A stretch of 64,000 bases of DNA from Spirochaetia bacterium. GTDB lineage: Bacteria; Spirochaetota; Spirochaetia; SZUA-6; Bin103. Numbering within the stretch: position 1 is the first letter of the stretch; each line of letters begins with the position of its first letter. Shown here piece after piece: positions 1 to 64,000 of this stretch. The notes under the pieces are model-generated. The model did not search any database, was not told the origin of the DNA, and worked only from the letters and a program-made list of their open reading frames with translations. Location of the stretch: the NCBI GenBank assembly GCA_965203905.1, contig CBDBDQ010000003.1, positions 31,707 to 95,706 on the forward strand. Direction: 5' to 3'. The position numbers were made by a program, and so were the translations under genes.

Positions 1-202
1 CTTGACTGGCCGGTCAAATCGATCACAGACGAGGCGTGAGCGAGGACGAACGGAAGGCCATCATTGAGAAGCTGCGGTCTCACCGGCATCGCGTCTAGGC
101 GGAGCAGAGCACCTGTTGCCGCCAATCGCGCAGGATCGAGGTGACCGCGATCTTCGGTGGCTGCCGCCCCAGGGCCTGATCGATAGTGAATGGGGGTTCC
201 CC

Positions 203-2557
203 TCACGGCTCGCTCGGTCGGGGCATGCGGTAGCCGACCCCGCGCTCGGTCAAGATATAGGTGGGCTTGGTGGGGACATCACCGAGCTTGCGACGCAGAG
301 TCTTCACGAGAGTGCGAACCCGCTCCGAGCTGCCTGAGTGGGGCAGGCGCCACACATGGCGCAGCAGGTCGTCGTAGGTCATCAGGCGCCCCGCGTTGAC
401 CGAGAGTACGCGCAGCAATTCGTATTCGGTCGCCGTCAGCAGTACCTCGCGATTCGCCACGGTCACGCGGCGTTCCAGGTAGTAGATGGAGAGCCCCTCC
501 AAGACGAACGGTTCGCCCGGTTCGGGTTCGGTGCGCCGGCGTAGCGCCGCGTTGATGCGCGCGGTGAGCTCGGTCGCCGAGAACGGCTTGACGATATAGT
601 CGGCGGCGCCGGTCTCCAGAGCCTTGGCGATAGTCTCGCCGCCTTCGTAGCCGGAGATGAAGATGACCGGCAGATCGGCCAGTTCGGGGAGCTGCTCCAT
701 CAGCTTGATCCCATCGGTCCCCGGCAGCACCAGGTCCAGTACGATCAACTGGGGCCGCTCGAGGCGGATGATGTGGGCCAACTCCTGATGGTCACCGGTG
801 ACGATCGGGTCGTAGCCCGCGGCGGAGAGTGCGTCGCGCACGTAGCGCAGCATCAGCGGATCGTCGTCTACCACGAGGATGCGTGTCGGCTCAGGTCCTT
901 CCCACGCGCGCGACCTGCTCGGGGCGAGCTCGCGCGCCGAGCCGGCGGCGGTGTCCGCCACAGGAATCGTGAAGGTGACCCGCATGCCCTGGCCCTCACC
1001 GGCGCTCTCGGCCCAGATGCGGCCACCGTGGGCTTCCACCAACCCCTTGCAGATGGCGAGTCCCAAGCCGGAGCTGCCGAGTCCGCGCTCCGCGTCCCCG
1101 ACACCGATGTGTTTCCGAAACAGCTGCGAAAGCCGCTCCTGCGGCATGCCCCTGCCTTGGTCGGAGACCGAAATCGCCACGTGCACCGCGTCCTGCACTG
1201 CGGCGACCCGGATCGGGGAGGAGGCTGGGGAATGCTGGGAGGCGTTGGAAAAGAGGTTGTTCAGGACCTGGACGATGCGGCGCCGGTCAGCCTTCACCTG
1301 AGGCAGATCCGGCGGCAGGTCAATGGAGACGGCGTGCCGGCCGCCGCCGCTGAGGAACGTGTTCCTCGCCTGGTCCACCAAGGCGGTCACCTCCGACGGC
1401 TCGGGGACGATTGTGATGGTGCCGGTGTCGATGCGACCCACATCGAGCAGGTCGGCGGTCAAGCCGCGCATGTGATCGGCCTGGTCGTCGACAATGCGGA
1501 AGAACTGCAGGACTTCGGCCCATTCCAGGGGCTGAGTGGCGCCCAGGACGGTGGCGGCTGATCCCTTGATGGAGGTCAGCGGCGCGCGCAGTTCATGGCT
1601 CACCATACTCAGGAATTGGGCACGCGAGCGCTCCATCTCTTCGAGCGGCGCCAGATCCTGCACCGTGACGACCAACGACTCGACAGCGCCATCGGCGGAG
1701 TGGATCGGCGTCGCGTTGACCAGCGTGGTAACGCTGCGGCCGTCGGGGACCGAGAGCACGAATTCCTCTGCGCGTACCTTGGCGGCGGTGATCAGCTCCG
1801 AGGTCAGGAGTCGGTCCAGCGTAATCTCGCTGCCATCGGCGCGGCGCCAGGTGATCACGTGCAACAGCTCTGCCGGAGACTGACCCGGGCCGCACAGGAC
1901 TTTGACAATCCGCTGCGCCTCGCGATTGATGGAGGTCAAGGTTCCCGTCTTGGCATCGAAGACCGCGACGCCGACTGGGGAGGTGTCGATCAGTGCCTCG
2001 AGCTTGGTCCGCGCGCGCAGCTCGTTGCGGTAGGTGCGAGCGTTGGCGACTGCGGCGGCTGCCTGCGAAGCGAACAGGACGAGGACTTCCACGTCCTCGT
2101 TGGTGAACTTGCGCCCGCCTTCCTTGTCGGTGAGGTAGAAGCTGCCGACATGCACACCCCGATGGCGCATCGCGGTACCCACAATGCTCTTCCAGTGCAC
2201 CAGATCTGCGGAGAAACCAAGCCCGCGCACGAAAGCGGACAGGTCGCTGAGTTGGAAGGGTGAGGGAAGGTCACGGATATGCTCGAACAGGCGTGGCCCG
2301 TCAGGCCAGGCCTCGAGCTGCCGGTGGTCGTCGGCGGAGATGCCCGAGCTGACGAAGTCCAGGGGCTGTCCGGCGTCGTCGATTGTCGCGATGACGCCGA
2401 TGCGGGCGCGGGTGAGCGCGCGGGCTCCGGCTACCACTTCGCGCAGCACAGTGTCGAGGTCGAGGCTGTCGCTGATGCGCAGAATTGCCGCGCTCAGGGC
2501 GGAGATGCGCTCGTGCAGCGCGTTGTTGCCTTGCTCACAGTCGTCAGGGCTCTGCAT
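203..2557 (-). CDS. Hybrid sensor histidine kinase fused to a receiver and an OmpR-type winged-helix output domain (GAF-PAS-HisKA-HATPase-REC-wHTH)
   Basis: 784-aa ORF. H-box SHELRAPLTSIKG. ATP-lid motifs NLFSNASQHS, DQGRGMP and GLGLAICKGLVEAHGG. Receiver ILVVDDD...IVLDLVLPGTDG...IVKPF. C-terminal LTATEYELLRVL...LVKTLRRKLGD...GVGYRM. Confidence 0.85.
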   Translation of the reverse strand: MQSPDDCEQGNNALHERISALSAAILRISDSLDLDTVLREVVAGARALTRARIGVIATIDDAGQPLDFVSSGISADDHRQLEAWPDGPRLFEHIRDLPSPFQLSDLSAFVRGLGFSADLVHWKSIVGTAMRHRGVHVGSFYLTDKEGGRKFTNEDVEVLVLFASQAAAAVANARTYRNELRARTKLEALIDTSPVGVAVFDAKTGTLTSINREAQRIVKVLCGPGQSPAELLHVITWRRADGSEITLDRLLTSELITAAKVRAEEFVLSVPDGRSVTTLVNATPIHSADGAVESLVVTVQDLAPLEEMERSRAQFLSMVSHELRAPLTSIKGSAATVLGATQPLEWAEVLQFFRIVDDQADHMRGLTADLLDVGRIDTGTITIVPEPSEVTALVDQARNTFLSGGGRHAVSIDLPPDLPQVKADRRRIVQVLNNLFSNASQHSPASSPIRVAAVQDAVHVAISVSDQGRGMPQERLSQLFRKHIGVGDAERGLGSSGLGLAICKGLVEAHGGRIWAESAGEGQGMRVTFTIPVADTAAGSARELAPSRSRAWEGPEPTRILVVDDDPLMLRYVRDALSAAGYDPIVTGDHQELAHIIRLERPQLIVLDLVLPGTDGIKLMEQLPELADLPVIFISGYEGGETIAKALETGAADYIVKPFSATELTARINAALRRRTEPEPGEPFVLEGLSIYYLERRVTVANREVLLTATEYELLRVLSVNAGRLMTYDDLLRHVWRLPHSGSSERVRTLVKTLRRKLGDVPTKPTYILTERGVGYRMPRPSEP

Positions 2558-2920
2558 CGCTGGTCATCCTCCGGACAGGCCTTCGAAGCGGCAGTTTACT
2601 GAACATATCACGGAAAATCACGAACTATAGCCCACTTCATCATACTGATCTCACAATAGCCCATCTATAATTCGCTCGGCGAACTGTCGTCAAGAGGCGC
2701 CCCAGGTCAAAAGGGGTCTAACGGGGGATGGTGCAACCGTTTCACAAAGGCGATTCGGGGTCCGCCTAATCGACCCTTGTGGACGACCACGCTTCAGCGC
2801 ATCGAGGAGAGACTGGACAACTGATGCCAGCAGTCGCGCCGAGTTGGACCGGGAGACGAAACCGGTGATGGCCGCTACGCCGGCTACCGACCCGCGGCTG
2901 ACCGTGAAGGCCGGTGACAC

Positions 2921-4945
2921 GTGCTGCGATTAGCTGAAGAGCTGTTGCTCTTGCTGTTGGACGAGAAGACCGGCGACTTCTCCGATGTCCCGGACCGGAT
3001 CCTTGGATACGCCCTGGCCGGGGCGGCGCTGATGGATCTGTCCCTTGAAGGTAGGATCGACACCGACCCGAGCGCCCTCATCCTGCTGGATTCCACCCCT
3101 ACCGGCGATGACCTGCTGGATCCGATTCTGGCCGACATCGATGCCGTCGTGGCGGCGCACCCGAACCTGCCGGCCGACTTCTGGGTGCGCCGGGTTGCCG
3201 GGAACGCCGACCAACTGCAAACCAGAGCGCTGGCCCGGCTGGTGCAGCGCGGGATCCTGGACACCGACGATGGCGGTGGCATCTTCTCTCTGACACCCCG
3301 AGTGTCGCGCACCCGGCGCTATCCCGTTGTCGATGAGGAACAGGAGCGGGAGATCCGCGACCGGATCATGGGCGTCCTGTTCACCGAGGATGTTCCGACG
3401 CCGGAGGAAGTGTGCATCGTCAGCCTCGCCCACGCCTGCGGCGCCTTCGAGCGGATTCTCACCCCCTCCGAGTACGCAGAGTTGCAGGAGCGAATCACGT
3501 TAGTGGCGCGGCTGGACCTGATTGGGCAGTCGGTGACCGGCGCGGTTCGCAAGGTAAGCGTCGCCTACCGGGAGGAGCTGCGCCAGCGGATCCGGCGCGC
3601 CGGTGGCGGCTGGCCGGTGGCCTCAGGCCGACTGCCCGTGCTGGGCCATGCGCTGCAGCTCATGGGGAACCTGCGTGCTTACCTGACCGAGCAGTACCGG
3701 CGCCACGGGCCGATCTTCGAGGTCCAGGCGCCGGGCCGTAGGCTGCTTGTTCTGGCGGGTCGGGAAGCCAACGTGTTCATGGTACGGGAGGGCAAGACGC
3801 ACCTGCGCTCCTGGGAGCAGTGGTCCGGATTCGCCCACGAGGTGGGTACGCCCCGCGTGGTCACCGGGCTGGACGGAGCGGACCACTTCCAGCTTCGGCG
3901 TGCGCTGAAGAATGGCTACTCGCGCAGGTTCTTCCAGTCCCAGATTCCCCTTGCCGTCGCCGCGATGGACCTGGAGCTCGAGGAATGGGCACCGGGTCAG
4001 GCGATTCCGGGCCAGGCTCTGATGCGGCGGGTGACCACCGACCAGATCTGCCGTCTGGCCGCCGGCACTTCGGCCCGTGAGCACCTCGACGATGCGTACC
4101 GGTTCATGAGTGCCCTGAGCCGGGTGTACATCTTCCAGAAGGCCCCCCGGCTGCTGATGCGCCTGCCCGCGGTGCGGCGCTCGCGGCAGCGTCTGGAGAC
4201 GGTCTTCGAACAGATACTGGCGGCCCATGAGCCGGAGCTGCGGGTGGGGTGCGACCGCAACCTGATAGATGACCTGATGGAGCTGCACCGCTCGTCAGCG
4301 GAGTTCATGGGCGGCGGCGATTTGTTCATCAACGTCATGGGTCCGTTCCTGTTGGGGTTGGACACCGTGGCCAGCAGTTCCGCCTTCCTGCTCTATGAGG
4401 TCTTGAAGGATCCGGCCCTGACCGCGCGGGTGCGTGCCGAGGCCGATGCACTGTTCGCCAACGGTCTGCCCACGCGGGAAGGTCTGCAGGCGATGGAGAC
4501 CACCAGGCGGGCGATGCTGGAGACCCTGCGCATGTACCCGATAGCGCCGGTGCTGGTGCGCACGGCGACCAATTCCTTCGACTTTCGCGGCTACCACGTG
4601 CCCGCCGGCAGCATGCTGTTGATGGCGCTCTCGGTGACCCACTACCTGGAAGAGTTCTTTGCCGACCCGGACCGGTTTGACGTCGACCGCTTCTCGCCGG
4701 AGCGGGCGGAGGGCTCCGGGCCCAGTGTGTTTGCCCCGTTCGGCCTCGGGCGCCACGCCTGCCTGGGACAGGGCTTCGCCCAGGAACAGATGGTGCTCAA
4801 CCTGGCGACGCTGCTGCACCGGGCGGAACTGGCGCTGGATCCGCCCGGCTACCGGATCAGGATTGACCACTCGCTGGCACCGAAACCGGCCCGCAACTTC
4901 AAGGTCGAGTTGCTGCGCTGGCGAAGGGGGCAGCGCTTGTCCTGA
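2921..4945 (+). CDS. GPP34/GOLPH3-like N-terminal domain fused to cytochrome P450
   Basis: 674-aa ORF. The first ~210 aa (LLLLLLDEKTGDF...GYALAGAALMDL...LARLVQRGIL) fit the GPP34 pattern. The rest is P450: I-helix LLGLDTVASS, ExxR ETLRMYP, Cys-ligand loop FAPFGLGRHACLGQGFA. The stop overlaps the next start (ATGA at 4942-4945). Confidence 0.85.
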   Translation: MLRLAEELLLLLLDEKTGDFSDVPDRILGYALAGAALMDLSLEGRIDTDPSALILLDSTPTGDDLLDPILADIDAVVAAHPNLPADFWVRRVAGNADQLQTRALARLVQRGILDTDDGGGIFSLTPRVSRTRRYPVVDEEQEREIRDRIMGVLFTEDVPTPEEVCIVSLAHACGAFERILTPSEYAELQERITLVARLDLIGQSVTGAVRKVSVAYREELRQRIRRAGGGWPVASGRLPVLGHALQLMGNLRAYLTEQYRRHGPIFEVQAPGRRLLVLAGREANVFMVREGKTHLRSWEQWSGFAHEVGTPRVVTGLDGADHFQLRRALKNGYSRRFFQSQIPLAVAAMDLELEEWAPGQAIPGQALMRRVTTDQICRLAAGTSAREHLDDAYRFMSALSRVYIFQKAPRLLMRLPAVRRSRQRLETVFEQILAAHEPELRVGCDRNLIDDLMELHRSSAEFMGGGDLFINVMGPFLLGLDTVASSSAFLLYEVLKDPALTARVRAEADALFANGLPTREGLQAMETTRRAMLETLRMYPIAPVLVRTATNSFDFRGYHVPAGSMLLMALSVTHYLEEFFADPDRFDVDRFSPERAEGSGPSVFAPFGLGRHACLGQGFAQEQMVLNLATLLHRAELALDPPGYRIRIDHSLAPKPARNFKVELLRWRRGQRLS

Positions 4946-6092
4946 TGGCAAAGCGGTCGAGATCCCCCAGGTACTACGATCTGGACGCCCTGCGCGCCGT
5001 CGCGATGATGCTGGGCATCCTGCTGCACGCATCCCTATTCGTGCTGCCGGAACCCGTGTTCCTGTGGCCGCTCCACGACGCCGGCGCCGCCGGCAACCGG
5101 GTCTACCGCCATCTCATCGACCTGATCCACGGGTTTCGCATGCCGGTGTTCTTTCTCCTCAGCGGTTTCTTCAGCGCTCTGCTGTGGCAGCGCCGCGGCC
5201 TACGGGCGCTGTGGAAGCAGCGGCTGCAGCGCGTCGGACTTCCCTTCGTCGCGGCCTGCTTGATCGTCCTTCCGGCCAGCGTCGGCATGCTGTCGCTGGC
5301 GGCCGGCCGGCAGGAACCGTACGACTTTCCGATCTGGGCGCTGCCACTGATATGGGTCGAAACCCTGGGCCATCTGTGGTTCCTGTGGTATCTGATGCTG
5401 CTGCTGGGCTGCATGACGGTGGCGGTGCGGCTCGGTGTCCGGTTCGAGCACCGCTACGCCTGGTGGCTGGCCGTTCCACTCTCTGCCGGGGTTACGCTGT
5501 TCATGAACGAGCCGGTGTGGGGGGCGGACACCGCGGTAACATTGCTGCCGGAGTTGCCTCTGCTGGGCTATTACTTCTGCTTCTTTGCCCTGGGCCTCGT
5601 GTTCTACCAGCGGAAGACCGCAGTCCGCGCCTGGTGGACGGTGGCCCTGATTCCGGCGATCCCGGTGTTGTGTACCTGTTCGGAATCAGCCTGCTGCAGC
5701 AGTACCAGGGCGAGGTGCCGGTAGCCGAGATAGCTACCCAGGCTCTGTTCAGAGACCCGCTCACCCTGCAGGCGGCTTTCTTCGAAGTAGGCTTTGCGTG
5801 GCTGATGGTGTTCGGCACGATGGGCTTGTTCCGGTGGGTTGCCTCACGCGAAAGCCAAGTGTCCCGGTACCTGTCGGATGCCTCGTACTGGATGTATCTG
5901 TCGCATCTGCCCCTGGTGGTGCTGATGCAGTGGCTGGTCGTGGACTGGCCGCTCCACTACCATCTGAAGTTTCTCCTGGTGTGCTGCTCGGTGACGGTAC
6001 TGGTGCTGGCAAGTTACCAGTGGTGCGTGCGCTACACATTCATTGGCAGAGCCCTCAACGGCCCGCGGTCGCGGCGGGTCACCAATGCGTAG
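4945..6092 (+). pseudogene. Acyltransferase-3 family integral membrane protein interrupted by a frameshift near 5660-5675
   Basis: The N-terminal part lies in the frame of ORF 4945..5724 (YYDLDALRAVAMMLGILLHA, multiple TM segments). The C-terminal ~140 aa continue in the frame of ORF 4659..6092 (VYLFGISLL...YWMYLSHLPLVVLMQWLV). Joining them needs a 1-nt frame change. Confidence 0.7.
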
Positions 6093-6239
6093 CCGCGTGG
6101 CAGAGCTGGTCGACCGTCGCGGCGGCACCGAGCTCCTGGAGTTGCCGGAGTGAGCGACGTCGAGGGCTGGGCCGACGCAACCAGCGCCGGATATGTGTGA
6201 CCATCTACGAGAGCGGAATAGTCAACTACACGATGTTCT

Positions 6240-6599
6240 GTGGGCCAAAAAATAGATGGTGACGGTCCCGTGATGGGATTGACGTGTGCACCAGAAAACA
6301 CCTACTTAGCTTCCATATCGCCTGAACGGGATTTCCAATTCGACGTTTCGCAAACCACTGTGTCATTTGATCCCAGCCTTCACCCACACGATGAAGTCCC
6401 CGGCGTTTGGAGAACTCTGGACAATGCTGCTTTCACATTCGACTACAACACCGTCGACCAGCTCGTAAGACTCCTACAAACAAGCCGTCAAGGATTTATG
6501 GCTTGGAAAGTGGAAGATGGTCCGTGGACGGATTCTCGTCATCCTTGGCGACCCACCATGTTCGGCATGGATGCAAGACGATTCGCGATTCCTCGCTAG
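6240..6599 (+). CDS. Hypothetical protein (first ORF of a low-GC insert)
   Basis: 119-aa ORF in a block of clearly lower G+C than its flanks. No motif recognised. Confidence 0.35.
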   Translation: MGQKIDGDGPVMGLTCAPENTYLASISPERDFQFDVSQTTVSFDPSLHPHDEVPGVWRTLDNAAFTFDYNTVDQLVRLLQTSRQGFMAWKVEDGPWTDSRHPWRPTMFGMDARRFAIPR

Positions 6600-6632
6600 C
6601 TTCAACTATGTTCGAGGATTGGATAAAAAACT

Positions 6633-6848
6633 ATGAGTGAAAAACCTGATATGGCCTTTGCAGCGATTATGACCGGTTTGTCTTTCGCGATTCAGAATCT
6701 TGACCCTCAAGCTGCACAAGTGTTTCTTGTACAATTTGAAACATCTTGCCTATCACCTGAGGTCCGGGCAAAGACCAACCTGACAAGTCTTTACGAAGCC
6801 AAAATTCGGCGATTCTTTCAACATTTGCATCAGTCGTTGAACGCATAG
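6633..6848 (+). CDS. Hypothetical small protein (low-GC insert)
   Basis: 71-aa ORF, co-directional with its neighbours, 33 nt after the previous stop. Confidence 0.3.
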   Translation: MSEKPDMAFAAIMTGLSFAIQNLDPQAAQVFLVQFETSCLSPEVRAKTNLTSLYEAKIRRFFQHLHQSLNA

Positions 6849-6929
6849 GACACCTCCACAGTCCCCCTCGTAAGGGTTGGGATTGACCGGTTGGGAATAA
6901 ATGAGTATATTCCGAATTGGAGGGATGTT

Positions 6930-7400
6930 ATGAGAAACGTCTTAGCTGCGATCCTAATGATCGCAGCCGTTACGTGGCTTGGAGCGCAAGAGCTTGAAGT
7001 AATACCTACCGATACGGTCAACTATGCAGGGTTGTGGATAAACAATTCTGATTCCATCGTGTTGTATCTCGACACGGACGGAACCTACTTCAAGTTGACA
7101 CTTGGCGGCTCGGAAGAACAGAAGGAAACCGGACAGTGGGGAGGAACAATTACAATCTCACCTCGACTCGGCGCAGTTGGAAACTCTCTGATTTTAGAGC
7201 CAGACGAGGGTGATACTCAAGAATTGATACTTTGGCCACTCAGTGAAACTTTGTGCGATTTTCGCGCAGGGTTTGTGTGCTACAAACCTCACGCTTTTTT
7301 CAAACCTGAACCATCCCCACCAGAGTGCGATGCTGACACAGACACTGAGGACTGTCCTCCACCACAACCAAAGAAACCGGAAGACGACAAACCAGGTTAG
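6930..7400 (+). CDS. Secreted hypothetical protein with an acidic Pro/Cys-rich tail
   Basis: ATG at 6930 is preceded by GGAGGG. Signal-peptide-like MRNVLAAILMIAAVTWLGAQE. C-terminal PEPSPPECDADTDTEDCPPPQPKKPEDDKPG. Confidence 0.45.
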   Translation: MRNVLAAILMIAAVTWLGAQELEVIPTDTVNYAGLWINNSDSIVLYLDTDGTYFKLTLGGSEEQKETGQWGGTITISPRLGAVGNSLILEPDEGDTQELILWPLSETLCDFRAGFVCYKPHAFFKPEPSPPECDADTDTEDCPPPQPKKPEDDKPG

Positions 7401-7406
7401 TTAGGT

Positions 7407-7912
7407 ATGTTATCGCCCATCGAGTTGATGGAGTCCGTCCCCGAGCTGGCCGATATTCCAGTGAAATCGTTCTCTCCGCCTACGGACGGGACGAGACGAT
7501 AGCCAGTGCCCTGGACGCGGGCGCCGCGGACTACATCGTCAAGCCGTTCTCGTCGACCGAGCTGACGGCGAGAGTCCGCGCGGCACTGCGTAAGCGGAAC
7601 AGACCTGACCCCTTCCTGGTAGCGGACCTGGCAATCGACTACGGGAAGCACCGCGTGACGGTCGGCGGCAAGCCGGTGCGGCTGACCGTGACTGAATACG
7701 AGTTGCTGCGCTTGCTCTCGATCAACGCGGGACGGGTAATGACTTACGAATCACTGTTGAGACCGATCTGGGGAGAGCGGGAGGAGTCAGTGCCGGTGCG
7801 CACTTTCGTGAAGAAGCTGCGCCGCAAGCTCGGCGACGACCCGGCCAGCCCGACCTACATCTTCAACGAGCGTGGGGTCGGCTACCGCATGGCTGCACCG
7901 GGCGAGGTGTGA
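7407..7912 (+). pseudogene. 5'-truncated and frameshifted OmpR-family response regulator remnant
   Basis: IELMESVPELADIPV, then a frame change at the A-run near 7462, then IVLSAYGRDETIASALDAGAADYIVKPFSSTELTARVRAALRKR and an intact wHTH (LTVTEYELLRLL...GVGYRM, ORF 7655..7912). The first ~75 aa of the receiver, including the phospho-Asp, are missing. The break coincides with the right edge of the low-GC block. Confidence 0.75.
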
Positions 7913-8476
7913 GATCGCTCATCCTCGGGACGGCCGGGCTGGTACCGCGCGGTTGGCCTACCAGGAGGGAGAGGCGGACCGCTTCTCAGACGAGCCCCTT
8001 CACCACCTCGGCTGCACTCAACAGCGTTGCGGCCAACTTCGTGGCCGCAACGGTCCTGATCCGGTGGAAGTCCAGTCTGCCCCTCTGGCGCGGGTACACC
8101 ATGCGGGCTCTGCCACCGGGGACCTCATCCCTGTGCTGATGTTCCCTTCTTGAAGGCTCCGGGTCCCCGGAGGCTCGGGCGGTGGTGGTGGCGGCCGGCC
8201 CGTCAGTTCTTCGCACCCGGGGAGCGCATGGAGAACCACTGCCGAATGCCAGGGGCGCACCGCTACCCAAATCGAAGCACCATCTTCAACTCCAGCAGAA
8301 GCTTGAACGGCCCTCCCAGGCGGCCGCGGCGCGGTCCAGATCGACGCCCCCCGCCTTTGCATGCGTAGAAACGGCCTCCGGTTCGCCGAATGCACGTTGC
8401 CCTCCTTCCATCATCACAAAAAATCACGCGCAGGACGAAAAAACTCACTGTAACGACACTCTCTAACGTCGACGTA

Positions 8477-9535
8477 ATGAGTTCCGGTCCTCATTCTTCG
8501 CATATGCCCGAACCTCATCAGCAGAGACAACTGCCCGCCAGCTCGATGCCCGGCCTGATGATGGGAGCGGTGGTCATCTTCACGATTGTGGTATTCGGGG
8601 CCTGCACCTTGGAACAGGGGCCGGAAGGCGAGCCGCTGAACTGGGCTACCGTAGTAGCAGATGCCAACCTGGCCGACTCCGTCTACGCCATCGGGGTCGA
8701 AGTTGCCGGCGCCGGCTTTGCCGAAGAGGATGCAGCAGAGGACCCGGGACGGTTCGGGTTCATCTTTATCGGCACCGGGTTCGCCGCCCACTACCCCGAT
8801 ACCATTTGGACCAACGCCCATGTAGCGGAGGCCGTACGTGAAGCCATGGGGGTTGTCGTAGACGACGCCGGCAACGTAGCCGTTACCGCAGTCCCGGTCG
8901 CCGTGCGGTCCGGCACCGCTATCGGTGGTGCTCACACGCACCGGCTGAACATGGATACGGCCCGGATCCACCCGGAGTACGATCCGGAGCTTCTCCATTC
9001 TCCCGACCTTGCCGTGTTCCACCTTGATGACGGGTCATTCCGGGACGTGCCATCGTTTCTCCCCCGAGAGCTCGCCACCGGGCTGCAGGCAGGGCAGCCG
9101 GTCGGTACCTTGGGGTTCCCCGGTGAGATAACGGCTCTCGAAGCGGCACCGATTGCCACCTTCAAGGATGGCACCATCAGTGCGTTGCGGCCGTACGACT
9201 TTGAGGAGATCGAAGTTACGCCGGAGAACAGTAAGCTGGTTCAGTTCAACCTGGGCCAGACCGGGGGAACCAGCGGCAGCCCGGTGTTCGACCACGAAGG
9301 CTTCATCGTAGCGGTGTCCTGTTGCGGCGTCGGAGTTGTCGTGGTTGATGAGGAAGGCTTCCCGGTTGTGATCCCCATCGGCGATCTCGATTTCGGTATC
9401 CGCGTTGATGAGGTGTGGACGTTGATCGACCTCATCGAGGCTGGCGGCGCGGCGGCGGCAGCCGGTACCAGGGACTATCCGCACGCCAGCTACCGCGCTT
9501 ACCCAAAGGACTGGAACAGCCAGACGAGGTTCTGA
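8477..9535 (+). CDS. Trypsin-like (chymotrypsin-fold) serine protease, probably membrane-anchored or a lipoprotein
   Basis: Catalytic triad contexts TNAHVAE (His), DLAVFHLDD (Asp) and GQTGGTSGSPVFD (Ser). N-terminal hydrophobic segment MMGAVVIFTIVVFGAC. The ORF is open from 8390; ATG 8477 chosen. Confidence 0.8.
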   Translation: MSSGPHSSHMPEPHQQRQLPASSMPGLMMGAVVIFTIVVFGACTLEQGPEGEPLNWATVVADANLADSVYAIGVEVAGAGFAEEDAAEDPGRFGFIFIGTGFAAHYPDTIWTNAHVAEAVREAMGVVVDDAGNVAVTAVPVAVRSGTAIGGAHTHRLNMDTARIHPEYDPELLHSPDLAVFHLDDGSFRDVPSFLPRELATGLQAGQPVGTLGFPGEITALEAAPIATFKDGTISALRPYDFEEIEVTPENSKLVQFNLGQTGGTSGSPVFDHEGFIVAVSCCGVGVVVVDEEGFPVVIPIGDLDFGIRVDEVWTLIDLIEAGGAAAAAGTRDYPHASYRAYPKDWNSQTRF

Positions 9536-9572
9536 TAACGGGCGCGCAAAGGCGAGTGCTCCGCGTCGCTGC

Positions 9573-10313
9573 GTGGGTCGCCGCAGTCGTCGGCGCGGTG
9601 CTGCTGGTGCTGACGTTCGTCCTGCGCGGCTACTCGTACCGGACTCGTACCTGGCGCTTATGTACCCTGTGCCGACGGTCGTGGTGGTGGCGCTGCTGGT
9701 TTGCGCGTTGGTGGCCGGCGTCGCGCTGGCACTGTTGCCGCTGGCGTTGCTGGTCTCGGCGTGGTTGTGGTGGTGGATTGAATCGGGAGCACGGAAGGCG
9801 CGGTCCGCGAAGCCGTATCGCACGGCGGGCGATACGGGGGAACACACACATAGGAGCAGAGCATTGACTCTCGCAGAACTCATCGAAAAGGCAAAGGCGC
9901 AAGGCATCGAAGTCATGGAGCGCCTCGCATCGGTACCCAAGTCCACAACCACCAACGAGACCCCCAAGCCGAGCACATGGGAGTATCTCATCGACTCCCT
10001 GGTGCAAGCAGGGGAAGGGAGCTACATCCACCTCACCGAAGCAATCTCCATCATGAAGGCACGCGGCTGGGTCACGAAGTCCAAGTCGGAGAACGGAACC
10101 TACCGCACGGTCCACTCGTCTACCTACAAGGCATGCAAGGATTCCCGCAAGGGGTACATCGCCCAGGCAGACCTGTGGGTCGATCGCACCAAGGCGAAGG
10201 ATGGACTGTACGCACTGCTTCCGGGCATCTCGGAGGAGCTGCAGGCCAAGCACTCCGCTTGGATCGAAGGCAAGGAGTGGGAGCAGAACGACGAGCAGTA
10301 TGCTGAAGAGTAG
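9573..10313 (+). CDS. Membrane-anchored protein with a C-terminal winged-helix (HARE-HTH-like) domain; its 5' region looks like a frameshifted remnant of a larger membrane gene
   Basis: TM segments VVVVALLVCALVAGVALALLPLALLVSAWLWWW. C-terminal WEYLIDSLVQAGEGSYIHLTEAISIMKARGWVTKS...TVHSSTYKA...DGLYALLP. The upstream frame (9540-9650) encodes AVVGAVLLVLTFV, sharing a 23-nt identity with 46974-46996. Confidence 0.45.
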   Translation: MGRRSRRRGAAGADVRPARLLVPDSYLALMYPVPTVVVVALLVCALVAGVALALLPLALLVSAWLWWWIESGARKARSAKPYRTAGDTGEHTHRSRALTLAELIEKAKAQGIEVMERLASVPKSTTTNETPKPSTWEYLIDSLVQAGEGSYIHLTEAISIMKARGWVTKSKSENGTYRTVHSSTYKACKDSRKGYIAQADLWVDRTKAKDGLYALLPGISEELQAKHSAWIEGKEWEQNDEQYAEE

Positions 10314-10540
10314 GCAATGACCTTCTCATTCGCGAAGCAGGCCAAGCGCAAATCCCAGCGCTGCGGCAGCATGGCCACGATCGTCACGAGCAGCCGCTGC
10401 AGCTTCGTCAACTGCGCCATCTGCGGCCGCCACCGTGTCCACCCGGACGCGCCGAGGAGCAGTCTGCGCTCGGCGCAGCGGATGGGGCTCACTGACTGTG
10501 GCGCTCCGTTCGGCAGCGGCATCCAGGTGACGGCAGGTGG

Positions 10541-11461
10541 TCATGTGCTGGTGGCTAAGCCCGAGCCGCGAAGTATACGGACGATTGTTTCCTGATTGAC
10601 GCGCCTTACGGCTCGCTGAAAGGGTGGCCGTTTGATACCAGACCGTCGCTCAAGATAGCGTCCCAGCTCATCTTTGTAGGCTACCTGTTGCCGAAACGCT
10701 CTATAGTCGACGAGCCGCGCATACCACATCCCGGATGCACTCGGATCCCGTTCTATCCGACCCACTCGTCCGGTACCGAAGTAGTAGGATGGAGAACCTG
10801 AACGGTAGTAGATGAAGGAGTCGCCGCTACTGATCTGCGAACGATAGATATCAGGGAAATGGTAGTGACGGCCTACTTGGTCGTCATAAGCAGAGTCGTG
10901 ATTCTGAGTGAGAACCACCGCCCTGGTTGGCAGGGCCGCCAAGCCAGGCTCCATCTTGCGTCCCGGTACTGCGCCGCGGCACACCGGAATGACGGCAGGT
11001 TGCCCGCTGGCTTCGTGTACCGTCAGAGGCTGGTACGCGAACAGCCCGTGACGGCTTCGCGACCAGTTGATCGGCAGAGCATGCGAAGGGTCTCTCTCAC
11101 CGGCCCGCTTGCGAAGGTAGATCGCCGACTTGACAGCGATGTGCTTTTCGCGTTCTGAGCGGCTGTTGGATCTCCAGCCATGGTACTCCATGATCGCGGT
11201 GGCATCCTTGACCGTGACGAAGATGCCAGCGCCGACCACACGTAGGGCGGCGGCAAACGCCTCGGCGGTCGTGGGCCTCCGCTCGGATTGCTGCTCCTGC
11301 TTTTGGCGGCGGGCGGTGATCTCGTTGAGCCTCTCTGCACCACCCAGCTTGGCGGCGGCGATCAGTTCGTCGAGGGACAAAGAAGCGGTAGCCGTTTCAT
11401 CGGCGTGGTTGTGGTCTCGATCAGCCATGGGCGTCTGTGAGCTTGCAGTAGGAACGCTCAT
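10541..11461 (-). CDS. Winged-helix (HARE-HTH-like) domain plus a C-terminal beta-rich domain of the kind I recall fused to HNH nucleases (possible PUA/SRA-like DNA reader)
   Basis: Central TAEAFAAALRVVGAGIFVTVKDATAIMEYHGWRSNS...VKSAIYLRK...RHGLFAYQP, paralogous to 9573..10313 and 47257..47670. C-terminal YDDQVGRHYHFPDIYRSQISSGDSFIYYRSG...GTGRVGRIERDP...WYARLVDYRAF. ATG at 11461 follows an AT-rich stretch. Confidence 0.55.
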   Translation of the reverse strand: MSVPTASSQTPMADRDHNHADETATASLSLDELIAAAKLGGAERLNEITARRQKQEQQSERRPTTAEAFAAALRVVGAGIFVTVKDATAIMEYHGWRSNSRSEREKHIAVKSAIYLRKRAGERDPSHALPINWSRSRHGLFAYQPLTVHEASGQPAVIPVCRGAVPGRKMEPGLAALPTRAVVLTQNHDSAYDDQVGRHYHFPDIYRSQISSGDSFIYYRSGSPSYYFGTGRVGRIERDPSASGMWYARLVDYRAFRQQVAYKDELGRYLERRSGIKRPPFQRAVRRVNQETIVRILRGSGLATST

Positions 11462-11902
11462 GATAAAATTGTCGGCGCGCTGTTGAGACCGGATTATGTC
11501 CAAAGCCCCGGCCCCAGGAAGGTCCGGAGTTAGGGGCCACCCCCCGGAGTCGGAGGCGATCTGCTGTGGATGCAGGAGCACGGACTCTCCTGGTCTTGGA
11601 AGAGGACGGACGACAGTCGGCCCGCTAGTGCATTCTGTGTGCTACTGTGTGCGTGGCCTGCGTGGCCGGGCTTGCTGGCGAAACCGGTACGAGGTACCGT
11701 ACTACGGCCTGGAGCAACCTCTGGCAGACAACCCGCGCGCGAGGTGTGCCGGCGGCCAACGCCGTGCGCCACTTGGGCGGTTTCCAGCCGCGCGCTGGCG
11801 GACCGGGTAAAAGGCAGTGCAAGATACACTGGCTAAGAGAGATTCCGGACGCCACGACTGACTACAACCCCAGGCGTTCGGCCGAGGTCAGGAGATAACC
11901 AC

Positions 11903-12736
11903 GTGCAGAGACACATCGCCCTGGTGACGCTCGTGCTGGCGGTTGCATCGGTGGCGGCGCCGCAGAGCAAGAACGACTTCGAGTACTGGGACGCAAACAG
12001 CAACGGCGACTTGACGTGCGCCGAGGCGGAAGGGCGCGACGAAGGACTCCGACTGCCTGCGTATCAGGACAACCGGGACAGAACCGGAACGATCTTCGAA
12101 TGGCTGGAGCGGAAGCGGAGCAGCGACACGGACCGCGACGGCATGGCCTGCGACAGCAGTGCCAACCCGAACGGCTACATCCCGGGCAGCAGTACCACGA
12201 TCACGTCGGAAACAGCATCGGACAAGTGCGATGCGGCCGAGACGTGGATGGGGCTTCTGGTCTGCGCCGAGCCTGCGCGGCGCACCGGCTACAGTCGCGA
12301 TGCCTACGGTAGCGCGTATGGACGGCTTGAAGACGAGATCGTTGCTGGGCTGCCGCAGGTCGGAGGCAAGGTCTATACGCCCTACACGTGTACGCCGTTC
12401 GACATCGAAGCAGACGGAACCGCGGCGACCGACATCGAACACATCGTCGCGTTGGCTGAAGCGCACGACTCGGGCATTACGGCTGGAGATCGGCGCGCAC
12501 TCGCGTCCGACCCGCTCAACCTGACCATAGCGGTCCCGAGCGTGAACCAGAACGAGAAGGGCGACAGGGATGCAGGCGAATGGGGGCCGCTGGAGAATCG
12601 GGGCTGGTACGCAGCGCAGGTGGTTGCAGTAAAGCGGAAGTACGGCCTTACGGTAGACCCCGCTGAACGGGATGCTCTGGCACAGATGCTAAGGAACGAC
12701 GCTAGCCGAACCGTGACATGCTTGCAAGAAACGTAG
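11903..12736 (+). CDS. Secreted nuclease: Excalibur-like Ca-binding motif plus a DUF1524/HNH-type domain
   Basis: Signal peptide MQRHIALVTLVLAVASVAAP. SDTDRDGMACD (Excalibur-like). DIEHIVALAEAHDSG...DPLNLTIAVPSVNQNEKGDRDAGEW matches the actinobacterial DUF1524 pattern (IDHVVAL...DPLNL...N..KGD.D...W). Confidence 0.75.
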   Translation: MQRHIALVTLVLAVASVAAPQSKNDFEYWDANSNGDLTCAEAEGRDEGLRLPAYQDNRDRTGTIFEWLERKRSSDTDRDGMACDSSANPNGYIPGSSTTITSETASDKCDAAETWMGLLVCAEPARRTGYSRDAYGSAYGRLEDEIVAGLPQVGGKVYTPYTCTPFDIEADGTAATDIEHIVALAEAHDSGITAGDRRALASDPLNLTIAVPSVNQNEKGDRDAGEWGPLENRGWYAAQVVAVKRKYGLTVDPAERDALAQMLRNDASRTVTCLQET

Positions 12737-13116
12737 GATAATGCAACTCTTATACACGCTGGCACGATGGCCACGGCACAGACCGGGAGTGGCGGCCGGC
12801 TGGGGTTTGATTCATGCTTCCAGGGAGATAGATGGCAGCCACATCATGAGGATGCGAATGCAGCATGGCGTCGACGAAAACGACGAGTGCGAGCTGACCT
12901 TATTCAGCGGCGGCCGAATTGGACCCGCGAAGAGCGTTCAGCGAGAACGTGCGCGGCTGCTTCGCCTCGCTCTCCCGCACTGACCACACCATCCTGGATG
13001 TCGGTGCGCCGGAGCGCATCCGTAGCGCGCTATGCCACCGGGTAGATGTCGGCCACCTTCTCCCGGGCCGGTGAGCCGCGTGGCAGGATTGCATACCGAC
13101 CCCGGCGGCAGCCCCG

Positions 13117-13260
13117 TTACCCGTACACGAGCCCGATGCCGGCGCAGCTGGTAGCAGTAGCTCCACGGCCGCGCTGACATAGGGCTCCTAGTGTGGCTGT
13201 GGCAGATTCGGCAGCGGCGGCCGCCAGCAGCAGGGCGACCGTTTTGCGGTTGCCGCGCAT
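13117..13260 (-). CDS. Small signal-peptide-like ORF (47 aa)
   Basis: MRGNRKTVALLLAAAAAESATATLGALCQRGRGATATSCAGIGLVYG. Lies downstream of leader copy 2. Weak support. Confidence 0.2.
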   Translation of the reverse strand: MRGNRKTVALLLAAAAAESATATLGALCQRGRGATATSCAGIGLVYG

Positions 13261-13269
13261 CACAGGTTG

Positions 13270-13386
13270 CTACGGCCGCGGAGATACCGACGGGCGAACC
13301 AGCTTCTGGCGGTGCTGCGGCGTGACTGCTCCGCACGGCACGGCGATGACCGCGAAGGTCTCGGCGACGGGGATCTGATGAAGCAT
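13270..13386 (-). CDS. Small ORF (38 aa) directly after conserved leader copy 2
   Basis: AGGAGGTGG lies 5 nt before the ATG. MLHQIPVAETFAVIAVPCGAVTPQHRQKLVRPSVSPRP. No homolog recognised. Confidence 0.2.
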   Translation of the reverse strand: MLHQIPVAETFAVIAVPCGAVTPQHRQKLVRPSVSPRP

Positions 13387-13430
13387 GGCTTCCACCTCCT
13401 GTAGTCAGCCCTGACCGAAAGGAGTGGAGT

Positions 13431-13527
13431 CGGGCCGTGTTGACAGTGATCCACCGCGTGCTCAGCACAAGATGAGGTTCCTGGCTATTCGCTCCGAAGT
13501 CGGGTAGCTATTCCCGGCCCCACGTGG
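13431..13527 (-). promoter_or_regulatory. Conserved ~100-nt leader element, copy 2
   Basis: Aligns at roughly 70 percent identity with 17548..17655. Shared blocks read on the minus strand: CCACGTGG, GGGAnTAGCTACCC, CGGAGyGAATA, GTGCTGAGCACG, ACGGCCCG. Confidence 0.45.
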
Positions 13528-13550
13528 AACTACCGCGCGGATGCGGCCAC

Positions 13551-14348
13551 TCATTCACACCCCGGAATGCGGGCGGTCAAGTCGCAGCCGCGCACGTGGG
13601 TCAGGTCCGCTTCCTCAAGGTCCGCCTCCCACAAGTTGGCGGCTTGCAGGTTCGCATCTGCCAACTTGGCATCGGCAAGCACAGCACCGCCGCTCAGGTT
13701 GGCGCCGGACAGGTCGGCGCCGGTCAGGTCCGCACCGGCCAGCTCCGCGCCGGACAGGTCGGCGCTAGTCAGGCTGGCACCGGCCAGATTGGCACTGGTC
13801 AAGTCGGCGGTCCGGAGATTGGCGGCGTGCAGGTGTGCACCGAGCAGCTTGGCGGCGGGTAGGTCAGCAAAGGCCAGGATTGCGCCGCCCAGCATTGCGC
13901 CGCGCAGGTCCGCTTCGGTCAGGTTCACGCCGAAAAGGAGCGTATAGGCGAGCTCGGCGCCGCGCAGGTCGGCGCTGGTCAGGTCGGCATGGGCTAGGGT
14001 TGCGGCGAACAGCTTGGCTTCGCGCAAGTTCGCGTTGGTCAGGTCAGCGCCGACCAGGGTTGCGCCGCGCAGGTTAGCGGCTTGCAGGTTAGCGCCGCGT
14101 AAGTTAGCACCGACCAGGGTTGCACCGATCAGGACAGCATTGCGCAGGTCGGCGCCGCGTAGGTCAGCCTCCCACAGCTGCGCACCGGCCAGCTCCGCGC
14201 CGGCGCAGTCCGGCATGCATTCCGGCAGGGCGCCTGCGTCAGCCGCGATCGCCGCTAGGAAGGCAATGGCGAGCAGGCGCAGGCGCGCGCATTGGTCGAG
14301 CGGTGGCGTTCGCTGGCGGGCGCACCAGCACGGCCCCGCCACCGTCAC
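13551..14348 (-). CDS. Pentapeptide-repeat protein with an N-terminal signal sequence
   Basis: About 40 consecutive A(D/N)LxG-type pentapeptides (ADLRGADLRNAVLIGATLVGANLRGANLQAANL...). The GTG start overlaps the stop of the upstream small ORF (GTGA). Confidence 0.85.
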   Translation of the reverse strand: MTVAGPCWCARQRTPPLDQCARLRLLAIAFLAAIAADAGALPECMPDCAGAELAGAQLWEADLRGADLRNAVLIGATLVGANLRGANLQAANLRGATLVGADLTNANLREAKLFAATLAHADLTSADLRGAELAYTLLFGVNLTEADLRGAMLGGAILAFADLPAAKLLGAHLHAANLRTADLTSANLAGASLTSADLSGAELAGADLTGADLSGANLSGGAVLADAKLADANLQAANLWEADLEEADLTHVRGCDLTARIPGCE

Positions 14349-14512
14349 GGCGTCTCCTGTGGTTCTGGCCGGCTGGAAGCGGCCGCCGGGGGACCGGCGC
14401 GGCGCACCTCGGCTACCTCACTGCGGATGAACAGCAGTAGCGGCACCAGCATTTCGACCGGGCCAAGCAGGCCAACGGCGGCGCCGACGATGGCGACGGC
14501 TTTCGTGCTCAT
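14345..14512 (-). CDS. Small single-pass membrane protein (55 aa), translationally coupled to the pentapeptide-repeat gene
   Basis: MSTKAVAIVGAAVGLLGPVEMLVPLLLFIRSE... Its stop TGA overlaps the GTG at 14346-14348. Confidence 0.4.
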   Translation of the reverse strand: MSTKAVAIVGAAVGLLGPVEMLVPLLLFIRSEVAEVRRAGPPAAASSRPEPQETP

Positions 14513-14528
14513 GGCTGGCGCCCACCGA

Positions 14529-14728
14529 TCATTCGTCAGCCTCCCAGCAGCCGGTCAGCCGTCGGGTAGCGTCGCAGCCCACCACGCCGGTCAAGTTCGC
14601 GCCGCGTAGGTCAGCCGTGGCGAGATTGGCAAGGGTAACGAACGCCGCCTGTAAGGAACGCCGCTCAGGTCGGCGCCCCCGAGATTGGCGAACGCCCAAG
14701 CCATGTCCGTACGTTCGTTCTCCGCCAT
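14529..14728 (-). pseudogene. Short pentapeptide-repeat protein interrupted by a frameshift
   Basis: MAENERTDMAWAFANLGGADLSG in one frame, then (R)SLQAAFVTLANLATADLRGANLTGVVGCDATRRLTGCWEADE in another. Confidence 0.4.
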
Positions 14729-14738
14729 CCGATCACGT

Positions 14739-17516
14739 TCAACGCAGGTCGGCCGATCCTCGGTAGATACCATGAATCACCTCGTAGGTTGCCGGGTCGT
14801 ACGCCTTGAGTTCGTCGGCGCAGTGCAGATCGGGTTGTGTGCCGCCAGCGCTGCCGACGCAGAAATAGATTGCCGACATCTCGGCAAAGAACTCCGCATC
14901 ATTGGTCATAGCATAACCGCTCCAAAGGTTCGCTATGTACGGTTTCTCGAAGTGCTCTTCGATATCCCACTGTTTTTCGTGGAGTTTGCCCCAGACCCCG
15001 TGGGCCATCTCGTGAACGCAGACGGCAAAGTCGTCTTCCGGGCACAGGATGATGTAGCTGGCTATCCCCCTTGGCGGAAAGAAGACCGCATCGCAGTCGA
15101 GCCCGAGCACGTCGGCGTAAGTGTCAGGGAAGTCGTTGCAAAGATCTTCGGAGGAACCGTACAGAACGGCAAAAGGAGGTGCATATTGCTGTTCGTTAAG
15201 CGGCAACGCTGTGTCCGGGAGCGAGCTGAGGGCGCGCGCGAGGTCTGGGCGGTGTTGCAGCATTGTGGAGGATGCAAGACTTACCCTGTCGAGTCCGGCC
15301 TGTGAGACCGCGTTGTTGCTGGTAGCACAGAGCGTGCCAGTGGCGGACACCCTATCAAGCAGCGGGTATCGCGTGGGGTAGGGGCAGCGTGGATCGCGGT
15401 TCTGTGGGCGATTATCATTGTAAATGCCGATCTCGAAATAATACGGCTCGCCTACGGTGTAGCCGGAGCTGCTGAACACGCGCACGCCTACGGCGGAGTT
15501 CCCGATGGCGTCGTGAATCGTGATCCGCACCGGCGCCGATGTTGCTCCTTTGGGAACCGATATGGACGAAGGGTGGCTGTAGACATCAAATCCTGGATCA
15601 CCGAGATTAATCGTGAGCGGCTGTGGCGCTGGAATCGACAGGAGAAGCAGAGCCTCGACCGTTCCTACGGTGTCCCAGACATCCACTCCTGCGCGACCCC
15701 AGTGATTCGTCTGGGCTGACGAGAACGACACCACAGGTAGCGGGGCGCACGTTTCTGGGATGACACCTATCGTATTGCCGTTTTCGTCAGCGCTGCTTCG
15801 GCAGCCACAGAAAGTCGGATCTGAGCGCAGGGCTTCCTCGCATGATGCGTACCGCTTTTTAATATAGATGATAACCAGGACATGGTTGTACTGAGGGTTC
15901 TCTCTGGTGGAGGCCGTGTAGCCGCTGACTTCATATCCTTCCCCAGGCACCAAAAGAACGTTGGTGCCGATGACCTCACCAGCAGGAATTTTGGTGCCGG
16001 CGAGCGTCCTAGCAGAAGCAGGATAGTAGTCTATGAGTGGTACCACGATAGTGGCACTCGAAGCGCCAGCGGGCACCGTCACCGAACTCTTCAGTACTTC
16101 TTGCTCTGGGTGATACGGCGTCGAAAACTCGATCGAAAGAGTCTGCGTGGCAGGCTTCGACAGGTTGATGAGCACGTCCACCGACTCCTCCGCCCCGAGG
16201 ACGTGATCCACCCGTGTCTCGGGCTTTGCGAACGACACAACAGGCAGCGCGGCGTCATTGTCAAACACCGTCACGCTGGCCGAACTCGGAGAGCCGATCG
16301 TGTAGCCCGTGCCGGGCCAGATATCCGCCCTCACCGATCCGTCCGGACGGTCCACGTCATCGTCGATGGTGGCGACCCTCCAGACGGCCGAAGACGTGTT
16401 CGCCGCGATGGTCAGAGTCTCTATGCCCCGACGCTCCGGGTCGACCAAGGTGACATCACCCACAGTGGTCAGTTGTATCGCTAGCGCGCTGGCGGGCGCT
16501 GGTGTTGCATGTACCGTGAATGCTGCTAAGCCGCCTTCGGTTACCGCAGCGCCGCCCGTGATGCTCACCACAACAGGCGCGGTTGGCGCGGCGTCATTGT
16601 CGGCCACCGTTACGCTGGTCGAGCTCGGAGAGCCGACCGTGTAGCCCGTGCCGTGGCGGAGGGCCGCCGTCAACGATCCGTCCGGCTCGTCTACGTCATC
16701 GTCGATGGTGACGACCCTCCAGACGGCCGAAGACGTGTTCGCCGCGATAGTCAGAGTCTGTGCGCCACGACTCGCCGCAGCGATAAAGGCTCCACTCTGG
16801 GCGATGTTCAGTTGTATCGCCAGCGCAGTGGCCGGCGTGGGCGTTGATTGTACCGTGAAAGTTGCTGTGCCACCTTCGGTTACCGCGGGCCCGCCCGTGA
16901 TGCTTAGCACTGGTAAAGACGGCGGCGGCGGTGGTGTTCGGTCGTTGATGGCCACCGTAACCGAGGACGGGCTCCCAGCCGTCACCTCCGGCGGCAGGTT
17001 GCCCAACGCAATCGAAAAGGTCTCGTCGTCCGTGTCGGCATCGTCCATCGTCGTAATACGCCCGCTGCCGGTAAGACTGTTGGCGGGAATGGTGATGCGC
17101 GCCAGCCGACCGTAGTCGTCGGGCTCAGCGGTGCCTGGTGTCAGCGTCAGCGGGACAGTCACCGAGCTGTTCAGCGTCCGTGACAGTGTTGCCCGCACCG
17201 TGACCGGGTCACCCTCGTTCACAGGGTTCGGGGTTGCCGCCAGACTCACCGTCGGCGGTGTTTGCGGGCCGGTCTCGCCGGGCGGCCCCGGCTCGCCTTG
17301 CGGCCCGGCCGGACCCTCTGGCCCCTGCGGCCCGGTTTCCCCTGGCGGTCCTTGCTCCCCCGGTTCGCCTTGCGGCCCAGCCGGCCCGGTCTCTCCGGGC
17401 GCTCCGTCTTCTCCAGCCGGTCCGGGCGGCCCTGGCGGGCCGATCATCCAATCGCACCCCCCCAAAGCTATAACCAAGATCAGTCCGAGGACGGTTCGGC
17501 GCGCGGCGTGTACCAT
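14739..17516 (-). CDS. Large lipoprotein: collagen-like GXY tract, tandem Calx-beta-like repeats and a C-terminal HExxH metalloprotease-like domain
   Basis: 925 aa. Lipobox LGGC. About 27 GXY triplets ([37 protein letters not shown]...). Two near-identical ~110-aa repeats (SITGG.AVTEGG.A.FTV...[26 protein letters not shown]). C-terminal HEMAHGVWG plus downstream [11 protein letters not shown] (gluzincin-like). Confidence 0.85.
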
Positions 17517-17547
17517 CTGCTTCCTCCCGGCCGGAGCCGGAAGGCGC

Positions 17548-17655
17548 CGGGCCGTTTCGAGAGCAGTTCACCACGTGCTCAGCACACAGAGGATTCCTGT
17601 TGGTTCTCTGGCATATTCACTCCGGGATTGGGTAGCTACTCCCGCTCCCACGTGG
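17548..17655 (-). promoter_or_regulatory. Conserved ~100-nt leader element, copy 1 (5' of the 925-aa lipoprotein gene)
   Basis: Located 30-140 nt upstream of the ATG at 17516 (RBS GGGAGGAAG). Homologous to 13431..13527. Contains mutually complementary ends CCACGTG / CACGTGG and a conserved GTGC-TGA-GCAC hairpin. Confidence 0.45.
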
Positions 17656-18353
17656 AGCTGTTGTATTCCACCAGCGACCCGGCATGAACCGAGACGTGAT
17701 GAACTACTCTCGTGGGCGTCATTGTATGCACAAGGTGCAGGCAGTCAACCAAACCTTGGGCCGTGAGATGCGGGAGATACGCAGCGGGCTGCCAGTCCTG
17801 GGGAGGCTTCGAGCGCTTCGCCTACGTCAGCGACCTGCGAACGCTGCAGGCTGAGTTAGCCGAGCTGAAGCGCGCTTCGGGCGAGTAGCGCCAGGGCGAG
17901 ATTTGCTGGGCCGGTCCCACGGTGTTGGATAGATGCTGAGCCACCTCCAGCGACAGCCGTTCCGCCGGAGCGACAGGTAAACCGCCACGCCGGGCCCATG
18001 GCGCTGTTGTTGATTGAGAGTCCCCAATCGACCGACGGGACCGCGGAGGCCCGCGAGAAGAGCTGCGTTGCCGGTGCCGGCCGGTCGCTGCGCCTGCACC
18101 ACGCTGGCGCCATCGTGCGTCACGGTGGGTACGTGACCCGTCGGGCCGGTCATCCTCGTGATTGTCCAGGGCGGCGCTCAGGAGACGACCGTCTACGGCA
18201 AGCGCCACCGAGTGGTAAGCGACAAGCTGCTGATCAAGCTGCAGGCGGGCGAAGATACGGGTGCCATGGCCCTGATGCCGCGCGACGGTGAAATGGCCCG
18301 GCTGGCGGAACGCCAGTCATGGGTCGACGCGGCGTGCCTGGAGGTTACCAGCA

Positions 18354-19070
18354 TCAGATAGCCCGCGCGCGGGCTTTCCTCAAAGGCAACGTCACGGCGC
18401 CGCGCCGGTAGCCTTTCGGGACGCTCTCGATGGATGCCTGCAGCCGTACCCTAAGCGGCTCGGTGCTGCGCCAATCGAAGGGTGTCCCTTGATCGGTCAC
18501 GAAGTCCGACATCGGGATTCTGAACCGATATCCCGCACGAAGACGCTCCAGGTAGCGCGGATACCGATAGCGCCCGTTTAGTACGATCCTGATGGAGAAC
18601 CAGGCATAGCGGTCGCGGTTCGTGACGAGTAGGTTGCCTTGGCGATCAGTGGCCACTTCGGCGGTCAACGGCTTGGGAGTGCGGCGACGCCGGTAGACTC
18701 TCCGAACCAAGAAGCCGAGCCCCGCGCGAGGGTTCTTCGGGTCGAACATGACGTTCTGACTGCGGCTGTGCATGTGGTCAGGCCGCCCCTTGGACACTTC
18801 CTTCAGGGCTTCACGATCCTGTTCGGAGATGGCTATCCACCGCTTGCCGTTCCACTGTTCCCACCCCCGGCCGAGGCCATCTGGCTCCAGGATATCGCCG
18901 AGCGTGGGGACCAGCACATGCCATGTTCGGTGGCTATGCAGCGTCCCGACACTCGGACCGTAGCGACCGCTTACGGTGCGGAGCGAGATCCCGCGTACCA
19001 GGTCACCGTCGATCGCGGCGCGAGAGGGGTGAGAGCAGACCTTACAGCGGCGGGCCACTTCGGAAACCAT
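18354..19070 (-). CDS. Zn-ribbon/HTH DNA-binding protein (phage-like)
   Basis: MVSEVARRCKVCSHPSRAAIDGDLVRGISLRTVSGRYGPSVGTLHSHRTWH (C..C...HTH...H..H pattern common in phage regulators and small terminases). The longer ORF to 19406 overlaps the next gene and was trimmed. Confidence 0.45.
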   Translation of the reverse strand: MVSEVARRCKVCSHPSRAAIDGDLVRGISLRTVSGRYGPSVGTLHSHRTWHVLVPTLGDILEPDGLGRGWEQWNGKRWIAISEQDREALKEVSKGRPDHMHSRSQNVMFDPKNPRAGLGFLVRRVYRRRRTPKPLTAEVATDRQGNLLVTNRDRYAWFSIRIVLNGRYRYPRYLERLRAGYRFRIPMSDFVTDQGTPFDWRSTEPLRVRLQASIESVPKGYRRGAVTLPLRKARARAI

Positions 19071-19283
19071 AGTACCGCCCCTGGATCGACGCACCAAGTG
19101 AGCGGTCCGATGCGCGTCAGTTTGAAACCAGAGCCTGGGTAGTAGCCCCCTCCATCGAGCGGCATCGCTCTTCCAGCGAGCGCCGTTGGCGACCAGCCTG
19201 AGGCGACCGAGACGCCGATCGTGGTGGCGAGGGATAGTCGTGCCCGTAAAGGCAGCACTCCCTGTCCCCGATATTCGAGGGAC

Positions 19284-19979
19284 ATGCTGTTTGATGGGTT
19301 CGCTGGATGGGTCGCCAAGTGGTGGTGGTTGATTACTCTCGTTGTCGTTGTCGTCATCCTGCTCATCCCAGGGAAGCGTTCTCACCGGCAGAAGAAAAAA
19401 GGGCATTCGAGCGGCACAGGACCACAGCAGCGACGCGTGGGCTCGCGGTCATCTGGAGTGCAGCTCCGCCCCGCGCATCGGGGCGAGACACCCACCTTCC
19501 CCGCGCACCGGGTCGATAGCCACACCATTCGCGCTCGCTGGGTAGAGGGCCCTACCCGTACGATCATGGGCAGAGCGTATGTGACGGACGGCGACGGGAT
19601 ACGGGTCGCCAGAAAGGAAGTGCGCCTCGCCGGCCTTGACGCGCCCGAATGGGATCAGATGGCCAAACATCAGAACGGATACTGGTTCAACCACGGGAAG
19701 CGCGTGAAGAGCGCGCTCATTCAGGAAATTGGCGGCAAGCATGTCAGTGTGACGGTCGAGAGCGTGGATAAGTTTGGGCGGCTAGTCGGCACTGTGACCT
19801 GCGAGGGCAGAGACATCGGTGAATGGATGGTGCGGGAAGGACTTGCCATCGCCGCCTACCATGACCGCTACAGGCAAGTCGAGCGGGGGGCGCGTGAAGC
19901 GAGGCGCGGCATGTGGGCACACGCCCACAACTTCGATCCCAGGGCGCACCGACACCGTGAGCGGCGAAGGATTGAGTAA
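19284..19979 (+). CDS. Membrane-anchored thermonuclease (staphylococcal nuclease fold)
   Basis: N-terminal TM WVAKWWWLITLVVVVVILLI. SNase motifs VTDGDGIRV...VRLAGLDAPE...GRLVGTV...REGLAIAAY...AREARRGMW. Confidence 0.8.
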   Translation: MLFDGFAGWVAKWWWLITLVVVVVILLIPGKRSHRQKKKGHSSGTGPQQRRVGSRSSGVQLRPAHRGETPTFPAHRVDSHTIRARWVEGPTRTIMGRAYVTDGDGIRVARKEVRLAGLDAPEWDQMAKHQNGYWFNHGKRVKSALIQEIGGKHVSVTVESVDKFGRLVGTVTCEGRDIGEWMVREGLAIAAYHDRYRQVERGAREARRGMWAHAHNFDPRAHRHRERRRIE

Positions 19980-20099
19980 CGTTTAGCTCGCCGCGTGACG
20001 TGCAGTGCCAACAGGGTGGATTCTCAGACTGACGCACTAACGGAGCGGTCTGCTCGTTCCACCGGCCTCTCGTCGTGTGATAGACTGGTGCTCCCTAAA

Positions 20100-20687
20100 A
20101 TGATGACTGTGACCGAACGCCGCAAGCGTGCTGAAATCATGTTGATCCAGCGAGTCATGTATAAGACGCCCTACCTGAAGCTTTGGCGGACGGCCTACCC
20201 CAAAACCAAATGCAACAACGAGAATAGCGCCGGCGAGATGGTCCGGCGCGAACTTCGAAAGCTTCCAGCTCTCCGCGCCGAGGAGAGAGCCGCGCGCCGT
20301 CTGCCACCCCCACCGCAGACCCCGGAGGATAGCGAACCTGAGGTGCCCAGCGAGCCAGCGCCGCCGCCGAAGATGAAGAAGTGTCTGGGAGTCGCCGGTA
20401 GGCAGTGCGATCAGGAAATCGTCGTGTTCCGGAATCGGAAGCGGTGCGCGAGCTGTGCGAAGGAGGTCCGGCGACTGCAGCAGCGCCCCCACAAACGGAA
20501 GTACGGTCGAAATCACCGCGAGGAGCTGCGCACGAAGCGTCGCCAGCGGCGCAGATTTGACAGCTTTATGGAGGCGAGAAAGAAGGAGCGAGAGCGGGTC
20601 GCCGCCCTGCCGGAAGTAGTGTACGAGCCCGGTGGGAAGATCTTTGTGGTGAACCCAGATACGGGCCAGCGAGAACGCTTACGCTAG
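20100..20687 (+). CDS. Basic protein with a Cys4 zinc ribbon, possibly a small-terminase-like HTH
   Basis: MMTVTERRKRAEIMLIQRVMYKTPYLKLWRTAYPKT... and CLGVAGRQCDQ...RKRCASCAKE. Very Arg/Lys-rich C-terminus. Assignment is weak. Confidence 0.4.
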   Translation: MMTVTERRKRAEIMLIQRVMYKTPYLKLWRTAYPKTKCNNENSAGEMVRRELRKLPALRAEERAARRLPPPPQTPEDSEPEVPSEPAPPPKMKKCLGVAGRQCDQEIVVFRNRKRCASCAKEVRRLQQRPHKRKYGRNHREELRTKRRQRRRFDSFMEARKKERERVAALPEVVYEPGGKIFVVNPDTGQRERLR

Positions 20688-20726
20688 GATCGATCCACGG
20701 ATCTCTATTGGTATACCGACGATAGC

Positions 20727-21233
20727 ATGCCGAAAAGAAAGGCCGAAGAGACCATGACTGACAAGAAGCGCAAGTTCTTGGCCGAAGAGATTCTTGTCCT
20801 GATTGAGCAAGGTAAGACGAGGGCCGAGGCCTGGCGTCTCACCCACCCGGAATCCGATGCCAAGCCGGACAGCATGCGAGTCATGTGCAGCAACCTGCTC
20901 GCGTGGTACAACAAGAAATATCCAACTGGGTACGAGCAGCTCATGCGGCGCCTGAGGGCACAAGAGAGACGTCGTAACCGACGACGCGTGAGGCCCCAAG
21001 AGAGTCATCACCAAGGCGGTCGACACGCACGCGATCAGGCGGCGGCGCCAATGCAGCCCGAGACTGATGAGGAGCGCCTTGAAGAACTGCTACTCGACAG
21101 GGAGCTAGAGGGGGATGAAGCACCCCCCTGGGTGGATGAAGAAATCGCCAAGCTGCGCGCTAAGGGGGTGCGCGCTCGCCAGCAGCGCGACCCAGATCCA
21201 CCGCCAACAGACGAGGGTACCCGGGGCACCTAG
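20727..21233 (+). CDS. Small-terminase-like HTH protein
   Basis: DKKRKFLAEEILVLIEQGKTRAEAWRLTHPESDAKPDSMRVMCSNLLAWYNKKYP resembles the N-terminal HTH pattern of phage TerS (..kq..F..ey...g....A....y......a...as.LL). Acidic/basic tail. Confidence 0.4.
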   Translation: MPKRKAEETMTDKKRKFLAEEILVLIEQGKTRAEAWRLTHPESDAKPDSMRVMCSNLLAWYNKKYPTGYEQLMRRLRAQERRRNRRRVRPQESHHQGGRHARDQAAAPMQPETDEERLEELLLDRELEGDEAPPWVDEEIAKLRAKGVRARQQRDPDPPPTDEGTRGT

Positions 21234-22006
21234 CCCAACCCCGCTTCACCTGCTGCTCGGGCGCTTCGCGCCACGGCACGGCACCGACGCTGACGACGCA
21301 GGCTTCGATGATTCTGCGGGCCGGCGCCGGCTCCTCGGCTCGCCACGCCGGACCAGGCCGCAGCAGATCGCCGTCACCCCCCACAGAGCTGCCCTCACTG
21401 GCCCACAGGTCACCGCCCGGTGATCGCGGCGCGAGCCGGCGCCTTCTCACGAATTCTGAGCGTGTTCAGCAGGCTCAATCGTTCAAATAGGCCGATGTCC
21501 TAGGTACAGTTAACGATTAGAGCGCAACGACGAAGGGGCCTAAACATATTACACTTAGATTATATATCGGTTACGTGATTTCATGCTGTCACGGAGAATA
21601 GTTGTGTTTCCACGATGAATCGGGCGATCTGCGCCGCAGTGTGCGCGCGCGTGGATGCGTGCGAGGTGCCGGCCGCTGGGCAGTCTTCCTCACCACCCCC
21701 CTGGTGCAGATCACTGGTGATGCAGTTGCGCTGTCGTGCGGCATGGGCGATGCCCCGGGGCAGGGCTTTAGCCGTGGCGCCGCAGGCCCTACTAAAGGCC
21801 GGGGGTGCGGGGGGGGGCAGCCCCAGGCAGTGCACCTACGCCCTGAGTGACGAGTGCGCGTCCGCATTGAGGGTCTGCGCTTCGGATCGGGCAGGGTTAC
21901 GTCCTCAGTGACAACTCTCCGCGCTCCAGCCTCCCGGGATAGCGCCGAGCGCAGCGGATTGGGGACGCGCCGTCTCCGAAGTTGCCGCTCGGATCTAGAG
22001 CACCGC

Positions 22007-22163
22007 GGACACTTCGGACACTTCATTCCTACCCGTTTTGTTTTCTTTGTTTTGCCGTTTCTCGACACTAGAGGAAGTGTCTAAAGCGTCCCAAGTGTCT
22101 TATCGTTTTGTCCACAAGGACTTAGCTGCGGACACTTCCGAATTGAAGTGTCCTGAAGTGTCC
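22007..22163. repeat. Iteron cluster (GGACACTTC / GAAGTGTCC) flanking a T-rich spacer: candidate replication origin
   Basis: Direct copies at 22007-22015, 22016-22024 and 22130-22138. Inverted copies at 22074-22081, 22093-22099 (degenerate), 22145-22153 and 22155-22163. The T-rich tract 22025-22072 (CGTTTTGTTTTCTTTGTTTTGCCGTTT) lies between them. Confidence 0.6.
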
Positions 22164-22223
22164 AAGCGCGGTTGACGGGAGCGCAGCAGCCCTATGCGGG
22201 CGTGGAGGCGCTCGCCGGCGCGG

Positions 22224-23470
22224 TCAGTCTGCGGTGGTGGTTGGTGGCCGCCGCCACCGTCTTGCGTTTCCGATCTTCGTCCGCTCGCAGCCGAGCTGCT
22301 GAAGGGCGCGTGTGACGCGCTTTCCCTTGACGGAGGTGGGCGGCGCTTCGGAATTGAAGCCGGCGGCCGCCATGGCCTCCTTCAGCGAAAACGGTGCGTG
22401 CTGCTTCACCAGCCAGTCGTTGAGCTTGTCCTCCAGCACTTCGTCGGCGTTGCGGTACCGTTCGGCTTGTTCGGCGGCAGCGCCGATCTCCAGCTCGAAG
22501 GGCATAACCGGCAAGATGCCCTTCTCGTAGCGTGTCCGAGCTTCCGCCCACAATTGACCGCGGTGGTCCGCAATCCAGTCACGCACGAAGCGCGCCGGCT
22601 GGCGCTTGCCATTGATGATCTTGGCTCCCAACTCCACCGGCGCGAAGCGGCGCAGGCCCGAGGGGTCGGACGGCAGGCACGAGCGGTCGTTGCTGGTCGC
22701 GGCCAGAGCAAAGCGGCGTGGCATGTGCTCGGGGTCGGATCGGTAAGTCAGCCGGATGCCGCATCATCGCGGCGTGAGAGATACGCTTTGATTTGCTCCA
22801 GGTCGGCCTTGGTGGAGCCGGTCATCTCCGATATTTCGACGATGACCCGGCCTTGCGTCGCTTCCACCCGTACCTTGTCGTCGGAGGTGAGGGACAAACC
22901 GTCGCCGAACCACTCATCGCGATCTTCGGGCAGCAACACGCGCAGGAAAGTCGACTTGCCGATACCCTGGTCCCCGATCAGAATTGGCACCACGTCCTGC
23001 TGGTATCCTGGGCTCTTGCAGCGCCAAACCGCGGTGGTGAGCACGGCGCCCGAGGCCCACTTTACCACGGCTTGGTCTTGACCGGGGCGGACCTCGAACA
23101 CGGTGTTGAGCAAAGTGTCCAGGCGCGGAACTCCGTCCCATGTGGGTAGGAGGAACAGCCAGCGCTCGAACGGATCTACCTCGCACTGGAAGCCGTACGC
23201 ATCGATCACCTGTCCGCGTAGCGACATGGAGAAGCGCGCCGGTTTGTTAGGGGCAAAGTTGCAGGACTCGGCTATCTTCTCGAACAGGTAGGCGCGGCGG
23301 CGCGGGTTGGCTTCCTCCCAGACGGCTGGACCGGCGACACAAGTATCGAGGCAGATCTCGTACTTGCAGGAACGGACGTTGTATCGGATATCCGCGTTCA
23401 GTTCTGTCAGCGCGTGAATGAACCCTTCGGCGCTGACCGCGATGATCGGCTTCTGTCCGGCGGCCGTGTC
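22224..23470 (-). pseudogene. VirE-family (P-loop primase/helicase-associated) replication protein, frameshifted and without a canonical start
   Basis: LNADIRYNVRSCKYEI...VVPILIGDQGIGKSTFLRVLL...EISEMTGSTKADLEQIKAYLSRRDD in the frame of ORF 22748..23227. It then continues as IRLTYRSDPEHMPRRFALAATSND...GLRRFAPVELG in the frame of ORF 22224..22724. The upstream reading frame stays open to about 23790, with no in-frame ATG, GTG or TTG above 23227. Confidence 0.75.
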
Positions 23471-23909
23471 CCCTCGTTTCGCTGGCGTGGAGCCGTTCTG
23501 CTGGCCGATGCTCGCCGGTGGCGCGGGGCGGTCGGTTGCGGCGGCCTGTCGGCGCCGGGTGGCGCCGGGTGGCGCCGTTTTCGGTTGGTCGTGGTGGTTG
23601 ACGCACAGAACTCTCCCTTCCCCAAAAACGGATCTACTTCGGAGAAGGAGGTGAGCGGCAGCGCCAACAGAGGTGAAGCGCCTGCTACTAAGCGTATACA
23701 GCAGACGGGGCTCAGGTTGACCGCTCCAAGGAGCCGGAGCTAGACCACCAGCACGATACGACGCGCTATTGGTGCGGTGTTGCGGGTCTTACCCTCCCAT
23801 GTAAGTCACGACAACATCGTGACCATTTCAGGTATTATTACAGGCAACACCTCGGACGTGTCAATGGGGAGGTCATTGCATGTGACCGGCTATTGGGGTA
23901 TGAACTGAA

Positions 23910-24158
23910 GTGATGGAGAAGATTCCTAGAAACGAAGTGGTACGCGTACGCGCCATGGCTTACCGCCGCGGCATCCGCTTGGTAGCGTCCCGCACGCGTG
24001 ATCCGGGGGCCGCGGATTACGGCTGTTGGGCTATGCATGACGCTCGCACCGGCGAGTTGCTGCACGCCCCTGGCCCGATCAGCCCCTACGCTTTGTCCTG
24101 GGATCAAGTGAACGAAGCGCTACGAGTTGGCGTCGGCCAGGTGCTTGCAGCGTCGTGA
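23910..24158 (+). CDS. Hypothetical small protein divergent from the VirE gene
   Basis: 82-aa ORF. No motif recognised. Its position is typical of a regulator or excisionase, but that is unsupported. Confidence 0.3.
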   Translation: MMEKIPRNEVVRVRAMAYRRGIRLVASRTRDPGAADYGCWAMHDARTGELLHAPGPISPYALSWDQVNEALRVGVGQVLAAS

Positions 24159-24572
24159 TGTCGGCCAGCGCGGCATAGCAGCAGCCCCCATAACCACCGG
24201 CTGGGGTGACGCGCCGCGGCGCCATCGGATGCACTCACGACGATCAGGGCTCCCACGGTCTCGTTTCCTCCGGGTGCTCTGGTCGCTGGTACCCTTGGGC
24301 AGTCCTGGAAGCGTCACCGGGCGCCGTCTCTTTCAGCCGCAGATCAGCCGCTCTTGGCCCTCAGCGTTGCTTGCAGCGCGGAAGTGGTGGTTATTTGGCC
24401 GCCTGCGAGCGTTCCTGGCCGTCCTGAGCAAGGCTGCGGCAAAAAAAGAGCCGCTCCACCTGGGCGCTCAAGGTGGAGCGGCTGGCTTGGGAGGGATCAG
24501 GACAGTCGAATCGGCGCCGCGCCTTGGTTCAGCGTACGGTTGTGACCAGGACCACGGCAAGCCGCCCGGCAC

Positions 24573-25637
24573 TCAACCAGGTGCAGGCGGCGGATCGGTG
24601 CGCCCGGGCGGCTCGGGGTCGGACTCGTCCCGCGAATCCGCGGGCTTGGCCGGCACCAGCATCGGCGGCGGTATATACGGCACGTGCAGCAGCTCGGCGG
24701 CCCGACGCTTCGCTTCCTCGGGGCGGCGGTCGTAAATTTGTGTGGTCGAGACGTTGGAATGCCCCGCGAGCTTCTGCACGGCGCTGATGTCCGCGCCGGC
24801 GTCGAGTAGCTCGCCGACGAAGCTGCGGCGCAGATCGTGTGGCGAGAAGCGGGTGATGCCGGCTTGGTCGGCGAGGTAGCGCAGGCGAACCAGCACCGCC
24901 TGGGCGGTCATGCGCCGGTGCCGAATCTTTCCTCCCTTGGCGACCGGACACAGCAGCGCCCCCGGCCAGATACCGCGGCGGGCCAGCCAAGCGTCGATCG
25001 CGGCGCGACCACCCGTCGGGGGATAGACGATGCGATCCTTCCGTCCCTTACCTGAGCGCACCGTGACCGCGCCGGCATCGTAATCGGCAAGTTCCAGGGC
25101 GACGACCTCGCTGCGGCGCAACCCACACCCGTACAGCAGGCCGAGCATGGCCGCATCGCGGGCGCCTACCGGGGTGTCGTTTCTGCTGCAGGTGTCGAAC
25201 AGGCGGCGCATGTCGCCGGCGTCGACGTGGCGGCCCGCCGGTAGGGTGCTCGCCGCCACGCTCTTGATAGCGACCACGCGCATCATCGTGTCGGCGTCGA
25301 TCAGCCCGAGGTTGAAAGCCTCCTTGATGACGCCGCGCAGGGCCGAGAGCATGTGATTGATGGAGGCGGGCTTGGTGTCCTCGTCGATCAGCCGGGCCCG
25401 TAACGCCATGATGTGCTGATAGCGCAACTCGGTCCAGTCCACGGCCAGCGCATCGGTGGTGATGCCGCCGGTGAGGATCATGGCAGCGCGGTTGAGCGCG
25501 TGCTGCAGGCCGCGGCGACCGACCGAGGACGCCTTGGCGGCGAGGTAGACGGCGGCCGGGTTGCGGTCGAGGGGTCCCGGCGCGGTGACGGGCACCGGCG
25601 GGCTGGCGGGCGGATCGGGGCGGTCGGTGGTGCTCAT
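24573..25637 (-). CDS. Tyrosine recombinase (phage-type integrase)
   Basis: 354 aa. ARDAAMLGLLYGCGLRRSEV (Arg I), HDLRRSF (HxxR) and LAGHSNVSTTQIYDRR (His/Tyr nucleophile). Confidence 0.9.
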   Translation of the reverse strand: MSTTDRPDPPASPPVPVTAPGPLDRNPAAVYLAAKASSVGRRGLQHALNRAAMILTGGITTDALAVDWTELRYQHIMALRARLIDEDTKPASINHMLSALRGVIKEAFNLGLIDADTMMRVVAIKSVAASTLPAGRHVDAGDMRRLFDTCSRNDTPVGARDAAMLGLLYGCGLRRSEVVALELADYDAGAVTVRSGKGRKDRIVYPPTGGRAAIDAWLARRGIWPGALLCPVAKGGKIRHRRMTAQAVLVRLRYLADQAGITRFSPHDLRRSFVGELLDAGADISAVQKLAGHSNVSTTQIYDRRPEEAKRRAAELLHVPYIPPPMLVPAKPADSRDESDPEPPGRTDPPPAPG

Positions 25638-25689
25638 GCACTGTTCCTCCTGTGTAGTGAATTGCGGCGCCCGGTTAGGGCGCAGGTAG

Positions 25690-25757
25690 GGCGAGAGGAC
25701 AGGGCTCGAACCTGCCGCGGATCTTGACCCGCTTCTCCAGCCAGAATCACTCTCGCC
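25690..25757 (-). other. tRNA-like fragment (acceptor-like ends plus T-arm GGTTCGAGCCC); not a canonical cloverleaf
   Basis: Minus-strand reading: GGCGAGAGTGATTCTGGCTGGAGAAGCGGGTCAAGATCCGCGGCAGGTTCGAGCCCTGTCCTCTCGCC. Complementary 7-nt ends and a T-arm are present. The anticodon loop is 6 or 8 nt and there is no variable region. Confidence 0.3.
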
Positions 25758-26167
25758 AAGGTGGGACCGCTGCTACCGCAGCGCGCGGTCCCAGCGCCGC
25801 GCTGCGATGCGGGCGCGCTGCAAGCTGCGCCAGCCGCAGCCGTAGGTGCGGTGCCAGCGGCGGCGCGCGAAGTAGCCGCAGCCCAGGATGGGCGGTGCCG
25901 GCGCCGTCCCCCTTCCCCTGGCGACGCGATCCCGGAGGATCGTCCTCCAGCCGTCAAACTCGCGCCAACGCAGGCGCGTGACGTCGCGGGCCATCACCTG
26001 CATCAGCACAGCCGCGTAGGCGGCCGTGGCGGCCACCAGCAGCGCCGGCGGCGCTGACCAGATCAGATCAATCAGCACGGGCGACCTCCTGCCGGCCCGG
26101 TCGGCCCCGGAAGGGGACAGGCGGTAACGGGCGCCCGTGGCAGGCGCCCGTGGTAGGGTGGTGTAGG

Positions 26168-26278
26168 TCACCCGTCGCCTTGCGGGCGAGTATGCAGCCG
26201 CACCAGGAAGCGCACGGCGACCCACACCAGGAGGGCGGCAGCCGCGCAGGCCGCCGCCCCCAGGAACAACTCCGCCAC
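26168..26278 (-). CDS. Small hydrophobic peptide (36 aa)
   Basis: GTG start 4 nt after the lipoprotein stop. VAELFLGAAACAAAALLVWVAVRFLVRLHTRPQGDG. Confidence 0.25.
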   Translation of the reverse strand: MAELFLGAAACAAAALLVWVAVRFLVRLHTRPQGDG

Positions 26279-26281
26279 CGG

Positions 26282-26758
26282 CTACTTCGCGTCCAGCGCC
26301 GCCGCCTCCCAGCCCTCCGGGAGCTGCTGGGTCTCGGGGCCGCGCTCCCACACCAGCGGCGACGCGTCGGCCGCGGCCGCGGCGATGGCCTCGGCGAAGT
26401 GGGCGTCGATGTCGACGTGCACCGGCAGCGCAACGGCGTCCGAAGCCGCCAGATCCAGCCCCAGGTCCTCGGACGCCGCGTCCCAGGCGGGAGGATCGAC
26501 GAACGGCACCACCAACTCGGCCGCGTAGCCGTAGCCGAGGAAGGTGTAAGCGTCGCGCGGCAGGCCGACCGGCCCGTCACTGACGGTGACGAATGCGACG
26601 TCGGCCGGTGCTGCGTAGAGGGCGGCGAGCGGGTCGCCGTTCCCCGGCGCCGGCGCGGCGTCCGACGTGGCCGGCGCGGTCTCGTTGCCGGTGCAACCCA
26701 TGACGATGATCGCCACCAGGGCGATCACGATGATCGGTACTCCAAGCTGCTTCACCAT
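26282..26758 (-). CDS. Lipoprotein, function unknown
   Basis: MVKQLGVPIIVIALVAIIVMGCTG (lipobox) followed by an Ala/Asp-rich mature part. Confidence 0.55.
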   Translation of the reverse strand: MVKQLGVPIIVIALVAIIVMGCTGNETAPATSDAAPAPGNGDPLAALYAAPADVAFVTVSDGPVGLPRDAYTFLGYGYAAELVVPFVDPPAWDAASEDLGLDLAASDAVALPVHVDIDAHFAEAIAAAAADASPLVWERGPETQQLPEGWEAAALDAK

Positions 26759-26843
26759 GGAGAGCTCCTTGGCCGCAGTAGCGGCTACGGACGTGCGGCA
26801 GGAATCGAACCTGCGCATACCCAACCCGGCGTCCGGACACAGA

Positions 26844-26873
26844 CAGGGCGCCCCCGGTGTCGAGGGCGCCCTG
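26844..26873 (-). terminator. Perfect 10-bp GC hairpin (possible intrinsic terminator, no U-tract)
   Basis: CAGGGCGCCC-ccggtgtcga-GGGCGCCCTG, about 90 nt downstream of the stop at 26960. Confidence 0.35.
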
Positions 26874-26959
26874 TAGGCGCGTCGTGCGGTGTGTGTGGTA
26901 GGTTGCCGGCGGTCCGCCGGCGCGGTGTCAGCTCGGTTCCGCTTCCAGGTAGCGGCGCC

Positions 26960-27223
26960 TCAGCCCCGCAGCTCGCGCAGGCGGAACACGCCGTCGGCGT
27001 TGATCCGCCCCCGGTCCGCTGCCTCGGCGTAGTGAAGCTCGCCATCGCTGGCGAGAACCTGCAGCGGGTAGCCGGGGGGCGATGTCAGCGGCGCGAAGCG
27101 CGGGTTGCGCTGCGCATAGCCGGCGGGGTAGCTGGCGGTTTCCAGGTCGCCGGCGTGGTAGACCAGGCGGAAGACGGCGACCTTGCCATCGTTGGTGCGC
27201 CACAGTGCCTCGCAATCGCTCAT
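26960..27223 (-). CDS. Hypothetical protein
   Basis: MSDCEALWRTNDGKVAVFRLVYHAGDLE... The ATG overlaps the upstream stop (ATGA). Part of the co-directional operon. Confidence 0.4.
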   Translation of the reverse strand: MSDCEALWRTNDGKVAVFRLVYHAGDLETASYPAGYAQRNPRFAPLTSPPGYPLQVLASDGELHYAEAADRGRINADGVFRLRELRG

Positions 27224-27420
27224 GGGCAGCCCCGTAGCGCCAGCGCGGCGGCGTAGCCGTCCAGGTAGGCGTGTGCCTCGGCCGCGGTGCCGTGGAAAAG
27301 CCACTGACCGCCCCGAAAGACGGTGTAGCCGGCGATCCCTGCGCCGGCGCCGTGTGGCTCGACCTCGACCCGCAAACCGAGCTTCGCGGCCCGGTCGGCC
27401 AACGTCATGGTGCGGGTCAT
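27220..27420 (-). CDS. Hypothetical small protein
   Basis: MTRTMTLADRAAKLGLRVEVEPHGAGAGIAGYTVFRGGQWLFHG... Start and stop are coupled to both neighbours. Confidence 0.35.
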   Translation of the reverse strand: MTRTMTLADRAAKLGLRVEVEPHGAGAGIAGYTVFRGGQWLFHGTAAEAHAYLDGYAAALALRGCP

Positions 27421-27626
27421 TCTCGATGCTCCGGCGGCGGCGCGCGCTCGTAGGCCTCGACGACCTCGAACGCGCAGTCCCTCACGTGGTCGTTGCCCGC
27501 GTCCTCGTCGAACACAGCGGCACGCAGGTTTTTGATGGCGGTGTGCAGCTCGCGCTCGACGCGCTTGTTCTCGCGGCGCTCCTGGCGCTCCTGGCGCCGG
27601 CGTTGCGATCCTTCGCGATTTCGCAT
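27417..27626 (-). CDS. Hypothetical small basic protein
   Basis: 69-aa ORF: MRNREGSQRRRQERQERRENKRVERELHTAIKNLRAAVFDEDAG... Confidence 0.35.
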   Translation of the reverse strand: MRNREGSQRRRQERQERRENKRVERELHTAIKNLRAAVFDEDAGNDHVRDCAFEVVEAYERAPPPEHRE

Positions 27627-27729
27627 AGGGTTGGTCCTCCTGTCCTCTGCGGCTCGACTTGGATGGAAACGGCCGGCCGCAGAGACGGGGGACGACGGGC
27701 TGGGGACAACCCGCCATCCCCTTGTGGAT

Positions 27730-28137
27730 CTAGGTGGCTGCGGCTGCCGGTTCCGCGTCGCGGGACCGGTGCCGTACCGGCTGGAACTCCACCTGCTCGG
27801 CGACGATCACGACCTTGGACCGCGCGTTGCCGTGCGGGTCGTCCCAGCGCTCTTGCTTGAGGCGCCCGACCACGCGGATGCCGCGCCCCTTGGCGAGGTG
27901 CTCGTGGCACACTTCGGCGAGCTTGCCCCACGTGGTGGTCTCGATGAACGAGACTTCCTCGGTGCGCTCGCCCTGGCGTTCCGGGTCTCTGTAGGAGCGG
28001 TTGCTAGCCAGCACCAGCGTGCACGTCGGCGTGCCCTTCGGCGTGTAGCGCAGCTCAGGCTCGCGGCACAGATTGCCCTCGATCAAAACACTGTTGAGGT
28101 TATTCAACGTGATAACCCTCCTGTGGCCATGGCTCAT
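27730..28137 (-). CDS. ssb: Single-stranded DNA-binding protein (OB fold), lacking the usual acidic C-terminal tip
   Basis: NSVLIEGNLCREPELRYTPKGTPTCTLVLASNRSY...VSFIETTTWGKLAEVCHEHLAKGRGIRVVGRLKQERWDD...KVVIVAEQVEF. Confidence 0.85.
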   Translation of the reverse strand: MSHGHRRVITLNNLNSVLIEGNLCREPELRYTPKGTPTCTLVLASNRSYRDPERQGERTEEVSFIETTTWGKLAEVCHEHLAKGRGIRVVGRLKQERWDDPHGNARSKVVIVAEQVEFQPVRHRSRDAEPAAAAT

Positions 28138-28197
28138 TCAGGCACCGGGCGGCCAATCCCGGCACGATACGGGCCAGCTACGGCCCGTATTTCGCCA

Positions 28198-28470
28198 CTA
28201 TTCGGCGATGGCTCCCGTGACCCAGCCGCGCGCGGTGTCGAGCGCAGCAGGCACGGTGCGGTGAGATTCGGTGCGGCAGTCGCCGCCGTCCTCGCGCAGC
28301 AGCAGCACGCTGTACGGCCGGCCGTGGCGCCCCATCAGGGACAGGGAACTGCGCCACACCACGGCGCGCCGGTTGCCCTGGCGGTAGACCAGGACCCGGC
28401 GCGGCGCGCGGGTGAAGCGCGCAGGCTCGCGGGAGAGTTGCAGGCGCAGGCCGTCGCGGATGGCGACCTT
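28198..28470 (-). CDS. Hypothetical small protein; start codon unclear
   Basis: The coding-looking segment IKVAIRDGLRLQLSREPARFTRAPRRVLVYRQGNRRAVVW...GWVTGAIAE follows GGAGG. No ATG, GTG or TTG lies near the RBS. Confidence 0.3.
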   Translation of the reverse strand, partial: KVAIRDGLRLQLSREPARFTRAPRRVLVYRQGNRRAVVWRSSLSLMGRHGRPYSVLLLREDGGDCRTESHRTVPAALDTARGWVTGAIAE

Positions 28471-28472
28471 TA

Positions 28473-28889
28473 TCAGGCTGCCTCCGGCTGCCGCAGCAGC
28501 GCGCCGGCGCGGCGCAGCCGCTCGGTCACGGTCGTCGGCCCGATCTCCGCGTGGTCGTTCCATGAGGCAATCGCGCTCATCGGCAGCGTGCCGGGGTCGA
28601 AGAAATCCGGATGCGTCTCCAGGATCGCGTCGACCATCGCGCGCTGCGCGGTCTCGGTGATGGTTCCCAGCAGTTGCGGGGGCGCGCTGCGCCGCGCCGC
28701 GACGTGGATCGCGCCGGAAGCGCACCAGCACACCGCGTCGCCGCTGGTCGGTGCGCAGGGCACGTTGTCGGCGCCGCGCGCCGTGGAGAAGCGGCACCAC
28801 CCGGTCTCGATGTACCGGGCGGCGCCGTCCAGGACCTCCGCTGCCGCGGCACGGATGGTCTGAGGCTGCGGTTGCGCCACCACCACCAT
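28473..28889 (-). CDS. Small Cys-containing protein, paralog of 30157..30567 (family I recall as DUF6197 of actinobacterial phages and ICEs)
   Basis: LDGAARYIETGWCRFSTARGADNVPCAPTSGDAVCWCASGAIH...ASWNDH aligns with LERAACFVGIGWTQGAAAQNGAGVPVSPTAPDACCWCATGALL...AYWNDL. Confidence 0.55.
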   Translation of the reverse strand: MVVVAQPQPQTIRAAAAEVLDGAARYIETGWCRFSTARGADNVPCAPTSGDAVCWCASGAIHVAARRSAPPQLLGTITETAQRAMVDAILETHPDFFDPGTLPMSAIASWNDHAEIGPTTVTERLRRAGALLRQPEAA

Positions 28890-29335
28890 CAGGCAGCGCT
28901 CCGGGCCACGTAGTCGCCGAGCGGGTAGTCGGTGACCGCCGGCCTGCCGCTGCGCAGCCGGATCAGCTCCCGCAGGTGCCGGCGGATGTCGGTCTCCAGT
29001 TGGAAGCGGGCCAAGACCCACTGTCCAGCCGCAGCCTCCCAGTTGGCGCTGCCGGTGGGCTTGGCCCGCAGCCGCGCCTGCGCCTCGCAGCGCCGGAAGT
29101 AGGTCACGGTCTCCCGGTCCGCCTTCAGCGTCCGCTCGACCATGGTGACCAAGCTCGGCAGCGTGCCGTAGGCGGCGACGCCACGGGCGCAGCCGCGCTC
29201 GACCCGGCTGCCGTCGTGCATGGTCCACACGGTGCTGTAGGTGCGATCCTCGACCGTGACGGCCGCGGCGCGCAGTCGCGCCATGCGCTCGGCGTCGTCC
29301 AGGTCCTGCCTGATGAAGCGTTGTGCAGCGGTCAT
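28889..29335 (-). CDS. Hypothetical protein
   Basis: 148-aa ORF in the operon. Stop/start overlap with the next gene. Confidence 0.5.
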   Translation of the reverse strand: MTAAQRFIRQDLDDAERMARLRAAAVTVEDRTYSTVWTMHDGSRVERGCARGVAAYGTLPSLVTMVERTLKADRETVTYFRRCEAQARLRAKPTGSANWEAAAGQWVLARFQLETDIRRHLRELIRLRSGRPAVTDYPLGDYVARSAA

Positions 29336-29440
29336 TCAGGTTCCCTCCAGAATTGCCCCGGCGCCCTGTAGCGCCTGCGAGCTTCGGCCGGCAAGGGTGG
29401 GGTTGAACCACGCTCAACGCTGGTCCCGCCGGCTCCAGTT

Positions 29441-29665
29441 TCACGAAGCTGCCTCGCTGTCGGCCGGCACTTCCCCGCGCCAGCCCCATGCCTCAGCCAC
29501 GTCCAGCGCCAAGCCCCCGGCGCCCCGCTCCGCGTACCATGCGACCTCGCCGTCCTGCTTGGCGTAGATCGCCCAGTAGATCGAGGCGACCGATGAGCGC
29601 GTTTCCTCCCGCCGGATGACCAGCGTCTCGCGCCCGTTCTGTCCGTGGATCAACTCCCCTGCCAT
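29441..29665 (-). CDS. Hypothetical small protein
   Basis: 74-aa ORF immediately downstream of radC. Confidence 0.4.
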   Translation of the reverse strand: MAGELIHGQNGRETLVIRREETRSSVASIYWAIYAKQDGEVAWYAERGAGGLALDVAEAWGWRGEVPADSEAAS

Positions 29666-30163
29666 TCAGCCCTCCCAGCCGATGCCGCGCTGCCGCAGGC
29701 TCACAAAGCCGCGCCGCGCGACGATCACGTGGTCGTACAGGTCGATGTCGTGGTACTCCGCTGCCGTCCTCACCTTCCGCGTCACCCGCGTATCAGACCC
29801 GCTCGGGCACGGGTCGCCCGAGGGGTGGTTGTGCACCACGATGAAGTAGGGCGCGCCCCTCACGATGGCAGGGCGCAGGATCTCCGCGACCCGGATCGAG
29901 GCGGCGTTGACCGTGCCCTGGTAGACCGTCACGGCCTCCAGCAGCTCCGACTTGGTGTTCAGCAGCAGCACGCGAAGCTGCTCCTGCAACAAGCCGCCCA
30001 TGTCCATGCACTGGTTCGCCACGGCCTCCGGCGTGTTCAGCACGGGGGGATCACCAGCGGCGCCGCCACGGCCCGGAGGGGTGGCGGCGCCGTACTGCAA
30101 GGCGATCTCCTGGAGCAACTGTTGGTTGCGCTTCAGCGCGTCCAGCAGATCCGTCATCAGCAC
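29666..30163 (-). CDS. radC: RadC-like JAB/MPN domain protein
   Basis: VVHNHPSGDPCPSGSDTRVTRKV (JAMM motif HxHPSG.p.PS..D) preceded by LLNTKSELLEAVTVYQGTVNAASIRVAEILRPAI. Confidence 0.85.
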   Translation of the reverse strand: MLMTDLLDALKRNQQLLQEIALQYGAATPPGRGGAAGDPPVLNTPEAVANQCMDMGGLLQEQLRVLLLNTKSELLEAVTVYQGTVNAASIRVAEILRPAIVRGAPYFIVVHNHPSGDPCPSGSDTRVTRKVRTAAEYHDIDLYDHVIVARRGFVSLRQRGIGWEG

Positions 30164-30567
30164 GCCTCCGTGAGCGGCTTCAGCGTCCGCGCGGCGCGGA
30201 TCAGCGTGTCCTTCACGGTCGCCTGCCGCTGGCCGTCCAGGTCGTTCCAGTACGCAATCACCCCGCCCCGATCCTCCGTCAGGCCGGTGGTCTCACGGAT
30301 CAGCTTCTCCAGAACGGCACACGCGGCCCGCCTGACTGCGGTCTCATCGCCGCCGCTCAGCTTCAGCAGCCCCACGCGGTAGCTGGCGATCAGCAGGGCG
30401 CCCGTCGCGCACCAGCAGCACGCATCCGGCGCGGTAGGCGACACCGGGACACCGGCGCCGTTCTGCGCTGCCGCTCCCTGCGTCCATCCGATGCCCACAA
30501 AGCAGGCGGCGCGCTCCAGGAGCGCCGCCGCCTTGTCGTTGACCTCCAGGTTGGTCAGTACCCGCAT
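30157..30567 (-). CDS. Small Cys-containing protein, paralog of 28473..28889
   Basis: See 28473..28889. MRVLTNLEVNDKAAALLERAACFVGIGWTQG... Confidence 0.55.
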   Translation of the reverse strand: MRVLTNLEVNDKAAALLERAACFVGIGWTQGAAAQNGAGVPVSPTAPDACCWCATGALLIASYRVGLLKLSGGDETAVRRAACAVLEKLIRETTGLTEDRGGVIAYWNDLDGQRQATVKDTLIRAARTLKPLTEAC

Positions 30568-31712
30568 CAGTCCAGGGCCTCGCTCGGCAGCCGGATGTCG
30601 TAGCACTCGTCGGCGTTCATGCACCCGCCGTCGGTCATGTGGACCGTGCCCTCGACGCCGATCCGCTCCACGGTCCGCCATCGGCCGTCGCTCGGATCGC
30701 GCACCCGGTCACCCACGTGCACGGGATACTCGTCCTCATCCTCAACGACCTCGGCAGGCGGGTCGTACACGTCCGGTTGCTCGGTGTGCCCCGGCCACTC
30801 GGCAGCGTGCGTCCACCGGTCGGCAGCCGTCTCAGCATCGGTGTGGTTGGGAAACCGCTTGGTGTGGCGCCGCTCTGGCAGGCGATGCCGGTCCAGCACG
30901 TAAGCCTCGACCGTGTAGGTGCGCTCCACCATCGCCGGCGACAGGCGCCGCTCAGCGGTCGCGAGCGTGGCGTTGCGCCCGTTGATCCACTCATCCGATA
31001 CCCAGCGCACACGGCGCGTAGGAGCGCGCTCTGGCGGCTCGCATTCGCAGGTCGGGCACGGCGGATCGTCCTCCCCGTGGTCGACGTGATAGAGGCAGAC
31101 CGCGATGTCGTGCTTGGCCTCCGTGGCGTCGCAGCGGCACAGCGCGCAGCGTTGCGGGTGGTCGGGCAGCAACTCGTTGCCGGTGAAGGTGTCGACCGTC
31201 ACGTCGCCGGTGGCGTCGATCCGATACAGGCCATCCTCATCGCCGTGTGCGCGCCGGTAGTCCTGCGCCGCCTCCACGCGGTCCTTCTCGTCCTTGAACG
31301 GCCCGCTCAGGACCGGCTCCACGTCGCCCATGATCGACAGCAGGTGCAGCTTCCGGTCCGGGGAGCGGGGCAGGTCCCGCAACTCGCTCAGAAGCTGGCG
31401 CCCGTCCTCAAGCTGCTCGTCGTCGGCGCAGTACAGCGTCACCATGTGCGCAAGCTGCTGCACCACGCGGTGGCACTCCTGCTCGGTTGCGATGGCCTGC
31501 GCCGCCCGTAGCACGTCGATGTCGCGGATGGTGGGGTCGAGCATCAGGTCGCGCTCGCGCGCCGCCTGCGCCTCCCGGGCCTCGGCCTGCTCCTGCAGCA
31601 CCGCGTTGAGCGCGGCGCGGAGTGTCTCTGCCTCGCCCCGATCCACCAGGATCGACACGTTCGGCATGTTCAGGTTGACCCGCCCGTTGGCGTGTAGCGT
31701 CGCCGTCGCCAT
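30567..31712 (-). CDS. Hypothetical protein with a Cys/His-rich central cluster
   Basis: 381 aa from MATATLHANGRVNL. Cluster CALCRCDATEAKHDIAVCLYHVDHGEDDPPCPTCEC. No family recognised. Confidence 0.5.
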   Translation of the reverse strand: MATATLHANGRVNLNMPNVSILVDRGEAETLRAALNAVLQEQAEAREAQAARERDLMLDPTIRDIDVLRAAQAIATEQECHRVVQQLAHMVTLYCADDEQLEDGRQLLSELRDLPRSPDRKLHLLSIMGDVEPVLSGPFKDEKDRVEAAQDYRRAHGDEDGLYRIDATGDVTVDTFTGNELLPDHPQRCALCRCDATEAKHDIAVCLYHVDHGEDDPPCPTCECEPPERAPTRRVRWVSDEWINGRNATLATAERRLSPAMVERTYTVEAYVLDRHRLPERRHTKRFPNHTDAETAADRWTHAAEWPGHTEQPDVYDPPAEVVEDEDEYPVHVGDRVRDPSDGRWRTVERIGVEGTVHMTDGGCMNADECYDIRLPSEALD

Positions 31713-31969
31713 CACGAACGCCCCTCGGCCACGCAACCGGCACACCGACCGTCTGTGGTCGGTGTCGCCATCGTGGCCTCGCACACGTAGCACACGTGGT
31801 CGTGAACCACGTCGTCGACGTCGTTCGCCACCGGCCCGTAGCCCATCTCTTGCAGCAGGTCGCGAGCGTTGCGCAGCACGTCGAGCCGCTCCTGCACCGA
31901 TGGTGGAGGCTGCCGGTCAGCAGCCTCCACCATCACTCGCAGGGTCTCTTTGTCGGTAGGTCCGATCAC
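31712..31969 (-). CDS. Hypothetical small protein (CxxC...CxxC)
   Basis: 85-aa ORF containing HVCYVCEATMATPTTDGRCAGC. Confidence 0.4.
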   Translation of the reverse strand: MIGPTDKETLRVMVEAADRQPPPSVQERLDVLRNARDLLQEMGYGPVANDVDDVVHDHVCYVCEATMATPTTDGRCAGCVAEGRS

Positions 31970-32274
31970 AGCCCGACGACCTCGAACAGGCCAAGCTCCT
32001 GAAGCTCAAGGCCGGCCTGTACCCATGCCTCGCTGTCCGCGGCGCGGCTGCCGGCGTCGTCCTCTTCGCTCAGCGCCGGCAGCTCCATCGCCATGGAAGC
32101 GCCCCACGGCCTCTCTTCGACGATCTCAAGCGCGCTGCCGGCGGCGATCGGCGTGCTGCCGTCGTCCCCGCGCAGGCACCATGAATCGAGCGCTCGCGTG
32201 GCCGTGACAACGTTTCCGGCTTCGAGGCGCCCGTCCACGTCGCCGGGTTCGACCCAAACAGTTCTACCGTTCAT
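31966..32274 (-). CDS. Hypothetical small acidic protein, first gene of the operon
   Basis: MNGRTVWVEPGDVDGRLEAGNVV... preceded by GGAGGGATACCG. Confidence 0.4.
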   Translation of the reverse strand: MNGRTVWVEPGDVDGRLEAGNVVTATRALDSWCLRGDDGSTPIAAGSALEIVEERPWGASMAMELPALSEEDDAGSRAADSEAWVQAGLELQELGLFEVVGL

Positions 32275-32559
32275 CGGTATCCCTCCTGCTCCCGCGCTCA
32301 GGCGGGAGTGGTATGCGGCATGCCGTGGTGTCGAACCACGTCCCTGTCGGGAGCACCTGCGCGCGCCGCTGTTGGTTGATCTGCACCCCGTGTGCCGCTC
32401 CCGGCACATCGCTCTACGAGTGGGCTGCGGTGCCCTTCATCCACCCGAGACGCCATAGCAGCGGATCGAAGCTCGGTGGCTCCCCGCCCGGCTCTGTGTG
32501 TGTGGCGCGCGCTGCGTTGCGCGCCTGCTGCCTCCTTCGCAAGCGTTTTATCGCTGTCG

Positions 32560-33545
32560 ACAATTAACATTGTCATAATGTAAATGAGCAAAGTCAAGCA
32601 CCCTCAGGCACTTTTTTGGCAGGCCGGCAGACTCCCGCAGATCAGGGCATTACGCGGCTTTCACGCCGTCCTTTCGCCTCGCGGCGCCGACCGTGGACCG
32701 CTCGTCGGCGCGCTCGGTGCGCCCCGATAAAGGTCCGTCACTGTGTGCCGTGATCTGTGCGGTGTCCCTTGCCGGCCAACATGGCCCGGCACGCCGGCAT
32801 CGAGGCGGAGTTCACCGACGGCGCATCCGCTCGCGGCGCGGCGTTTGACGTGTGCGCGTCAACCGGCGCGGCTGCGCACCCGGCTCTCGTCGGGATCGCG
32901 CCCGGCGGCGCACGGCCGGCGGCTGCCGCTTCCCCCCACCCGCCCGGGCGCTCGCTCACCCCGCGACGCCGAATCTGGCGGCGCCCCAGCCGGCGCCAGC
33001 GTGGGCTCGCCACCCGGCGCGGCACCTACCCACGGCCCGACGCTCGCCCTTCCCCCGTCACTAACCTATGCTCAGGCCTGCGCTCAGCGTTCAGCGTGGT
33101 GCGGTGCGCGTGGTGCTCACGCTCATGGCCATGCGCTCAGCGGTGCGCGTGGTGTGGTGGTAGGGTCAACGCCCGTGTCGCTCGCCCGTTCAGCTTCGCG
33201 TCATCGACGGGCAGCCCGCCGCCGGACGGCCGCATCCGTCTCCGGCCGTCCGCAGATCCCCCAGGGACCCCCGGCCACCCCCACCCCGCCCCCCGCTCAG
33301 TTCCCGCCCCGCGTTGCGCGCGGGGCTTCATACGCCGGCGCGCGTGCCGGAAAGTTTCTGAAATCCGAGAAAATGGATCCGGAACTGGGGCCGCAAGGGA
33401 CCCACCGGCAGAATCTGAAAGTGGAAAGTCAGGGACCCGCGGGAACGGACTCCGGGCGCGGGCTGGGAACCAGGGACCTACCAGGGATAGGACTCAAGCC
33501 TCAAGGGGATGAGCCGAAGGTAGTGTCCGTTTTTCTGAGAAGTCC
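32560..33545. other. About 1 kb of ORF-poor, repeat-rich DNA: candidate origin (oriT or oriV) or regulatory hub
   Basis: AT-rich inverted repeat ACATTgtcatAATGT (32567-32581). GCGCTCAGCG twice (33080, 33133). GCGGTGCGCGTGGTG twice (33101, 33140). C-runs at 33270-33300. CAGGGAC/CAGGGAT three times (33430, 33471, 33482). Only compositionally implausible ORFs. Confidence 0.35.
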
Positions 33546-33546
33546 G

Positions 33547-33575
33547 TTGACAGGCGGTGCCGGCACTTATATATG
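33547..33575 (+). promoter_or_regulatory. Near-consensus sigma70-type promoter overlapped by a palindrome
   Basis: TTGACA (33547-33552), 17-nt spacer, TATATG (33570-33575). Palindrome CCGGCA-cttatata-TGCCGG at 33560-33579. An AAGGAGG RBS follows at 33619-33625. Confidence 0.4.
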
Positions 33576-33712
33576 CCGGAGATATGCAAAATTTTGGGAA
33601 TTAGATCCAATAATAACCAAGGAGGGGCGTCGTGGTGAATGATGCAATGCGACGGGATAGGCGGATGGAGTTGGTTCGGCAGTTGGCTCTGGAGGGGCGA
33701 AGCCCAGGCAGA

Positions 33713-33928
33713 TCAGCATTCTTCTTCGGGTGGCCACCTCTCCCCAAGAACCCAAGCGTAGAAATTCTCGTCCGTTGTCGCTGCCTGCCATATAGATTCG
33801 GCAATTTCAAGAGTGGGTAATAACCGGTTCCCAAGCCGACCTTGTGGCTCTGAGAGAGATCGCATCATCTCCAACACCTCCTCACAGAAAGCAGCATAGT
33901 TCCGATTCTTCAGGGAAGCATGATGCAC
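33713..33928 (-). CDS. Hypothetical small protein (possibly frameshifted at its 5' end)
   Basis: 71-aa ORF HHASLKNRNYAAFCEEVLEMMRSLSEPQ... An upstream ATG ORF (MPDRPIDTEDLGKAHRLI...) is in another frame. It competes with the plus-strand ORF 33632..33820. Confidence 0.3.
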   Translation of the reverse strand: MHHASLKNRNYAAFCEEVLEMMRSLSEPQGRLGNRLLPTLEIAESIWQAATTDENFYAWVLGERWPPEEEC

Positions 33929-34521
33929 GATCCGATGATCAGCCGATGAGCCTTGCCAAGATCCTCTGTGTCGATGGGCCGGTCAGGCATACGTGATTAT
34001 TGAGATCTCCTTACCCGTCGGCTTTCGGCGTCACGTGCTTAGCCAGCCGCTTCCCCTTGTTCACTTCTCTACTCAGCGACTGATAAGAAGTATCGCCTGC
34101 TGCTGGTACATGTGGCTGGACGCATGAACCGCAACAACTGTGTGATGCGGCTGCGGCTGTGTGCCTGTGCGCAGACCATCGCGCGCATCAGCAGGGTATG
34201 GGAGGTGTTTGATCTCCCCACGCAAGCTTCGCGCACCAAGCCCTAGCCGCTAGCGCGCGGGCGCCTTTCTCTTTCAGCCATTCAACCCCGTTCCCAGTAC
34301 CACCGTAGGCACCGCCACGCGCCGAGAACTGGCCTGCGGGCGGCTATCGCTGCCTGTGAACGGCCTGCTGCGCGCTTCTGAGCGTCGTGTTCGCAGCGCA
34401 ATCTGACTCGGCACCGCCTCGCACCTCTCCGGCGCCAGTCCGCCGGCCTGCTTCATGGCCCGCGGGAGCTGCCGGCGGCTTCCGGCCGCCTTAGGCGAGG
34501 ATTTGGGGCCAGGATGTCCGG

Positions 34522-35484
34522 TTGACACTACGGTCACAATCTGATATGGATACAATGTCGGCGGTCCACTGGAAGCGACGGACGGTGGCCTATCGGCCTG
34601 CCGATCACGGAAGCCATGACTGGTTGGAACGGAGCGCGGAGGTGTCTAAGGTGCCGATAGTTGACCTTTCCAGGGTCGGCGATGCCGCCGTCCTGTTGGT
34701 AGACAGGCTGACGGACCCCAACCAGAAGCGAGAGCGAGCCGACGCAAGGGCGTACGCCAAGCAGGCTCGTACGAGGTCTGATATCGAGCGACGATCGCTA
34801 CTCACCGAAGAGAAGGTGAGGGTGTCACGTCAAGAGAACGCCGAACGAATCGCGGCCAAGGCAGCGCGAAAGGTCCAGAAGAACGCCAGGCCAGATGATG
34901 TGTCTCCGGATTGGTACGCCCATGCACGCGAAAGGCTCTGGAACGTGTCGGACGAAGATTTGCAAGAAGTATGGGCTCACATTCTTGCTGGTGAGGTCAA
35001 CTCGCCAGGGAGCTTTTCCAAGCGAACGCTGAGTATCGTTGGGGACCTTGAAAAAAGAGATGCCGAGACGTTTTCGACCATGTGCAGGTTCTCTGTCACT
35101 CTTGCTGATGGAGAGATGTGTCCAACGATCTTTCGCGCAGGTGATCCGATCTACCACGAGGCTGGGATCGATTACGATTCTCTTATCAACTTGGCCAGCA
35201 TGGGTCTTATCAAGTTCGACGGCGTGAGCAACACTTCCTTTACTGTTAGAGGATCGGGGTACTATCCAGCATCGTACTTCGGCAGGCGTATCGATTTAGC
35301 GATCCCGACAGGCCGCGAAATCCACATAGGGCTAGGGCTGGTAAAGCTATCCAGAGCAGGAGATGAGCTGTTGAAGATTTGCGCTCTTGTCCCAATCGAT
35401 GGATATTTTGACTATATCTTGAACGAATGGAAGAGCCTCGGCGCGGAGGAAATCGTCATTCGGCCGCTTTCCGTGGGGCGGTAG
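34522..35484 (+). CDS. DUF2806-like protein
   Basis: DWYAHARERLWNVSDEDLQEVWAHILAGEVNSPGSFSKRTLSIVGDLEKRDAETFSTMCRF matches my recollection of the DUF2806 core (W..iLagE...PGsfS.RtL..l..L...eA..F). Confidence 0.6.
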   Translation: MTLRSQSDMDTMSAVHWKRRTVAYRPADHGSHDWLERSAEVSKVPIVDLSRVGDAAVLLVDRLTDPNQKRERADARAYAKQARTRSDIERRSLLTEEKVRVSRQENAERIAAKAARKVQKNARPDDVSPDWYAHARERLWNVSDEDLQEVWAHILAGEVNSPGSFSKRTLSIVGDLEKRDAETFSTMCRFSVTLADGEMCPTIFRAGDPIYHEAGIDYDSLINLASMGLIKFDGVSNTSFTVRGSGYYPASYFGRRIDLAIPTGREIHIGLGLVKLSRAGDELLKICALVPIDGYFDYILNEWKSLGAEEIVIRPLSVGR

Positions 35485-35532
35485 CTGTGGTTACCATCTC
35501 CGTGGGCATGGAGCCTCAATTCTCCCTCGTAG

Positions 35533-35850
35533 ACGATTCCGAACCGACAGCACCATCTACCGAGCCCGGGTTACCAGCCACTCAGCAGCATATGGGAGGG
35601 CGGTGACGGGGAGTTGCTCGACGAGATGCTCACCTTCTACCCGGTCATCAAGCCGGACCCGATCCTGGACGCCACCTACAACACCGGCCGGATCTGGGCC
35701 GGCACCCGCTGGCCGGTCACCAGCATGGACATCGACCCCCAGTACGGCACTGACATCGTGGCCGACAACCGGGAGATGCCGGGGATAGCCGACGAGTCAT
35801 ACGCAGTGGTGGTCTACGATCCGCCGCACGTCGGACCCCAGGAGGTCTCG
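35533..35850 (+). pseudogene. N-terminal fragment of an amino-type DNA methyltransferase
   Basis: SSIWEGGDGELLDEMLTFYP...ILDATYNTGRIW...VTSMDIDPQYGTDIVADNREMP...YAVVVYDPPH (motif IV DPPH). The sequence then loses similarity. No canonical start upstream of TTG 35614. Confidence 0.5.
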
Positions 35851-35997
35851 GAGATAGTAGAGGGCATAAATGCTGCTCTCCCTCGGTGCTTCCTCGTACG
35901 ACAGGTCAAGGAGCGGGCTGCCTTCGAGCCTCTCGATCACCTGCGCCTTGATGCCTCGGTCCAGGTCGAAGTCGAATCGGTGCGGGTCGTCTGTCAT
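35797..35997 (-). pseudogene. N-terminal fragment of an Eco29kI-like (GIY-YIG) restriction endonuclease
   Basis: MTDDPHRFDFDLDRGIKAQVIERLEGSPLLDLSYEEAPRESSIYALYYL resembles the N-terminus of that family as I recall it. It is truncated where it meets the methyltransferase fragment. Confidence 0.4.
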
Positions 35998-36143
35998 AGA
36001 CTGCGGATTGTACGGGCATCCGGGGGTGCCTGCCCAGTCCCGGATGCCGGTCCACCCGCCGACTGACACGCCAAGCCCGGCAGCATCCTGCGTGTGACTT
36101 CGGTATATAATTCCCAAAAGAAAAACAAACTGAGCCTATTGAT

Positions 36144-36911
36144 ATGGGCGTGAAGAAGATACGAAACGAGTTCCACGAGTATGCCAAGGGACTGGAGAGG
36201 ATCAAGCGTGACGTTGGGAAAATCATACTGAAGGCTAATTCTCAAACCACGGTAGAGGATCGACTTGAGGATATCATTCCGTGTCTAAAGCGTATTCTTG
36301 AGCAAGTCGTTTATGGGTGTCTGGTAATTCAGATACCAGTCTACGGGAAAGTGGTTTCTGCTCGTCGATGGCAGAACAAGAAAGCCAGTGAGCTTGTTAA
36401 GATGATAGAACTTGGGTTCTACCCGACTCCGAATCCGGATAAGGCGGGTCCATACATCAAGGTTACTAAATCAGTGCGCGATGGCGATGCTCTTACCCGA
36501 GAGCAATGGCTTACCGCCTGGGACTTCGCCAACCAGATTCAGCATGTTCAAAATCCCGCCAGTCCTAAACGTAAGCCGAATGCGAAGAAATCTCTTGACG
36601 ATGCTCTGAAGTGGACGCAAAGAACTATCAACTTGCTCAGTTTTCACTACATGATTACGAATGACCAGATATTCTCTGGGCAAGTGACTATGCAGCCGGC
36701 CAGCCCATTAGGACCAAGCGCCCAAGTCGCAGTCTTTCAACGTGTAACACCGTGGTCCCCGGTTCAACGCTTGCCTGATGGAAGTAGGCTCACCTTGCAA
36801 CGGAACGAGAACGGTGACTGGAAGGATGTTCAAGATCCAAAGGAAGGCGCGATAGCCGTTATGCCGTTTCATGGGATCTATACACATCGTGGTTTGGCAC
36901 GTCAGACCTAG
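36144..36911 (+). CDS. Hypothetical protein (low-GC cassette)
   Basis: 255-aa ORF. The TATAATTCCCAAAAG promoter-like motif lies 24-40 nt upstream. No family recognised. Confidence 0.5.
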   Translation: MGVKKIRNEFHEYAKGLERIKRDVGKIILKANSQTTVEDRLEDIIPCLKRILEQVVYGCLVIQIPVYGKVVSARRWQNKKASELVKMIELGFYPTPNPDKAGPYIKVTKSVRDGDALTREQWLTAWDFANQIQHVQNPASPKRKPNAKKSLDDALKWTQRTINLLSFHYMITNDQIFSGQVTMQPASPLGPSAQVAVFQRVTPWSPVQRLPDGSRLTLQRNENGDWKDVQDPKEGAIAVMPFHGIYTHRGLARQT

Positions 36912-37206
36912 GCTGTTTTGATAGCTGTTTTCTGGCAACGAGCTATTGTCGTTTTGCACAAGCTGTGATATGCTCTCCGGCATGTCAGAAGACTAGAAAC
37001 CCAAGCCGCGAGGCCGGCCGCCCACCAAGGACCAGACGGTGTTCGAGCCGTTGAACGTGGACCCGGTGCAGCTTGCCCGTGCGATGCTGCAACCACGGCC
37101 CGAGAGCCGTTCCAAGCCAGACAGTCAGAAGCCGTCCCGGTGAGGGCGATCCTCGTTCGCGGTTACTATTCGATATAATTCCCAAAATTTTATCGACGTT
37201 GGTCCG

Positions 37207-37479
37207 GTGATCACAGTCATCGACATGCCGATAGAGACGGTAGAGGACAACATCGACCGCGTGCTCGCTAAGTCCGGTGTAGCGGGCTTGTCTGACAGAA
37301 ACGATCTGCGATGGGCCATCCTGCAGACGGCTCTGGACTTTGCAGATTCAGAGGACTTGCGAATCCCTGACCGCTGGCGGCTGGATCTGCTTCTTCTGAA
37401 ATGGAAGGGTGGACACCAGGACCTATGGCGGGCAGATCGGCAGGGGTCCCCGTGCCCACCGCAATCAGCCTGCTCGTGA
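37207..37479 (+). CDS. Hypothetical small protein
   Basis: 90-aa ORF (GTG start). The TATAATTCCCAAAATTTT motif lies 16-35 nt upstream. Confidence 0.35.
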   Translation: MITVIDMPIETVEDNIDRVLAKSGVAGLSDRNDLRWAILQTALDFADSEDLRIPDRWRLDLLLLKWKGGHQDLWRADRQGSPCPPQSACS

Positions 37480-37668
37480 GACCATCTTCCCAGCATCAGA
37501 ATCCCCGTCCATCGTGATCCACGCTTCACCAACTCCGGGTCCGGGTTCGGGGGAGAGTTGAGAATAGGGCTGCGTGGCGATTTCTGCGATCAACCATCTA
37601 TATCCCCTTGACCGATTCGGCGAGCGGTGAGCATACTTCACCGCATGGCGATTTTAGACACTGCCGCA

Positions 37669-37965
37669 ATGGAGCGGCTGACCATTTCGCTACCGCGTGA
37701 GTTGCGGGCGAAGCTGCAGCGGATTGCGCGGGACCACGGCGCCAGCGAGGCCGCGGTGATTCGAGCAGCGCTGGAGTTTGGGGTGCCGGAGCTAGAGAGG
37801 CAGTTGCTTGCCGAGGCGACCAGCGGGCCGCGGTTCGACTACTCCAAGTCACGCCGCGGGCCGCTGGAGCTGGCGCGGCCGATCCTGGAGCAGCACGAGA
37901 CCGAGGCCGACCCGCCGCCCGAGAACGTGGCGGAGGCGGAGGACCATCAGACGCCGGCGGAGTGA
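37669..37965 (+). CDS. Ribbon-helix-helix (CopG/Arc-like) DNA-binding protein
   Basis: MERLTISLPRELRAKLQRIARDHGASEAAVIRAALEFG (beta-strand plus two helices typical of RHH), then an acidic tail. The ORF is open from 37627. Confidence 0.6.
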   Translation: MERLTISLPRELRAKLQRIARDHGASEAAVIRAALEFGVPELERQLLAEATSGPRFDYSKSRRGPLELARPILEQHETEADPPPENVAEAEDHQTPAE

Positions 37966-38145
37966 AACGGGCTGCACGAGCGGGTAGCTCACTTGGCCGG
38001 AGTACCAGGAGACGCATTTGCTGCCGCCCTGGGGCGGGTGCCCGCACCGAGTTGGGGGAGGTGCGCCGGGCACACCTCCGGTTCCCCAGCGCTCGCCCCC
38101 CCTCGGGAATCACCGCGCGGCACCGAGCGCCTGCTGGCGGCAAGT

Positions 38146-38217
38146 CGCCGAGTGATTTGCCACTTCCGATAACTGTGGTTCTGTCGTCCTCGGGATCGCC
38201 GCTTGCCTACGCCGTGG
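38146..38217 (+). repeat. Junction repeat, module A copy 1 (divergent)
   Basis: CGCCGAGTGATTTGCCACTTCCGATAACTGTGGTTCTGTCGTCCTCGGGATCGCCGCTTGCCTACGCCGTGG aligns with 45859-45941. Confidence 0.6.
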
Positions 38218-38469
38218 ATCCCTCCCCCCTGAAGCCGCCGGCCGTGATAACGGTGTCCGGCATGAGCACCGCCCTGGAAATCCTGATTGGTGCCGGCGGC
38301 ACGGTGGCCGCCTTGCTGGCCGTGCTGCTGCCGGTAATCCGGGCGCAGGGCTCAAACCTGCGCCGTTGAGCTGGATATACGCTACGCGGGGACCTGCGCG
38401 CCGATGTGGCATCGTTTGCGCGCCGACGTGGGCGAAGTGCCGCGACCTGCACGCGCTGAGCGATCGTGT

Positions 38470-38600
38470 GGCCCGCATCGAGGGTGCGCCTACGACCGGC
38501 CCTGGCGGCCCACCAACGGCTCGCCTGCAGCGGCACCCCAGGGCGGTCCCCCGGAGGCCACCGCCGAGTGACCTGCCACTTCCAGAGTGCTTCTGTTCAC
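38470..38600 (+). repeat. Junction repeat, long copy (modules C + A, copy 2)
   Basis: GCCCGCATCGAGG...CCCACCAACGGCTCGCCTGCAGCGGCACCCCAGGG...GGAGGCCACCGCCGAGTGACCTGCCACTTCC. About 85 percent identical to 39849-39980. Confidence 0.7.
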
Positions 38601-39078
38601 TGCGATCACCACCGCAAGCTGAGTTCCCCGTACGCGCGCGCTGCCCATACGAAGGCATTGACCAAGTTTTCGTAGCGGCGGTAGAGTGGCGTTCTAAGTG
38701 GCGGGGCTGTAGCCAGGTAGCAACTGACCAGGCCCGATACCAAACGTCAAATCGCCATCGCGGGCGTCGGCGTCCATACAGTGTGTGCTGCATACGGATG
38801 CGCGGGTCGCGCTGCTCGGTTGCATCAAAATGCAGGCGCGTGGGTTGACCCTGCGGGGCGCAGGGTGGTAGGGGGTTTGCCTATGCTGGCAATAGTACTG
38901 GCAATCGTAGGTGCGCTAATCGTGGTTGCAATTGACGTAGTGGTACGTTACCTGCAGTCCGATGATAGCCTACACAGCAGGCGGAAAGGACGGCTTTAAG
39001 TTCCGGTTGCAGGAACGCTGGCGCCGGCCCGGCGACTGCGCTATGGGTCCGATGCGTGTTGTGATGCTGTTAGTGGTG

Positions 39079-39126
39079 GGCTCGCCTGCAGCGGCACTTG
39101 CGGCGCCAGTCGAGGATGGTGACGCT
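39079..39126 (+). repeat. Junction repeat, modules C + B (copy B1), immediately 5' of the HEPN-like gene
   Basis: GGCTCGCCTGCAGCGGCAC then CCAGTCGAGGATGGTGACGC. Confidence 0.6.
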
Positions 39127-39137
39127 GTTGGCCCGCA

Positions 39138-39803
39138 ATGGAGGGTGTACCATACACAGTGGCTCGCGAAACTATCAATCCAGATCACCAGAGCGCGTAC
39201 CCGTTGCTCTTTTTGAATGTGATTCACTTCAAGGACGCAGCACGGTTAGTCGAGTCGGAGGTTTCCAGGTATCGCGCTGACCAGGGCTTGCAACATACCG
39301 AGGATCCTTTGGAGAGTTTTCCTAACAAGGACTATTGGATGTCAGCAAAGGCCGTATCACACTTTAACCTTGGAACTGCGTTGGAACTAATGATGAAGTT
39401 GGTTTTGGTTATCAACGGTACACCGGTTGGACAGACGCACTCACTGCTTGCACTGCACAATTCTCTGTCATCGAAGTGGAAACGACGCATGCAGGAAATG
39501 TTCAGCAAGGCAGAGAAGAATCATGGATTGTTAAAGTTTGTCCGAATTAGGCGTTCTGATGCGGCTGATCTACCAGATCCCGGCGACGATCGTGACGTCA
39601 TCGGGTTGAGAGGTACACTGGCGTACCTTGACGATGATGCTGTGCTGTCAAAGGCGCGATACCTATGGAAACATATGAGTGAAGGTAAGTGGCTGTACTA
39701 CTTGGATGACATTACAATTCTTACCGACTTAATTGATCAGGTATTAGCGAAACTAGTTGCAGAGAACCAGATTCCTGGACTGACGGTAGGGAAGCAAGAC
39801 TAA
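39138..39803 (+). CDS. HEPN-like protein (candidate RNase/abortive-infection type effector), low-GC single-gene cassette
   Basis: 221 aa. HFNLGTALELMMKLVLVINGTPVGQTHSLLALHNSL fits the HEPN helix pattern (..E..lK..l.....g....tH.L..L). No partner gene. Confidence 0.45.
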   Translation: MEGVPYTVARETINPDHQSAYPLLFLNVIHFKDAARLVESEVSRYRADQGLQHTEDPLESFPNKDYWMSAKAVSHFNLGTALELMMKLVLVINGTPVGQTHSLLALHNSLSSKWKRRMQEMFSKAEKNHGLLKFVRIRRSDAADLPDPGDDRDVIGLRGTLAYLDDDAVLSKARYLWKHMSEGKWLYYLDDITILTDLIDQVLAKLVAENQIPGLTVGKQD

Positions 39804-39848
39804 ACCTTTGGCCCTGGCACCCACGCCAGACTTGTAGAGGAGCGCGTT

Positions 39849-39980
39849 GCCCGCATCGAGGTGCGCTGAGCGGCCCCTGGCGTCCCACCAAACGGCTCGC
39901 CTGCAGCGGTGCCCAAGGGTGGCACCTCGGAGGCCACCGCCGAGTGACCTGCCAATTCCTATTAGACTGCTTCTGTCGCC
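39849..39980 (+). repeat. Junction repeat, long copy (modules C + A, copy 3), immediately 3' of the HEPN-like gene
   Basis: See 38470..38600. Confidence 0.7.
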
Positions 39981-40030
39981 TGGAGCGCTGTGCTGGTTCA
40001 CTTTCCGCCGGATTGATCGTCGAAATTAGG

Positions 40031-40915
40031 TTAGGGCGCTTGGTACGGAACGGACAGCATTACGGATGCCGGCACCCCTTCGGGCCTGCCCTTCGTCCGG
40101 GCATCGAGTTGCCGTTTCTCCAGTTGGGTCAAGTACGTCCGGCGTAGATCGTTCGGAGTAACCGGGTCGACGCCCGCCTGCTTGGCGATGGTGCGCACCC
40201 GATCCATCACCGCCTGGGCGGTCATGGCCTTCGGCTGGAGCTTTTCGCCCTTGGCAACCGGGCACAGCAGGGCTCCGGGCCAGTCGCCGCGGCGCGCGAT
40301 CCAGGCGCCGATCGCTTCCTTGCCGCCGTCTGTCGCGTAGACCTGCCGCTCGTCGTGGCGAATGACGATGGCCCCGGACACCTGGTCGTAGTCCGCGAGC
40401 TGCAGCGCGGCTGCTTGCGAGCGCTGCAGGTCGGCGCAGTAGAGTAGCGCGAGCATGGCTGCATCACGGGCGCCGATAAGATCGGTACCAAGCGCCGCGA
40501 ACAAGCGGCGAACCTCGTCCCGTTGGACGTATCGTCCTGCACGCCGGCGCGGCTGTGGCTTCTCGTTCCGTTGGTCCTCGACAGCGATCCGCGTCTTGTC
40601 GTCGACCAGCCCGAGTTCCCATGCTATGCGCACCGTACTCCGGACCCCCGAAAGCATGTGGTTGACGGTGCCGGCGGCGACGCCGCGGTCGAGCATGACC
40701 GAACGCATTTTTTGGACCTGCTGCAGGTCTATCTGCGACCAGTCGAACGCCGTCGCATCTGTGACGGCGTCGTCCGTGAAGATTGCCACTGCGCAGTCGA
40801 GTTCCCGTTCCATGCCGAGGCGTCCGGACGGGTGGAGGCGGTCGAGATAGACGGCAGCGGGATTCTGTACTGGCGCGGTGTTGCTGGGCGCGACCGACTC
40901 GTCCGCGGCTTGCAC
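40031..40915 (-). CDS. Tyrosine-recombinase paralog lacking the catalytic His/Tyr segment
   Basis: Aligns with the 24573 integrase through ARDAAMLALLY...RGDWPGALLCPVAKG...MTAQAV. It reads NDLRRTYLTQLEKRQLDARTKGRPEG where the intact protein has [42 protein letters not shown], about 16 aa shorter and with no GH....Y. Confidence 0.7.
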   Translation of the reverse strand: MQAADESVAPSNTAPVQNPAAVYLDRLHPSGRLGMERELDCAVAIFTDDAVTDATAFDWSQIDLQQVQKMRSVMLDRGVAAGTVNHMLSGVRSTVRIAWELGLVDDKTRIAVEDQRNEKPQPRRRAGRYVQRDEVRRLFAALGTDLIGARDAAMLALLYCADLQRSQAAALQLADYDQVSGAIVIRHDERQVYATDGGKEAIGAWIARRGDWPGALLCPVAKGEKLQPKAMTAQAVMDRVRTIAKQAGVDPVTPNDLRRTYLTQLEKRQLDARTKGRPEGVPASVMLSVPYQAP

Positions 40916-40925
40916 TTTGGCAGCT

Positions 40926-41324
40926 TCAGAAGCTCGCTACTGTGGCGGTCGACAAGCTCTGCCTTCCGGTAAGACTGCAACCTATCTCCGATTTTAGAAG
41001 AGTTCCTGCTCTCGTCTCTTCACCTCCGATAGCACGTTCGCGGCAGCTTCCCTCTCTACCAATAGAGAGATGATTTTGCTCATTCGTAGGCAGCTCGAGG
41101 CGCTCCCGAGATTCCTCCACCGAAGCAGGGAATCGTTTGTACGCGACGATAGCGGCATGTCCATCATTGACCACTTGTATGCTATGCGGGATGGCTTGGG
41201 AAGCTCGATACAGTTTTCCCCGAAATTGGTTGCACTTCTCCTCAAGGCTCGCCAACCGGTTTTCTGCCCGCCTCAGTTCCAGTAACAGATCGGCCATGTT
41301 TCTCTCGCGTTCGTCGTTGCTCAT
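40926..41324 (-). CDS. Hypothetical coiled-coil protein (low-GC) between the two integrase paralogs
   Basis: MSNDERERNMADLLLELRRAENRLASLEEKCNQFRGKLYRASQAI... The C-terminal extent is uncertain. Confidence 0.4.
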   Translation of the reverse strand: MSNDERERNMADLLLELRRAENRLASLEEKCNQFRGKLYRASQAIPHSIQVVNDGHAAIVAYKRFPASVEESRERLELPTNEQNHLSIGREGSCRERAIGGEETRAGTLLKSEIGCSLTGRQSLSTATVASF

Positions 41325-41473
41325 CGCTTCATCCTTTAGCTATCTTCTGAGGATCGCGGTCTTGAATACGATGGGTATTGACTCTGATCAAATGGCAGGT
41401 CACGACCAATAATCAGTGCGTCTCCTACAATATGATCTCAGCAGATATTGGAATGTGGCGGCTTCAGGCCGCC

Positions 41474-42454
41474 TCATTTCTTATAGCCTACGAGACGCAC
41501 CTCTGTCAACGCGGTACTTCGACTTCCGATAATCCGCTTCTGTCCCCTGGGAGCGCCGTGTGGTTTCACCCCCCGCTGGCTTGATTCTCGGATTTTGGCG
41601 CTTGGTGCTGAACGGATAGCACCCCTTCGGGCCTGCCCTTTCGTCCGGGCGTCGAGTTGCTTCTTCTCCAGCTCGGTTAAGTACGTCAGGCGTAGATCGT
41701 TCGGGGTAACCGGGGCGACGCCCGCCTGCACTGTGATGCTGCGCACCCGCACCATGACGGCCTGGGCGGTCATGCCCCGCTGTCGGATGCGTTCGCCCGT
41801 ACCGACGGGCGCCAGGAGTGCGCCCGGCCAGTCGCCACGGATCGCGATCCAGGCGTGGATCGCTTCCTTACCGCCATCTGTCGCGTGGACCTGCCGCTCG
41901 TCGTCGCGAACGGTGACGGCCCCGGACACCTCGTCGTAGTCCGCGAGCTGGAGCGCGACTGCTTCCGAGCGCTGAAGGCCGGCGCCGTAGAGCAATGCAA
42001 GCAAGGCTGCATCACGGGCGCCAATTGGATCGGTACCGGGGGCCGTCGCGAACAGGCGCCGAACCTCATTTCGTTTGACGTATCGTCCTGCACGCCGGCG
42101 CTGTTGCGGTTTCTCGTTCGGTTCGTCCTCGACAGCGATCCACGTCTTGTCGTCTACCAGCCCGAGTTCCCAAGCTATGCGCACCGTACTCCGGACACCC
42201 GAGAGCATGTGGTTGACGGTGCCGGCTGCAGCGTTGCGGTCGACCATAGCCGAACGCAGCTTTTCGACCTGCAGCCGGCTTATCTGCGACCAGTCGAACG
42301 CCGTCGCGTCTGTGCCGGCTTGGTCAGTGAAGATTGCGACCACGCGGGCGAGTTCCCGGCGCATGCTGCGGCGCCCCGACGGGAGGAGGCCGTCGAGATA
42401 AACGGCGGCGGGATTCTGGTCGCTGGGGGCGTCCGACTCGTCCGCGGCTTTCAC
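41474..42454 (-). CDS. Second tyrosine-recombinase paralog with the same internal deletion; the C-terminus differs through a 1-nt indel
   Basis: About 85 percent DNA identity to 40070-40900. NDLRLTYLTELEKKQLDARTKGQARRG... GTG at 42454 corresponds to the start of copy 1 (KAADESDAPSDQNPAAVYL). Confidence 0.65.
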   Translation of the reverse strand: MKAADESDAPSDQNPAAVYLDGLLPSGRRSMRRELARVVAIFTDQAGTDATAFDWSQISRLQVEKLRSAMVDRNAAAGTVNHMLSGVRSTVRIAWELGLVDDKTWIAVEDEPNEKPQQRRRAGRYVKRNEVRRLFATAPGTDPIGARDAALLALLYGAGLQRSEAVALQLADYDEVSGAVTVRDDERQVHATDGGKEAIHAWIAIRGDWPGALLAPVGTGERIRQRGMTAQAVMVRVRSITVQAGVAPVTPNDLRLTYLTELEKKQLDARTKGQARRGAIRSAPSAKIRESSQRGVKPHGAPRGQKRIIGSRSTALTEVRLVGYKK

Positions 42455-43178
42455 TTCGGCAGATCCAGAAGCTCGCTGCCGTGGCCGTCGACAAGCTCTG
42501 CCACCGTCTCGGTATCCCACTGTTCTCTCGAAAGCACCATGCCCGGCTTCGGATCCAACGCGGCCGCGGAGGCCGCGGCCGCCGGGACAGCAGACGCCGT
42601 AACAGGCCCGCGGTGTCGGCGATGCCAACGACGACAGCATCTCGCGGGTCTGGAATGTCGTCGCTGAACAGTACCGCCAGTTATACGCCGCTTCACGTCC
42701 CGGTCAGCGGCGAGATCGGCGGTCGGGTACCGCGGCGATGGGAACACCCACAGGAGAACCGCCCCTCGCGGCGTTGGAGAATGCCCTCACTCGACGATAC
42801 GTTCCAGTACACAGGCGCGGATGCGCTGGCCTTGATCGGCCGTATGCCGCACTCAGTAACGGGTGTCCCGCGCCTCTGACGCCTGTGCGATTTACGCGAG
42901 TGTCGGATCGAGAAGGTCTGGCGCAGGCGTCGCATCGGCCACGAAGAGCTGTTCGGTCCATGAGAACCGCACCCGCCAAGGGAGTAACGCAACGACCAGT
43001 CGGGCACCCGCGCGAACTACCAGCTTTCGGCATCCGCCAAGAGCCGCACTACGTAAATCTTGGTTTGGGCGGGCGGTTCGCAAAGCGCGCTTGGCCGAGC
43101 CGATGGAGACATTTGGTCACCACCTGTCAGCGTTCACTGTGTTCCGACCGGCGCCGTGGGCCTCCTCTCGGTTGGACA

Positions 43179-44936
43179 TTAGTAACCCATTGCTTTCTTC
43201 AGTTCATGATCGACCCAAAGTCGACTGAATACAACGTTGTATTGCCCTCGACCTAACGAGGTCTCCCCATTAAAACCCTTGATCCACGGCTGGACTACAG
43301 CAAACCGTGGCGCGATCGGACCAAACAACATCCAATAGCTATCGATACTATTCTGACCCAACTCTCTCATGATGGCGTTCTGCTCCTCGGCAGTAACCGG
43401 CTCGACACGTCGCTCCGCATCATCAACCACCGAATAGGTATGCAATGTATTCTGTATCCAGTCCGCGACATCAAAAGGGATCCCCTTATGTGCGGCCACC
43501 GCACTTATCATCTCGAATTCTCCCCTCTCTAAACGGTGATTATATCCTTCCTTGTCCAACATGACAACTTCAGCATCTACGTCGATCCCACTCCAGTATT
43601 CGGAAAGCAATTCCAGGTATTGCAAATCGAACACTCCTGAAGAAACCAACTCAGTCCGAAAGCCATCTGGATATCCTGCCTCGATGAGTAGCTGTTTGGC
43701 GCGATCACGATCAAATCTATAGCCGTCCTTCACCGGATCGCTCCACTCTTCGAATGGAACGATTGCTTCTGCAAGCGTCCTACTAAACAGTCCTTGCGGA
43801 ACTGTGTCTGCATGACCGCCGTACAACCTGTCGTTGGCCTGCTCAACATCTATCGCCATCTGCATTGCCATTCGCACTCTAATATCGCTAAATGGCGCGC
43901 GCTGAGTGTTTATCCCAACAGCATTCTCTGACCGTACGTAAAACACATGAGGCATGAGATGTCGGTGCTGGACCAGAAAGCCCTCAAGAACATGAAGGTC
44001 TTTTAGTTGAGAGTTTCCGATAGGACCAACGTAATCTATCTTTGCCGTACTAAGCGCTGCCAGACGGCTTTGCTCGTCCACAAGAACGAGCGCCCTCAAC
44101 TCATCGATATACGGCAAACGTCTGTTGTCCGCATCGAAGCCCCAGTAGTTGGGATTTCTTAACCAAGTAATCGAGCTTCCTTCTACCCAGTCAGTCAGAA
44201 CAAACGGGCCGGTTCCTAGGAGATTCTTCCAATCCGCTACATCACCGAACTCTTCGATAACCTCCGGCGGATATATCCAGGAGCTCCAGCCGTCGAATAA
44301 AAGGCGGAACGCGTGAGGATTAGGCTCCTCTAAACTGAACACAACTGTGTATCTGTCGGTTGCCTCGACAGATGCAAAATTCAGTCGATTTATGTCATAC
44401 TTCAGTTTGTCATCGCCGAGACCTAAAATGCGATGGAAGTTGTATGCGACATCATAAGCGGTAAGTTCGCGTCCGTTAAGTGGCGCCTTGTCATGCCATT
44501 GAACCTCCCTACGAACACTGACAACGTAAGTTCGCGGATCACGCTGCTCCCAGCTCTCCGCCAAGGCACCGGCTGTGTGCTCCTCGTGGTTGAGCACCTG
44601 AAAGTCGAAAAGGTCGCGTCCTAACGCCCAGTTTGCAATTCCCAGTTTCTCAACAACTCCCGAAATGTAGATATACGCAAATTGAGAAAGGAGCATATCA
44701 GTACCTCTGTTATTGTGTGCTAGAGCGAACGTGATTACACCGCTGTGATTCACCGTTGTCGGGTCCCATTCGCATGGCGATGAACAACGCCAATTGCAGC
44801 AGTCCGTAAAACAAGCATCCGACGAGCAGTAGACACCGTCATCGCGCTCCTCATCGCCGCTTGCACACAATACGGTGGTCACACAGAAAAAACATGCAAC
44901 AAGAGCCGTCTGAGTGTTATTCAGCAGAAATCTCAT
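43179..44936 (-). CDS. ABC-transporter family-5 (peptide/nickel type) solute-binding lipoprotein, orphan, low-GC
   Basis: MRFLLNNTQTALVACFFCVTTVLCASG lipobox. A Cys-rich segment. Then SBP_bac_5-like AESWEQRDPRTYVVSVRREVQWHDKAPLNGRELTAYDVAYNFHRILG... No permease or ATPase genes nearby. Confidence 0.75.
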   Translation of the reverse strand: MRFLLNNTQTALVACFFCVTTVLCASGDEERDDGVYCSSDACFTDCCNWRCSSPCEWDPTTVNHSGVITFALAHNNRGTDMLLSQFAYIYISGVVEKLGIANWALGRDLFDFQVLNHEEHTAGALAESWEQRDPRTYVVSVRREVQWHDKAPLNGRELTAYDVAYNFHRILGLGDDKLKYDINRLNFASVEATDRYTVVFSLEEPNPHAFRLLFDGWSSWIYPPEVIEEFGDVADWKNLLGTGPFVLTDWVEGSSITWLRNPNYWGFDADNRRLPYIDELRALVLVDEQSRLAALSTAKIDYVGPIGNSQLKDLHVLEGFLVQHRHLMPHVFYVRSENAVGINTQRAPFSDIRVRMAMQMAIDVEQANDRLYGGHADTVPQGLFSRTLAEAIVPFEEWSDPVKDGYRFDRDRAKQLLIEAGYPDGFRTELVSSGVFDLQYLELLSEYWSGIDVDAEVVMLDKEGYNHRLERGEFEMISAVAAHKGIPFDVADWIQNTLHTYSVVDDAERRVEPVTAEEQNAIMRELGQNSIDSYWMLFGPIAPRFAVVQPWIKGFNGETSLGRGQYNVVFSRLWVDHELKKAMGY

Positions 44937-44943
44937 CGAGAAA

Positions 44944-45219
44944 CTAGGATGATCCGCCATCATTATACACACCTATAATATGATCATTATCGATTCGAAG
45001 TACCTTGGGGGCGTCATTTTTGTTCTTGCCATACCAGTTGTAGACTAACAGAAATGTGTCATAGGGGCCCCGCCATAGTAGACTAATTTTAGCGTCAAGA
45101 GGGTATCTCTGTATCATACGAAAGAGACGACCGAATTCAGTGTTAGGAACGGACGTAAGGTCGTCTGAAATGCTCGTTCTAAAAAGGACTTCGACGGCGG
45201 TTGGATTCTCATCTGTCAA
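44944..45219 (-). CDS. Hypothetical small protein (low-GC)
   Basis: 91-aa ORF overlapping its neighbours at both ends. Confidence 0.4.
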   Translation of the reverse strand: MTDENPTAVEVLFRTSISDDLTSVPNTEFGRLFRMIQRYPLDAKISLLWRGPYDTFLLVYNWYGKNKNDAPKVLRIDNDHIIGVYNDGGSS

Positions 45220-45781
45220 CTTCTAAAAAAGCCTGGTAATGCCCCGCTCCTTTTGAAATGAAGTAGGCAGAATAAAACAATAGAGACCACATACATATCT
45301 TCAACACCAATTTACCGGTAGTGGAGCAAAACGGGCGCCGTAGCGGATGTTGTATACTGCACCGTCTCTTGGCAAAGAACAACCAGTAAGCCAGACAATA
45401 CAGAACCAAGAAGCACAATATAACGCCCATTCCGAGAAATACGTACATGTACACATCCCGAATACTAAGATCCGGTAATCTTCCTATTACGGAAAAGGTA
45501 TGAACGAATACGGTGTAGTCATTCGTGGTAAGGCTCGATCGCGGCACACCAAACCGAGCGAAGTACTCATTCCGATACCACCAGCCGGAAAAGTAGATGA
45601 GTGCGAGAAGAAATAGCCAGTCGGTTGGTGTTGTTCGTCTCACGGAATCGTGCCCGCATAGACGACGTCTATTCATCTGTAATATGTAGCGTCGTCCTCT
45701 TCGAAAAAGCCGTCTTGGGGGATTGCTCCAGAATGGGGAGTCGCGATGCCGTGCTTGATCAGCCGCAGTAGATTCTCTCAT
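45209..45781 (-). CDS. Hypothetical integral membrane protein (low-GC)
   Basis: 190 aa with at least 4 hydrophobic segments (WLFLLALIYFSGWW, VYMYVFLGMGVILCFLVLYCLAYWLFF, LKICMWSLLFYSAYFI). Confidence 0.45.
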   Translation of the reverse strand: MRESTAADQARHRDSPFWSNPPRRLFRRGRRYILQMNRRRLCGHDSVRRTTPTDWLFLLALIYFSGWWYRNEYFARFGVPRSSLTTNDYTVFVHTFSVIGRLPDLSIRDVYMYVFLGMGVILCFLVLYCLAYWLFFAKRRCSIQHPLRRPFCSTTGKLVLKICMWSLLFYSAYFISKGAGHYQAFLEVDR

Positions 45782-45858
45782 CAGTGATTCTAAGCTTAGC
45801 CGTGTTGGGGAGATTCGTCCAGAGGTCGACGGTTCGTCAAGAGCAGTGTGGATCCCAC

Positions 45859-45969
45859 CGCCGAGTGACCTGCCACTACCGATAATTCACACTCTGTCGC
45901 CTCACCCCGCGGGGGGATCGCCGCGAGCCTTGACCCCGTGGCACCAGTCGAGGATGGTGACGCCTGTGA
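45859..45969 (+). repeat. Junction repeat, the only contiguous A + B copy (A4 + B2)
   Basis: CGCCGAGTGACCTGCCACTACCGATAATTCACACTCTGTCGCCTCACCCCGCGGGGGGATCGCCGCGAGCCTTGACCCCGTGGCACCAGTCGAGGATGGTGACGCCTGTGA. Confidence 0.7.
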
Positions 45970-46444
45970 CCACGGACGAATGGGAGTGGAACTTGACCGG
46001 GTGACGATGCGGCAGATAGCGATCCGCGTAGGCCACAGCTGGACCAGTTCTACTACTTCCACCTGGACGAGTATGAGGTCTACCGGCGCTGGGAGAGAGT
46101 GCTGAAACGTCGCGCAGCAGCGATTGAGCGAGAACACGACCGGAGCGCGGCGTTCGCCGAGGCAGCCCACGCCAGCCGGACTTCCGGTAAGACTTGGCCG
46201 GTCGGCCAAATTTGAACGGCACGACTCATGAAGGACTTCTGGCCGAATTCTGTTCAGGCAGCGGACCCGGAAAGCGATCGCACGGCGCCAGCTCGCCGGT
46301 GCATAGGGGACGCGGCACCGTGACGCGAGCGCAAAAGCGCGCTCGGGACGCCGCCGAGCAGGCTTACGCCGAACGCACCTTGATTGCTTGCGCGCTACGC
46401 GACTTCGAGGCAGCCCGGCGACTACCCCGCGCGTCCACCCGTTG

Positions 46445-47200
46445 ATGTTCGTGTCGCCGGAGCGCGGGCGCTGCTGGGCGGCGCTGACCCTGGTGGCGGA
46501 GAGGAACACCCCCGCGCCACCGCCTCCACACTTGCTCGCCGCGGTGGGCGCCGAGCTCGCCGACGATGCGCCCGGCGTGGCCGCCTTACGCGGCGTCCCG
46601 GTGCACCGCGCCGAGACGCTCGACGGCACCTACTTCGCCCACCGCGTGGCCGACGCGCACAAGCGCCGAGTGTGGCGCCGGCGGATACGCAACGCGCACC
46701 GGTACGACTGGGGTTATGACTGGCGTGAAGCGCAAGCCGAGGCGCATAGGCGATCCGGCGCCAAGGCCGGGAATATCGCCAGCCAGTGTGCTGCAGATGC
46801 GGACCGCCGCGACCTGGCGCCGCTCTACCGTGCTGATGCCGAGCACCACGCTGCCGAGGCCGAACGGCTGGAGCGCGACGTAGCGGCCGCGCGCGCCCAG
46901 CGCCTCCTAGTGCGCCGGCGGTGGCGGATCGCGGGCCGGATCGCGGGCCGGATCGCGGGCGGTTGCGGCGCTGTGCTGCTGGTGCTGACGTTCGTGTCGC
47001 GCTGGCATTTGGACCTGCGCCGCGTGGTCAGCACCCCGTTGTCCGGTTTCGTGGTAGTGGCGTTCCTGGTAGGTGTCTTCCTGGTATCGTTCGGCGCCGA
47101 GGAAGGCGACCGGCGGTTCATGCTGGGCGGTGCGCTGCTGGCCGTGGGCGCGGCGGCACTGTTCGGCGCTTGGTGGTGCTGGTGGTGGTGCGCTCGATGA
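46445..47200 (+). CDS. Membrane protein with an Arg-rich coiled region and an internal 12-bp x3 tandem repeat
   Basis: MFVSPERGRCWAALTLV... RIAGRIAGRIAG is encoded by CGGATCGCGGGC x3 (46925-46960). The C-terminal TM segments resemble those in 9590-9780. The ORF is open from 46388. Confidence 0.5.
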   Translation: MFVSPERGRCWAALTLVAERNTPAPPPPHLLAAVGAELADDAPGVAALRGVPVHRAETLDGTYFAHRVADAHKRRVWRRRIRNAHRYDWGYDWREAQAEAHRRSGAKAGNIASQCAADADRRDLAPLYRADAEHHAAEAERLERDVAAARAQRLLVRRRWRIAGRIAGRIAGGCGAVLLVLTFVSRWHLDLRRVVSTPLSGFVVVAFLVGVFLVSFGAEEGDRRFMLGGALLAVGAAALFGAWWCWWWCAR

Positions 47201-47249
47201 ACGACTCAGCCTACGCGGTAGCGCGCAGCGTCCGGTAAACGGGTGTTCT

Positions 47250-47291
47250 GCGAGGCTTGACGCCGCGCCAGTCGAGAATGGTTACGCCTGT
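47250..47291 (+). repeat. Junction repeat, module B copy 3, overlapping the 5' end of the next gene
   Basis: GAGGCTTGACGCCGCGCCAGTCGAGAATGGTTACGCCTGTGA aligns with 45925-45969. Confidence 0.6.
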
Positions 47292-47670
47292 GAGGGCTGA
47301 CCGGCCGGGCGGCACCGTGCCCGCACCCGAGTACATCGAGACGGCCGACTACTTCGCCAAGGCGCTTGAGCTGTGCGGCCCCGGTGCCTGGATCACAGTC
47401 CAGGGTGCCATCCAGGTCATGCTGCAAATCGGTTGGAACACCATCGTCAAGGAGAAGGAGAAGGCAGTCTACTCTGCGGTCTACAAGAGGATGCGGAAGA
47501 CCAGGCGTCATCCAGCGCTCGCGTTGCCGATCGACATGAGCCGCAGCCGCGACGGCCTCTGGTGTAACCGTCCGGCTCTCTCGCTGCCACTTCCGGGAAG
47601 GCAATTTCTGACTACATGCTTCGGCGTCAAGGGGATACCTTCGCCAAGCGTCGCACAACGGCCAGAGTGA
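47257..47670 (+). CDS. Small winged-helix (HARE-HTH-like) protein, third paralog
   Basis: ETADYFAKALELCGPGAWITVQGAIQVMLQIGWNTIVKEKEKAVYSAVYKRMRK...ALPIDMSRSRDGLW parallels 10541..11461 (ALPINWSRSRHGLF). The start (TTG 47257 or ATG 47275) lies inside repeat B3. Confidence 0.5.
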   Translation: MTPRQSRMVTPVRADRPGGTVPAPEYIETADYFAKALELCGPGAWITVQGAIQVMLQIGWNTIVKEKEKAVYSAVYKRMRKTRRHPALALPIDMSRSRDGLWCNRPALSLPLPGRQFLTTCFGVKGIPSPSVAQRPE

Positions 47671-48412
47671 TGCGCGCATCGCCAGCGGCGCTGTGTGCAT
47701 CAGAAGTCGGCACACCCCTGCACTCGGCGGCCTCTTCCAGATTCGACCATGCCGTGTCCCGGCCATGAGTGTCCGCCTCAGCTTGCATCGCACAGCGCCA
47801 GGGCACTGCCGGTAGTATCATCCCGTGGCGCGCGGCGGTCTGTTCCAGCATGCTCCGGTCAAACTCGGCGTTCCAAGCAATCACCGACGAGGCATTTTCC
47901 AACAGCCGCGCCAACTCGGCGTGTACTGCGGGCCATGGCCGTGCTCCCATAGCCCGCAGTCGTGCACGGGTCAACCCGTGCACATCGCTGGCATCGCGTG
48001 GGATCGGCCCTTGCGGCAGACTCACGGTATTGAGAAGCACACACCCCGTGGTGTCGATCACGGCCACCTCCAGCACTTCGCTACGCCGGCCCAATCCGGT
48101 AGTCTCCGTGTCGATTACAAACACATCTCTACGATCCAGCAGCTCCCCAAGTGTCTCGGCCTGCCAAGGTGCTCGCGCCTTGCGTGAGTCCTGCGAAGCA
48201 GCCCTGACCGGCTCCGGGTCAGGGGACGGCGCGGGGGTGGGTTTCGGGCTAGGTTCGGATGAATCCCAAGGGATCCCGCCTGATTTCCAAGGTGCCGTCG
48301 CCCGTTGTGCCGGAGTACTCGTAGGCTTCACCTGCCGCAAGGCAGACCGGGTGAGCCCATAGAGCAGTAGCACGAATCCACCCAGGATCAACACGCTAAG
48401 GACTATGCCCAT
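47627..48412 (-). CDS. Membrane-anchored DEDDh 3'-5' exonuclease (DnaQ/epsilon-like)
   Basis: N-terminal TM MGIVLSVLILGGFVLLLYGL, a Pro-rich linker, ExoI FVIDTETTGL, ExoII VIAWNAEFD, ExoIII HSAAGDARITLAVV. Confidence 0.8.
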   Translation of the reverse strand: MGIVLSVLILGGFVLLLYGLTRSALRQVKPTSTPAQRATAPWKSGGIPWDSSEPSPKPTPAPSPDPEPVRAASQDSRKARAPWQAETLGELLDRRDVFVIDTETTGLGRRSEVLEVAVIDTTGCVLLNTVSLPQGPIPRDASDVHGLTRARLRAMGARPWPAVHAELARLLENASSVIAWNAEFDRSMLEQTAARHGMILPAVPWRCAMQAEADTHGRDTAWSNLEEAAECRGVPTSDAHSAAGDARITLAVVRRLAKVSP

Positions 48413-48840
48413 CCAGCTATCTTACTACGAGTGCGCTCCGCCGAAGAGCTGCACGGAAAGCGACCCGCTCGGGTGAGGCGTTTCCGACACCTCGTCGCCG
48501 TTCATGGACTCGTTGCCCTTGCAGCCGTGAAGCCGTCCATCTATCTGCCAACGTCCGGTAACTGCCGTTCTGTCGCCTCTCCCGTGGACGGTCGCCAGTC
48601 GGCCGCGGTGCCGCCTTCGGTAGTCCGCTTCACCGGCGGCTACAACGCTATCTGCTCGTCGCGCTGGAAGCCGGTCCACCGGACGCTTCCCGTGCCGTGG
48701 CGATGCACGTTGGCCGTTGTCGTGTGCCCCAGCCAACGCTCACGCATCCGCGTTTGATTCGAGGGTGATAGTTGCGATACTACCGGCCAGCGACGAGGAC
48801 AACGCCAGCGTCCTCCTACATAGCGCCTAAGGGAGAGGTG

Positions 48841-49430
48841 ATGAGTGCTGGAACCATAGATGTTCGCCGGTCCGTGGGCCTGTTGGGCTTCGCGTTCCCT
48901 TTCGTGATGATGCTCGTAGGGATGTGGCGCTTCAGAGTGCCGATACCCTACGCACTCAGCTCTTACTACCACACGCCGCTGGCCCTGCTGTTCGCAGGAT
49001 TCATGGTCGCCATCGGCCTCGGACTAGTGGCGTAAAAAGGATACCCCGAGGCCCGTCACGAGGATTGGATCAGCAGTCTGGCGGGCGTCGCGGCGATCTG
49101 CGTAGGAATGTTTCCGCCGCGCGAACACAGTGACGACTCTTTTTCCGTACTCAACGGGATTCACGCCGTCAGCGCCGTGGTAACGATGGCGCTCATGTGT
49201 TACTTCACCTGCCAGTTTCAGCAGGGAAACGAGCGTGTGGGAAAGAAGCAAGCACGCAACAGAGTCTACAAAGTATGCTTGTGGATCATGGTTCGGGGGC
49301 TACTCGCATCAATTGTCCTCAGTTGGCAGCGCGAACACGCGGAGCGATGGGTTGCTTGTGCGGTGACCATCTCCGAGGTGCTTACGATTTTGCCCTTCGC
49401 CTTGGTAATAATATCGTTGATTGAGTGGAT
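48841..49430 (+). pseudogene. Integral membrane protein split by an in-frame TAA (49033-49035) and lacking a natural 3' end
   Basis: ORFs 48772..49035 and 49108..50034 share one frame. GLGLVA*KGYPEARHEDWISSLAGVAAICVGMFPP reads through a single stop. Hydrophobic character ends near 49430, where G+C rises and the frame becomes antisense to other ORFs. Confidence 0.5.
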
Positions 49431-49580
49431 CGCATGGTCACCCATGCCGGCGTATAGGTATGCAGGGGCCTACGGAGCCAGCTCGGCGACCAGGTCGCGT
49501 GCCCGCCGGACATCGCCCCGCGCCCTGGCCTCCCCGATACAGCAGGTCGACCAACTCGTCGAACGTCGGCCAGTCGGGTG

Positions 49581-50000
49581 TCAGAGAGGTTCCGGCGTCT
49601 GGGTCCAGTTCGACAGGACCACGCGGATCAACAGGTTCAGCAGCATCGGAAGCAGCAATTTCCAAATGAAGGCACCGAGGATCGACAACCCAACAACCCC
49701 AAAAATACGGCCTATCACTATCTCGACTATGCTGATGCGGTCTTCTATGGTGAGAGGCTTACCGTCGCCGGGGTCGTTTGTCGGCAGGGCAGCCTCCATG
49801 ATGCGCTTGCGGCGCCTACGGCGGTCTGCCCATATCACGGTGCCAACCGCAAGCATGCCTACCGCCGCCACAGCCTGCACCCACTCGGCCGCATGGAGTG
49901 GCGGTCCCGACACCGAAGTTTTCGGCTGGGATTCGTCCGCGGCCATCCCTACCGTGGCGACCAGTACCGCCAGTGCTGCCACGACCATGGAACGTCTCAT
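49581..50000 (-). CDS. Hypothetical membrane protein with a signal peptide
   Basis: MRRSMVVAALAVLVATVGMAAD... Two further TM segments. RRRRRKR loop. Confidence 0.45.
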   Translation of the reverse strand: MRRSMVVAALAVLVATVGMAADESQPKTSVSGPPLHAAEWVQAVAAVGMLAVGTVIWADRRRRRKRIMEAALPTNDPGDGKPLTIEDRISIVEIVIGRIFGVVGLSILGAFIWKLLLPMLLNLLIRVVLSNWTQTPEPL

Positions 50001-50373
50001 CGTTCCCTCCTTCCGCCCCGTGGCGGCCAGTTGAAACAAGTTGCCGTTGACAGGGGTGCGACGGAACTGCGAGGCTCCACCTATTATGGCTGAGAGAACC
50101 GATCGTCCTCGACCGCCCTACGAATTGTCGCGACGAGCATCCGAAGGTCTCCTTCGTATGAGAGAGTCCCGGACGTTGTGCTAACGATTGACACGCGTCG
50201 TCTAAGAGACGCAGTAAACCATCTGGCGTCCTTTCCTCCACCGGCAACTCCCCGACCGACCTGATCATCCATACTACGGCCGCCACGAAGTCGGATGCTG
50301 CCTCCGGGCTGGGCCGCAATTCCAAACCTCACCCCTGCACAAATGCTATCATTTTTCGAACGTCGGTGTCAAT

Positions 50374-51027
50374 TCACTGCCCGAACGTCACCTCGACGCC
50401 CCGCGCCTTGCTGCGGGCTTCCAGCACCCTGACTTCTCCCCGGTAGAGCCGGACGGTCGGGAAGGGAACGTCGCTCAGCGTGCTCCAGAGCTTCACCATG
50501 TCGGTCGCGGTCTGTCTTGCCTGTAGGCGATCCGCCAGCAACTCCCGTGCGTGCGACTCCCTCACCCAGAGGTTCAGCAGCGCGCCGTCCGCGCCCAGCC
50601 CCTCGAAGAAGCCGGCCTCGAACGCGCCGCAGAACAACAGCGCGGCCGTCAGGTTGGCTTGGCCGCGTGCGAGGATCAGCCTACAGCTTTCATCCTCCTG
50701 CTCGATCAGTTCAGAGGGTGAGGTCGTTCCAGTGGGTGGCGGGGCCGGCGTCTCAGCCGGCTTGGGCTCGGCCTTCGGTTCACCGACCGGCTCCGGCTCC
50801 GACGCAGCTTTCTGCTCTGGATCGGGGTCCTGATCGGCGGCGACCTCCTGTGGTGCGCTCGCTACCTCGGTTTCTTCTTCCTCCGGATCGTCCGTCGTCA
50901 CCACGATGACGGCGATCAGCACAAGGACCGTCCACAACCCTCCCACCGTGACCATCAGGGTGGTCCGTAGCCGCGACGGCTTCTTCGGTTTGTTCCCTTT
51001 GAGTGCCGGCGCTTCGTTGTCGCCCAT
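50374..51027 (-). CDS. Hypothetical membrane-anchored protein with a Pro/Glu-rich linker
   Basis: TM TTLMVTVGGLWTVLVLIAVIVV, linker EPEPVGEPKAEPKPAETPAPPP, globular C-terminal ~110 aa. Confidence 0.45.
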   Translation of the reverse strand: MGDNEAPALKGNKPKKPSRLRTTLMVTVGGLWTVLVLIAVIVVTTDDPEEEETEVASAPQEVAADQDPDPEQKAASEPEPVGEPKAEPKPAETPAPPPTGTTSPSELIEQEDESCRLILARGQANLTAALLFCGAFEAGFFEGLGADGALLNLWVRESHARELLADRLQARQTATDMVKLWSTLSDVPFPTVRLYRGEVRVLEARSKARGVEVTFGQ

Positions 51028-51110
51028 GCGAACCTCCGGTTGGGCGACGGGAGCGAAGCAGAGGGATGCGAAGCAGAGCAGGAGAAGCAAGGCGGTCGAC
51101 GCCCGTGGGT

Positions 51111-51371
51111 CTGGAGCACAACTTCGGCCACGGCCACCAGCATCTGTCAGAGGCGTTGTTCGTGCTCAATTTGCTCGCTTTCTTCATGCACCAGATTTTT
51201 GAACTGGTGGATGGCCTGTATCAGCGCGTGCGCACCTTCTTCAGTTCCCGGCGCGCGTTCTGGGACGAGGTGCGCTCCGCCTTCCGGCTGTTTCTGTTCA
51301 GCTCCTGGGACCAGGTGCTCGTGCGCATGAACTTGCCCCCGCAGCCGTTGCCCCCGTATCAGGACCGCTAG
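51111..51371 (+). pseudogene. C-terminal remnant of a DDE transposase (ISKra4/ISNCY-like as I recall the motif)
   Basis: LEHNFGHGHQHLSEALFVLNLLAFFMHQIFELVDGLYQRVRTFFSSRRAFWDEVRSAFRLFLFSSWDQV. No upstream catalytic domain is present. Confidence 0.55.
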
Positions 51372-51812
51372 TGGCTGCCCGCTCCGAGTTGTGCCGCGGC
51401 GGCCACTCGACTTCCCGCGTACCGACAACGATGCAACGCACCTGCGCGGGGATCGGTATGCGCCATGCCGCGCCCACAACGGGTCGCTCAACCGAGCCGA
51501 CCCGGAATCCGCTCGTTCGACGCCCGCTGGCTCGTTCTGTCGAAGTGCCCTCGCCACCACTTGGCCGTGTCGGCCCCCAGACTTTCTTTCCAGGCCGCCA
51601 ACTGCCCCTCACCGAGAACTGCTGGGGACGATCCTGAAGGGTTGACGGCCGGCTGCCGCTATGGGCATTGATTGCGTTGACCGCTCGGTCCAGAGAGGCC
51701 GTTGCCAAGAGGGGACAACCATGGCACTACGCAAAGGCCATCTACTCACGATGGCGTACGACCACGACGCTACGCGGTACCGCTATCCAGAGGACGTGGC
51801 CGATCTCCGGCC

Positions 51813-52079
51813 ATGAAGGGGATCTACATGATCCTTGACGGCGAGGACAGCTGCATCTATGTCGGCAAGGCCGACGGCGAGACGATCCGTTCGCGACTAC
51901 AGAGTGATGTGCGAGGGGATGACGAGAAGAACACCCGCTGCATCAACGGCTACTCTCCAGCGAAGTTCATCTTCGTGACGGAAGACCAGATCACGAACGC
52001 GACGATCGCCGATCTCGAATCCCTTTTCATCCAAGACTATTGGAGTGATGGCCAAGCCCGCTGTAATGACAGACGGTAG
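51813..52079 (+). CDS. Small GIY-YIG-like nuclease domain protein
   Basis: MKGIYMILDGEDSCIYVGKADGETIRSRL (GIY...YVG...R pattern), 88 aa. Confidence 0.45.
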   Translation: MKGIYMILDGEDSCIYVGKADGETIRSRLQSDVRGDDEKNTRCINGYSPAKFIFVTEDQITNATIADLESLFIQDYWSDGQARCNDRR

Positions 52080-52087
52080 TCGCCTCT

Positions 52088-52366
52088 CTACCACCTATCT
52101 CGCTGCGACATCGCTCTCCCGACGTGCAGGGCTTGCGGCGGCTTCTCCTTGTTACGGACATCTCGGAGTCGATTGAGTTCCCGAATGGCTGCAGCAGCGT
52201 GTTGATATGCTAAGCGGGCAACCAATTCCGGCTCGGTGACCGACCCGTTGGCAAGCAGGCCCTGGATGGCTGCTGCTACAAAGAGCTGGCCATCATCCTT
52301 AGACGGGACGATCTCATCCGCTACTTCGATGTCGAGGTTCTCCATTGCGGTGTTGAGGTTCTCCAT
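52088..52366 (-). CDS. Hypothetical small protein
   Basis: 92-aa ORF, convergent with the GIY-YIG gene. Confidence 0.4.
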   Translation of the reverse strand: MENLNTAMENLDIEVADEIVPSKDDGQLFVAAAIQGLLANGSVTEPELVARLAYQHAAAAIRELNRLRDVRNKEKPPQALHVGRAMSQRDRW

Positions 52367-52405
52367 GCTACCACCTCCCGTGATCAGACCTGAGGGCCGC
52401 CATGG

Positions 52406-52690
52406 TCAACCCGCGTGCTCGGCTGGCGGCATGCCGAAGTGCTGTTCGATGTCGCGACGCAGGTCGCTGACGCGATCGTCAACGTCGTCGATCTTGCGCC
52501 CCAGAAGGCTGAACTTGTGATCCATCCGCTTCTCGAAGGCGGTCATCCGTCGTTCGACTGCCTCAATCCGGCTATCCATCGCGTCCAGCCGGGCTTCCAT
52601 CGTGTCCAGCCGGGCTGCAATGGGTTCCAGCGCGGTCGTGATCGCGTCTTGGATGATGGTCTGGAGTTCGTGCCGCTCGGTCTCTGTCAA
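52406..52690 (-). CDS. Small coiled-coil protein
   Basis: From TTG 52690: TETERHELQTIIQDAITTALEPIAARLDTMEARLDAMDSRIEAVERRMTAFEKRMD... The longer ORF to 52969 looks non-coding. Confidence 0.4.
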   Translation of the reverse strand: MTETERHELQTIIQDAITTALEPIAARLDTMEARLDAMDSRIEAVERRMTAFEKRMDHKFSLLGRKIDDVDDRVSDLRRDIEQHFGMPPAEHAG

Positions 52691-52969
52691 ACCTGCATGA
52701 TCGGCGCACCACTCACCCCGACGACATGAAACGCGGACGACGTGTCGGCCCGGAGTCTCAAGCGTTTCGGTGCGGAGGCGTGTCGTGGCATCCTCAAGGG
52801 GCGGAAGCGGGCACAGTCGTCGTAGCTCTTTTCGGTGGCGGGAGACGACTCCCTTCCCCGTTGTCAAACTGACGCTGCGCGCTGGGCATCGAGCCCCGAA
52901 CCGTACCCGGCCTGTGGCCGTGGACGAGCAGCAAATCGAACCCCGCTTGGCGGCGGGTGTTTCCTGCAC

Positions 52970-54440
52970 CCGGCGTGCTCGCCCGCTTCCGCCGTCAAGG
53001 AGGGTAGCTGATGAGTTACACCACTGTCGACAGCGACAGCAACACCTTGTGCACCGATGACATGCACGTGGTGTGTGCCCGCGCTGCCGGCCTCGACGTG
53101 CACAAGATGCACGTCACCGCCACGGTGCGGCTGTGCGAGGCCGGTAGCGGACCGGCGCGCACGGCTACGCGGGAGTTCAGCGCGCTGCCGGACGGCCTGC
53201 GCGCCATGACCGAGTGGCTGTGCGGACACGGCGTCACGGCAGCGGCCATGGAAGGCACCGGGGTCTACTGGAAGGCGCCGTTCGAGGCGCTCGAAGACGC
53301 GGGCATCCAGGCCGATCTGCACCATGCGCAGCAGGTCAAGCAGATCCGCGGGAAGAAGACGGATGTCAACGACAGCCTGTGGCTGGCGCGTATCTGCCAG
53401 TTTGGTCTGGCGTTGCCGAGCTACGTTCCGCCGCGTCTGTTCCGGCAGCTGCGGCAGTTGACCCGCTACCGCCGCAAACTGGTCGACGAGCGCAGCCGGG
53501 CGCGCAACCGGGTCCACAAGACTCTTGACCACGACGGCTTGCGGCTCGGCGGCGTGTTGAGCGACATCTTCGGCGTCAACGGGCGGCGCATCCTCGACGG
53601 GTTGGTTGCCGGGCACTCGCCGCGTTACATCCTGGCCAATCTGACGCACCACGTGGCCGCCAAGCTGGCGCCGCTGACCCAGGCACTGGCCGCCACGCTC
53701 GACCCGCTCGCGCTGTTCGCGCTGGGCATGCAGATGGAGGCCGTCGACCGCGCCGACACCGCCCTGGTGGCGCTGGACAAGCGCATCCGGACCGTACTGG
53801 CCGATTACCAACGCTCGCTACGGCTGCTGCAAACGATTCCGGGTATCGATTACGGCAGTGCCTGCACCATCCTGGCCGAGATCGGGCCGGACCTGGGGGC
53901 GTTCCGCAAAGCGTGTTCTATCGGCCCCTGGGCCGGCGTGGCCCCGGGGAACAACAACAGCGCCGGCAAACGTCGCTCCGGGCGCGCGCGGAAAGGGAAT
54001 CCGACGCTGCGTGCCACGCTGGCCGAGTGCGCCCACGGGGCGGTGCGGACCAAGAGTTCGCAGTTCTACGGCCATCACCGGATGTTGGCCGGGCGCATCG
54101 GCTACAAAAAGGCCATCCTCGCCAGTGCCCACAAGCTGTTGCGAGTAATCCACGCCGTACTGCGTGATGATCGGCCGTACACCGATCCGGACATCGACTA
54201 CGAAAAGCTCGTCGTCGAGCGCAACGCGCCGCGCTGGCTGCGCATGCTCACCCGGCACGGCTTTCTCGCCGAAGTGCAAGCAGCAGCGCGCGGCTGAAAC
54301 GAACGGTTCCGTATCACGCGGCGCCGTGACGGGCCATAGAACGGGGCTGCCCGCACCGCCGAGCCGATCTGGAACCTCACCTGCTCGTGCCCAAGGGCCG
54401 CCAACCCGCGGTCACGCTTCCGTGCGCCCAAAGCACCGGC
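52970..54440 (+). mobile_element. IS110-family insertion sequence (ends not determined)
   Basis: An intact IS110-type transposase gene with non-coding flanks. The family typically lacks terminal inverted repeats, so the boundaries here are only approximate. Confidence 0.4.
53011..54297 (+). CDS. IS110-family (DEDD/RuvC-like) transposase
   Basis: AAGLDVHKMHVTATV (DEDD N-terminus), GTGVYWKAPFEAL, IPGIDYGSACTILAEIGPDLGAFRKA...LGPWAGVAPGNNNSAGKRRSGRARKGNPTLRATLAECAHGA. ATG 53059 is an alternative start. Confidence 0.9.
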   Translation: MSYTTVDSDSNTLCTDDMHVVCARAAGLDVHKMHVTATVRLCEAGSGPARTATREFSALPDGLRAMTEWLCGHGVTAAAMEGTGVYWKAPFEALEDAGIQADLHHAQQVKQIRGKKTDVNDSLWLARICQFGLALPSYVPPRLFRQLRQLTRYRRKLVDERSRARNRVHKTLDHDGLRLGGVLSDIFGVNGRRILDGLVAGHSPRYILANLTHHVAAKLAPLTQALAATLDPLALFALGMQMEAVDRADTALVALDKRIRTVLADYQRSLRLLQTIPGIDYGSACTILAEIGPDLGAFRKACSIGPWAGVAPGNNNSAGKRRSGRARKGNPTLRATLAECAHGAVRTKSSQFYGHHRMLAGRIGYKKAILASAHKLLRVIHAVLRDDRPYTDPDIDYEKLVVERNAPRWLRMLTRHGFLAEVQAAARG

Positions 54441-54453
54441 GCGTTTCACAGCA

Positions 54454-54924
54454 TCAGAGTGCCCAAGGGTGTGGAATGAACTTCGTCTCGGTCATGAGAC
54501 GGCGCTCCGCGGCCGTCAGCAGTACCTCTTTGCGGTCCAGCTCCTTCCGCAGCCATTCCTTCTCCGCGCGCAGCTCCGCATTCTCGATGGTGAGGGTTGC
54601 GTCACGATCGCGCAGCTCGGCGTTCTCAGCGCGTAGACGGGCAGCTTCGCGTGCATCTGACTGAATAGCACGCTGCATCTCTTCGCGGTGAGCCGGGTGC
54701 ATCCCAGCCGCCCCGCCCAGGATCGCATTTTGAGTGAGCAACATCCCGGATACTCCCAGCACAGCTTGCCTCTTGGCCATCTCTCCAGCCATGTTACCCA
54801 GCACAGCTTGCCTCTTAGCCATCTCTCCAGCCATGTTACCTATCACAGCTCGCCGCTCTGCCATCTCTCCAGCCATGTTACCTATCACGTAGCTGAACAA
54901 CCCTCCGCGTACCGAATCACTCAT
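54454..54924 (-). CDS. Repeat-containing coiled-coil protein
   Basis: 156 aa. VIGNMAGEMAERRA / VIGNMAGEMAKRQA / VLGNMAGEMAKRQA tandem units, then a REAARLRAENAELRDRDATLTIENAELRAEKEWLRKEL coiled coil. Confidence 0.5.
   Translation of the reverse strand: MSDSVRGGLFSYVIGNMAGEMAERRAVIGNMAGEMAKRQAVLGNMAGEMAKRQAVLGVSGMLLTQNAILGGAAGMHPAHREEMQRAIQSDAREAARLRAENAELRDRDATLTIENAELRAEKEWLRKELDRKEVLLTAAERRLMTETKFIPHPWAL
54757..54889. repeat. 42-bp tandem repeat, about 3.2 copies, inside the CDS 54454..54924
   Basis: CAGCACAGCTTGCCTCTTGGCCATCTCTCCAGCCATGTTACC and two variants in direct tandem. Confidence 0.85.
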
Positions 54925-55067
54925 CTTTTCTGGGTTGGCGGTCGCTTCTTCGCGGACCGTCGCGCCTCGTAGTCCTGGCGGGTCTGGCGGTTGATCTCCT
55001 TGACTTCCTCGGGCGGCAGCGACAGCGCCGCCTTGATCGCCAGGTTGAACCGTTCAGCGTTGGTCAT
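54921..55067 (-). CDS. Small basic protein (48 aa), translationally coupled to 54454..54924
   Basis: MTNAERFNLAIKAALSLPPEEVKEINRQTRQDYEARRSAKKRPPTQKR. ATGA start/stop overlap. Confidence 0.35.
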   Translation of the reverse strand: MTNAERFNLAIKAALSLPPEEVKEINRQTRQDYEARRSAKKRPPTQKR

Positions 55068-55090
55068 TGGTCACTCCGTTATCGCTCATA

Positions 55091-55264
55091 TCAGCCTGCC
55101 TTGCGCTTCAGGTCTTCGACGTCCCGCTCGACGTTGGCCAGCCGTTCGTCTGTTTCAACCCGAGCAGCCGCCAGCCCCCGTACGGCCTGCAGGATCTTCT
55201 TCTGCCCGGCCTCCAGGCCGTCGACCTTGCCCTCCAGCCGGTCCTGGCCGGCCTTCAACTCCAA
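55091..55264 (-). CDS. Small coiled-coil protein (57 aa from TTG)
   Basis: ELKAGQDRLEGKVDGLEAGQKKILQAVRGLAAARVETDERLANVERDVEDLKRKAG. Below the ORF-track size cutoff; found by manual translation. Confidence 0.3.
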   Translation of the reverse strand: MELKAGQDRLEGKVDGLEAGQKKILQAVRGLAAARVETDERLANVERDVEDLKRKAG

Positions 55265-55443
55265 CAGCAGATCGTCTCCGCTCCTGATCAGTCATCGCCG
55301 TATCCTCTCGCCCCAACCCCATCATACCACAAACATGATAATTCCGCAACCCATCAAGATTTAGCGGACGGGACGGAAGCTTAGCTCAGGCTAATTTCAT
55401 CCTACGACAAGATGCGAACTTTGTCAACCGTCGCAACCGTCGC

Positions 55444-56219
55444 CTATGCTTTCGCAGTTTTTCTTTTCGTTTTACGCTTGGTGCCCGGCTTCGGGCCGCG
55501 GCCGGTCTTGCCGCGCACCTGGTTGTAGGTGAGGCGCCGGCCGAGGATGCCGCGGATCGCCGACGTGAACCGCTCGCGATCGGTCATGCGGCTGTGGTTG
55601 AACCGCCAGCTCTGCTCGTCCAGGTAGCGGAACAGGTGGAAGGGTTCGAGCGACACCCACGTGCCGTTGATGCAGCGTTTCAGCAGGCTCCAGAAGTTCT
55701 CCAGGCTGTTGGTGTGCACCCGGCCATCCACGTGCGCGATCAGCGCCTCTGGCATCCCGGCACGGCGCGCGCTCAACGCCTTGCTCGACGCGTAGCTCCT
55801 GCGATAGTACCATGCCGCCTCCACCAACAGCCGCCGCAGGTGGCCGTTCCCGGTCTTGGTGGTCCCGCCCTGCCAACGCCGGGAACCACTGGTACGTTCG
55901 CTCGGCACCACTCCCAAGAACCCCATGAACTCCGGCGCAGTCGCGAAGCGCCGGAAGTCTCCCACCTCGCAGACAAACGCCGGGCCGTCAGATAGTCGAT
56001 CCCTCGGAGGCACCGCGGCCGCGCCACCGGCTGCGCGTAAGACGCCCTGCTGGCGAGCTGTTGAATCCGCTCGGCCATCAGGCTCTGCTTCTCCTCCAGC
56101 TCCAGACTACTCGGGCGGGGCCACCGACTTCGCTGGTTACCCAGCAGCCGAACCCCTCGTGTCAAGGTAGCTTGGCGACCATCAGAGAACTGGCTGACCC
56201 TAGCTATCCCTACTGTCAC
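55444..56219 (-). pseudogene. Chimeric transposase debris: frameshifted IS110-type C-terminal half joined to an IS1595-type C-terminal fragment
   Basis: IS110-like: LRGIDYLTA (frame of 55773..56219), then GDFRRFATAPEFMGFLGVVPSERTSGSRRWQGGTTKTGNGHLRRLLVEAAW. IS1595-like: HTNSLENFWSLLKRCINGTWVSLEPFHLFRYLDEQSWRFNH. Confidence 0.65.
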
Positions 56220-56371
56220 TCCTTCCCGATCCGGGAATTCCGCTTGCAGGTAAGGAGCTTAGGTATCTCAGACCGAGTTTTGACAAGTCAGCGCAAGCAA
56301 GACCGCCGCCAACCCCACTTGACACTCTCTCCCAGAATGCGTAGTTTCCTCGCCACATTAGAACAACGTAA

Positions 56372-57418
56372 ATGGCGCGACAGCACCCGCACACCAGCAA
56401 GAACACCGACACCATACAGCGGCCAGTCCCGGAACCCCATGAACCATCAACAGAGAAGCGCCGAATTCTATCCATCGACGGAGGTGGAATCCTCGGCACG
56501 TTCCCGGCATCTTTTCTGGCGGAACTGGAGAAGAAGCTAGACAATCCAATAGGCTCCTATTTTGATCTGATCGTAGGTACGTCAACTGGTGGCATAATCG
56601 CGATCGCGCTCGGTCTTGGGCACAAAGCGTCAGAGATTCTCGAACTCTACGAACAACACGGACCAAGGATATTCGGAGGATCTCGCCTGACCCGTAGTTT
56701 TCGACATGTATTTCGCTTTAAGTATGGCCCAGAACTTCTCCGCGAAGCCTTGCAAGATATATTTGGAGAAGAACTAATAGGTGGCTCCAAAACTCGCCTA
56801 GTGATTCCAGCATGGAGCCCCGTTGCCCAGTCTGTATACATCTACAAAACCGCCCATCACCGAAAGTTCCACACAGACTATCAATCTCTTGCCGTTGATG
56901 CGGCTATGGCTACATCAGCGGCACCCACGTACTTTCCTCATCACATCACTCGACATGGCGTGCGGCTGATCGACGGAGGCGTATGGGCGAACAACCCTAC
57001 TTCCATAGCTGCCGTGGAGGCTATTGCGGTACTTGGATGGTCTCCGACCTCAATGCATATCCTAAGCATTGGCTGTTTGGATGAAACTTACACGATCCCC
57101 AGGTCTGCAGGGTTCGGTTCATTCGGCCCCGTTGCTATCAAGTTATTCATGGACGGCCAGTCTCACAGTTCCCTCGGAATGGCCAAGTTACTTATGGATG
57201 ACGAGCACTGCGGTAAATCGTTGTATAGGATCGACCATGCAGTACCTCCCAATAAATACAAGATGGACGATGCAAACACTATCACCGATCTAAAGGGTCT
57301 CGGTCATTTCCACGCACGAGACAGGTCGCTCGAGCTCATACCTACGTTTTTTGATACGCCTGCCGGGGCGTTCGAGCCGTTTTACAAGATTACAGAAGGA
57401 GATTATCTTGCCGATTAG
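56372..57418 (+). CDS. capV: Patatin-like phospholipase (CBASS CapV-type effector)
   Basis: ILSIDGGGILG (oxyanion hole), LIVGTSTGGIIA (GxSxG), LIDGGVWANNP (catalytic Asp). It overlaps the CD-NTase gene by 11 nt. Confidence 0.85.
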   Translation: MARQHPHTSKNTDTIQRPVPEPHEPSTEKRRILSIDGGGILGTFPASFLAELEKKLDNPIGSYFDLIVGTSTGGIIAIALGLGHKASEILELYEQHGPRIFGGSRLTRSFRHVFRFKYGPELLREALQDIFGEELIGGSKTRLVIPAWSPVAQSVYIYKTAHHRKFHTDYQSLAVDAAMATSAAPTYFPHHITRHGVRLIDGGVWANNPTSIAAVEAIAVLGWSPTSMHILSIGCLDETYTIPRSAGFGSFGPVAIKLFMDGQSHSSLGMAKLLMDDEHCGKSLYRIDHAVPPNKYKMDDANTITDLKGLGHFHARDRSLELIPTFFDTPAGAFEPFYKITEGDYLAD

Positions 57419-58592
57419 CAAGTCCAAGTACACCGCGTCTTTGAATGGTATATCACAGGATATCGACATAGCTCCAAGCAAGTACCAACAGGCAGTCGAT
57501 AGATACGAGGCGGTTGGCAGGTGGCTGGAAGGCGGAGAGTACGAGTATTGCAACAGTGTGCCATCAATCTATCCGCAGGGTTCCTTCCGTCTGGGTACAG
57601 TCGTGAGACCGATAAGGAACGGGAAGGAGTCGGACTATGATATAGACCTTGTGTGCGAGCTGCCTATTCCGAAGCATTTGAAGGGACCCAAAGCGGTGAA
57701 GTTGATGATTGGGAATCGCCTTCAAGCCAACAGGGTCTATCGCGACCGCCTTGATGCCGAAGGAAAAAGATGCTGGACTCTTGAATACGCCGAACAAGAT
57801 GGAATCGGGTTCCACATGGACATATTACCTTCTATTACTGACAGCGGATATAGCGAAACAGCGATCGCGATTACCGATAGACAGGGATCAGCATATTATT
57901 GGTCGGCAAGTGACCCTCGCGGTTACGCAGCGTGGTTCGAGAGTCTCAATAAGCAGGCTTTTGAGCAGGTTGCTGTACTTCAGAAAGCGTCTATCCGTGA
58001 CAGAGAACCTGCGGTGTTTGCATCGATTGAGGATGTTCCAGATCAGCTTGTACGCACCCCACTACAACGAAGTATTCAGATAATGAAGCGCCACCGAGAC
58101 GTCATGTTCGAAAATAGCTCCTATGAGCCAATTTCTATGATCATCACTACGCTCGCCGGCCATCTCTACAACGGCGAACCGGATGTGTACTCAGCACTCT
58201 CCGGCATCGTCAGCCAGTTCGACGAACATTCCGTCCTGATGAAGAGCCAATCGTTGCCAAATCATCGTCTTGCAGCACGTGGGCTTATACGCCGAATGCC
58301 CGACGGGACGTGGTACATCGCAAACCCAGTAAACCCCGAGGAGAATTTCGCCGATCGATGGCACGAAGATGGCCACGCGCGAGCCGACGCTTTTTTTCGA
58401 TGGACCGCTCAGATAAAGGACGATCTGGTAAAGATACTGGAGGACGGACGACGTAACCCTGAGCGCACTCTCTCCAAGTCCCTAGGCATACCAGCCAATT
58501 CGTCTCGTCTTGACTTCTTGGTAGCGTCGGAGGCGCGCCTCGGTCCCAATATTCATATAGCACCAAGAGCACCCAAACCGTGGAGCTGTTGA
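57408..58592 (+). CDS. cGAS/DncV-like nucleotidyltransferase (CD-NTase)
   Basis: TTG 57408 after GAAGGAG. YPQGSFRLGTVVRP (GS), SDYDIDLVCEL (DxD), GFHMDILP (third Asp), PLQRSIQIMKRHRD, PISMIITTLAG. Confidence 0.85.
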   Translation: MPISKSKYTASLNGISQDIDIAPSKYQQAVDRYEAVGRWLEGGEYEYCNSVPSIYPQGSFRLGTVVRPIRNGKESDYDIDLVCELPIPKHLKGPKAVKLMIGNRLQANRVYRDRLDAEGKRCWTLEYAEQDGIGFHMDILPSITDSGYSETAIAITDRQGSAYYWSASDPRGYAAWFESLNKQAFEQVAVLQKASIRDREPAVFASIEDVPDQLVRTPLQRSIQIMKRHRDVMFENSSYEPISMIITTLAGHLYNGEPDVYSALSGIVSQFDEHSVLMKSQSLPNHRLAARGLIRRMPDGTWYIANPVNPEENFADRWHEDGHARADAFFRWTAQIKDDLVKILEDGRRNPERTLSKSLGIPANSSRLDFLVASEARLGPNIHIAPRAPKPWSC

Positions 58593-59260
58593 GCCACGAA
58601 CAACTGTTGTCCGAAATCAAAGAACTACAGAGATTTCACATAGGACTATCATGCGTCGAAAAGAAAGATAGTGACACCTATATCTCTGGACCATTACCGT
58701 TCTATGCTCACTACGGCGATCGAGAATCCATTGCATCGTGCTTCGATGTCTCACTGTGCATAGATAAGTCGTATCCAGAAGTCCTGCCCGTAACCCGCGA
58801 AATCGGAGGAGCTATCAATGAATCATACCGACACGTGAATGATCACGGCACGCTTTGCCTGAGCGTTCCAGTCGAGGAGCGTCTTATATTTGGCGAGGAG
58901 CCGTCGCTTCTAGGCTATGTTAACCGTCTCTTGATCCCATATCTCTACGGTTACCGATATTGGGAGAAGCATGGAACGCACCCATTCGGAGAACGGGCAC
59001 ACGGCGAGGACGGAGTAGTCCAATTCTACGTAGAGGAGTTCGGTCTTAAAGACGAATCGAAGGTAGTGGACTTCCTAATGTTCCTTTGTACACACGGATA
59101 TGAAGGGCGTCTTCCGTGTCCATGTGGTAGCGGAGACAGGCTCAAGAAGTGCCGCCATGGAAAGGTGCTACGTAGATTGGATCAACATCACATACGGAAG
59201 GCTGTACGGACGGATCTCGGAAGAATCATAGCACGTCGTAGCATCACGGACAGCGGATAA
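58580..59260 (+). CDS. E2-like ubiquitin-conjugating fold protein (E2-only CBASS accessory) with a C-terminal SEC-C-type zinc motif
   Basis: ESYRHVNDHGTLCLSVP (HxN...C of the UBC core) and CPCGSGDRLKKCRHG (SEC-C motif). Overlaps the CD-NTase stop (alternative TTG 58589 gives a TTGA overlap). Confidence 0.7.
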   Translation: MELLSHEQLLSEIKELQRFHIGLSCVEKKDSDTYISGPLPFYAHYGDRESIASCFDVSLCIDKSYPEVLPVTREIGGAINESYRHVNDHGTLCLSVPVEERLIFGEEPSLLGYVNRLLIPYLYGYRYWEKHGTHPFGERAHGEDGVVQFYVEEFGLKDESKVVDFLMFLCTHGYEGRLPCPCGSGDRLKKCRHGKVLRRLDQHHIRKAVRTDLGRIIARRSITDSG

Positions 59261-60117
59261 CAGGCAATAGGAACTTATCCCATGGCACTCTTGAATGCCC
59301 CTGCGGCCGGTGTAGACAGTGAACGGCCAGCAGACCACGTGCTTCCCGATCTTCGAGCAGTGTCTTGATCTGATCGACCGGCTCTGGTGGCCCTTTCCGT
59401 ATACTGGCCACTGCCACTACGGCGACGCCAGGCTCGCCACCCCGCCTTGCGGCACCCCTTTCTTCCCGTTCGCCTTCAGATCGTTGGCGTCCCCGTAGCG
59501 GATCACGACGCCGTTATCAGTGCTTGATTCTGTCCACGCCGATCCCGCGTGCGATGCCTCTCCCTCCTGTACGGATCGGGAGAGCGTACGCTCGAGGATT
59601 GGACCTGAGGTGGCTATCTATTCCGGACGGCAGGTTCTGCAGCCGGAAGCCTAGCCCGGCCGCCTCGCCCGGTTGTTTTGCTTCCTGAAACCGTACGCAC
59701 GCTGAGCGCACGACCGGACGATCATCATACGTATGAATGCGCGAGAGGGCCGCGACACATTAGCTTGAAGTTCCAGCGGACCGTCGCCGCGCAGCTCGTC
59801 GTCGTCGTTGACCGCTCCGGATGACATCGCCTGTCGTCGCTGCGTCGGACGGTGTCATCTCCGGCGCCGGCGATCACGCAATTGTACCCGTGTTACGGCC
59901 GCGCGCGATTCTGTTGCACTTGATCCATCTCACCGCAAGGGCTGATCGACCACAATACATCAGAACTGCTCTTCGACCGAGTGTGACCGCCGAGCGGGCG
60001 AGCGCTTCTCGACCTTCCCCGCCACAGAGGCGCCTTGCGTCGCTGCCTCGTGTTATTCGGTCGCTGGGAAGCCCCACGGCACCACGCTTTGCATGGCATG
60101 CGGAATCCGCTTTTTCA

Positions 60118-61479
60118 TCAATCCCTGCAGTGAAGGCCAGTGGCGGGTTGTCGGTCCGCCACGCGTGAGTTGATACGAGAATGTCGGGAATCCGACAAAG
60201 CGCCATCCGAGATCATCTTCAGCAGATCAATTGAGAGGCGGTCCACCAACCGCCTCTCGCCCTCCGGATCCGCCATCTCGGTCAGGTCAACGAAGAGCGC
60301 CCACAGCCTCTTCGGGTTCCCAGGACCCTCCAATCGCCACTCTGCGGGATCCTTCGGCGTCGCCGCTGGACTCGGATAGATGAGAGCGCCTATGGGGCAA
60401 TCTTCGACCCATGCACCGGTGACTACTTGACGAACATCATCTGCGACGGGTACTCTGCGCCAAGTCTTGTACTTCGCGTCCAATATTGCAATCGTGCTAT
60501 CGACATGGGCCAATCTAATGTCCGGGTCATTGTACAATGCGAGTTCCCTTCCAACAGGTCGACCGATGGTCACCGCTCCCCGCTTGATGTAGCTTCCGGG
60601 AAGTACGGAGCGTACAGCTGACTGCACCAACAACCGCACCATAGACTCAAAGACCACCGCGCTGTTCCACAGGAATCCAGGCATTTCCTGCGTCCCCATC
60701 CCATGTCGCAGCCCGCGACCGGCAAGCAATAGTTGGCCGACGGTAACCGCAGGCTGCAGCAAGGCATGATGTGGAGAAAGTGTGATTCGTTCCGCCTCCG
60801 TCCACCCCGGTGGAACCGAGGAAACTCCACGAAACGCCATAGCTTCCTCCATCAGGTCGTGACCTAGCGGCGTAGACCGCACGTTCGTTGCCAATTGCTG
60901 CGCCGACCAACGCAACAGTCTATTCACGACCACATCCTCCGAGTAGGCATCATATTCACACGGAACCGAGCCTGGATGCAGCAACACGTCCAAGATTCGA
61001 CTCACGTCAAGATGTCCACGCACAGTGCGTAAAGTGCGTCGCTCAGACACGTACCCCATAGGCCGGCCACTGGGGCGGCTGGCCCGTAGCGAATTTAGCA
61101 ACACATAGCCCAGGAGATCAGGAAACCGACTCTCCAATAGAACATCTCCTGTCACTTCCGAGCCGAGCACCGGGAACCTGTACACGCGAGTCAGAATGGC
61201 CCACAGCGCAGCCTGCCATGACGCGCCGCCAGCATCGCTACCTGCCAAGAACTTCGGTACTACCTCAATGAGGGCGTCGCCCAGCCTAACAAAGCCCGTT
61301 ACATTCCTCGCGGTTAACGCGCCATCCGTGTAAGCAAAAGGAACATGTGAAAGGCCAAGGACAGCCCGCCACACCTCACTCTGCTGTACCAGCAAAGCAC
61401 GCTCATGCTCGTTGAGACGGAATGGAACCCCGGCGTCATTCTCGACGACCGCAACAATATGCTGTTCCGAACGGGTCAC
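60118..61479 (-). CDS. McrC-like PD-(D/E)xK nuclease subunit
   Basis: The GTG at 61477-61479 overlaps the McrB-like stop (GTGA). N-terminal McrC-like region (...LTARNVTGFVRLGDALIEVVPKF). C-terminal DPDIRLAHVDSTIAILDAKYK nuclease motif. Confidence 0.8.
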   Translation of the reverse strand: MTRSEQHIVAVVENDAGVPFRLNEHERALLVQQSEVWRAVLGLSHVPFAYTDGALTARNVTGFVRLGDALIEVVPKFLAGSDAGGASWQAALWAILTRVYRFPVLGSEVTGDVLLESRFPDLLGYVLLNSLRASRPSGRPMGYVSERRTLRTVRGHLDVSRILDVLLHPGSVPCEYDAYSEDVVVNRLLRWSAQQLATNVRSTPLGHDLMEEAMAFRGVSSVPPGWTEAERITLSPHHALLQPAVTVGQLLLAGRGLRHGMGTQEMPGFLWNSAVVFESMVRLLVQSAVRSVLPGSYIKRGAVTIGRPVGRELALYNDPDIRLAHVDSTIAILDAKYKTWRRVPVADDVRQVVTGAWVEDCPIGALIYPSPAATPKDPAEWRLEGPGNPKRLWALFVDLTEMADPEGERRLVDRLSIDLLKMISDGALSDSRHSRINSRVADRQPATGLHCRD

Positions 61480-63230
61480 AAGTGGGATGCCATGTAGCGA
61501 AATGTCACCCGAACGCGCCCAATGTCCTCCTCGGCTAACGTTCCGAGTGATACTGTTTCGATCACAGAACGGTCTCCGCCTACCTGACCAAACAAACCCT
61601 CTCTGCGCTGAAACGCGTACCCCTCCGGAACGGCGCCTCCGATACCGAGTATACGAATCAGTTCGTCTTGACGAGTAAGGAACCGCTCCTGGAGCTGTGG
61701 CATGATGCCTTGGTCCCATATCACTGCTAACCGCCTAAAGCCTTCGTCTTCTCCTTGGTCCTGACGAACAGACATGAAGTAGGTGTGCCCGATTTCAAAA
61801 TCGGACCCGAGCGTAGTAGCCAGTTGATAATTCAGACGATCCAAGATCAGTACCGCACACTCGGCCGCGGTCAGCTCTTCCTCATTACTAACCCTAGCGT
61901 TGGTCCTGTTTAAGTCAACCCCCAACCAGCCCCGCAAATGGTCAAGATCCGGAGACATATCGATCCGCTCAAAACGACGAGATAAGGCGCTATCTAAAGG
62001 CGCCACCGTCCGATCAACCGAGTTCATACTTGCCAACGTATACACGTGTCGTGGGAAGTACCATGGGTTGGGCAACTCGACCTCACCGCCACCAGCCATC
62101 TCGATGCACTCACGCGTACCTTCAGCGGTGTTCACAGAAACCAACGGTACCGGCAATCTACGAGGATTCTGCTTGCTCTGATCGTCAACGTCGCGGTAGG
62201 TATGTTCCATGAACGTAATGAACTCGCCGAACACTCTTGAGACGTTACCGCGGTTGATCTCATCGATTAGGAGTAACGCCGACCGTTCCCTATAGTCCCC
62301 CGACCACACCCGTACCGCCATGTCCAATAAGCGGCCGGCTCGCGGGCGCAAAGTAAATCCGCGATTGACCGGGTCCACGACTGGTCGCAAACCGAGCACA
62401 AAGTCCTCGTAGCCGTAGCTCTGATGTAAGGTGACCCAATCTCGAGCAATCGGTGACGGAAAGGGAACTGCGTGAAACGGCCGGTCCTTATCTTCAGGAT
62501 CGAACAACACCGCTGGTGAGCTGTGTTCGGACTCGATAAGCTCCCATACGCAGCTCATCGCGTAGGTCTTACCCGTACCAGCGGGACCGTATAGAAGAAC
62601 GTTCGGTTTCCGTCGCCAAGCGTCGAATACGTCCTTTACGATCGGCGGGTACCCTGAGTAGGAGCGTGGACGGATGAGACCACCTGCAGAGTCGCGGCCA
62701 AAGAGCGGTCCCAATCCAGCGCGCGTAGGCCAAGTTATTGGCATCGTGAAGCCCTTGGTAAACCCGGCATAGTAGTCGCCGGACTGACTCTTTACGATAT
62801 ATATACGGATCCCTTCTGAAACTAGGTGCTCGACGGCTTGTCGATCTTGTACACGATCCGGTGCAGCTGGGAAACCGTTTTCGCTTGTCCATGCGGGATG
62901 CCGAGAGCCGCGTGGGGCCTGCCGGTTCTGGTTCGTAATGCGGTATCTGCGGTCGTTCGCACGATTGAGCTCAAATGACAAGGGTCCAGATCGGGCCGTG
63001 TTGCCAATCACCTTCGCTTGAATACTCACAGACGGCCAACCTTGGCTGCCAACATCTGGGGCGCGGAGCCCGAGCATTGTGAAGAGACCCTCCCGAACAC
63101 TATCGGGTACATCGATGTACAACTGACCGCCCCCTCCGCGAGGGCCAACATCCATGGATCGCTCAATGTTGAAAAAGTCACCGACAGTGATCTTCCGATG
63201 CCAAATGCACTCGATCCCTATAAGACTCAA
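61476..63230 (-). CDS. McrB-family AAA+ GTPase with an unrecognised ~190-aa N-terminal domain
   Basis: VLLYGPAGTGKTY (Walker A), LLLIDEINRGNVSRVFGE (Walker B / McrB signature), LASMNSVDRTVAPLDSALSRRF (NTAD-like GTP specificity). N-terminus MSLIGIECIWHRKITVGDFF...RYRITNQNRQ...IYIVKSQSGDYYAGF matches no DNA-binding module I recognise. Confidence 0.85.
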   Translation of the reverse strand: MSLIGIECIWHRKITVGDFFNIERSMDVGPRGGGGQLYIDVPDSVREGLFTMLGLRAPDVGSQGWPSVSIQAKVIGNTARSGPLSFELNRANDRRYRITNQNRQAPRGSRHPAWTSENGFPAAPDRVQDRQAVEHLVSEGIRIYIVKSQSGDYYAGFTKGFTMPITWPTRAGLGPLFGRDSAGGLIRPRSYSGYPPIVKDVFDAWRRKPNVLLYGPAGTGKTYAMSCVWELIESEHSSPAVLFDPEDKDRPFHAVPFPSPIARDWVTLHQSYGYEDFVLGLRPVVDPVNRGFTLRPRAGRLLDMAVRVWSGDYRERSALLLIDEINRGNVSRVFGEFITFMEHTYRDVDDQSKQNPRRLPVPLVSVNTAEGTRECIEMAGGGEVELPNPWYFPRHVYTLASMNSVDRTVAPLDSALSRRFERIDMSPDLDHLRGWLGVDLNRTNARVSNEEELTAAECAVLILDRLNYQLATTLGSDFEIGHTYFMSVRQDQGEDEGFRRLAVIWDQGIMPQLQERFLTRQDELIRILGIGGAVPEGYAFQRREGLFGQVGGDRSVIETVSLGTLAEEDIGRVRVTFRYMASHL

Positions 63231-63278
63231 TTTGTCACCGCCTCAGAGGGCACCCAAGCGTCTCACCGATCGTTGCAC

Positions 63279-63977
63279 CTAACCAGACCCCGGAAACAAC
63301 TCGACTTGGTCGACCAAATTACGCGCTTTGGTTCTCGACGGACTCCACGTTCCGACCTCACGGCCCCATACCTCATATCCCGGTCGCCTAACGCGAGCGA
63401 ACAGCTCCAAACGCGGTCCAGGTGAGATCGCTTCAACGAGCTCGTACAGCTCATCGGGCTTCTCAGAGTGGTCGCGCCGCTCGGCAAAGACTACACCCAT
63501 GACATCGTGATTCAGAGCGGCCAACTTTCCTCTTACGGCGAACACAACAAACTCCGAAACCCAACGGACATACAATCCCATACCCATACGCACCGCCGCC
63601 CGCAAATCTTGCTGTTCCAAAACATGCCTTACGGCATCCTTCTTTACCTTTATCCACGGGATAATACCCTTTGGTGCGAATCCCCACGCTTTCGCAACTT
63701 CGTGCGCCTCGACCATAAAAGCACCTGTTGTCCATAGCCACAGGTGGGCTTGGTCGGCGATGACATCCTTCACAGGCAGGCGAACGATTTCGTCGAGCCT
63801 CATGGTACGGTAGTGGTTCGCGGCTCCCCTGTTGCCACCACGCGAGTGATGCACCGGGCTATAACCACTGGTTCCACCGGCGGAGTACTTCCTGCTGTAA
63901 TCCCACGGTGGATCGGCGACCACTGTGGCGAACGGACCAGTAGGAAGTCTCGGCGTCTGACTATCTTTAGAAATCAT
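63279..63977 (-). CDS. MT-A70 family (N6-adenine type) DNA methyltransferase
   Basis: ATVVADPPWDY (DPPW), HLWLWTT, IPWIK. 48 nt upstream of, and co-directional with, the McrB-like gene. Confidence 0.85.
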   Translation of the reverse strand: MISKDSQTPRLPTGPFATVVADPPWDYSRKYSAGGTSGYSPVHHSRGGNRGAANHYRTMRLDEIVRLPVKDVIADQAHLWLWTTGAFMVEAHEVAKAWGFAPKGIIPWIKVKKDAVRHVLEQQDLRAAVRMGMGLYVRWVSEFVVFAVRGKLAALNHDVMGVVFAERRDHSEKPDELYELVEAISPGPRLELFARVRRPGYEVWGREVGTWSPSRTKARNLVDQVELFPGSG

Positions 63978-64000
63978 CGTAGATCAACTATGTGGAATAT

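Follow-up and report, generated by a model that had tools for sequence, protein, structure and literature searches.

A probable decayed array of small mobile cassettes between directly repeated 28-bp dif-like sites in a Spirochaetia bacterium

Genes and repeats of the array region

Analysis of the window, the whole stretch of 64,000 nucleotides under study from a Spirochaetia contig, revealed small genes, gene remnants, and short repeats between 38.1 and 48.6 kb (Table 1). Three repeat modules had been described on the plus strand in an earlier note made from the letters alone. Module A (CGCCGAGTGACCTGCCACTTCC, up to 3 mismatches) was found at 38146, 38562, 39938, and 45859, with 0.00 copies expected from shuffles; module B was found at 39106, 45944, and 47268 (not 47266, as first given), with 0.00 expected by chance; and module C (GGCTCGCCTGCAGCGG) matched exactly at 38518, 39079, and 39894. 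The repeats are real, and all 4, 3, and 3 copies lie on the plus strand. It was also confirmed that A adjoins B without a gap only at 45859-45969, that every copy of A carries the GCCGAG TGA stop context, and that the low-GC open reading frame (ORF) at 39138-39803 is flanked by B (39106) and by C plus A (39894/39938). This ORF matched no family; it contains the motif RYLWKH (Rx4H). Further copies of the core of A, absent from the earlier list, were detected at 41522, 47589, and 48551, and partial ones at 40962, 46180, and 47228. The repeat to the left of C extends about 50 nt further upstream as coding sequence.

Table 1. Features of the array region and intF, with positions in the window.
Feature	Position	Strand	Description
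intF, intact tyrosine recombinase	24576-25637	-	GLRRSE, GKGRKDR, HDLRRS, LAGH, TQIY; paralog of the dead integrases (44-47% identical); 12.5 kb from array
Left part of A copy 1	38146-38161	+	Decayed X: last codons, TGA stop (38152-38154), then TTTGCC; same context after intact X in L001 and L002
Site S1	38162-38189	+	ACTTCCGATAA CTGTGG TTCTGTCGTCC; box GGGATCGCCGC at 38192-38202
X2, frameshifted X copy	38262-38571	+	tblastn pieces in different frames; 81% nt identity to L002 X; C (38518-38533) = codons ..NGSPAA..
Site S2, inactivated	38578-38601	+	ACTTCC[4-nt deletion]A GAGTGC TTCTGTTCACT; spacer same as in L002 site
C fused straight to B (copy B1)	39079-39131	+	X end, site, and part of promoter deleted; -10 GATGGT 39115-39120; -35 spacing lost
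Low-GC ORF, 221 aa ("HEPN-like" in the earlier note)	39138-39803	+	Within X cassette, between promoter B1 and X 3' remnant; cassette GC 0.556
X4, 3' remnant of X	39831-39946	+	..ERVARIE..NGSPAAVPKGGTSEATAE*; holds C (39894-39909) and stop of A3
Site S3	39954-39981	+	AATTCCTATTA GACTGC TTCTGTCGCCT; integrase-cassette similarity in L026 and L032 begins at 39969-39971
Dead integrase 1 (int1)	40031-40915	-	XerC/D-like tyrosine-recombinase fold without Arg-I (LQRS), beta-hairpin Lys, His-II (NDLR), His-III, Tyr
Low-GC ORF, 132 aa	40926-41324	-	Coiled-coil-like; cassette 40991-41521; reads through S4; no family
Site S4, left arm only	40962-40990	+	CCTTCCGGTAA GACTGC(A)..
Site S5	41522-41548	+	ACTTCCGATAA TCCGC TTCTGTCCCCT; 5-nt spacer
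Dead integrase 2 (int2)	41636-42454 (about)	-	76.5% aa identity to int1; conserved int-upstream sequence on its right
Low-GC cargo	43179-45781	-	Shares the inter-site segment of int2; ORFs of 91 and 190 aa besides an SBP_bac_5 solute-binding protein (43179-44972)
A4	45859-45902	+	Orphan X stop context (45859-45874) and site S6 (45875-45902), ACTACCGATAA TTCACA CTCTGTCGCCT
Box GGGATCGCCGC (45914-45924) and B2	45914-45969	+	-35 TTGACC 45930-45935, 17 nt, -10 GATGGT 45953-45958, 7 nt, GTG 45966
Z, frameshifted small ORF	45977-46190	+	..QLDQFYYFHLDEYEVYRRWERV..; common to L026; similarity stops at last base of S7 left arm
Site S7, left arm only	46180-46207	+	ACTTCCGGTAA GACTTG ..
ORF, 270 aa	46388-47200	+	Hydrophobic C-terminal part; no confident family; cassette 46208-47227
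Site S8, weak	47228-47256	+	GCGTCCGGTAA ACGGGT(G) TTCTGCGAGGC; box deleted
B3	47257-47292	+	-35 TTGACG 47257-47262, spacer cut to 14 nt, -10 AATGGT 47277-47282, Y GTG start 47290
Y, winged-helix-like	47290-47670	+	Family of ~100 aa ending ..YAYRPRV*; window copy without that end, running on through S9 to the next cassette
Site S9	47589-47616	+	ACTTCCGGGAA GGCAAT TTCTGACTACA
DEDDh (DnaQ-like) exonuclease cassette	47627-48412	-	Recurs in two other contexts (L025, L026), 95-97% nt identity
Site S10, last of array	48551-48578	+	ACGTCCGGTAA CTGCCG TTCTGTCGCCT

Modules A, B, and C are separate features and do not form a single element. A small gene, X, which encodes about 83 aa with one membrane helix and a coiled coil, has its 3' coding end in C and its stop codon at the start of A. 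A search with the X family returned 105 protein clusters; C and the GCCGAGTGA part of A, proposed earlier as insertion-site modules, encode the C terminus and supply the stop of a genuine small-gene family. X is multicopy, with two copies in the related locus L027 and four remnants in the window. Module B had been taken for a conserved N-terminal peptide, QSRMVTPV. Its pattern (TTGACG, 17 nt, GATGGT, 7 nt, then ATG or GTG) reads instead as a -35/-10 promoter ahead of the true start codons of different genes, and B looks like the promoter of a cassette head. In L015 and L027, the gene that follows it is X; in the window and L002, it is Y, which encodes a probable winged-helix protein; and in L028, B precedes both. 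A complete single-gene Y cassette lies between the L028 sites at 4507-4535 and 4900-4927. The commonest cassette is that of X, which consists of a right arm, a GGGATCGCCGG box, promoter B, a leaderless X ORF, TGA, CCTGCC, and a left arm. In intact cassettes (L015, L002, L028, and S6 of the window), the site lies 40 to 70 nt upstream of B. From this layout it follows that the C-A-B composite is the seam between the end of an X cassette, a site, and the promoter head of the next cassette. The composite looks split where a cassette without X or B (dead integrase, exonuclease, low-GC cargo) adjoins the site.

Architecture of the 28-bp site

The site within A follows the X stop codon and comprises two 11-nt arms, the XerC-type ACTTCCGRTAA on the left and TTCTGTCGCCY on the right, around a spacer of 6 variable nt. 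A scan that permitted spacers of 4 to 8 nt on equal terms yielded 31 distinct sites of at least 19 bits, with a spacer of 6 nt in 24, 7 nt in five, 5 nt in one, 4 nt in one, and 8 nt in none. Information per column amounted to 0.05 to 0.7 bit in the spacer and 1 to 2.4 bit in the arms; the flanks were uninformative. Single-strand folding was no better than that of shuffles on either strand (z of -0.9 to +0.5), and no Rfam family or tRNA matched. A hairpin or RNA structure was not found.

Comparison with predicted dif sequences (PMC3025954) revealed that the site matches that of Solibacter usitatus (ACTTCCGATAA CGAATA TTATGTCAACT) in 11 of 11 left-arm and 8 of 11 right-arm positions. The predicted dif of Frankia alni (CACGCCGATAA TGCACA TTATGTCAAGT) matches in 7 of 11 positions in each arm, and the TTCTG of the right arm also occurs in that of Acidobacterium capsulatum. 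The right arm is non-canonical for XerD (TTCTGTCGCC versus TTATGTnAAnT), and the two arms show dyad symmetry at no more than 4 of 11 positions; the right arm may therefore be bound by a different protein.

At least 10 sites, all in direct plus-strand orientation, lie within 10.4 kb (38162-48578), and the other 53 kb of the window contain no site of comparable strength. Sites S1 to S10 divide the region into cassettes of one or a few genes that differ in GC content (0.51 to 0.71). Several spacers within the array are unlike one another, so recombination between neighboring sites would be limited. The window copy of the array is decayed, with frameshifted genes and damaged sites and promoters. 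Some of its junctions are illegitimate and not site specific, namely, the C-B fusion (39079-39131), similar to a C-to-box fusion in L028, and the low-GC ORF within the X cassette.

The third copy of A is followed on its right by two integrase paralogs (Pfam PF00589). They had been called catalytically doubtful, and the catalytic residues are indeed absent from both; lacking Arg-I, Lys, His-II, His-III, and Tyr, they cannot be the recombinase. They form a conserved subfamily under purifying selection (dN/dS of 0.37 for int1 versus int2) that is always found beside a site, and the int1 cassette has identical GACTGC spacers at both flanks.

Related loci

A matrix built from window copies only was applied to loci fetched through proteins and to shuffles of the same loci. 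Sites numbered 3 versus 0.2 in shuffles for L001, 3 versus 0.1 for L002, 11 versus 0.7 for L026, 5 versus 0.6 for L027, and 7 versus 0.5 for L028; four unrelated control loci gave 0 to 1 weak matches. The array hosts are uncultured high-GC bacteria (metagenome-assembled genomes labeled Chloroflexota, Spirochaetia, and others), and the arrays lie on a chromosome-like contig and on large circular contigs. A GC-skew switch was not seen at the loci in two large contigs, and the sites are therefore not obviously at a terminus.

The exonuclease and dead-integrase cassettes were found again in unrelated contigs, and each time similarity breaks exactly at the boundary of spacer and right arm. In five contexts of the dead-integrase cassette and three of the exonuclease cassette, the right arm and everything downstream are kept, and the left arm, spacer, and upstream DNA differ. 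Similarity of the Z block stops at the final base of a left arm. Cassette order in the window is unlike that in L026, an assembly of 2x coverage. A circle, an empty site, or a hybrid site in a sister strain would be a product of recombination; none was seen, and the sites in the multistrain sets L008 to L014 and L015 to L024 are without polymorphism.

Interpretation of the array

These results suggest that the window between 38.1 and 48.6 kb is probably a decayed integron-like array of small mobile cassettes between directly repeated 28-bp sites, moved by Xer-type tyrosine recombination. A Xer-type recombinase supplied in trans, most probably XerC and XerD of the host or one Xer-like enzyme, would recombine two sites. 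Since the sites are in direct orientation, any cassette could leave as a circle bearing one site; the circle could re-enter wherever a chromosome or plasmid offers a site whose spacer is compatible, and repeated excision and reinsertion would build and shuffle arrays. For X, Y, and the dead integrases, roles are at most putative. The earlier proposal that the repeats border an array accreting single genes by site-specific recombination is retained in this form; its anatomy failed on four points, the three described above and that of a single composite element with P and P' arms, as recombination-type behavior is confined to 28 bp within A and similarity among related loci breaks at the spacer.

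An unlikely alternative is that the repeats are mere leftovers of Y and of a tandemly duplicated X family with conserved 5' and 3' untranslated regions, shuffled by homologous or illegitimate recombination, and that the 28-mer is a conserved intergenic sequence without site-specific activity. In favor of this, C and the beginning of A code for part of X, B heads X and Y genes, X is multicopy, and the fusion junctions in the window and L028 are plainly illegitimate. However, the 28-mer also borders cassettes without X or B (dead integrase, exonuclease), occurs at 3' ends of opposite-strand genes, and keeps its orientation whatever that of the genes, and a profile of two arms and a 6-nt spacer that matches predicted dif is unexpected for an untranslated region. 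Paralogous gene ends, raised in the earlier note against its own proposal, do account for part of the repeat, but the boundaries correlate with insertion borders in related loci. It is quite unlikely that the sites serve a dedicated non-Xer integrase (e.g., of the intF family) in an integron-like platform with the dead integrases as site-binding accessory or regulatory subunits. The intact paralog intF is nearby, the constant association of the conserved dead subfamily with sites fits such subunits, and the strongly conserved non-canonical right arm suggests a specialized binding protein; yet full-length relatives (L029 to L031) are embedded in phage-like gene arrays where sites are absent within 10 kb, the arrays of L001, L002, L027, and L028 have no adjoining integrase, and the left arm agrees with a predicted XerC arm at every position.

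We consider it very improbable that the 28-mer, instead of being a recombination site, regulates B as an operator or promoter-proximal element, bound, e.g., by Y or the RHH protein at 37627-37965. Its distance from B in intact cassettes and the resemblance of Y to a winged-helix DNA-binding protein would fit, but B is missing downstream of half of the sites in the window, some sites (S3, S5, and S9) face convergent genes at their 3' ends, the element itself contains similarity breakpoints, and a variable 6-nt center between nonsymmetrical arms is unusual for an operator. The element is short, multicopy, and intergenic, as a REP/MITE-type dispersed repeat or a folded attC-type integron site would be, but this reading is the least credible: folding and Rfam gave nothing, inverted-repeat structure is lacking, an IntI-type integrase is absent (80 bits versus a cutoff of 265 for the integron model), and the sites are clustered in arrays rather than spread genome-wide, the case that the earlier note had set against its proposal.

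Comparison with known systems

No cassette system of this form was found in the literature searched. The Xer-type array is best read as a relative of Acinetobacter dif modules and of IMEXs (integrative mobile elements exploiting Xer) with a different organization. Plasmid dif modules with pdif sites in Acinetobacter (PMC13141974, PMC6449649) are likewise small and accessory, with one gene or a few each, often toxin-antitoxin genes in related loci; they are bordered by 28-bp sites of XerC arm, 6-bp spacer, and XerD arm and have no recombinase of their own. They are exchanged between replicons, the identity of the spacer is important, and modules become fused where sites are degraded. Because successive sites there point in opposite directions (C and D modules), a standard module cannot be excised by itself, directly flanked "CD" modules being exceptions, whereas all window sites are direct. 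The present arrays further differ in the non-canonical right arm, the uncultured high-GC hosts, the chromosome-like and large circular contigs, and the conserved promoter head on many cassettes. IMEXs (CTXphi, TLCphi, VGJphi, and the gonococcal genetic island) share the lack of an own active recombinase, directly repeated dif-like flanks, tandem accumulation, and an often degenerate XerD-side arm. However, they are phages, satellites, and islands at the single chromosomal dif at the terminus, and the units here are single genes (0.3 to 1.4 kb) at several genomic places, with a terminus location not supported.

Integrons resemble the array in accreting single-gene cassettes of heterogeneous GC content and unknown functions, each excisable as a one-site circle. 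The array differs in having neither IntI nor attI and in its 28-bp double-strand-type core sites in place of folded attC hairpins, and its cassette genes run in both directions, many with their own promoter. Predicted chromosomal dif sites of Acidobacteria, Actinobacteria, and Firmicutes (PMC3025954) share the 28-bp layout, the left arm (Solibacter usitatus), and the common inner right arm TTnTGTC; unlike them, the present site is multicopy and clustered, with GCC for AAC in the outer right arm, weaker dyad symmetry, and no support for placement at the replication terminus.

The core of repeat module A is a 28-bp two-arm site

Scanning of the window recovered the three modules A, B and C as the earlier note had described them. 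All copies lie on the plus strand (see table), and shuffled sequences gave 0.00 matches for A and B. The repeat finder recovered the same families and revealed that C and A form one 69-nt unit in copies 2 and 3 (88% identity). In L002, a contig of a MAG labelled Chloroflexota, C, A and B lie side by side: the last codons of an ORF, ...LAERVARVEGALTGPWRPTNGSPAAAPKGPPEATAE-TGA, make up C plus the first 10 nt of A, and this X-type ORF (small membrane/coiled-coil gene) is followed by ~80 nt of intergenic DNA (the rest of A) and then by B, directly before a homolog of the window ORF at 47257. The module A scan of genome contigs yielded four matches, with real relatives only in L002 and L001 (MAG labelled Spirochaetia). 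The three matches in metagenome contigs were all without extended similarity, and the scan of viral contigs gave no match. A tRNA or tmRNA 3' end serving as att site was rejected because the window contains no tRNA or tmRNA gene, and a known RNA family was rejected because no Rfam family reached the gathering score in the window.

Comparison of the A copies with the regions flanking the two integrase paralogs and the exonuclease gene revealed a common 28-mer in the core of A, ACTTCCGRTAA, 6 nt, TTCTGTCGCCY. At least 10 copies are present in the window, 10/10 on the plus strand and all inside 10.4 kb, and the other 53 kb contain no comparable match. A further candidate at ~42540 was rejected as a conserved sequence upstream of the integrase gene. 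The window and related loci were then scanned with spacers of 4 to 8 nt permitted equally. Among 31 distinct sites of at least 19 bits, the spacer measured 6 nt in 24, 7 nt in 5, 5 nt in 1, 4 nt in 1 and 8 nt in none. The six spacer columns carry 0.05 to 0.7 bit and the arm columns 1 to 2.4 bit, with flanks near zero. Two arms of ~11 bp thus enclose a variable 6-bp center, as in Xer/dif core sites, and judged by sequence the layout of the 28-mer is that of a Xer/dif site. A structured RNA or attC-like hairpin was rejected: DNA folding of both strands at six junctions gave z values of -0.9 to +0.5, no better than shuffles, and the repeat finder detected no inverted repeat at the sites.

Coordinates of the array and of neighboring features in the window
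Feature	Position(s)	Strand	Remark
Module A	38146, 38562, 39938, 45859	+	22-mer, at most 3 mismatches
Module B	39106, 45944, 47268	+	
Module C	38518, 39079, 39894	+	exact
Full sites	38162, 39954, 41522, 45875, 47589, 48551	+	
Site with 4-nt deletion	38578	+	
Weak site	47228	+	
Left-arm-only sites	40962, 46180	+	
X2	38262-38571	+	broken across several frames
X4	39831-39946	+	3' remnant with internal stop
int1	40031-40915	-	dead integrase
orf132	40926-41324	-	low GC, 132 aa
int2	41636-42454	-	dead integrase
orf270	46388-47200	+	270 aa
Exonuclease gene	47627-48412	-	
intF	24576-25637	-	intact tyrosine recombinase
IS110-family transposase	53011-54297		right of array
CBASS-like pair, patatin	56372-57418		right of array
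CBASS-like pair, SMODS cyclase	57351-58592		right of array
McrBC-like genes	60118-63230		right of array
MT-A70 methyltransferase	63279-63977		right of array

Sites recur in independently fetched loci

A matrix was trained exclusively on the six window copies and then applied to loci that had been fetched via their proteins (X or dead integrase), not via the site. It revealed 3 sites in L001 (shuffle mean, 0.2), 3 in L002 (0.1), 11 in L026 (0.7), 5 in L027 (0.6) and 7 in L028 (0.5), and 0 to 1 weak matches in each of the four chance loci L003, L004, L005 and L007. The orientation is uniform or nearly so, with 3/3 sites on one strand in L001 and L002, 10/11 in L026, 4/5 in L035 and 5/7 in L028. 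L027 (104 kb) and L028 (69 kb) are circular, toxin-antitoxin-rich contigs. A locus represented by ten strains (L015 to L024) carries a strong site, ACTTCCGATAA GGGTAC TTCTGTCGCTC, between an ABC-transporter operon and the X promoter. The relatives of the array are metagenomic contigs and MAGs; a search of PLSDB (72,556 plasmids) gave no DNA or protein match.

Sequence similarity breaks inside the site

The exonuclease protein falls in a 90% cluster with members on other contigs, and its DNA recurs in two further contigs: L025 (5.3 Mb, circular, wholly different neighbors) with 95% identity and L026 (51.6 kb) with 97% identity. In the three contexts, the unusual right arm TTCTGACTACA and everything downstream are common, and the left arm, spacer and upstream DNA differ: ACTTCCGGGAA GGCAAT after Y (winged-helix-like gene) in the window, AGTGCCGATAT GGCGGT after the end of X in L026, and GCTGGGGTAAG GCAAGT in L025. 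The dead-integrase cassette breaks in the same way in five contexts (two in the window, two in L026 and one in L032), and both sites flanking the int1 cassette have the identical spacer GACTGC. The block at 45977-46190, which holds the frameshifted small ORF Z, is common to the window and L026 and stops on the last base of a left arm.

The order of the cassettes differs between the two loci. It is int / orf132 / int plus cargo / Z / orf270 / Y / exonuclease in the window and int ... exonuclease / B.. X ... int / Z in L026. Between the sites, the segments vary in GC content from 0.51 to 0.71. No significant family was found in Pfam, PHROGs, PADLOC or the PDB for orf132, orf270 or the 221-aa HEPN-like ORF. 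This pattern of breakpoints, order and GC content is the signature expected of tyrosine-recombinase exchange at the central region, and from this comparative anatomy we infer that the cassettes have probably recombined. The same signatures would not be expected if the repeats were conserved untranslated regions.

Module B resembles a compact promoter

The conserved coding start (QSRMVTPV) that the earlier note had read in B is not a coding motif; the peptide is an artefact of reading through a putative promoter. B immediately precedes the genuine start of X (..GATGGTGACGCC(T/C)ATGAGTGCCGAG, encoding MSAEAIA..) at one place in L015, two in L027 and one in L028, and it precedes Y in L002, L028 and the window. 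It consists of a -35 element TTGACG, 17 nt, a -10 element GATGGT or AATGGT, 7 nt, and ATG or GTG. The -10 element is non-canonical. Since no Shine-Dalgarno sequence is present, we infer that B would act as a compact promoter whose transcripts have no leader or almost none. Of the window copies, B1 and B3 have shortened promoter spacers; B2 is intact and precedes a frameshifted ORF.

In promoter-bearing cassettes, a conserved box, (T)CGGGATCGCCGG, lies 3' of the right arm (38192-38202 and 45914-45924 in the window; also in L002, L015, L026, L028 and L035). A related box, GGAGCGCCG, follows the right arm in dead-integrase cassettes. The box could serve for accessory binding or belong to the promoter region.

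Intact X in L001 encodes 82 aa; a single hydrophobic helix lies at the N terminus, and the C-terminal half is coiled-coil-like. The protein search revealed 105 clusters of 50 to 144 aa, nearly all from metagenome assemblies, and scans of Pfam, PHROGs, PADLOC and the PDB assigned no significant family. All X copies in the window are decayed. Outside the array, a 54-aa X-like small membrane ORF (MSTKAVAIVGAAVGLL..; 14350-14512, minus strand), with no dif-like site adjoining, lies directly upstream of a pentapeptide-repeat gene (13551-14348, minus strand) that shows a 15-nt periodicity with 31 register-shifted copies.

A complete Y of 101 aa, with box and promoter, is located in L028 exactly between the sites at 4900-4927 and 4507-4535. 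In the window copy the native end (..YAYRPRV*) is gone, and the reading frame continues through site S9 (47589-47616). The structure model of Y is of moderate quality (pLDDT 62) with winged-helix matches only, all non-significant, and scans of Pfam, PHROGs, PADLOC and the PDB yielded no significant family. A domain encoded at 11027-11269, within a 346-aa ORF (10541-11581, minus strand), is 44% identical to Y, so the Y fold also occurs outside the array within a larger protein.

The array integrases lack the catalytic residues

The products of int1 and int2 have the tyrosine-recombinase fold; their best models are XerC, XerD and XerA, with scores far under the cut-offs. Alignment with the intact intF product and database relatives revealed that this subfamily has GL(Q/L/K)RSE instead of GLRRSE and NDLR instead of HDLR, that the GKGRK hairpin is missing, and that a deletion of ~22 residues takes out LAGH...TQIY. 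Arg-I, the hairpin Lys, His-II, His-III and the catalytic Tyr are thereby lost. Relatives of int1 (P0111 to P0165) form roughly fifty clusters with 54 to 83% identity, and 14/14 aligned members (56 to 83%) carry all changes. The two paralogs right of the third A copy, regarded earlier as catalytically doubtful, are thus dead by motif loss across the aligned subfamily, and their sequences predict that int1 and int2 cannot catalyze recombination. The dN/dS ratio between them is 0.37, which indicates purifying selection rather than free decay. The dead-integrase subfamily moves as a cassette adjoining dif-like sites.

Full-length relatives are located at the ends of phage-like gene arrays on contigs of 66 to 71 kb, one of them marked circular. 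No site was found within 10 kb of these relatives. An integrase of the intF type was therefore rejected as the cognate enzyme, and the 28-bp sites were not assigned to this family.

Comparison with dif sites and known cassette systems

The site was compared with predicted dif sites (Kono et al. 2011, supplementary table, PMC3025954), namely those of Solibacter usitatus (ACTTCCGATAA CGAATA TTATGTCAACT), Frankia alni (CACGCCGATAA TGCACA TTATGTCAAGT) and Acidobacterium capsulatum (ACGTCTGATAA .. TTCTGCATTTC). It agrees with that of S. usitatus in 11/11 positions of the left arm and 8/11 of the right arm. Agreement with the F. alni site is 7/11 in each arm, and the inner CCGATAA and TTnTGTC are common to both. 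The right arm is non-standard as a XerD arm, being without the canonical TTATGTnAAnT, and dyad symmetry between the arms is weak: the left arm, ACTTCCGATAA, and the reverse-complemented right arm, AGGCGACAGAA, agree in 4/11 positions, versus 7/11 in the Solibacter dif. The non-standard right arm and the low symmetry count against a canonical dif site. A canonical TTATGT-type dif is absent from the window and all related loci analyzed, and no xerC or xerD equivalog was found within the window (intF reaches 148 bits with the XerC model, whose cut-off is 335). A chromosomal dif proper is a single copy at the GC-skew switch; here at least 10 copies occupy 10.4 kb. GC skew showed no switch in L025 or L020 and was ambiguous in the window, and a location of the array at the replication terminus is not supported. 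A common genome-wide REP/MITE-type repeat, the alternative raised in the earlier note, would be a palindromic or TIR-bounded unit; it is contradicted by the lack of a fold and by the single 10-kb cluster in the 64-kb window.

The closest relatives are the dif modules of Acinetobacter, which are small, lie between pdif sites and are moved by XerC/XerD. These modules are borne on Rep_3/OrfX plasmids of Acinetobacter and differ from the array in host range and plasmid backbone. Both share cassettes between sites (38190-48550 in the window) with no active recombinase inside, the integrases here being dead. The flanking sites of Acinetobacter modules are inverse, with C and D modules alternating (PMC13141974). 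The window array shows no such alternation of orientation because all its sites are direct. IMEXs, too, have direct repeats and carry no active recombinase, but they are phages or islands at the single chromosomal dif. In function the array resembles an integron, as each unit would be excisable as a circle with one site, but every structural hallmark of an integron is missing from it. No IntI with attI/Pc was found: the integron-integrase models gave 80 bits (cut-off, 265) and 69 bits (cut-off, 435), both from intF alone, 12.5 kb from the array. An integron attC is a 57- to 141-nt imperfect palindrome that folds as a single strand, and the sites have neither a single-strand fold nor an inverted repeat. 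As the earlier note had supposed, no described system matches in the literature searched on Xer, dif-like sites, cassettes and IMEXs, and the site sequence occurs in none of the papers searched.

Such arrays occur both in MAGs with labels of different phyla and on toxin-antitoxin-rich, large circular contigs. We tentatively suggest, with rather less than even confidence, that they represent an undescribed cross-phylum cassette system of uncultured bacteria, integron-like and without its own integrase. In such a system, host Xer recombinases acting on direct dif-like sites would take up, cut out and rearrange cassettes of one gene each, many of which bring a leaderless promoter with them. Cassette-borne factors, namely the ubiquitous small membrane protein X, Y or the dead integrases, might modulate this recombination or switch it on without coupling to cell division. 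To our knowledge, gene-sized mobile units on housekeeping Xer machinery are, integrons aside, essentially confined to Acinetobacter plasmids (dif modules), and the remaining Xer users known to us are whole phages or islands (IMEXs). If the suggestion is true, Xer-driven cassette exchange would be a more general route of horizontal gene flow. The 28-bp signature can be used to search metagenomes for such arrays, and the array directs attention to tyrosine recombinases that form a conserved, catalytically dead family.

State and neighborhood of the array

The window array is decayed: X and Z are frameshifted, the end of Y is lost, damage affects two promoters, and several sites persist only as half-sites. 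The fusion of C and B (39079-39131) and the low-GC 221-aa ORF inside the X cassette are illegitimate events, not site-specific ones. The region from 26 to 32 kb has its homolog in L035, next to SSB and ParB genes, and a defence island (CBASS, McrBC) lies ~8 kb from the array. Together with the IS110 transposase and MT-A70 methyltransferase genes, these neighbors place the array within mobile, defence-rich DNA. Next to intF, a stretch with 70% GC and no Pfam hits (26131-32275) is homologous to the SSB/ParB-adjoining DNA of L035; intF and this stretch may represent the backbone of an integrated element, phage- or plasmid-like, that includes the array.

Further features were observed in the window. 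An AT-rich pair of 31-nt inverted repeats (33588-33618/37161-37191, 90% complementary) encloses ~3.6 kb of low-GC DNA with a DUF2806 gene (34522-35484) and a 255-aa ORF (36144-36911); this segment (33588-37191) resembles inserted foreign DNA or a transposon bounded by terminal inverted repeats. A hybrid histidine kinase/response regulator gene (203-2557) has inverted duplicate segments at 202-664 and 7466-7913 (75 to 79% complementary), which are 71 to 72% identical to a gene in L002 (4597-5742), the Chloroflexota-labelled MAG; this similarity gives the sole hint of the host lineage. Tandem duplications comprise a 339-nt repeat at 16247-16910, inside a 925-aa collagen/LapA-like ORF, and three 42-nt repeats at 54755-54888. 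The ORF at 2921-4945 encodes an unusual combination, a GPP34-like domain fused to a cytochrome P450.
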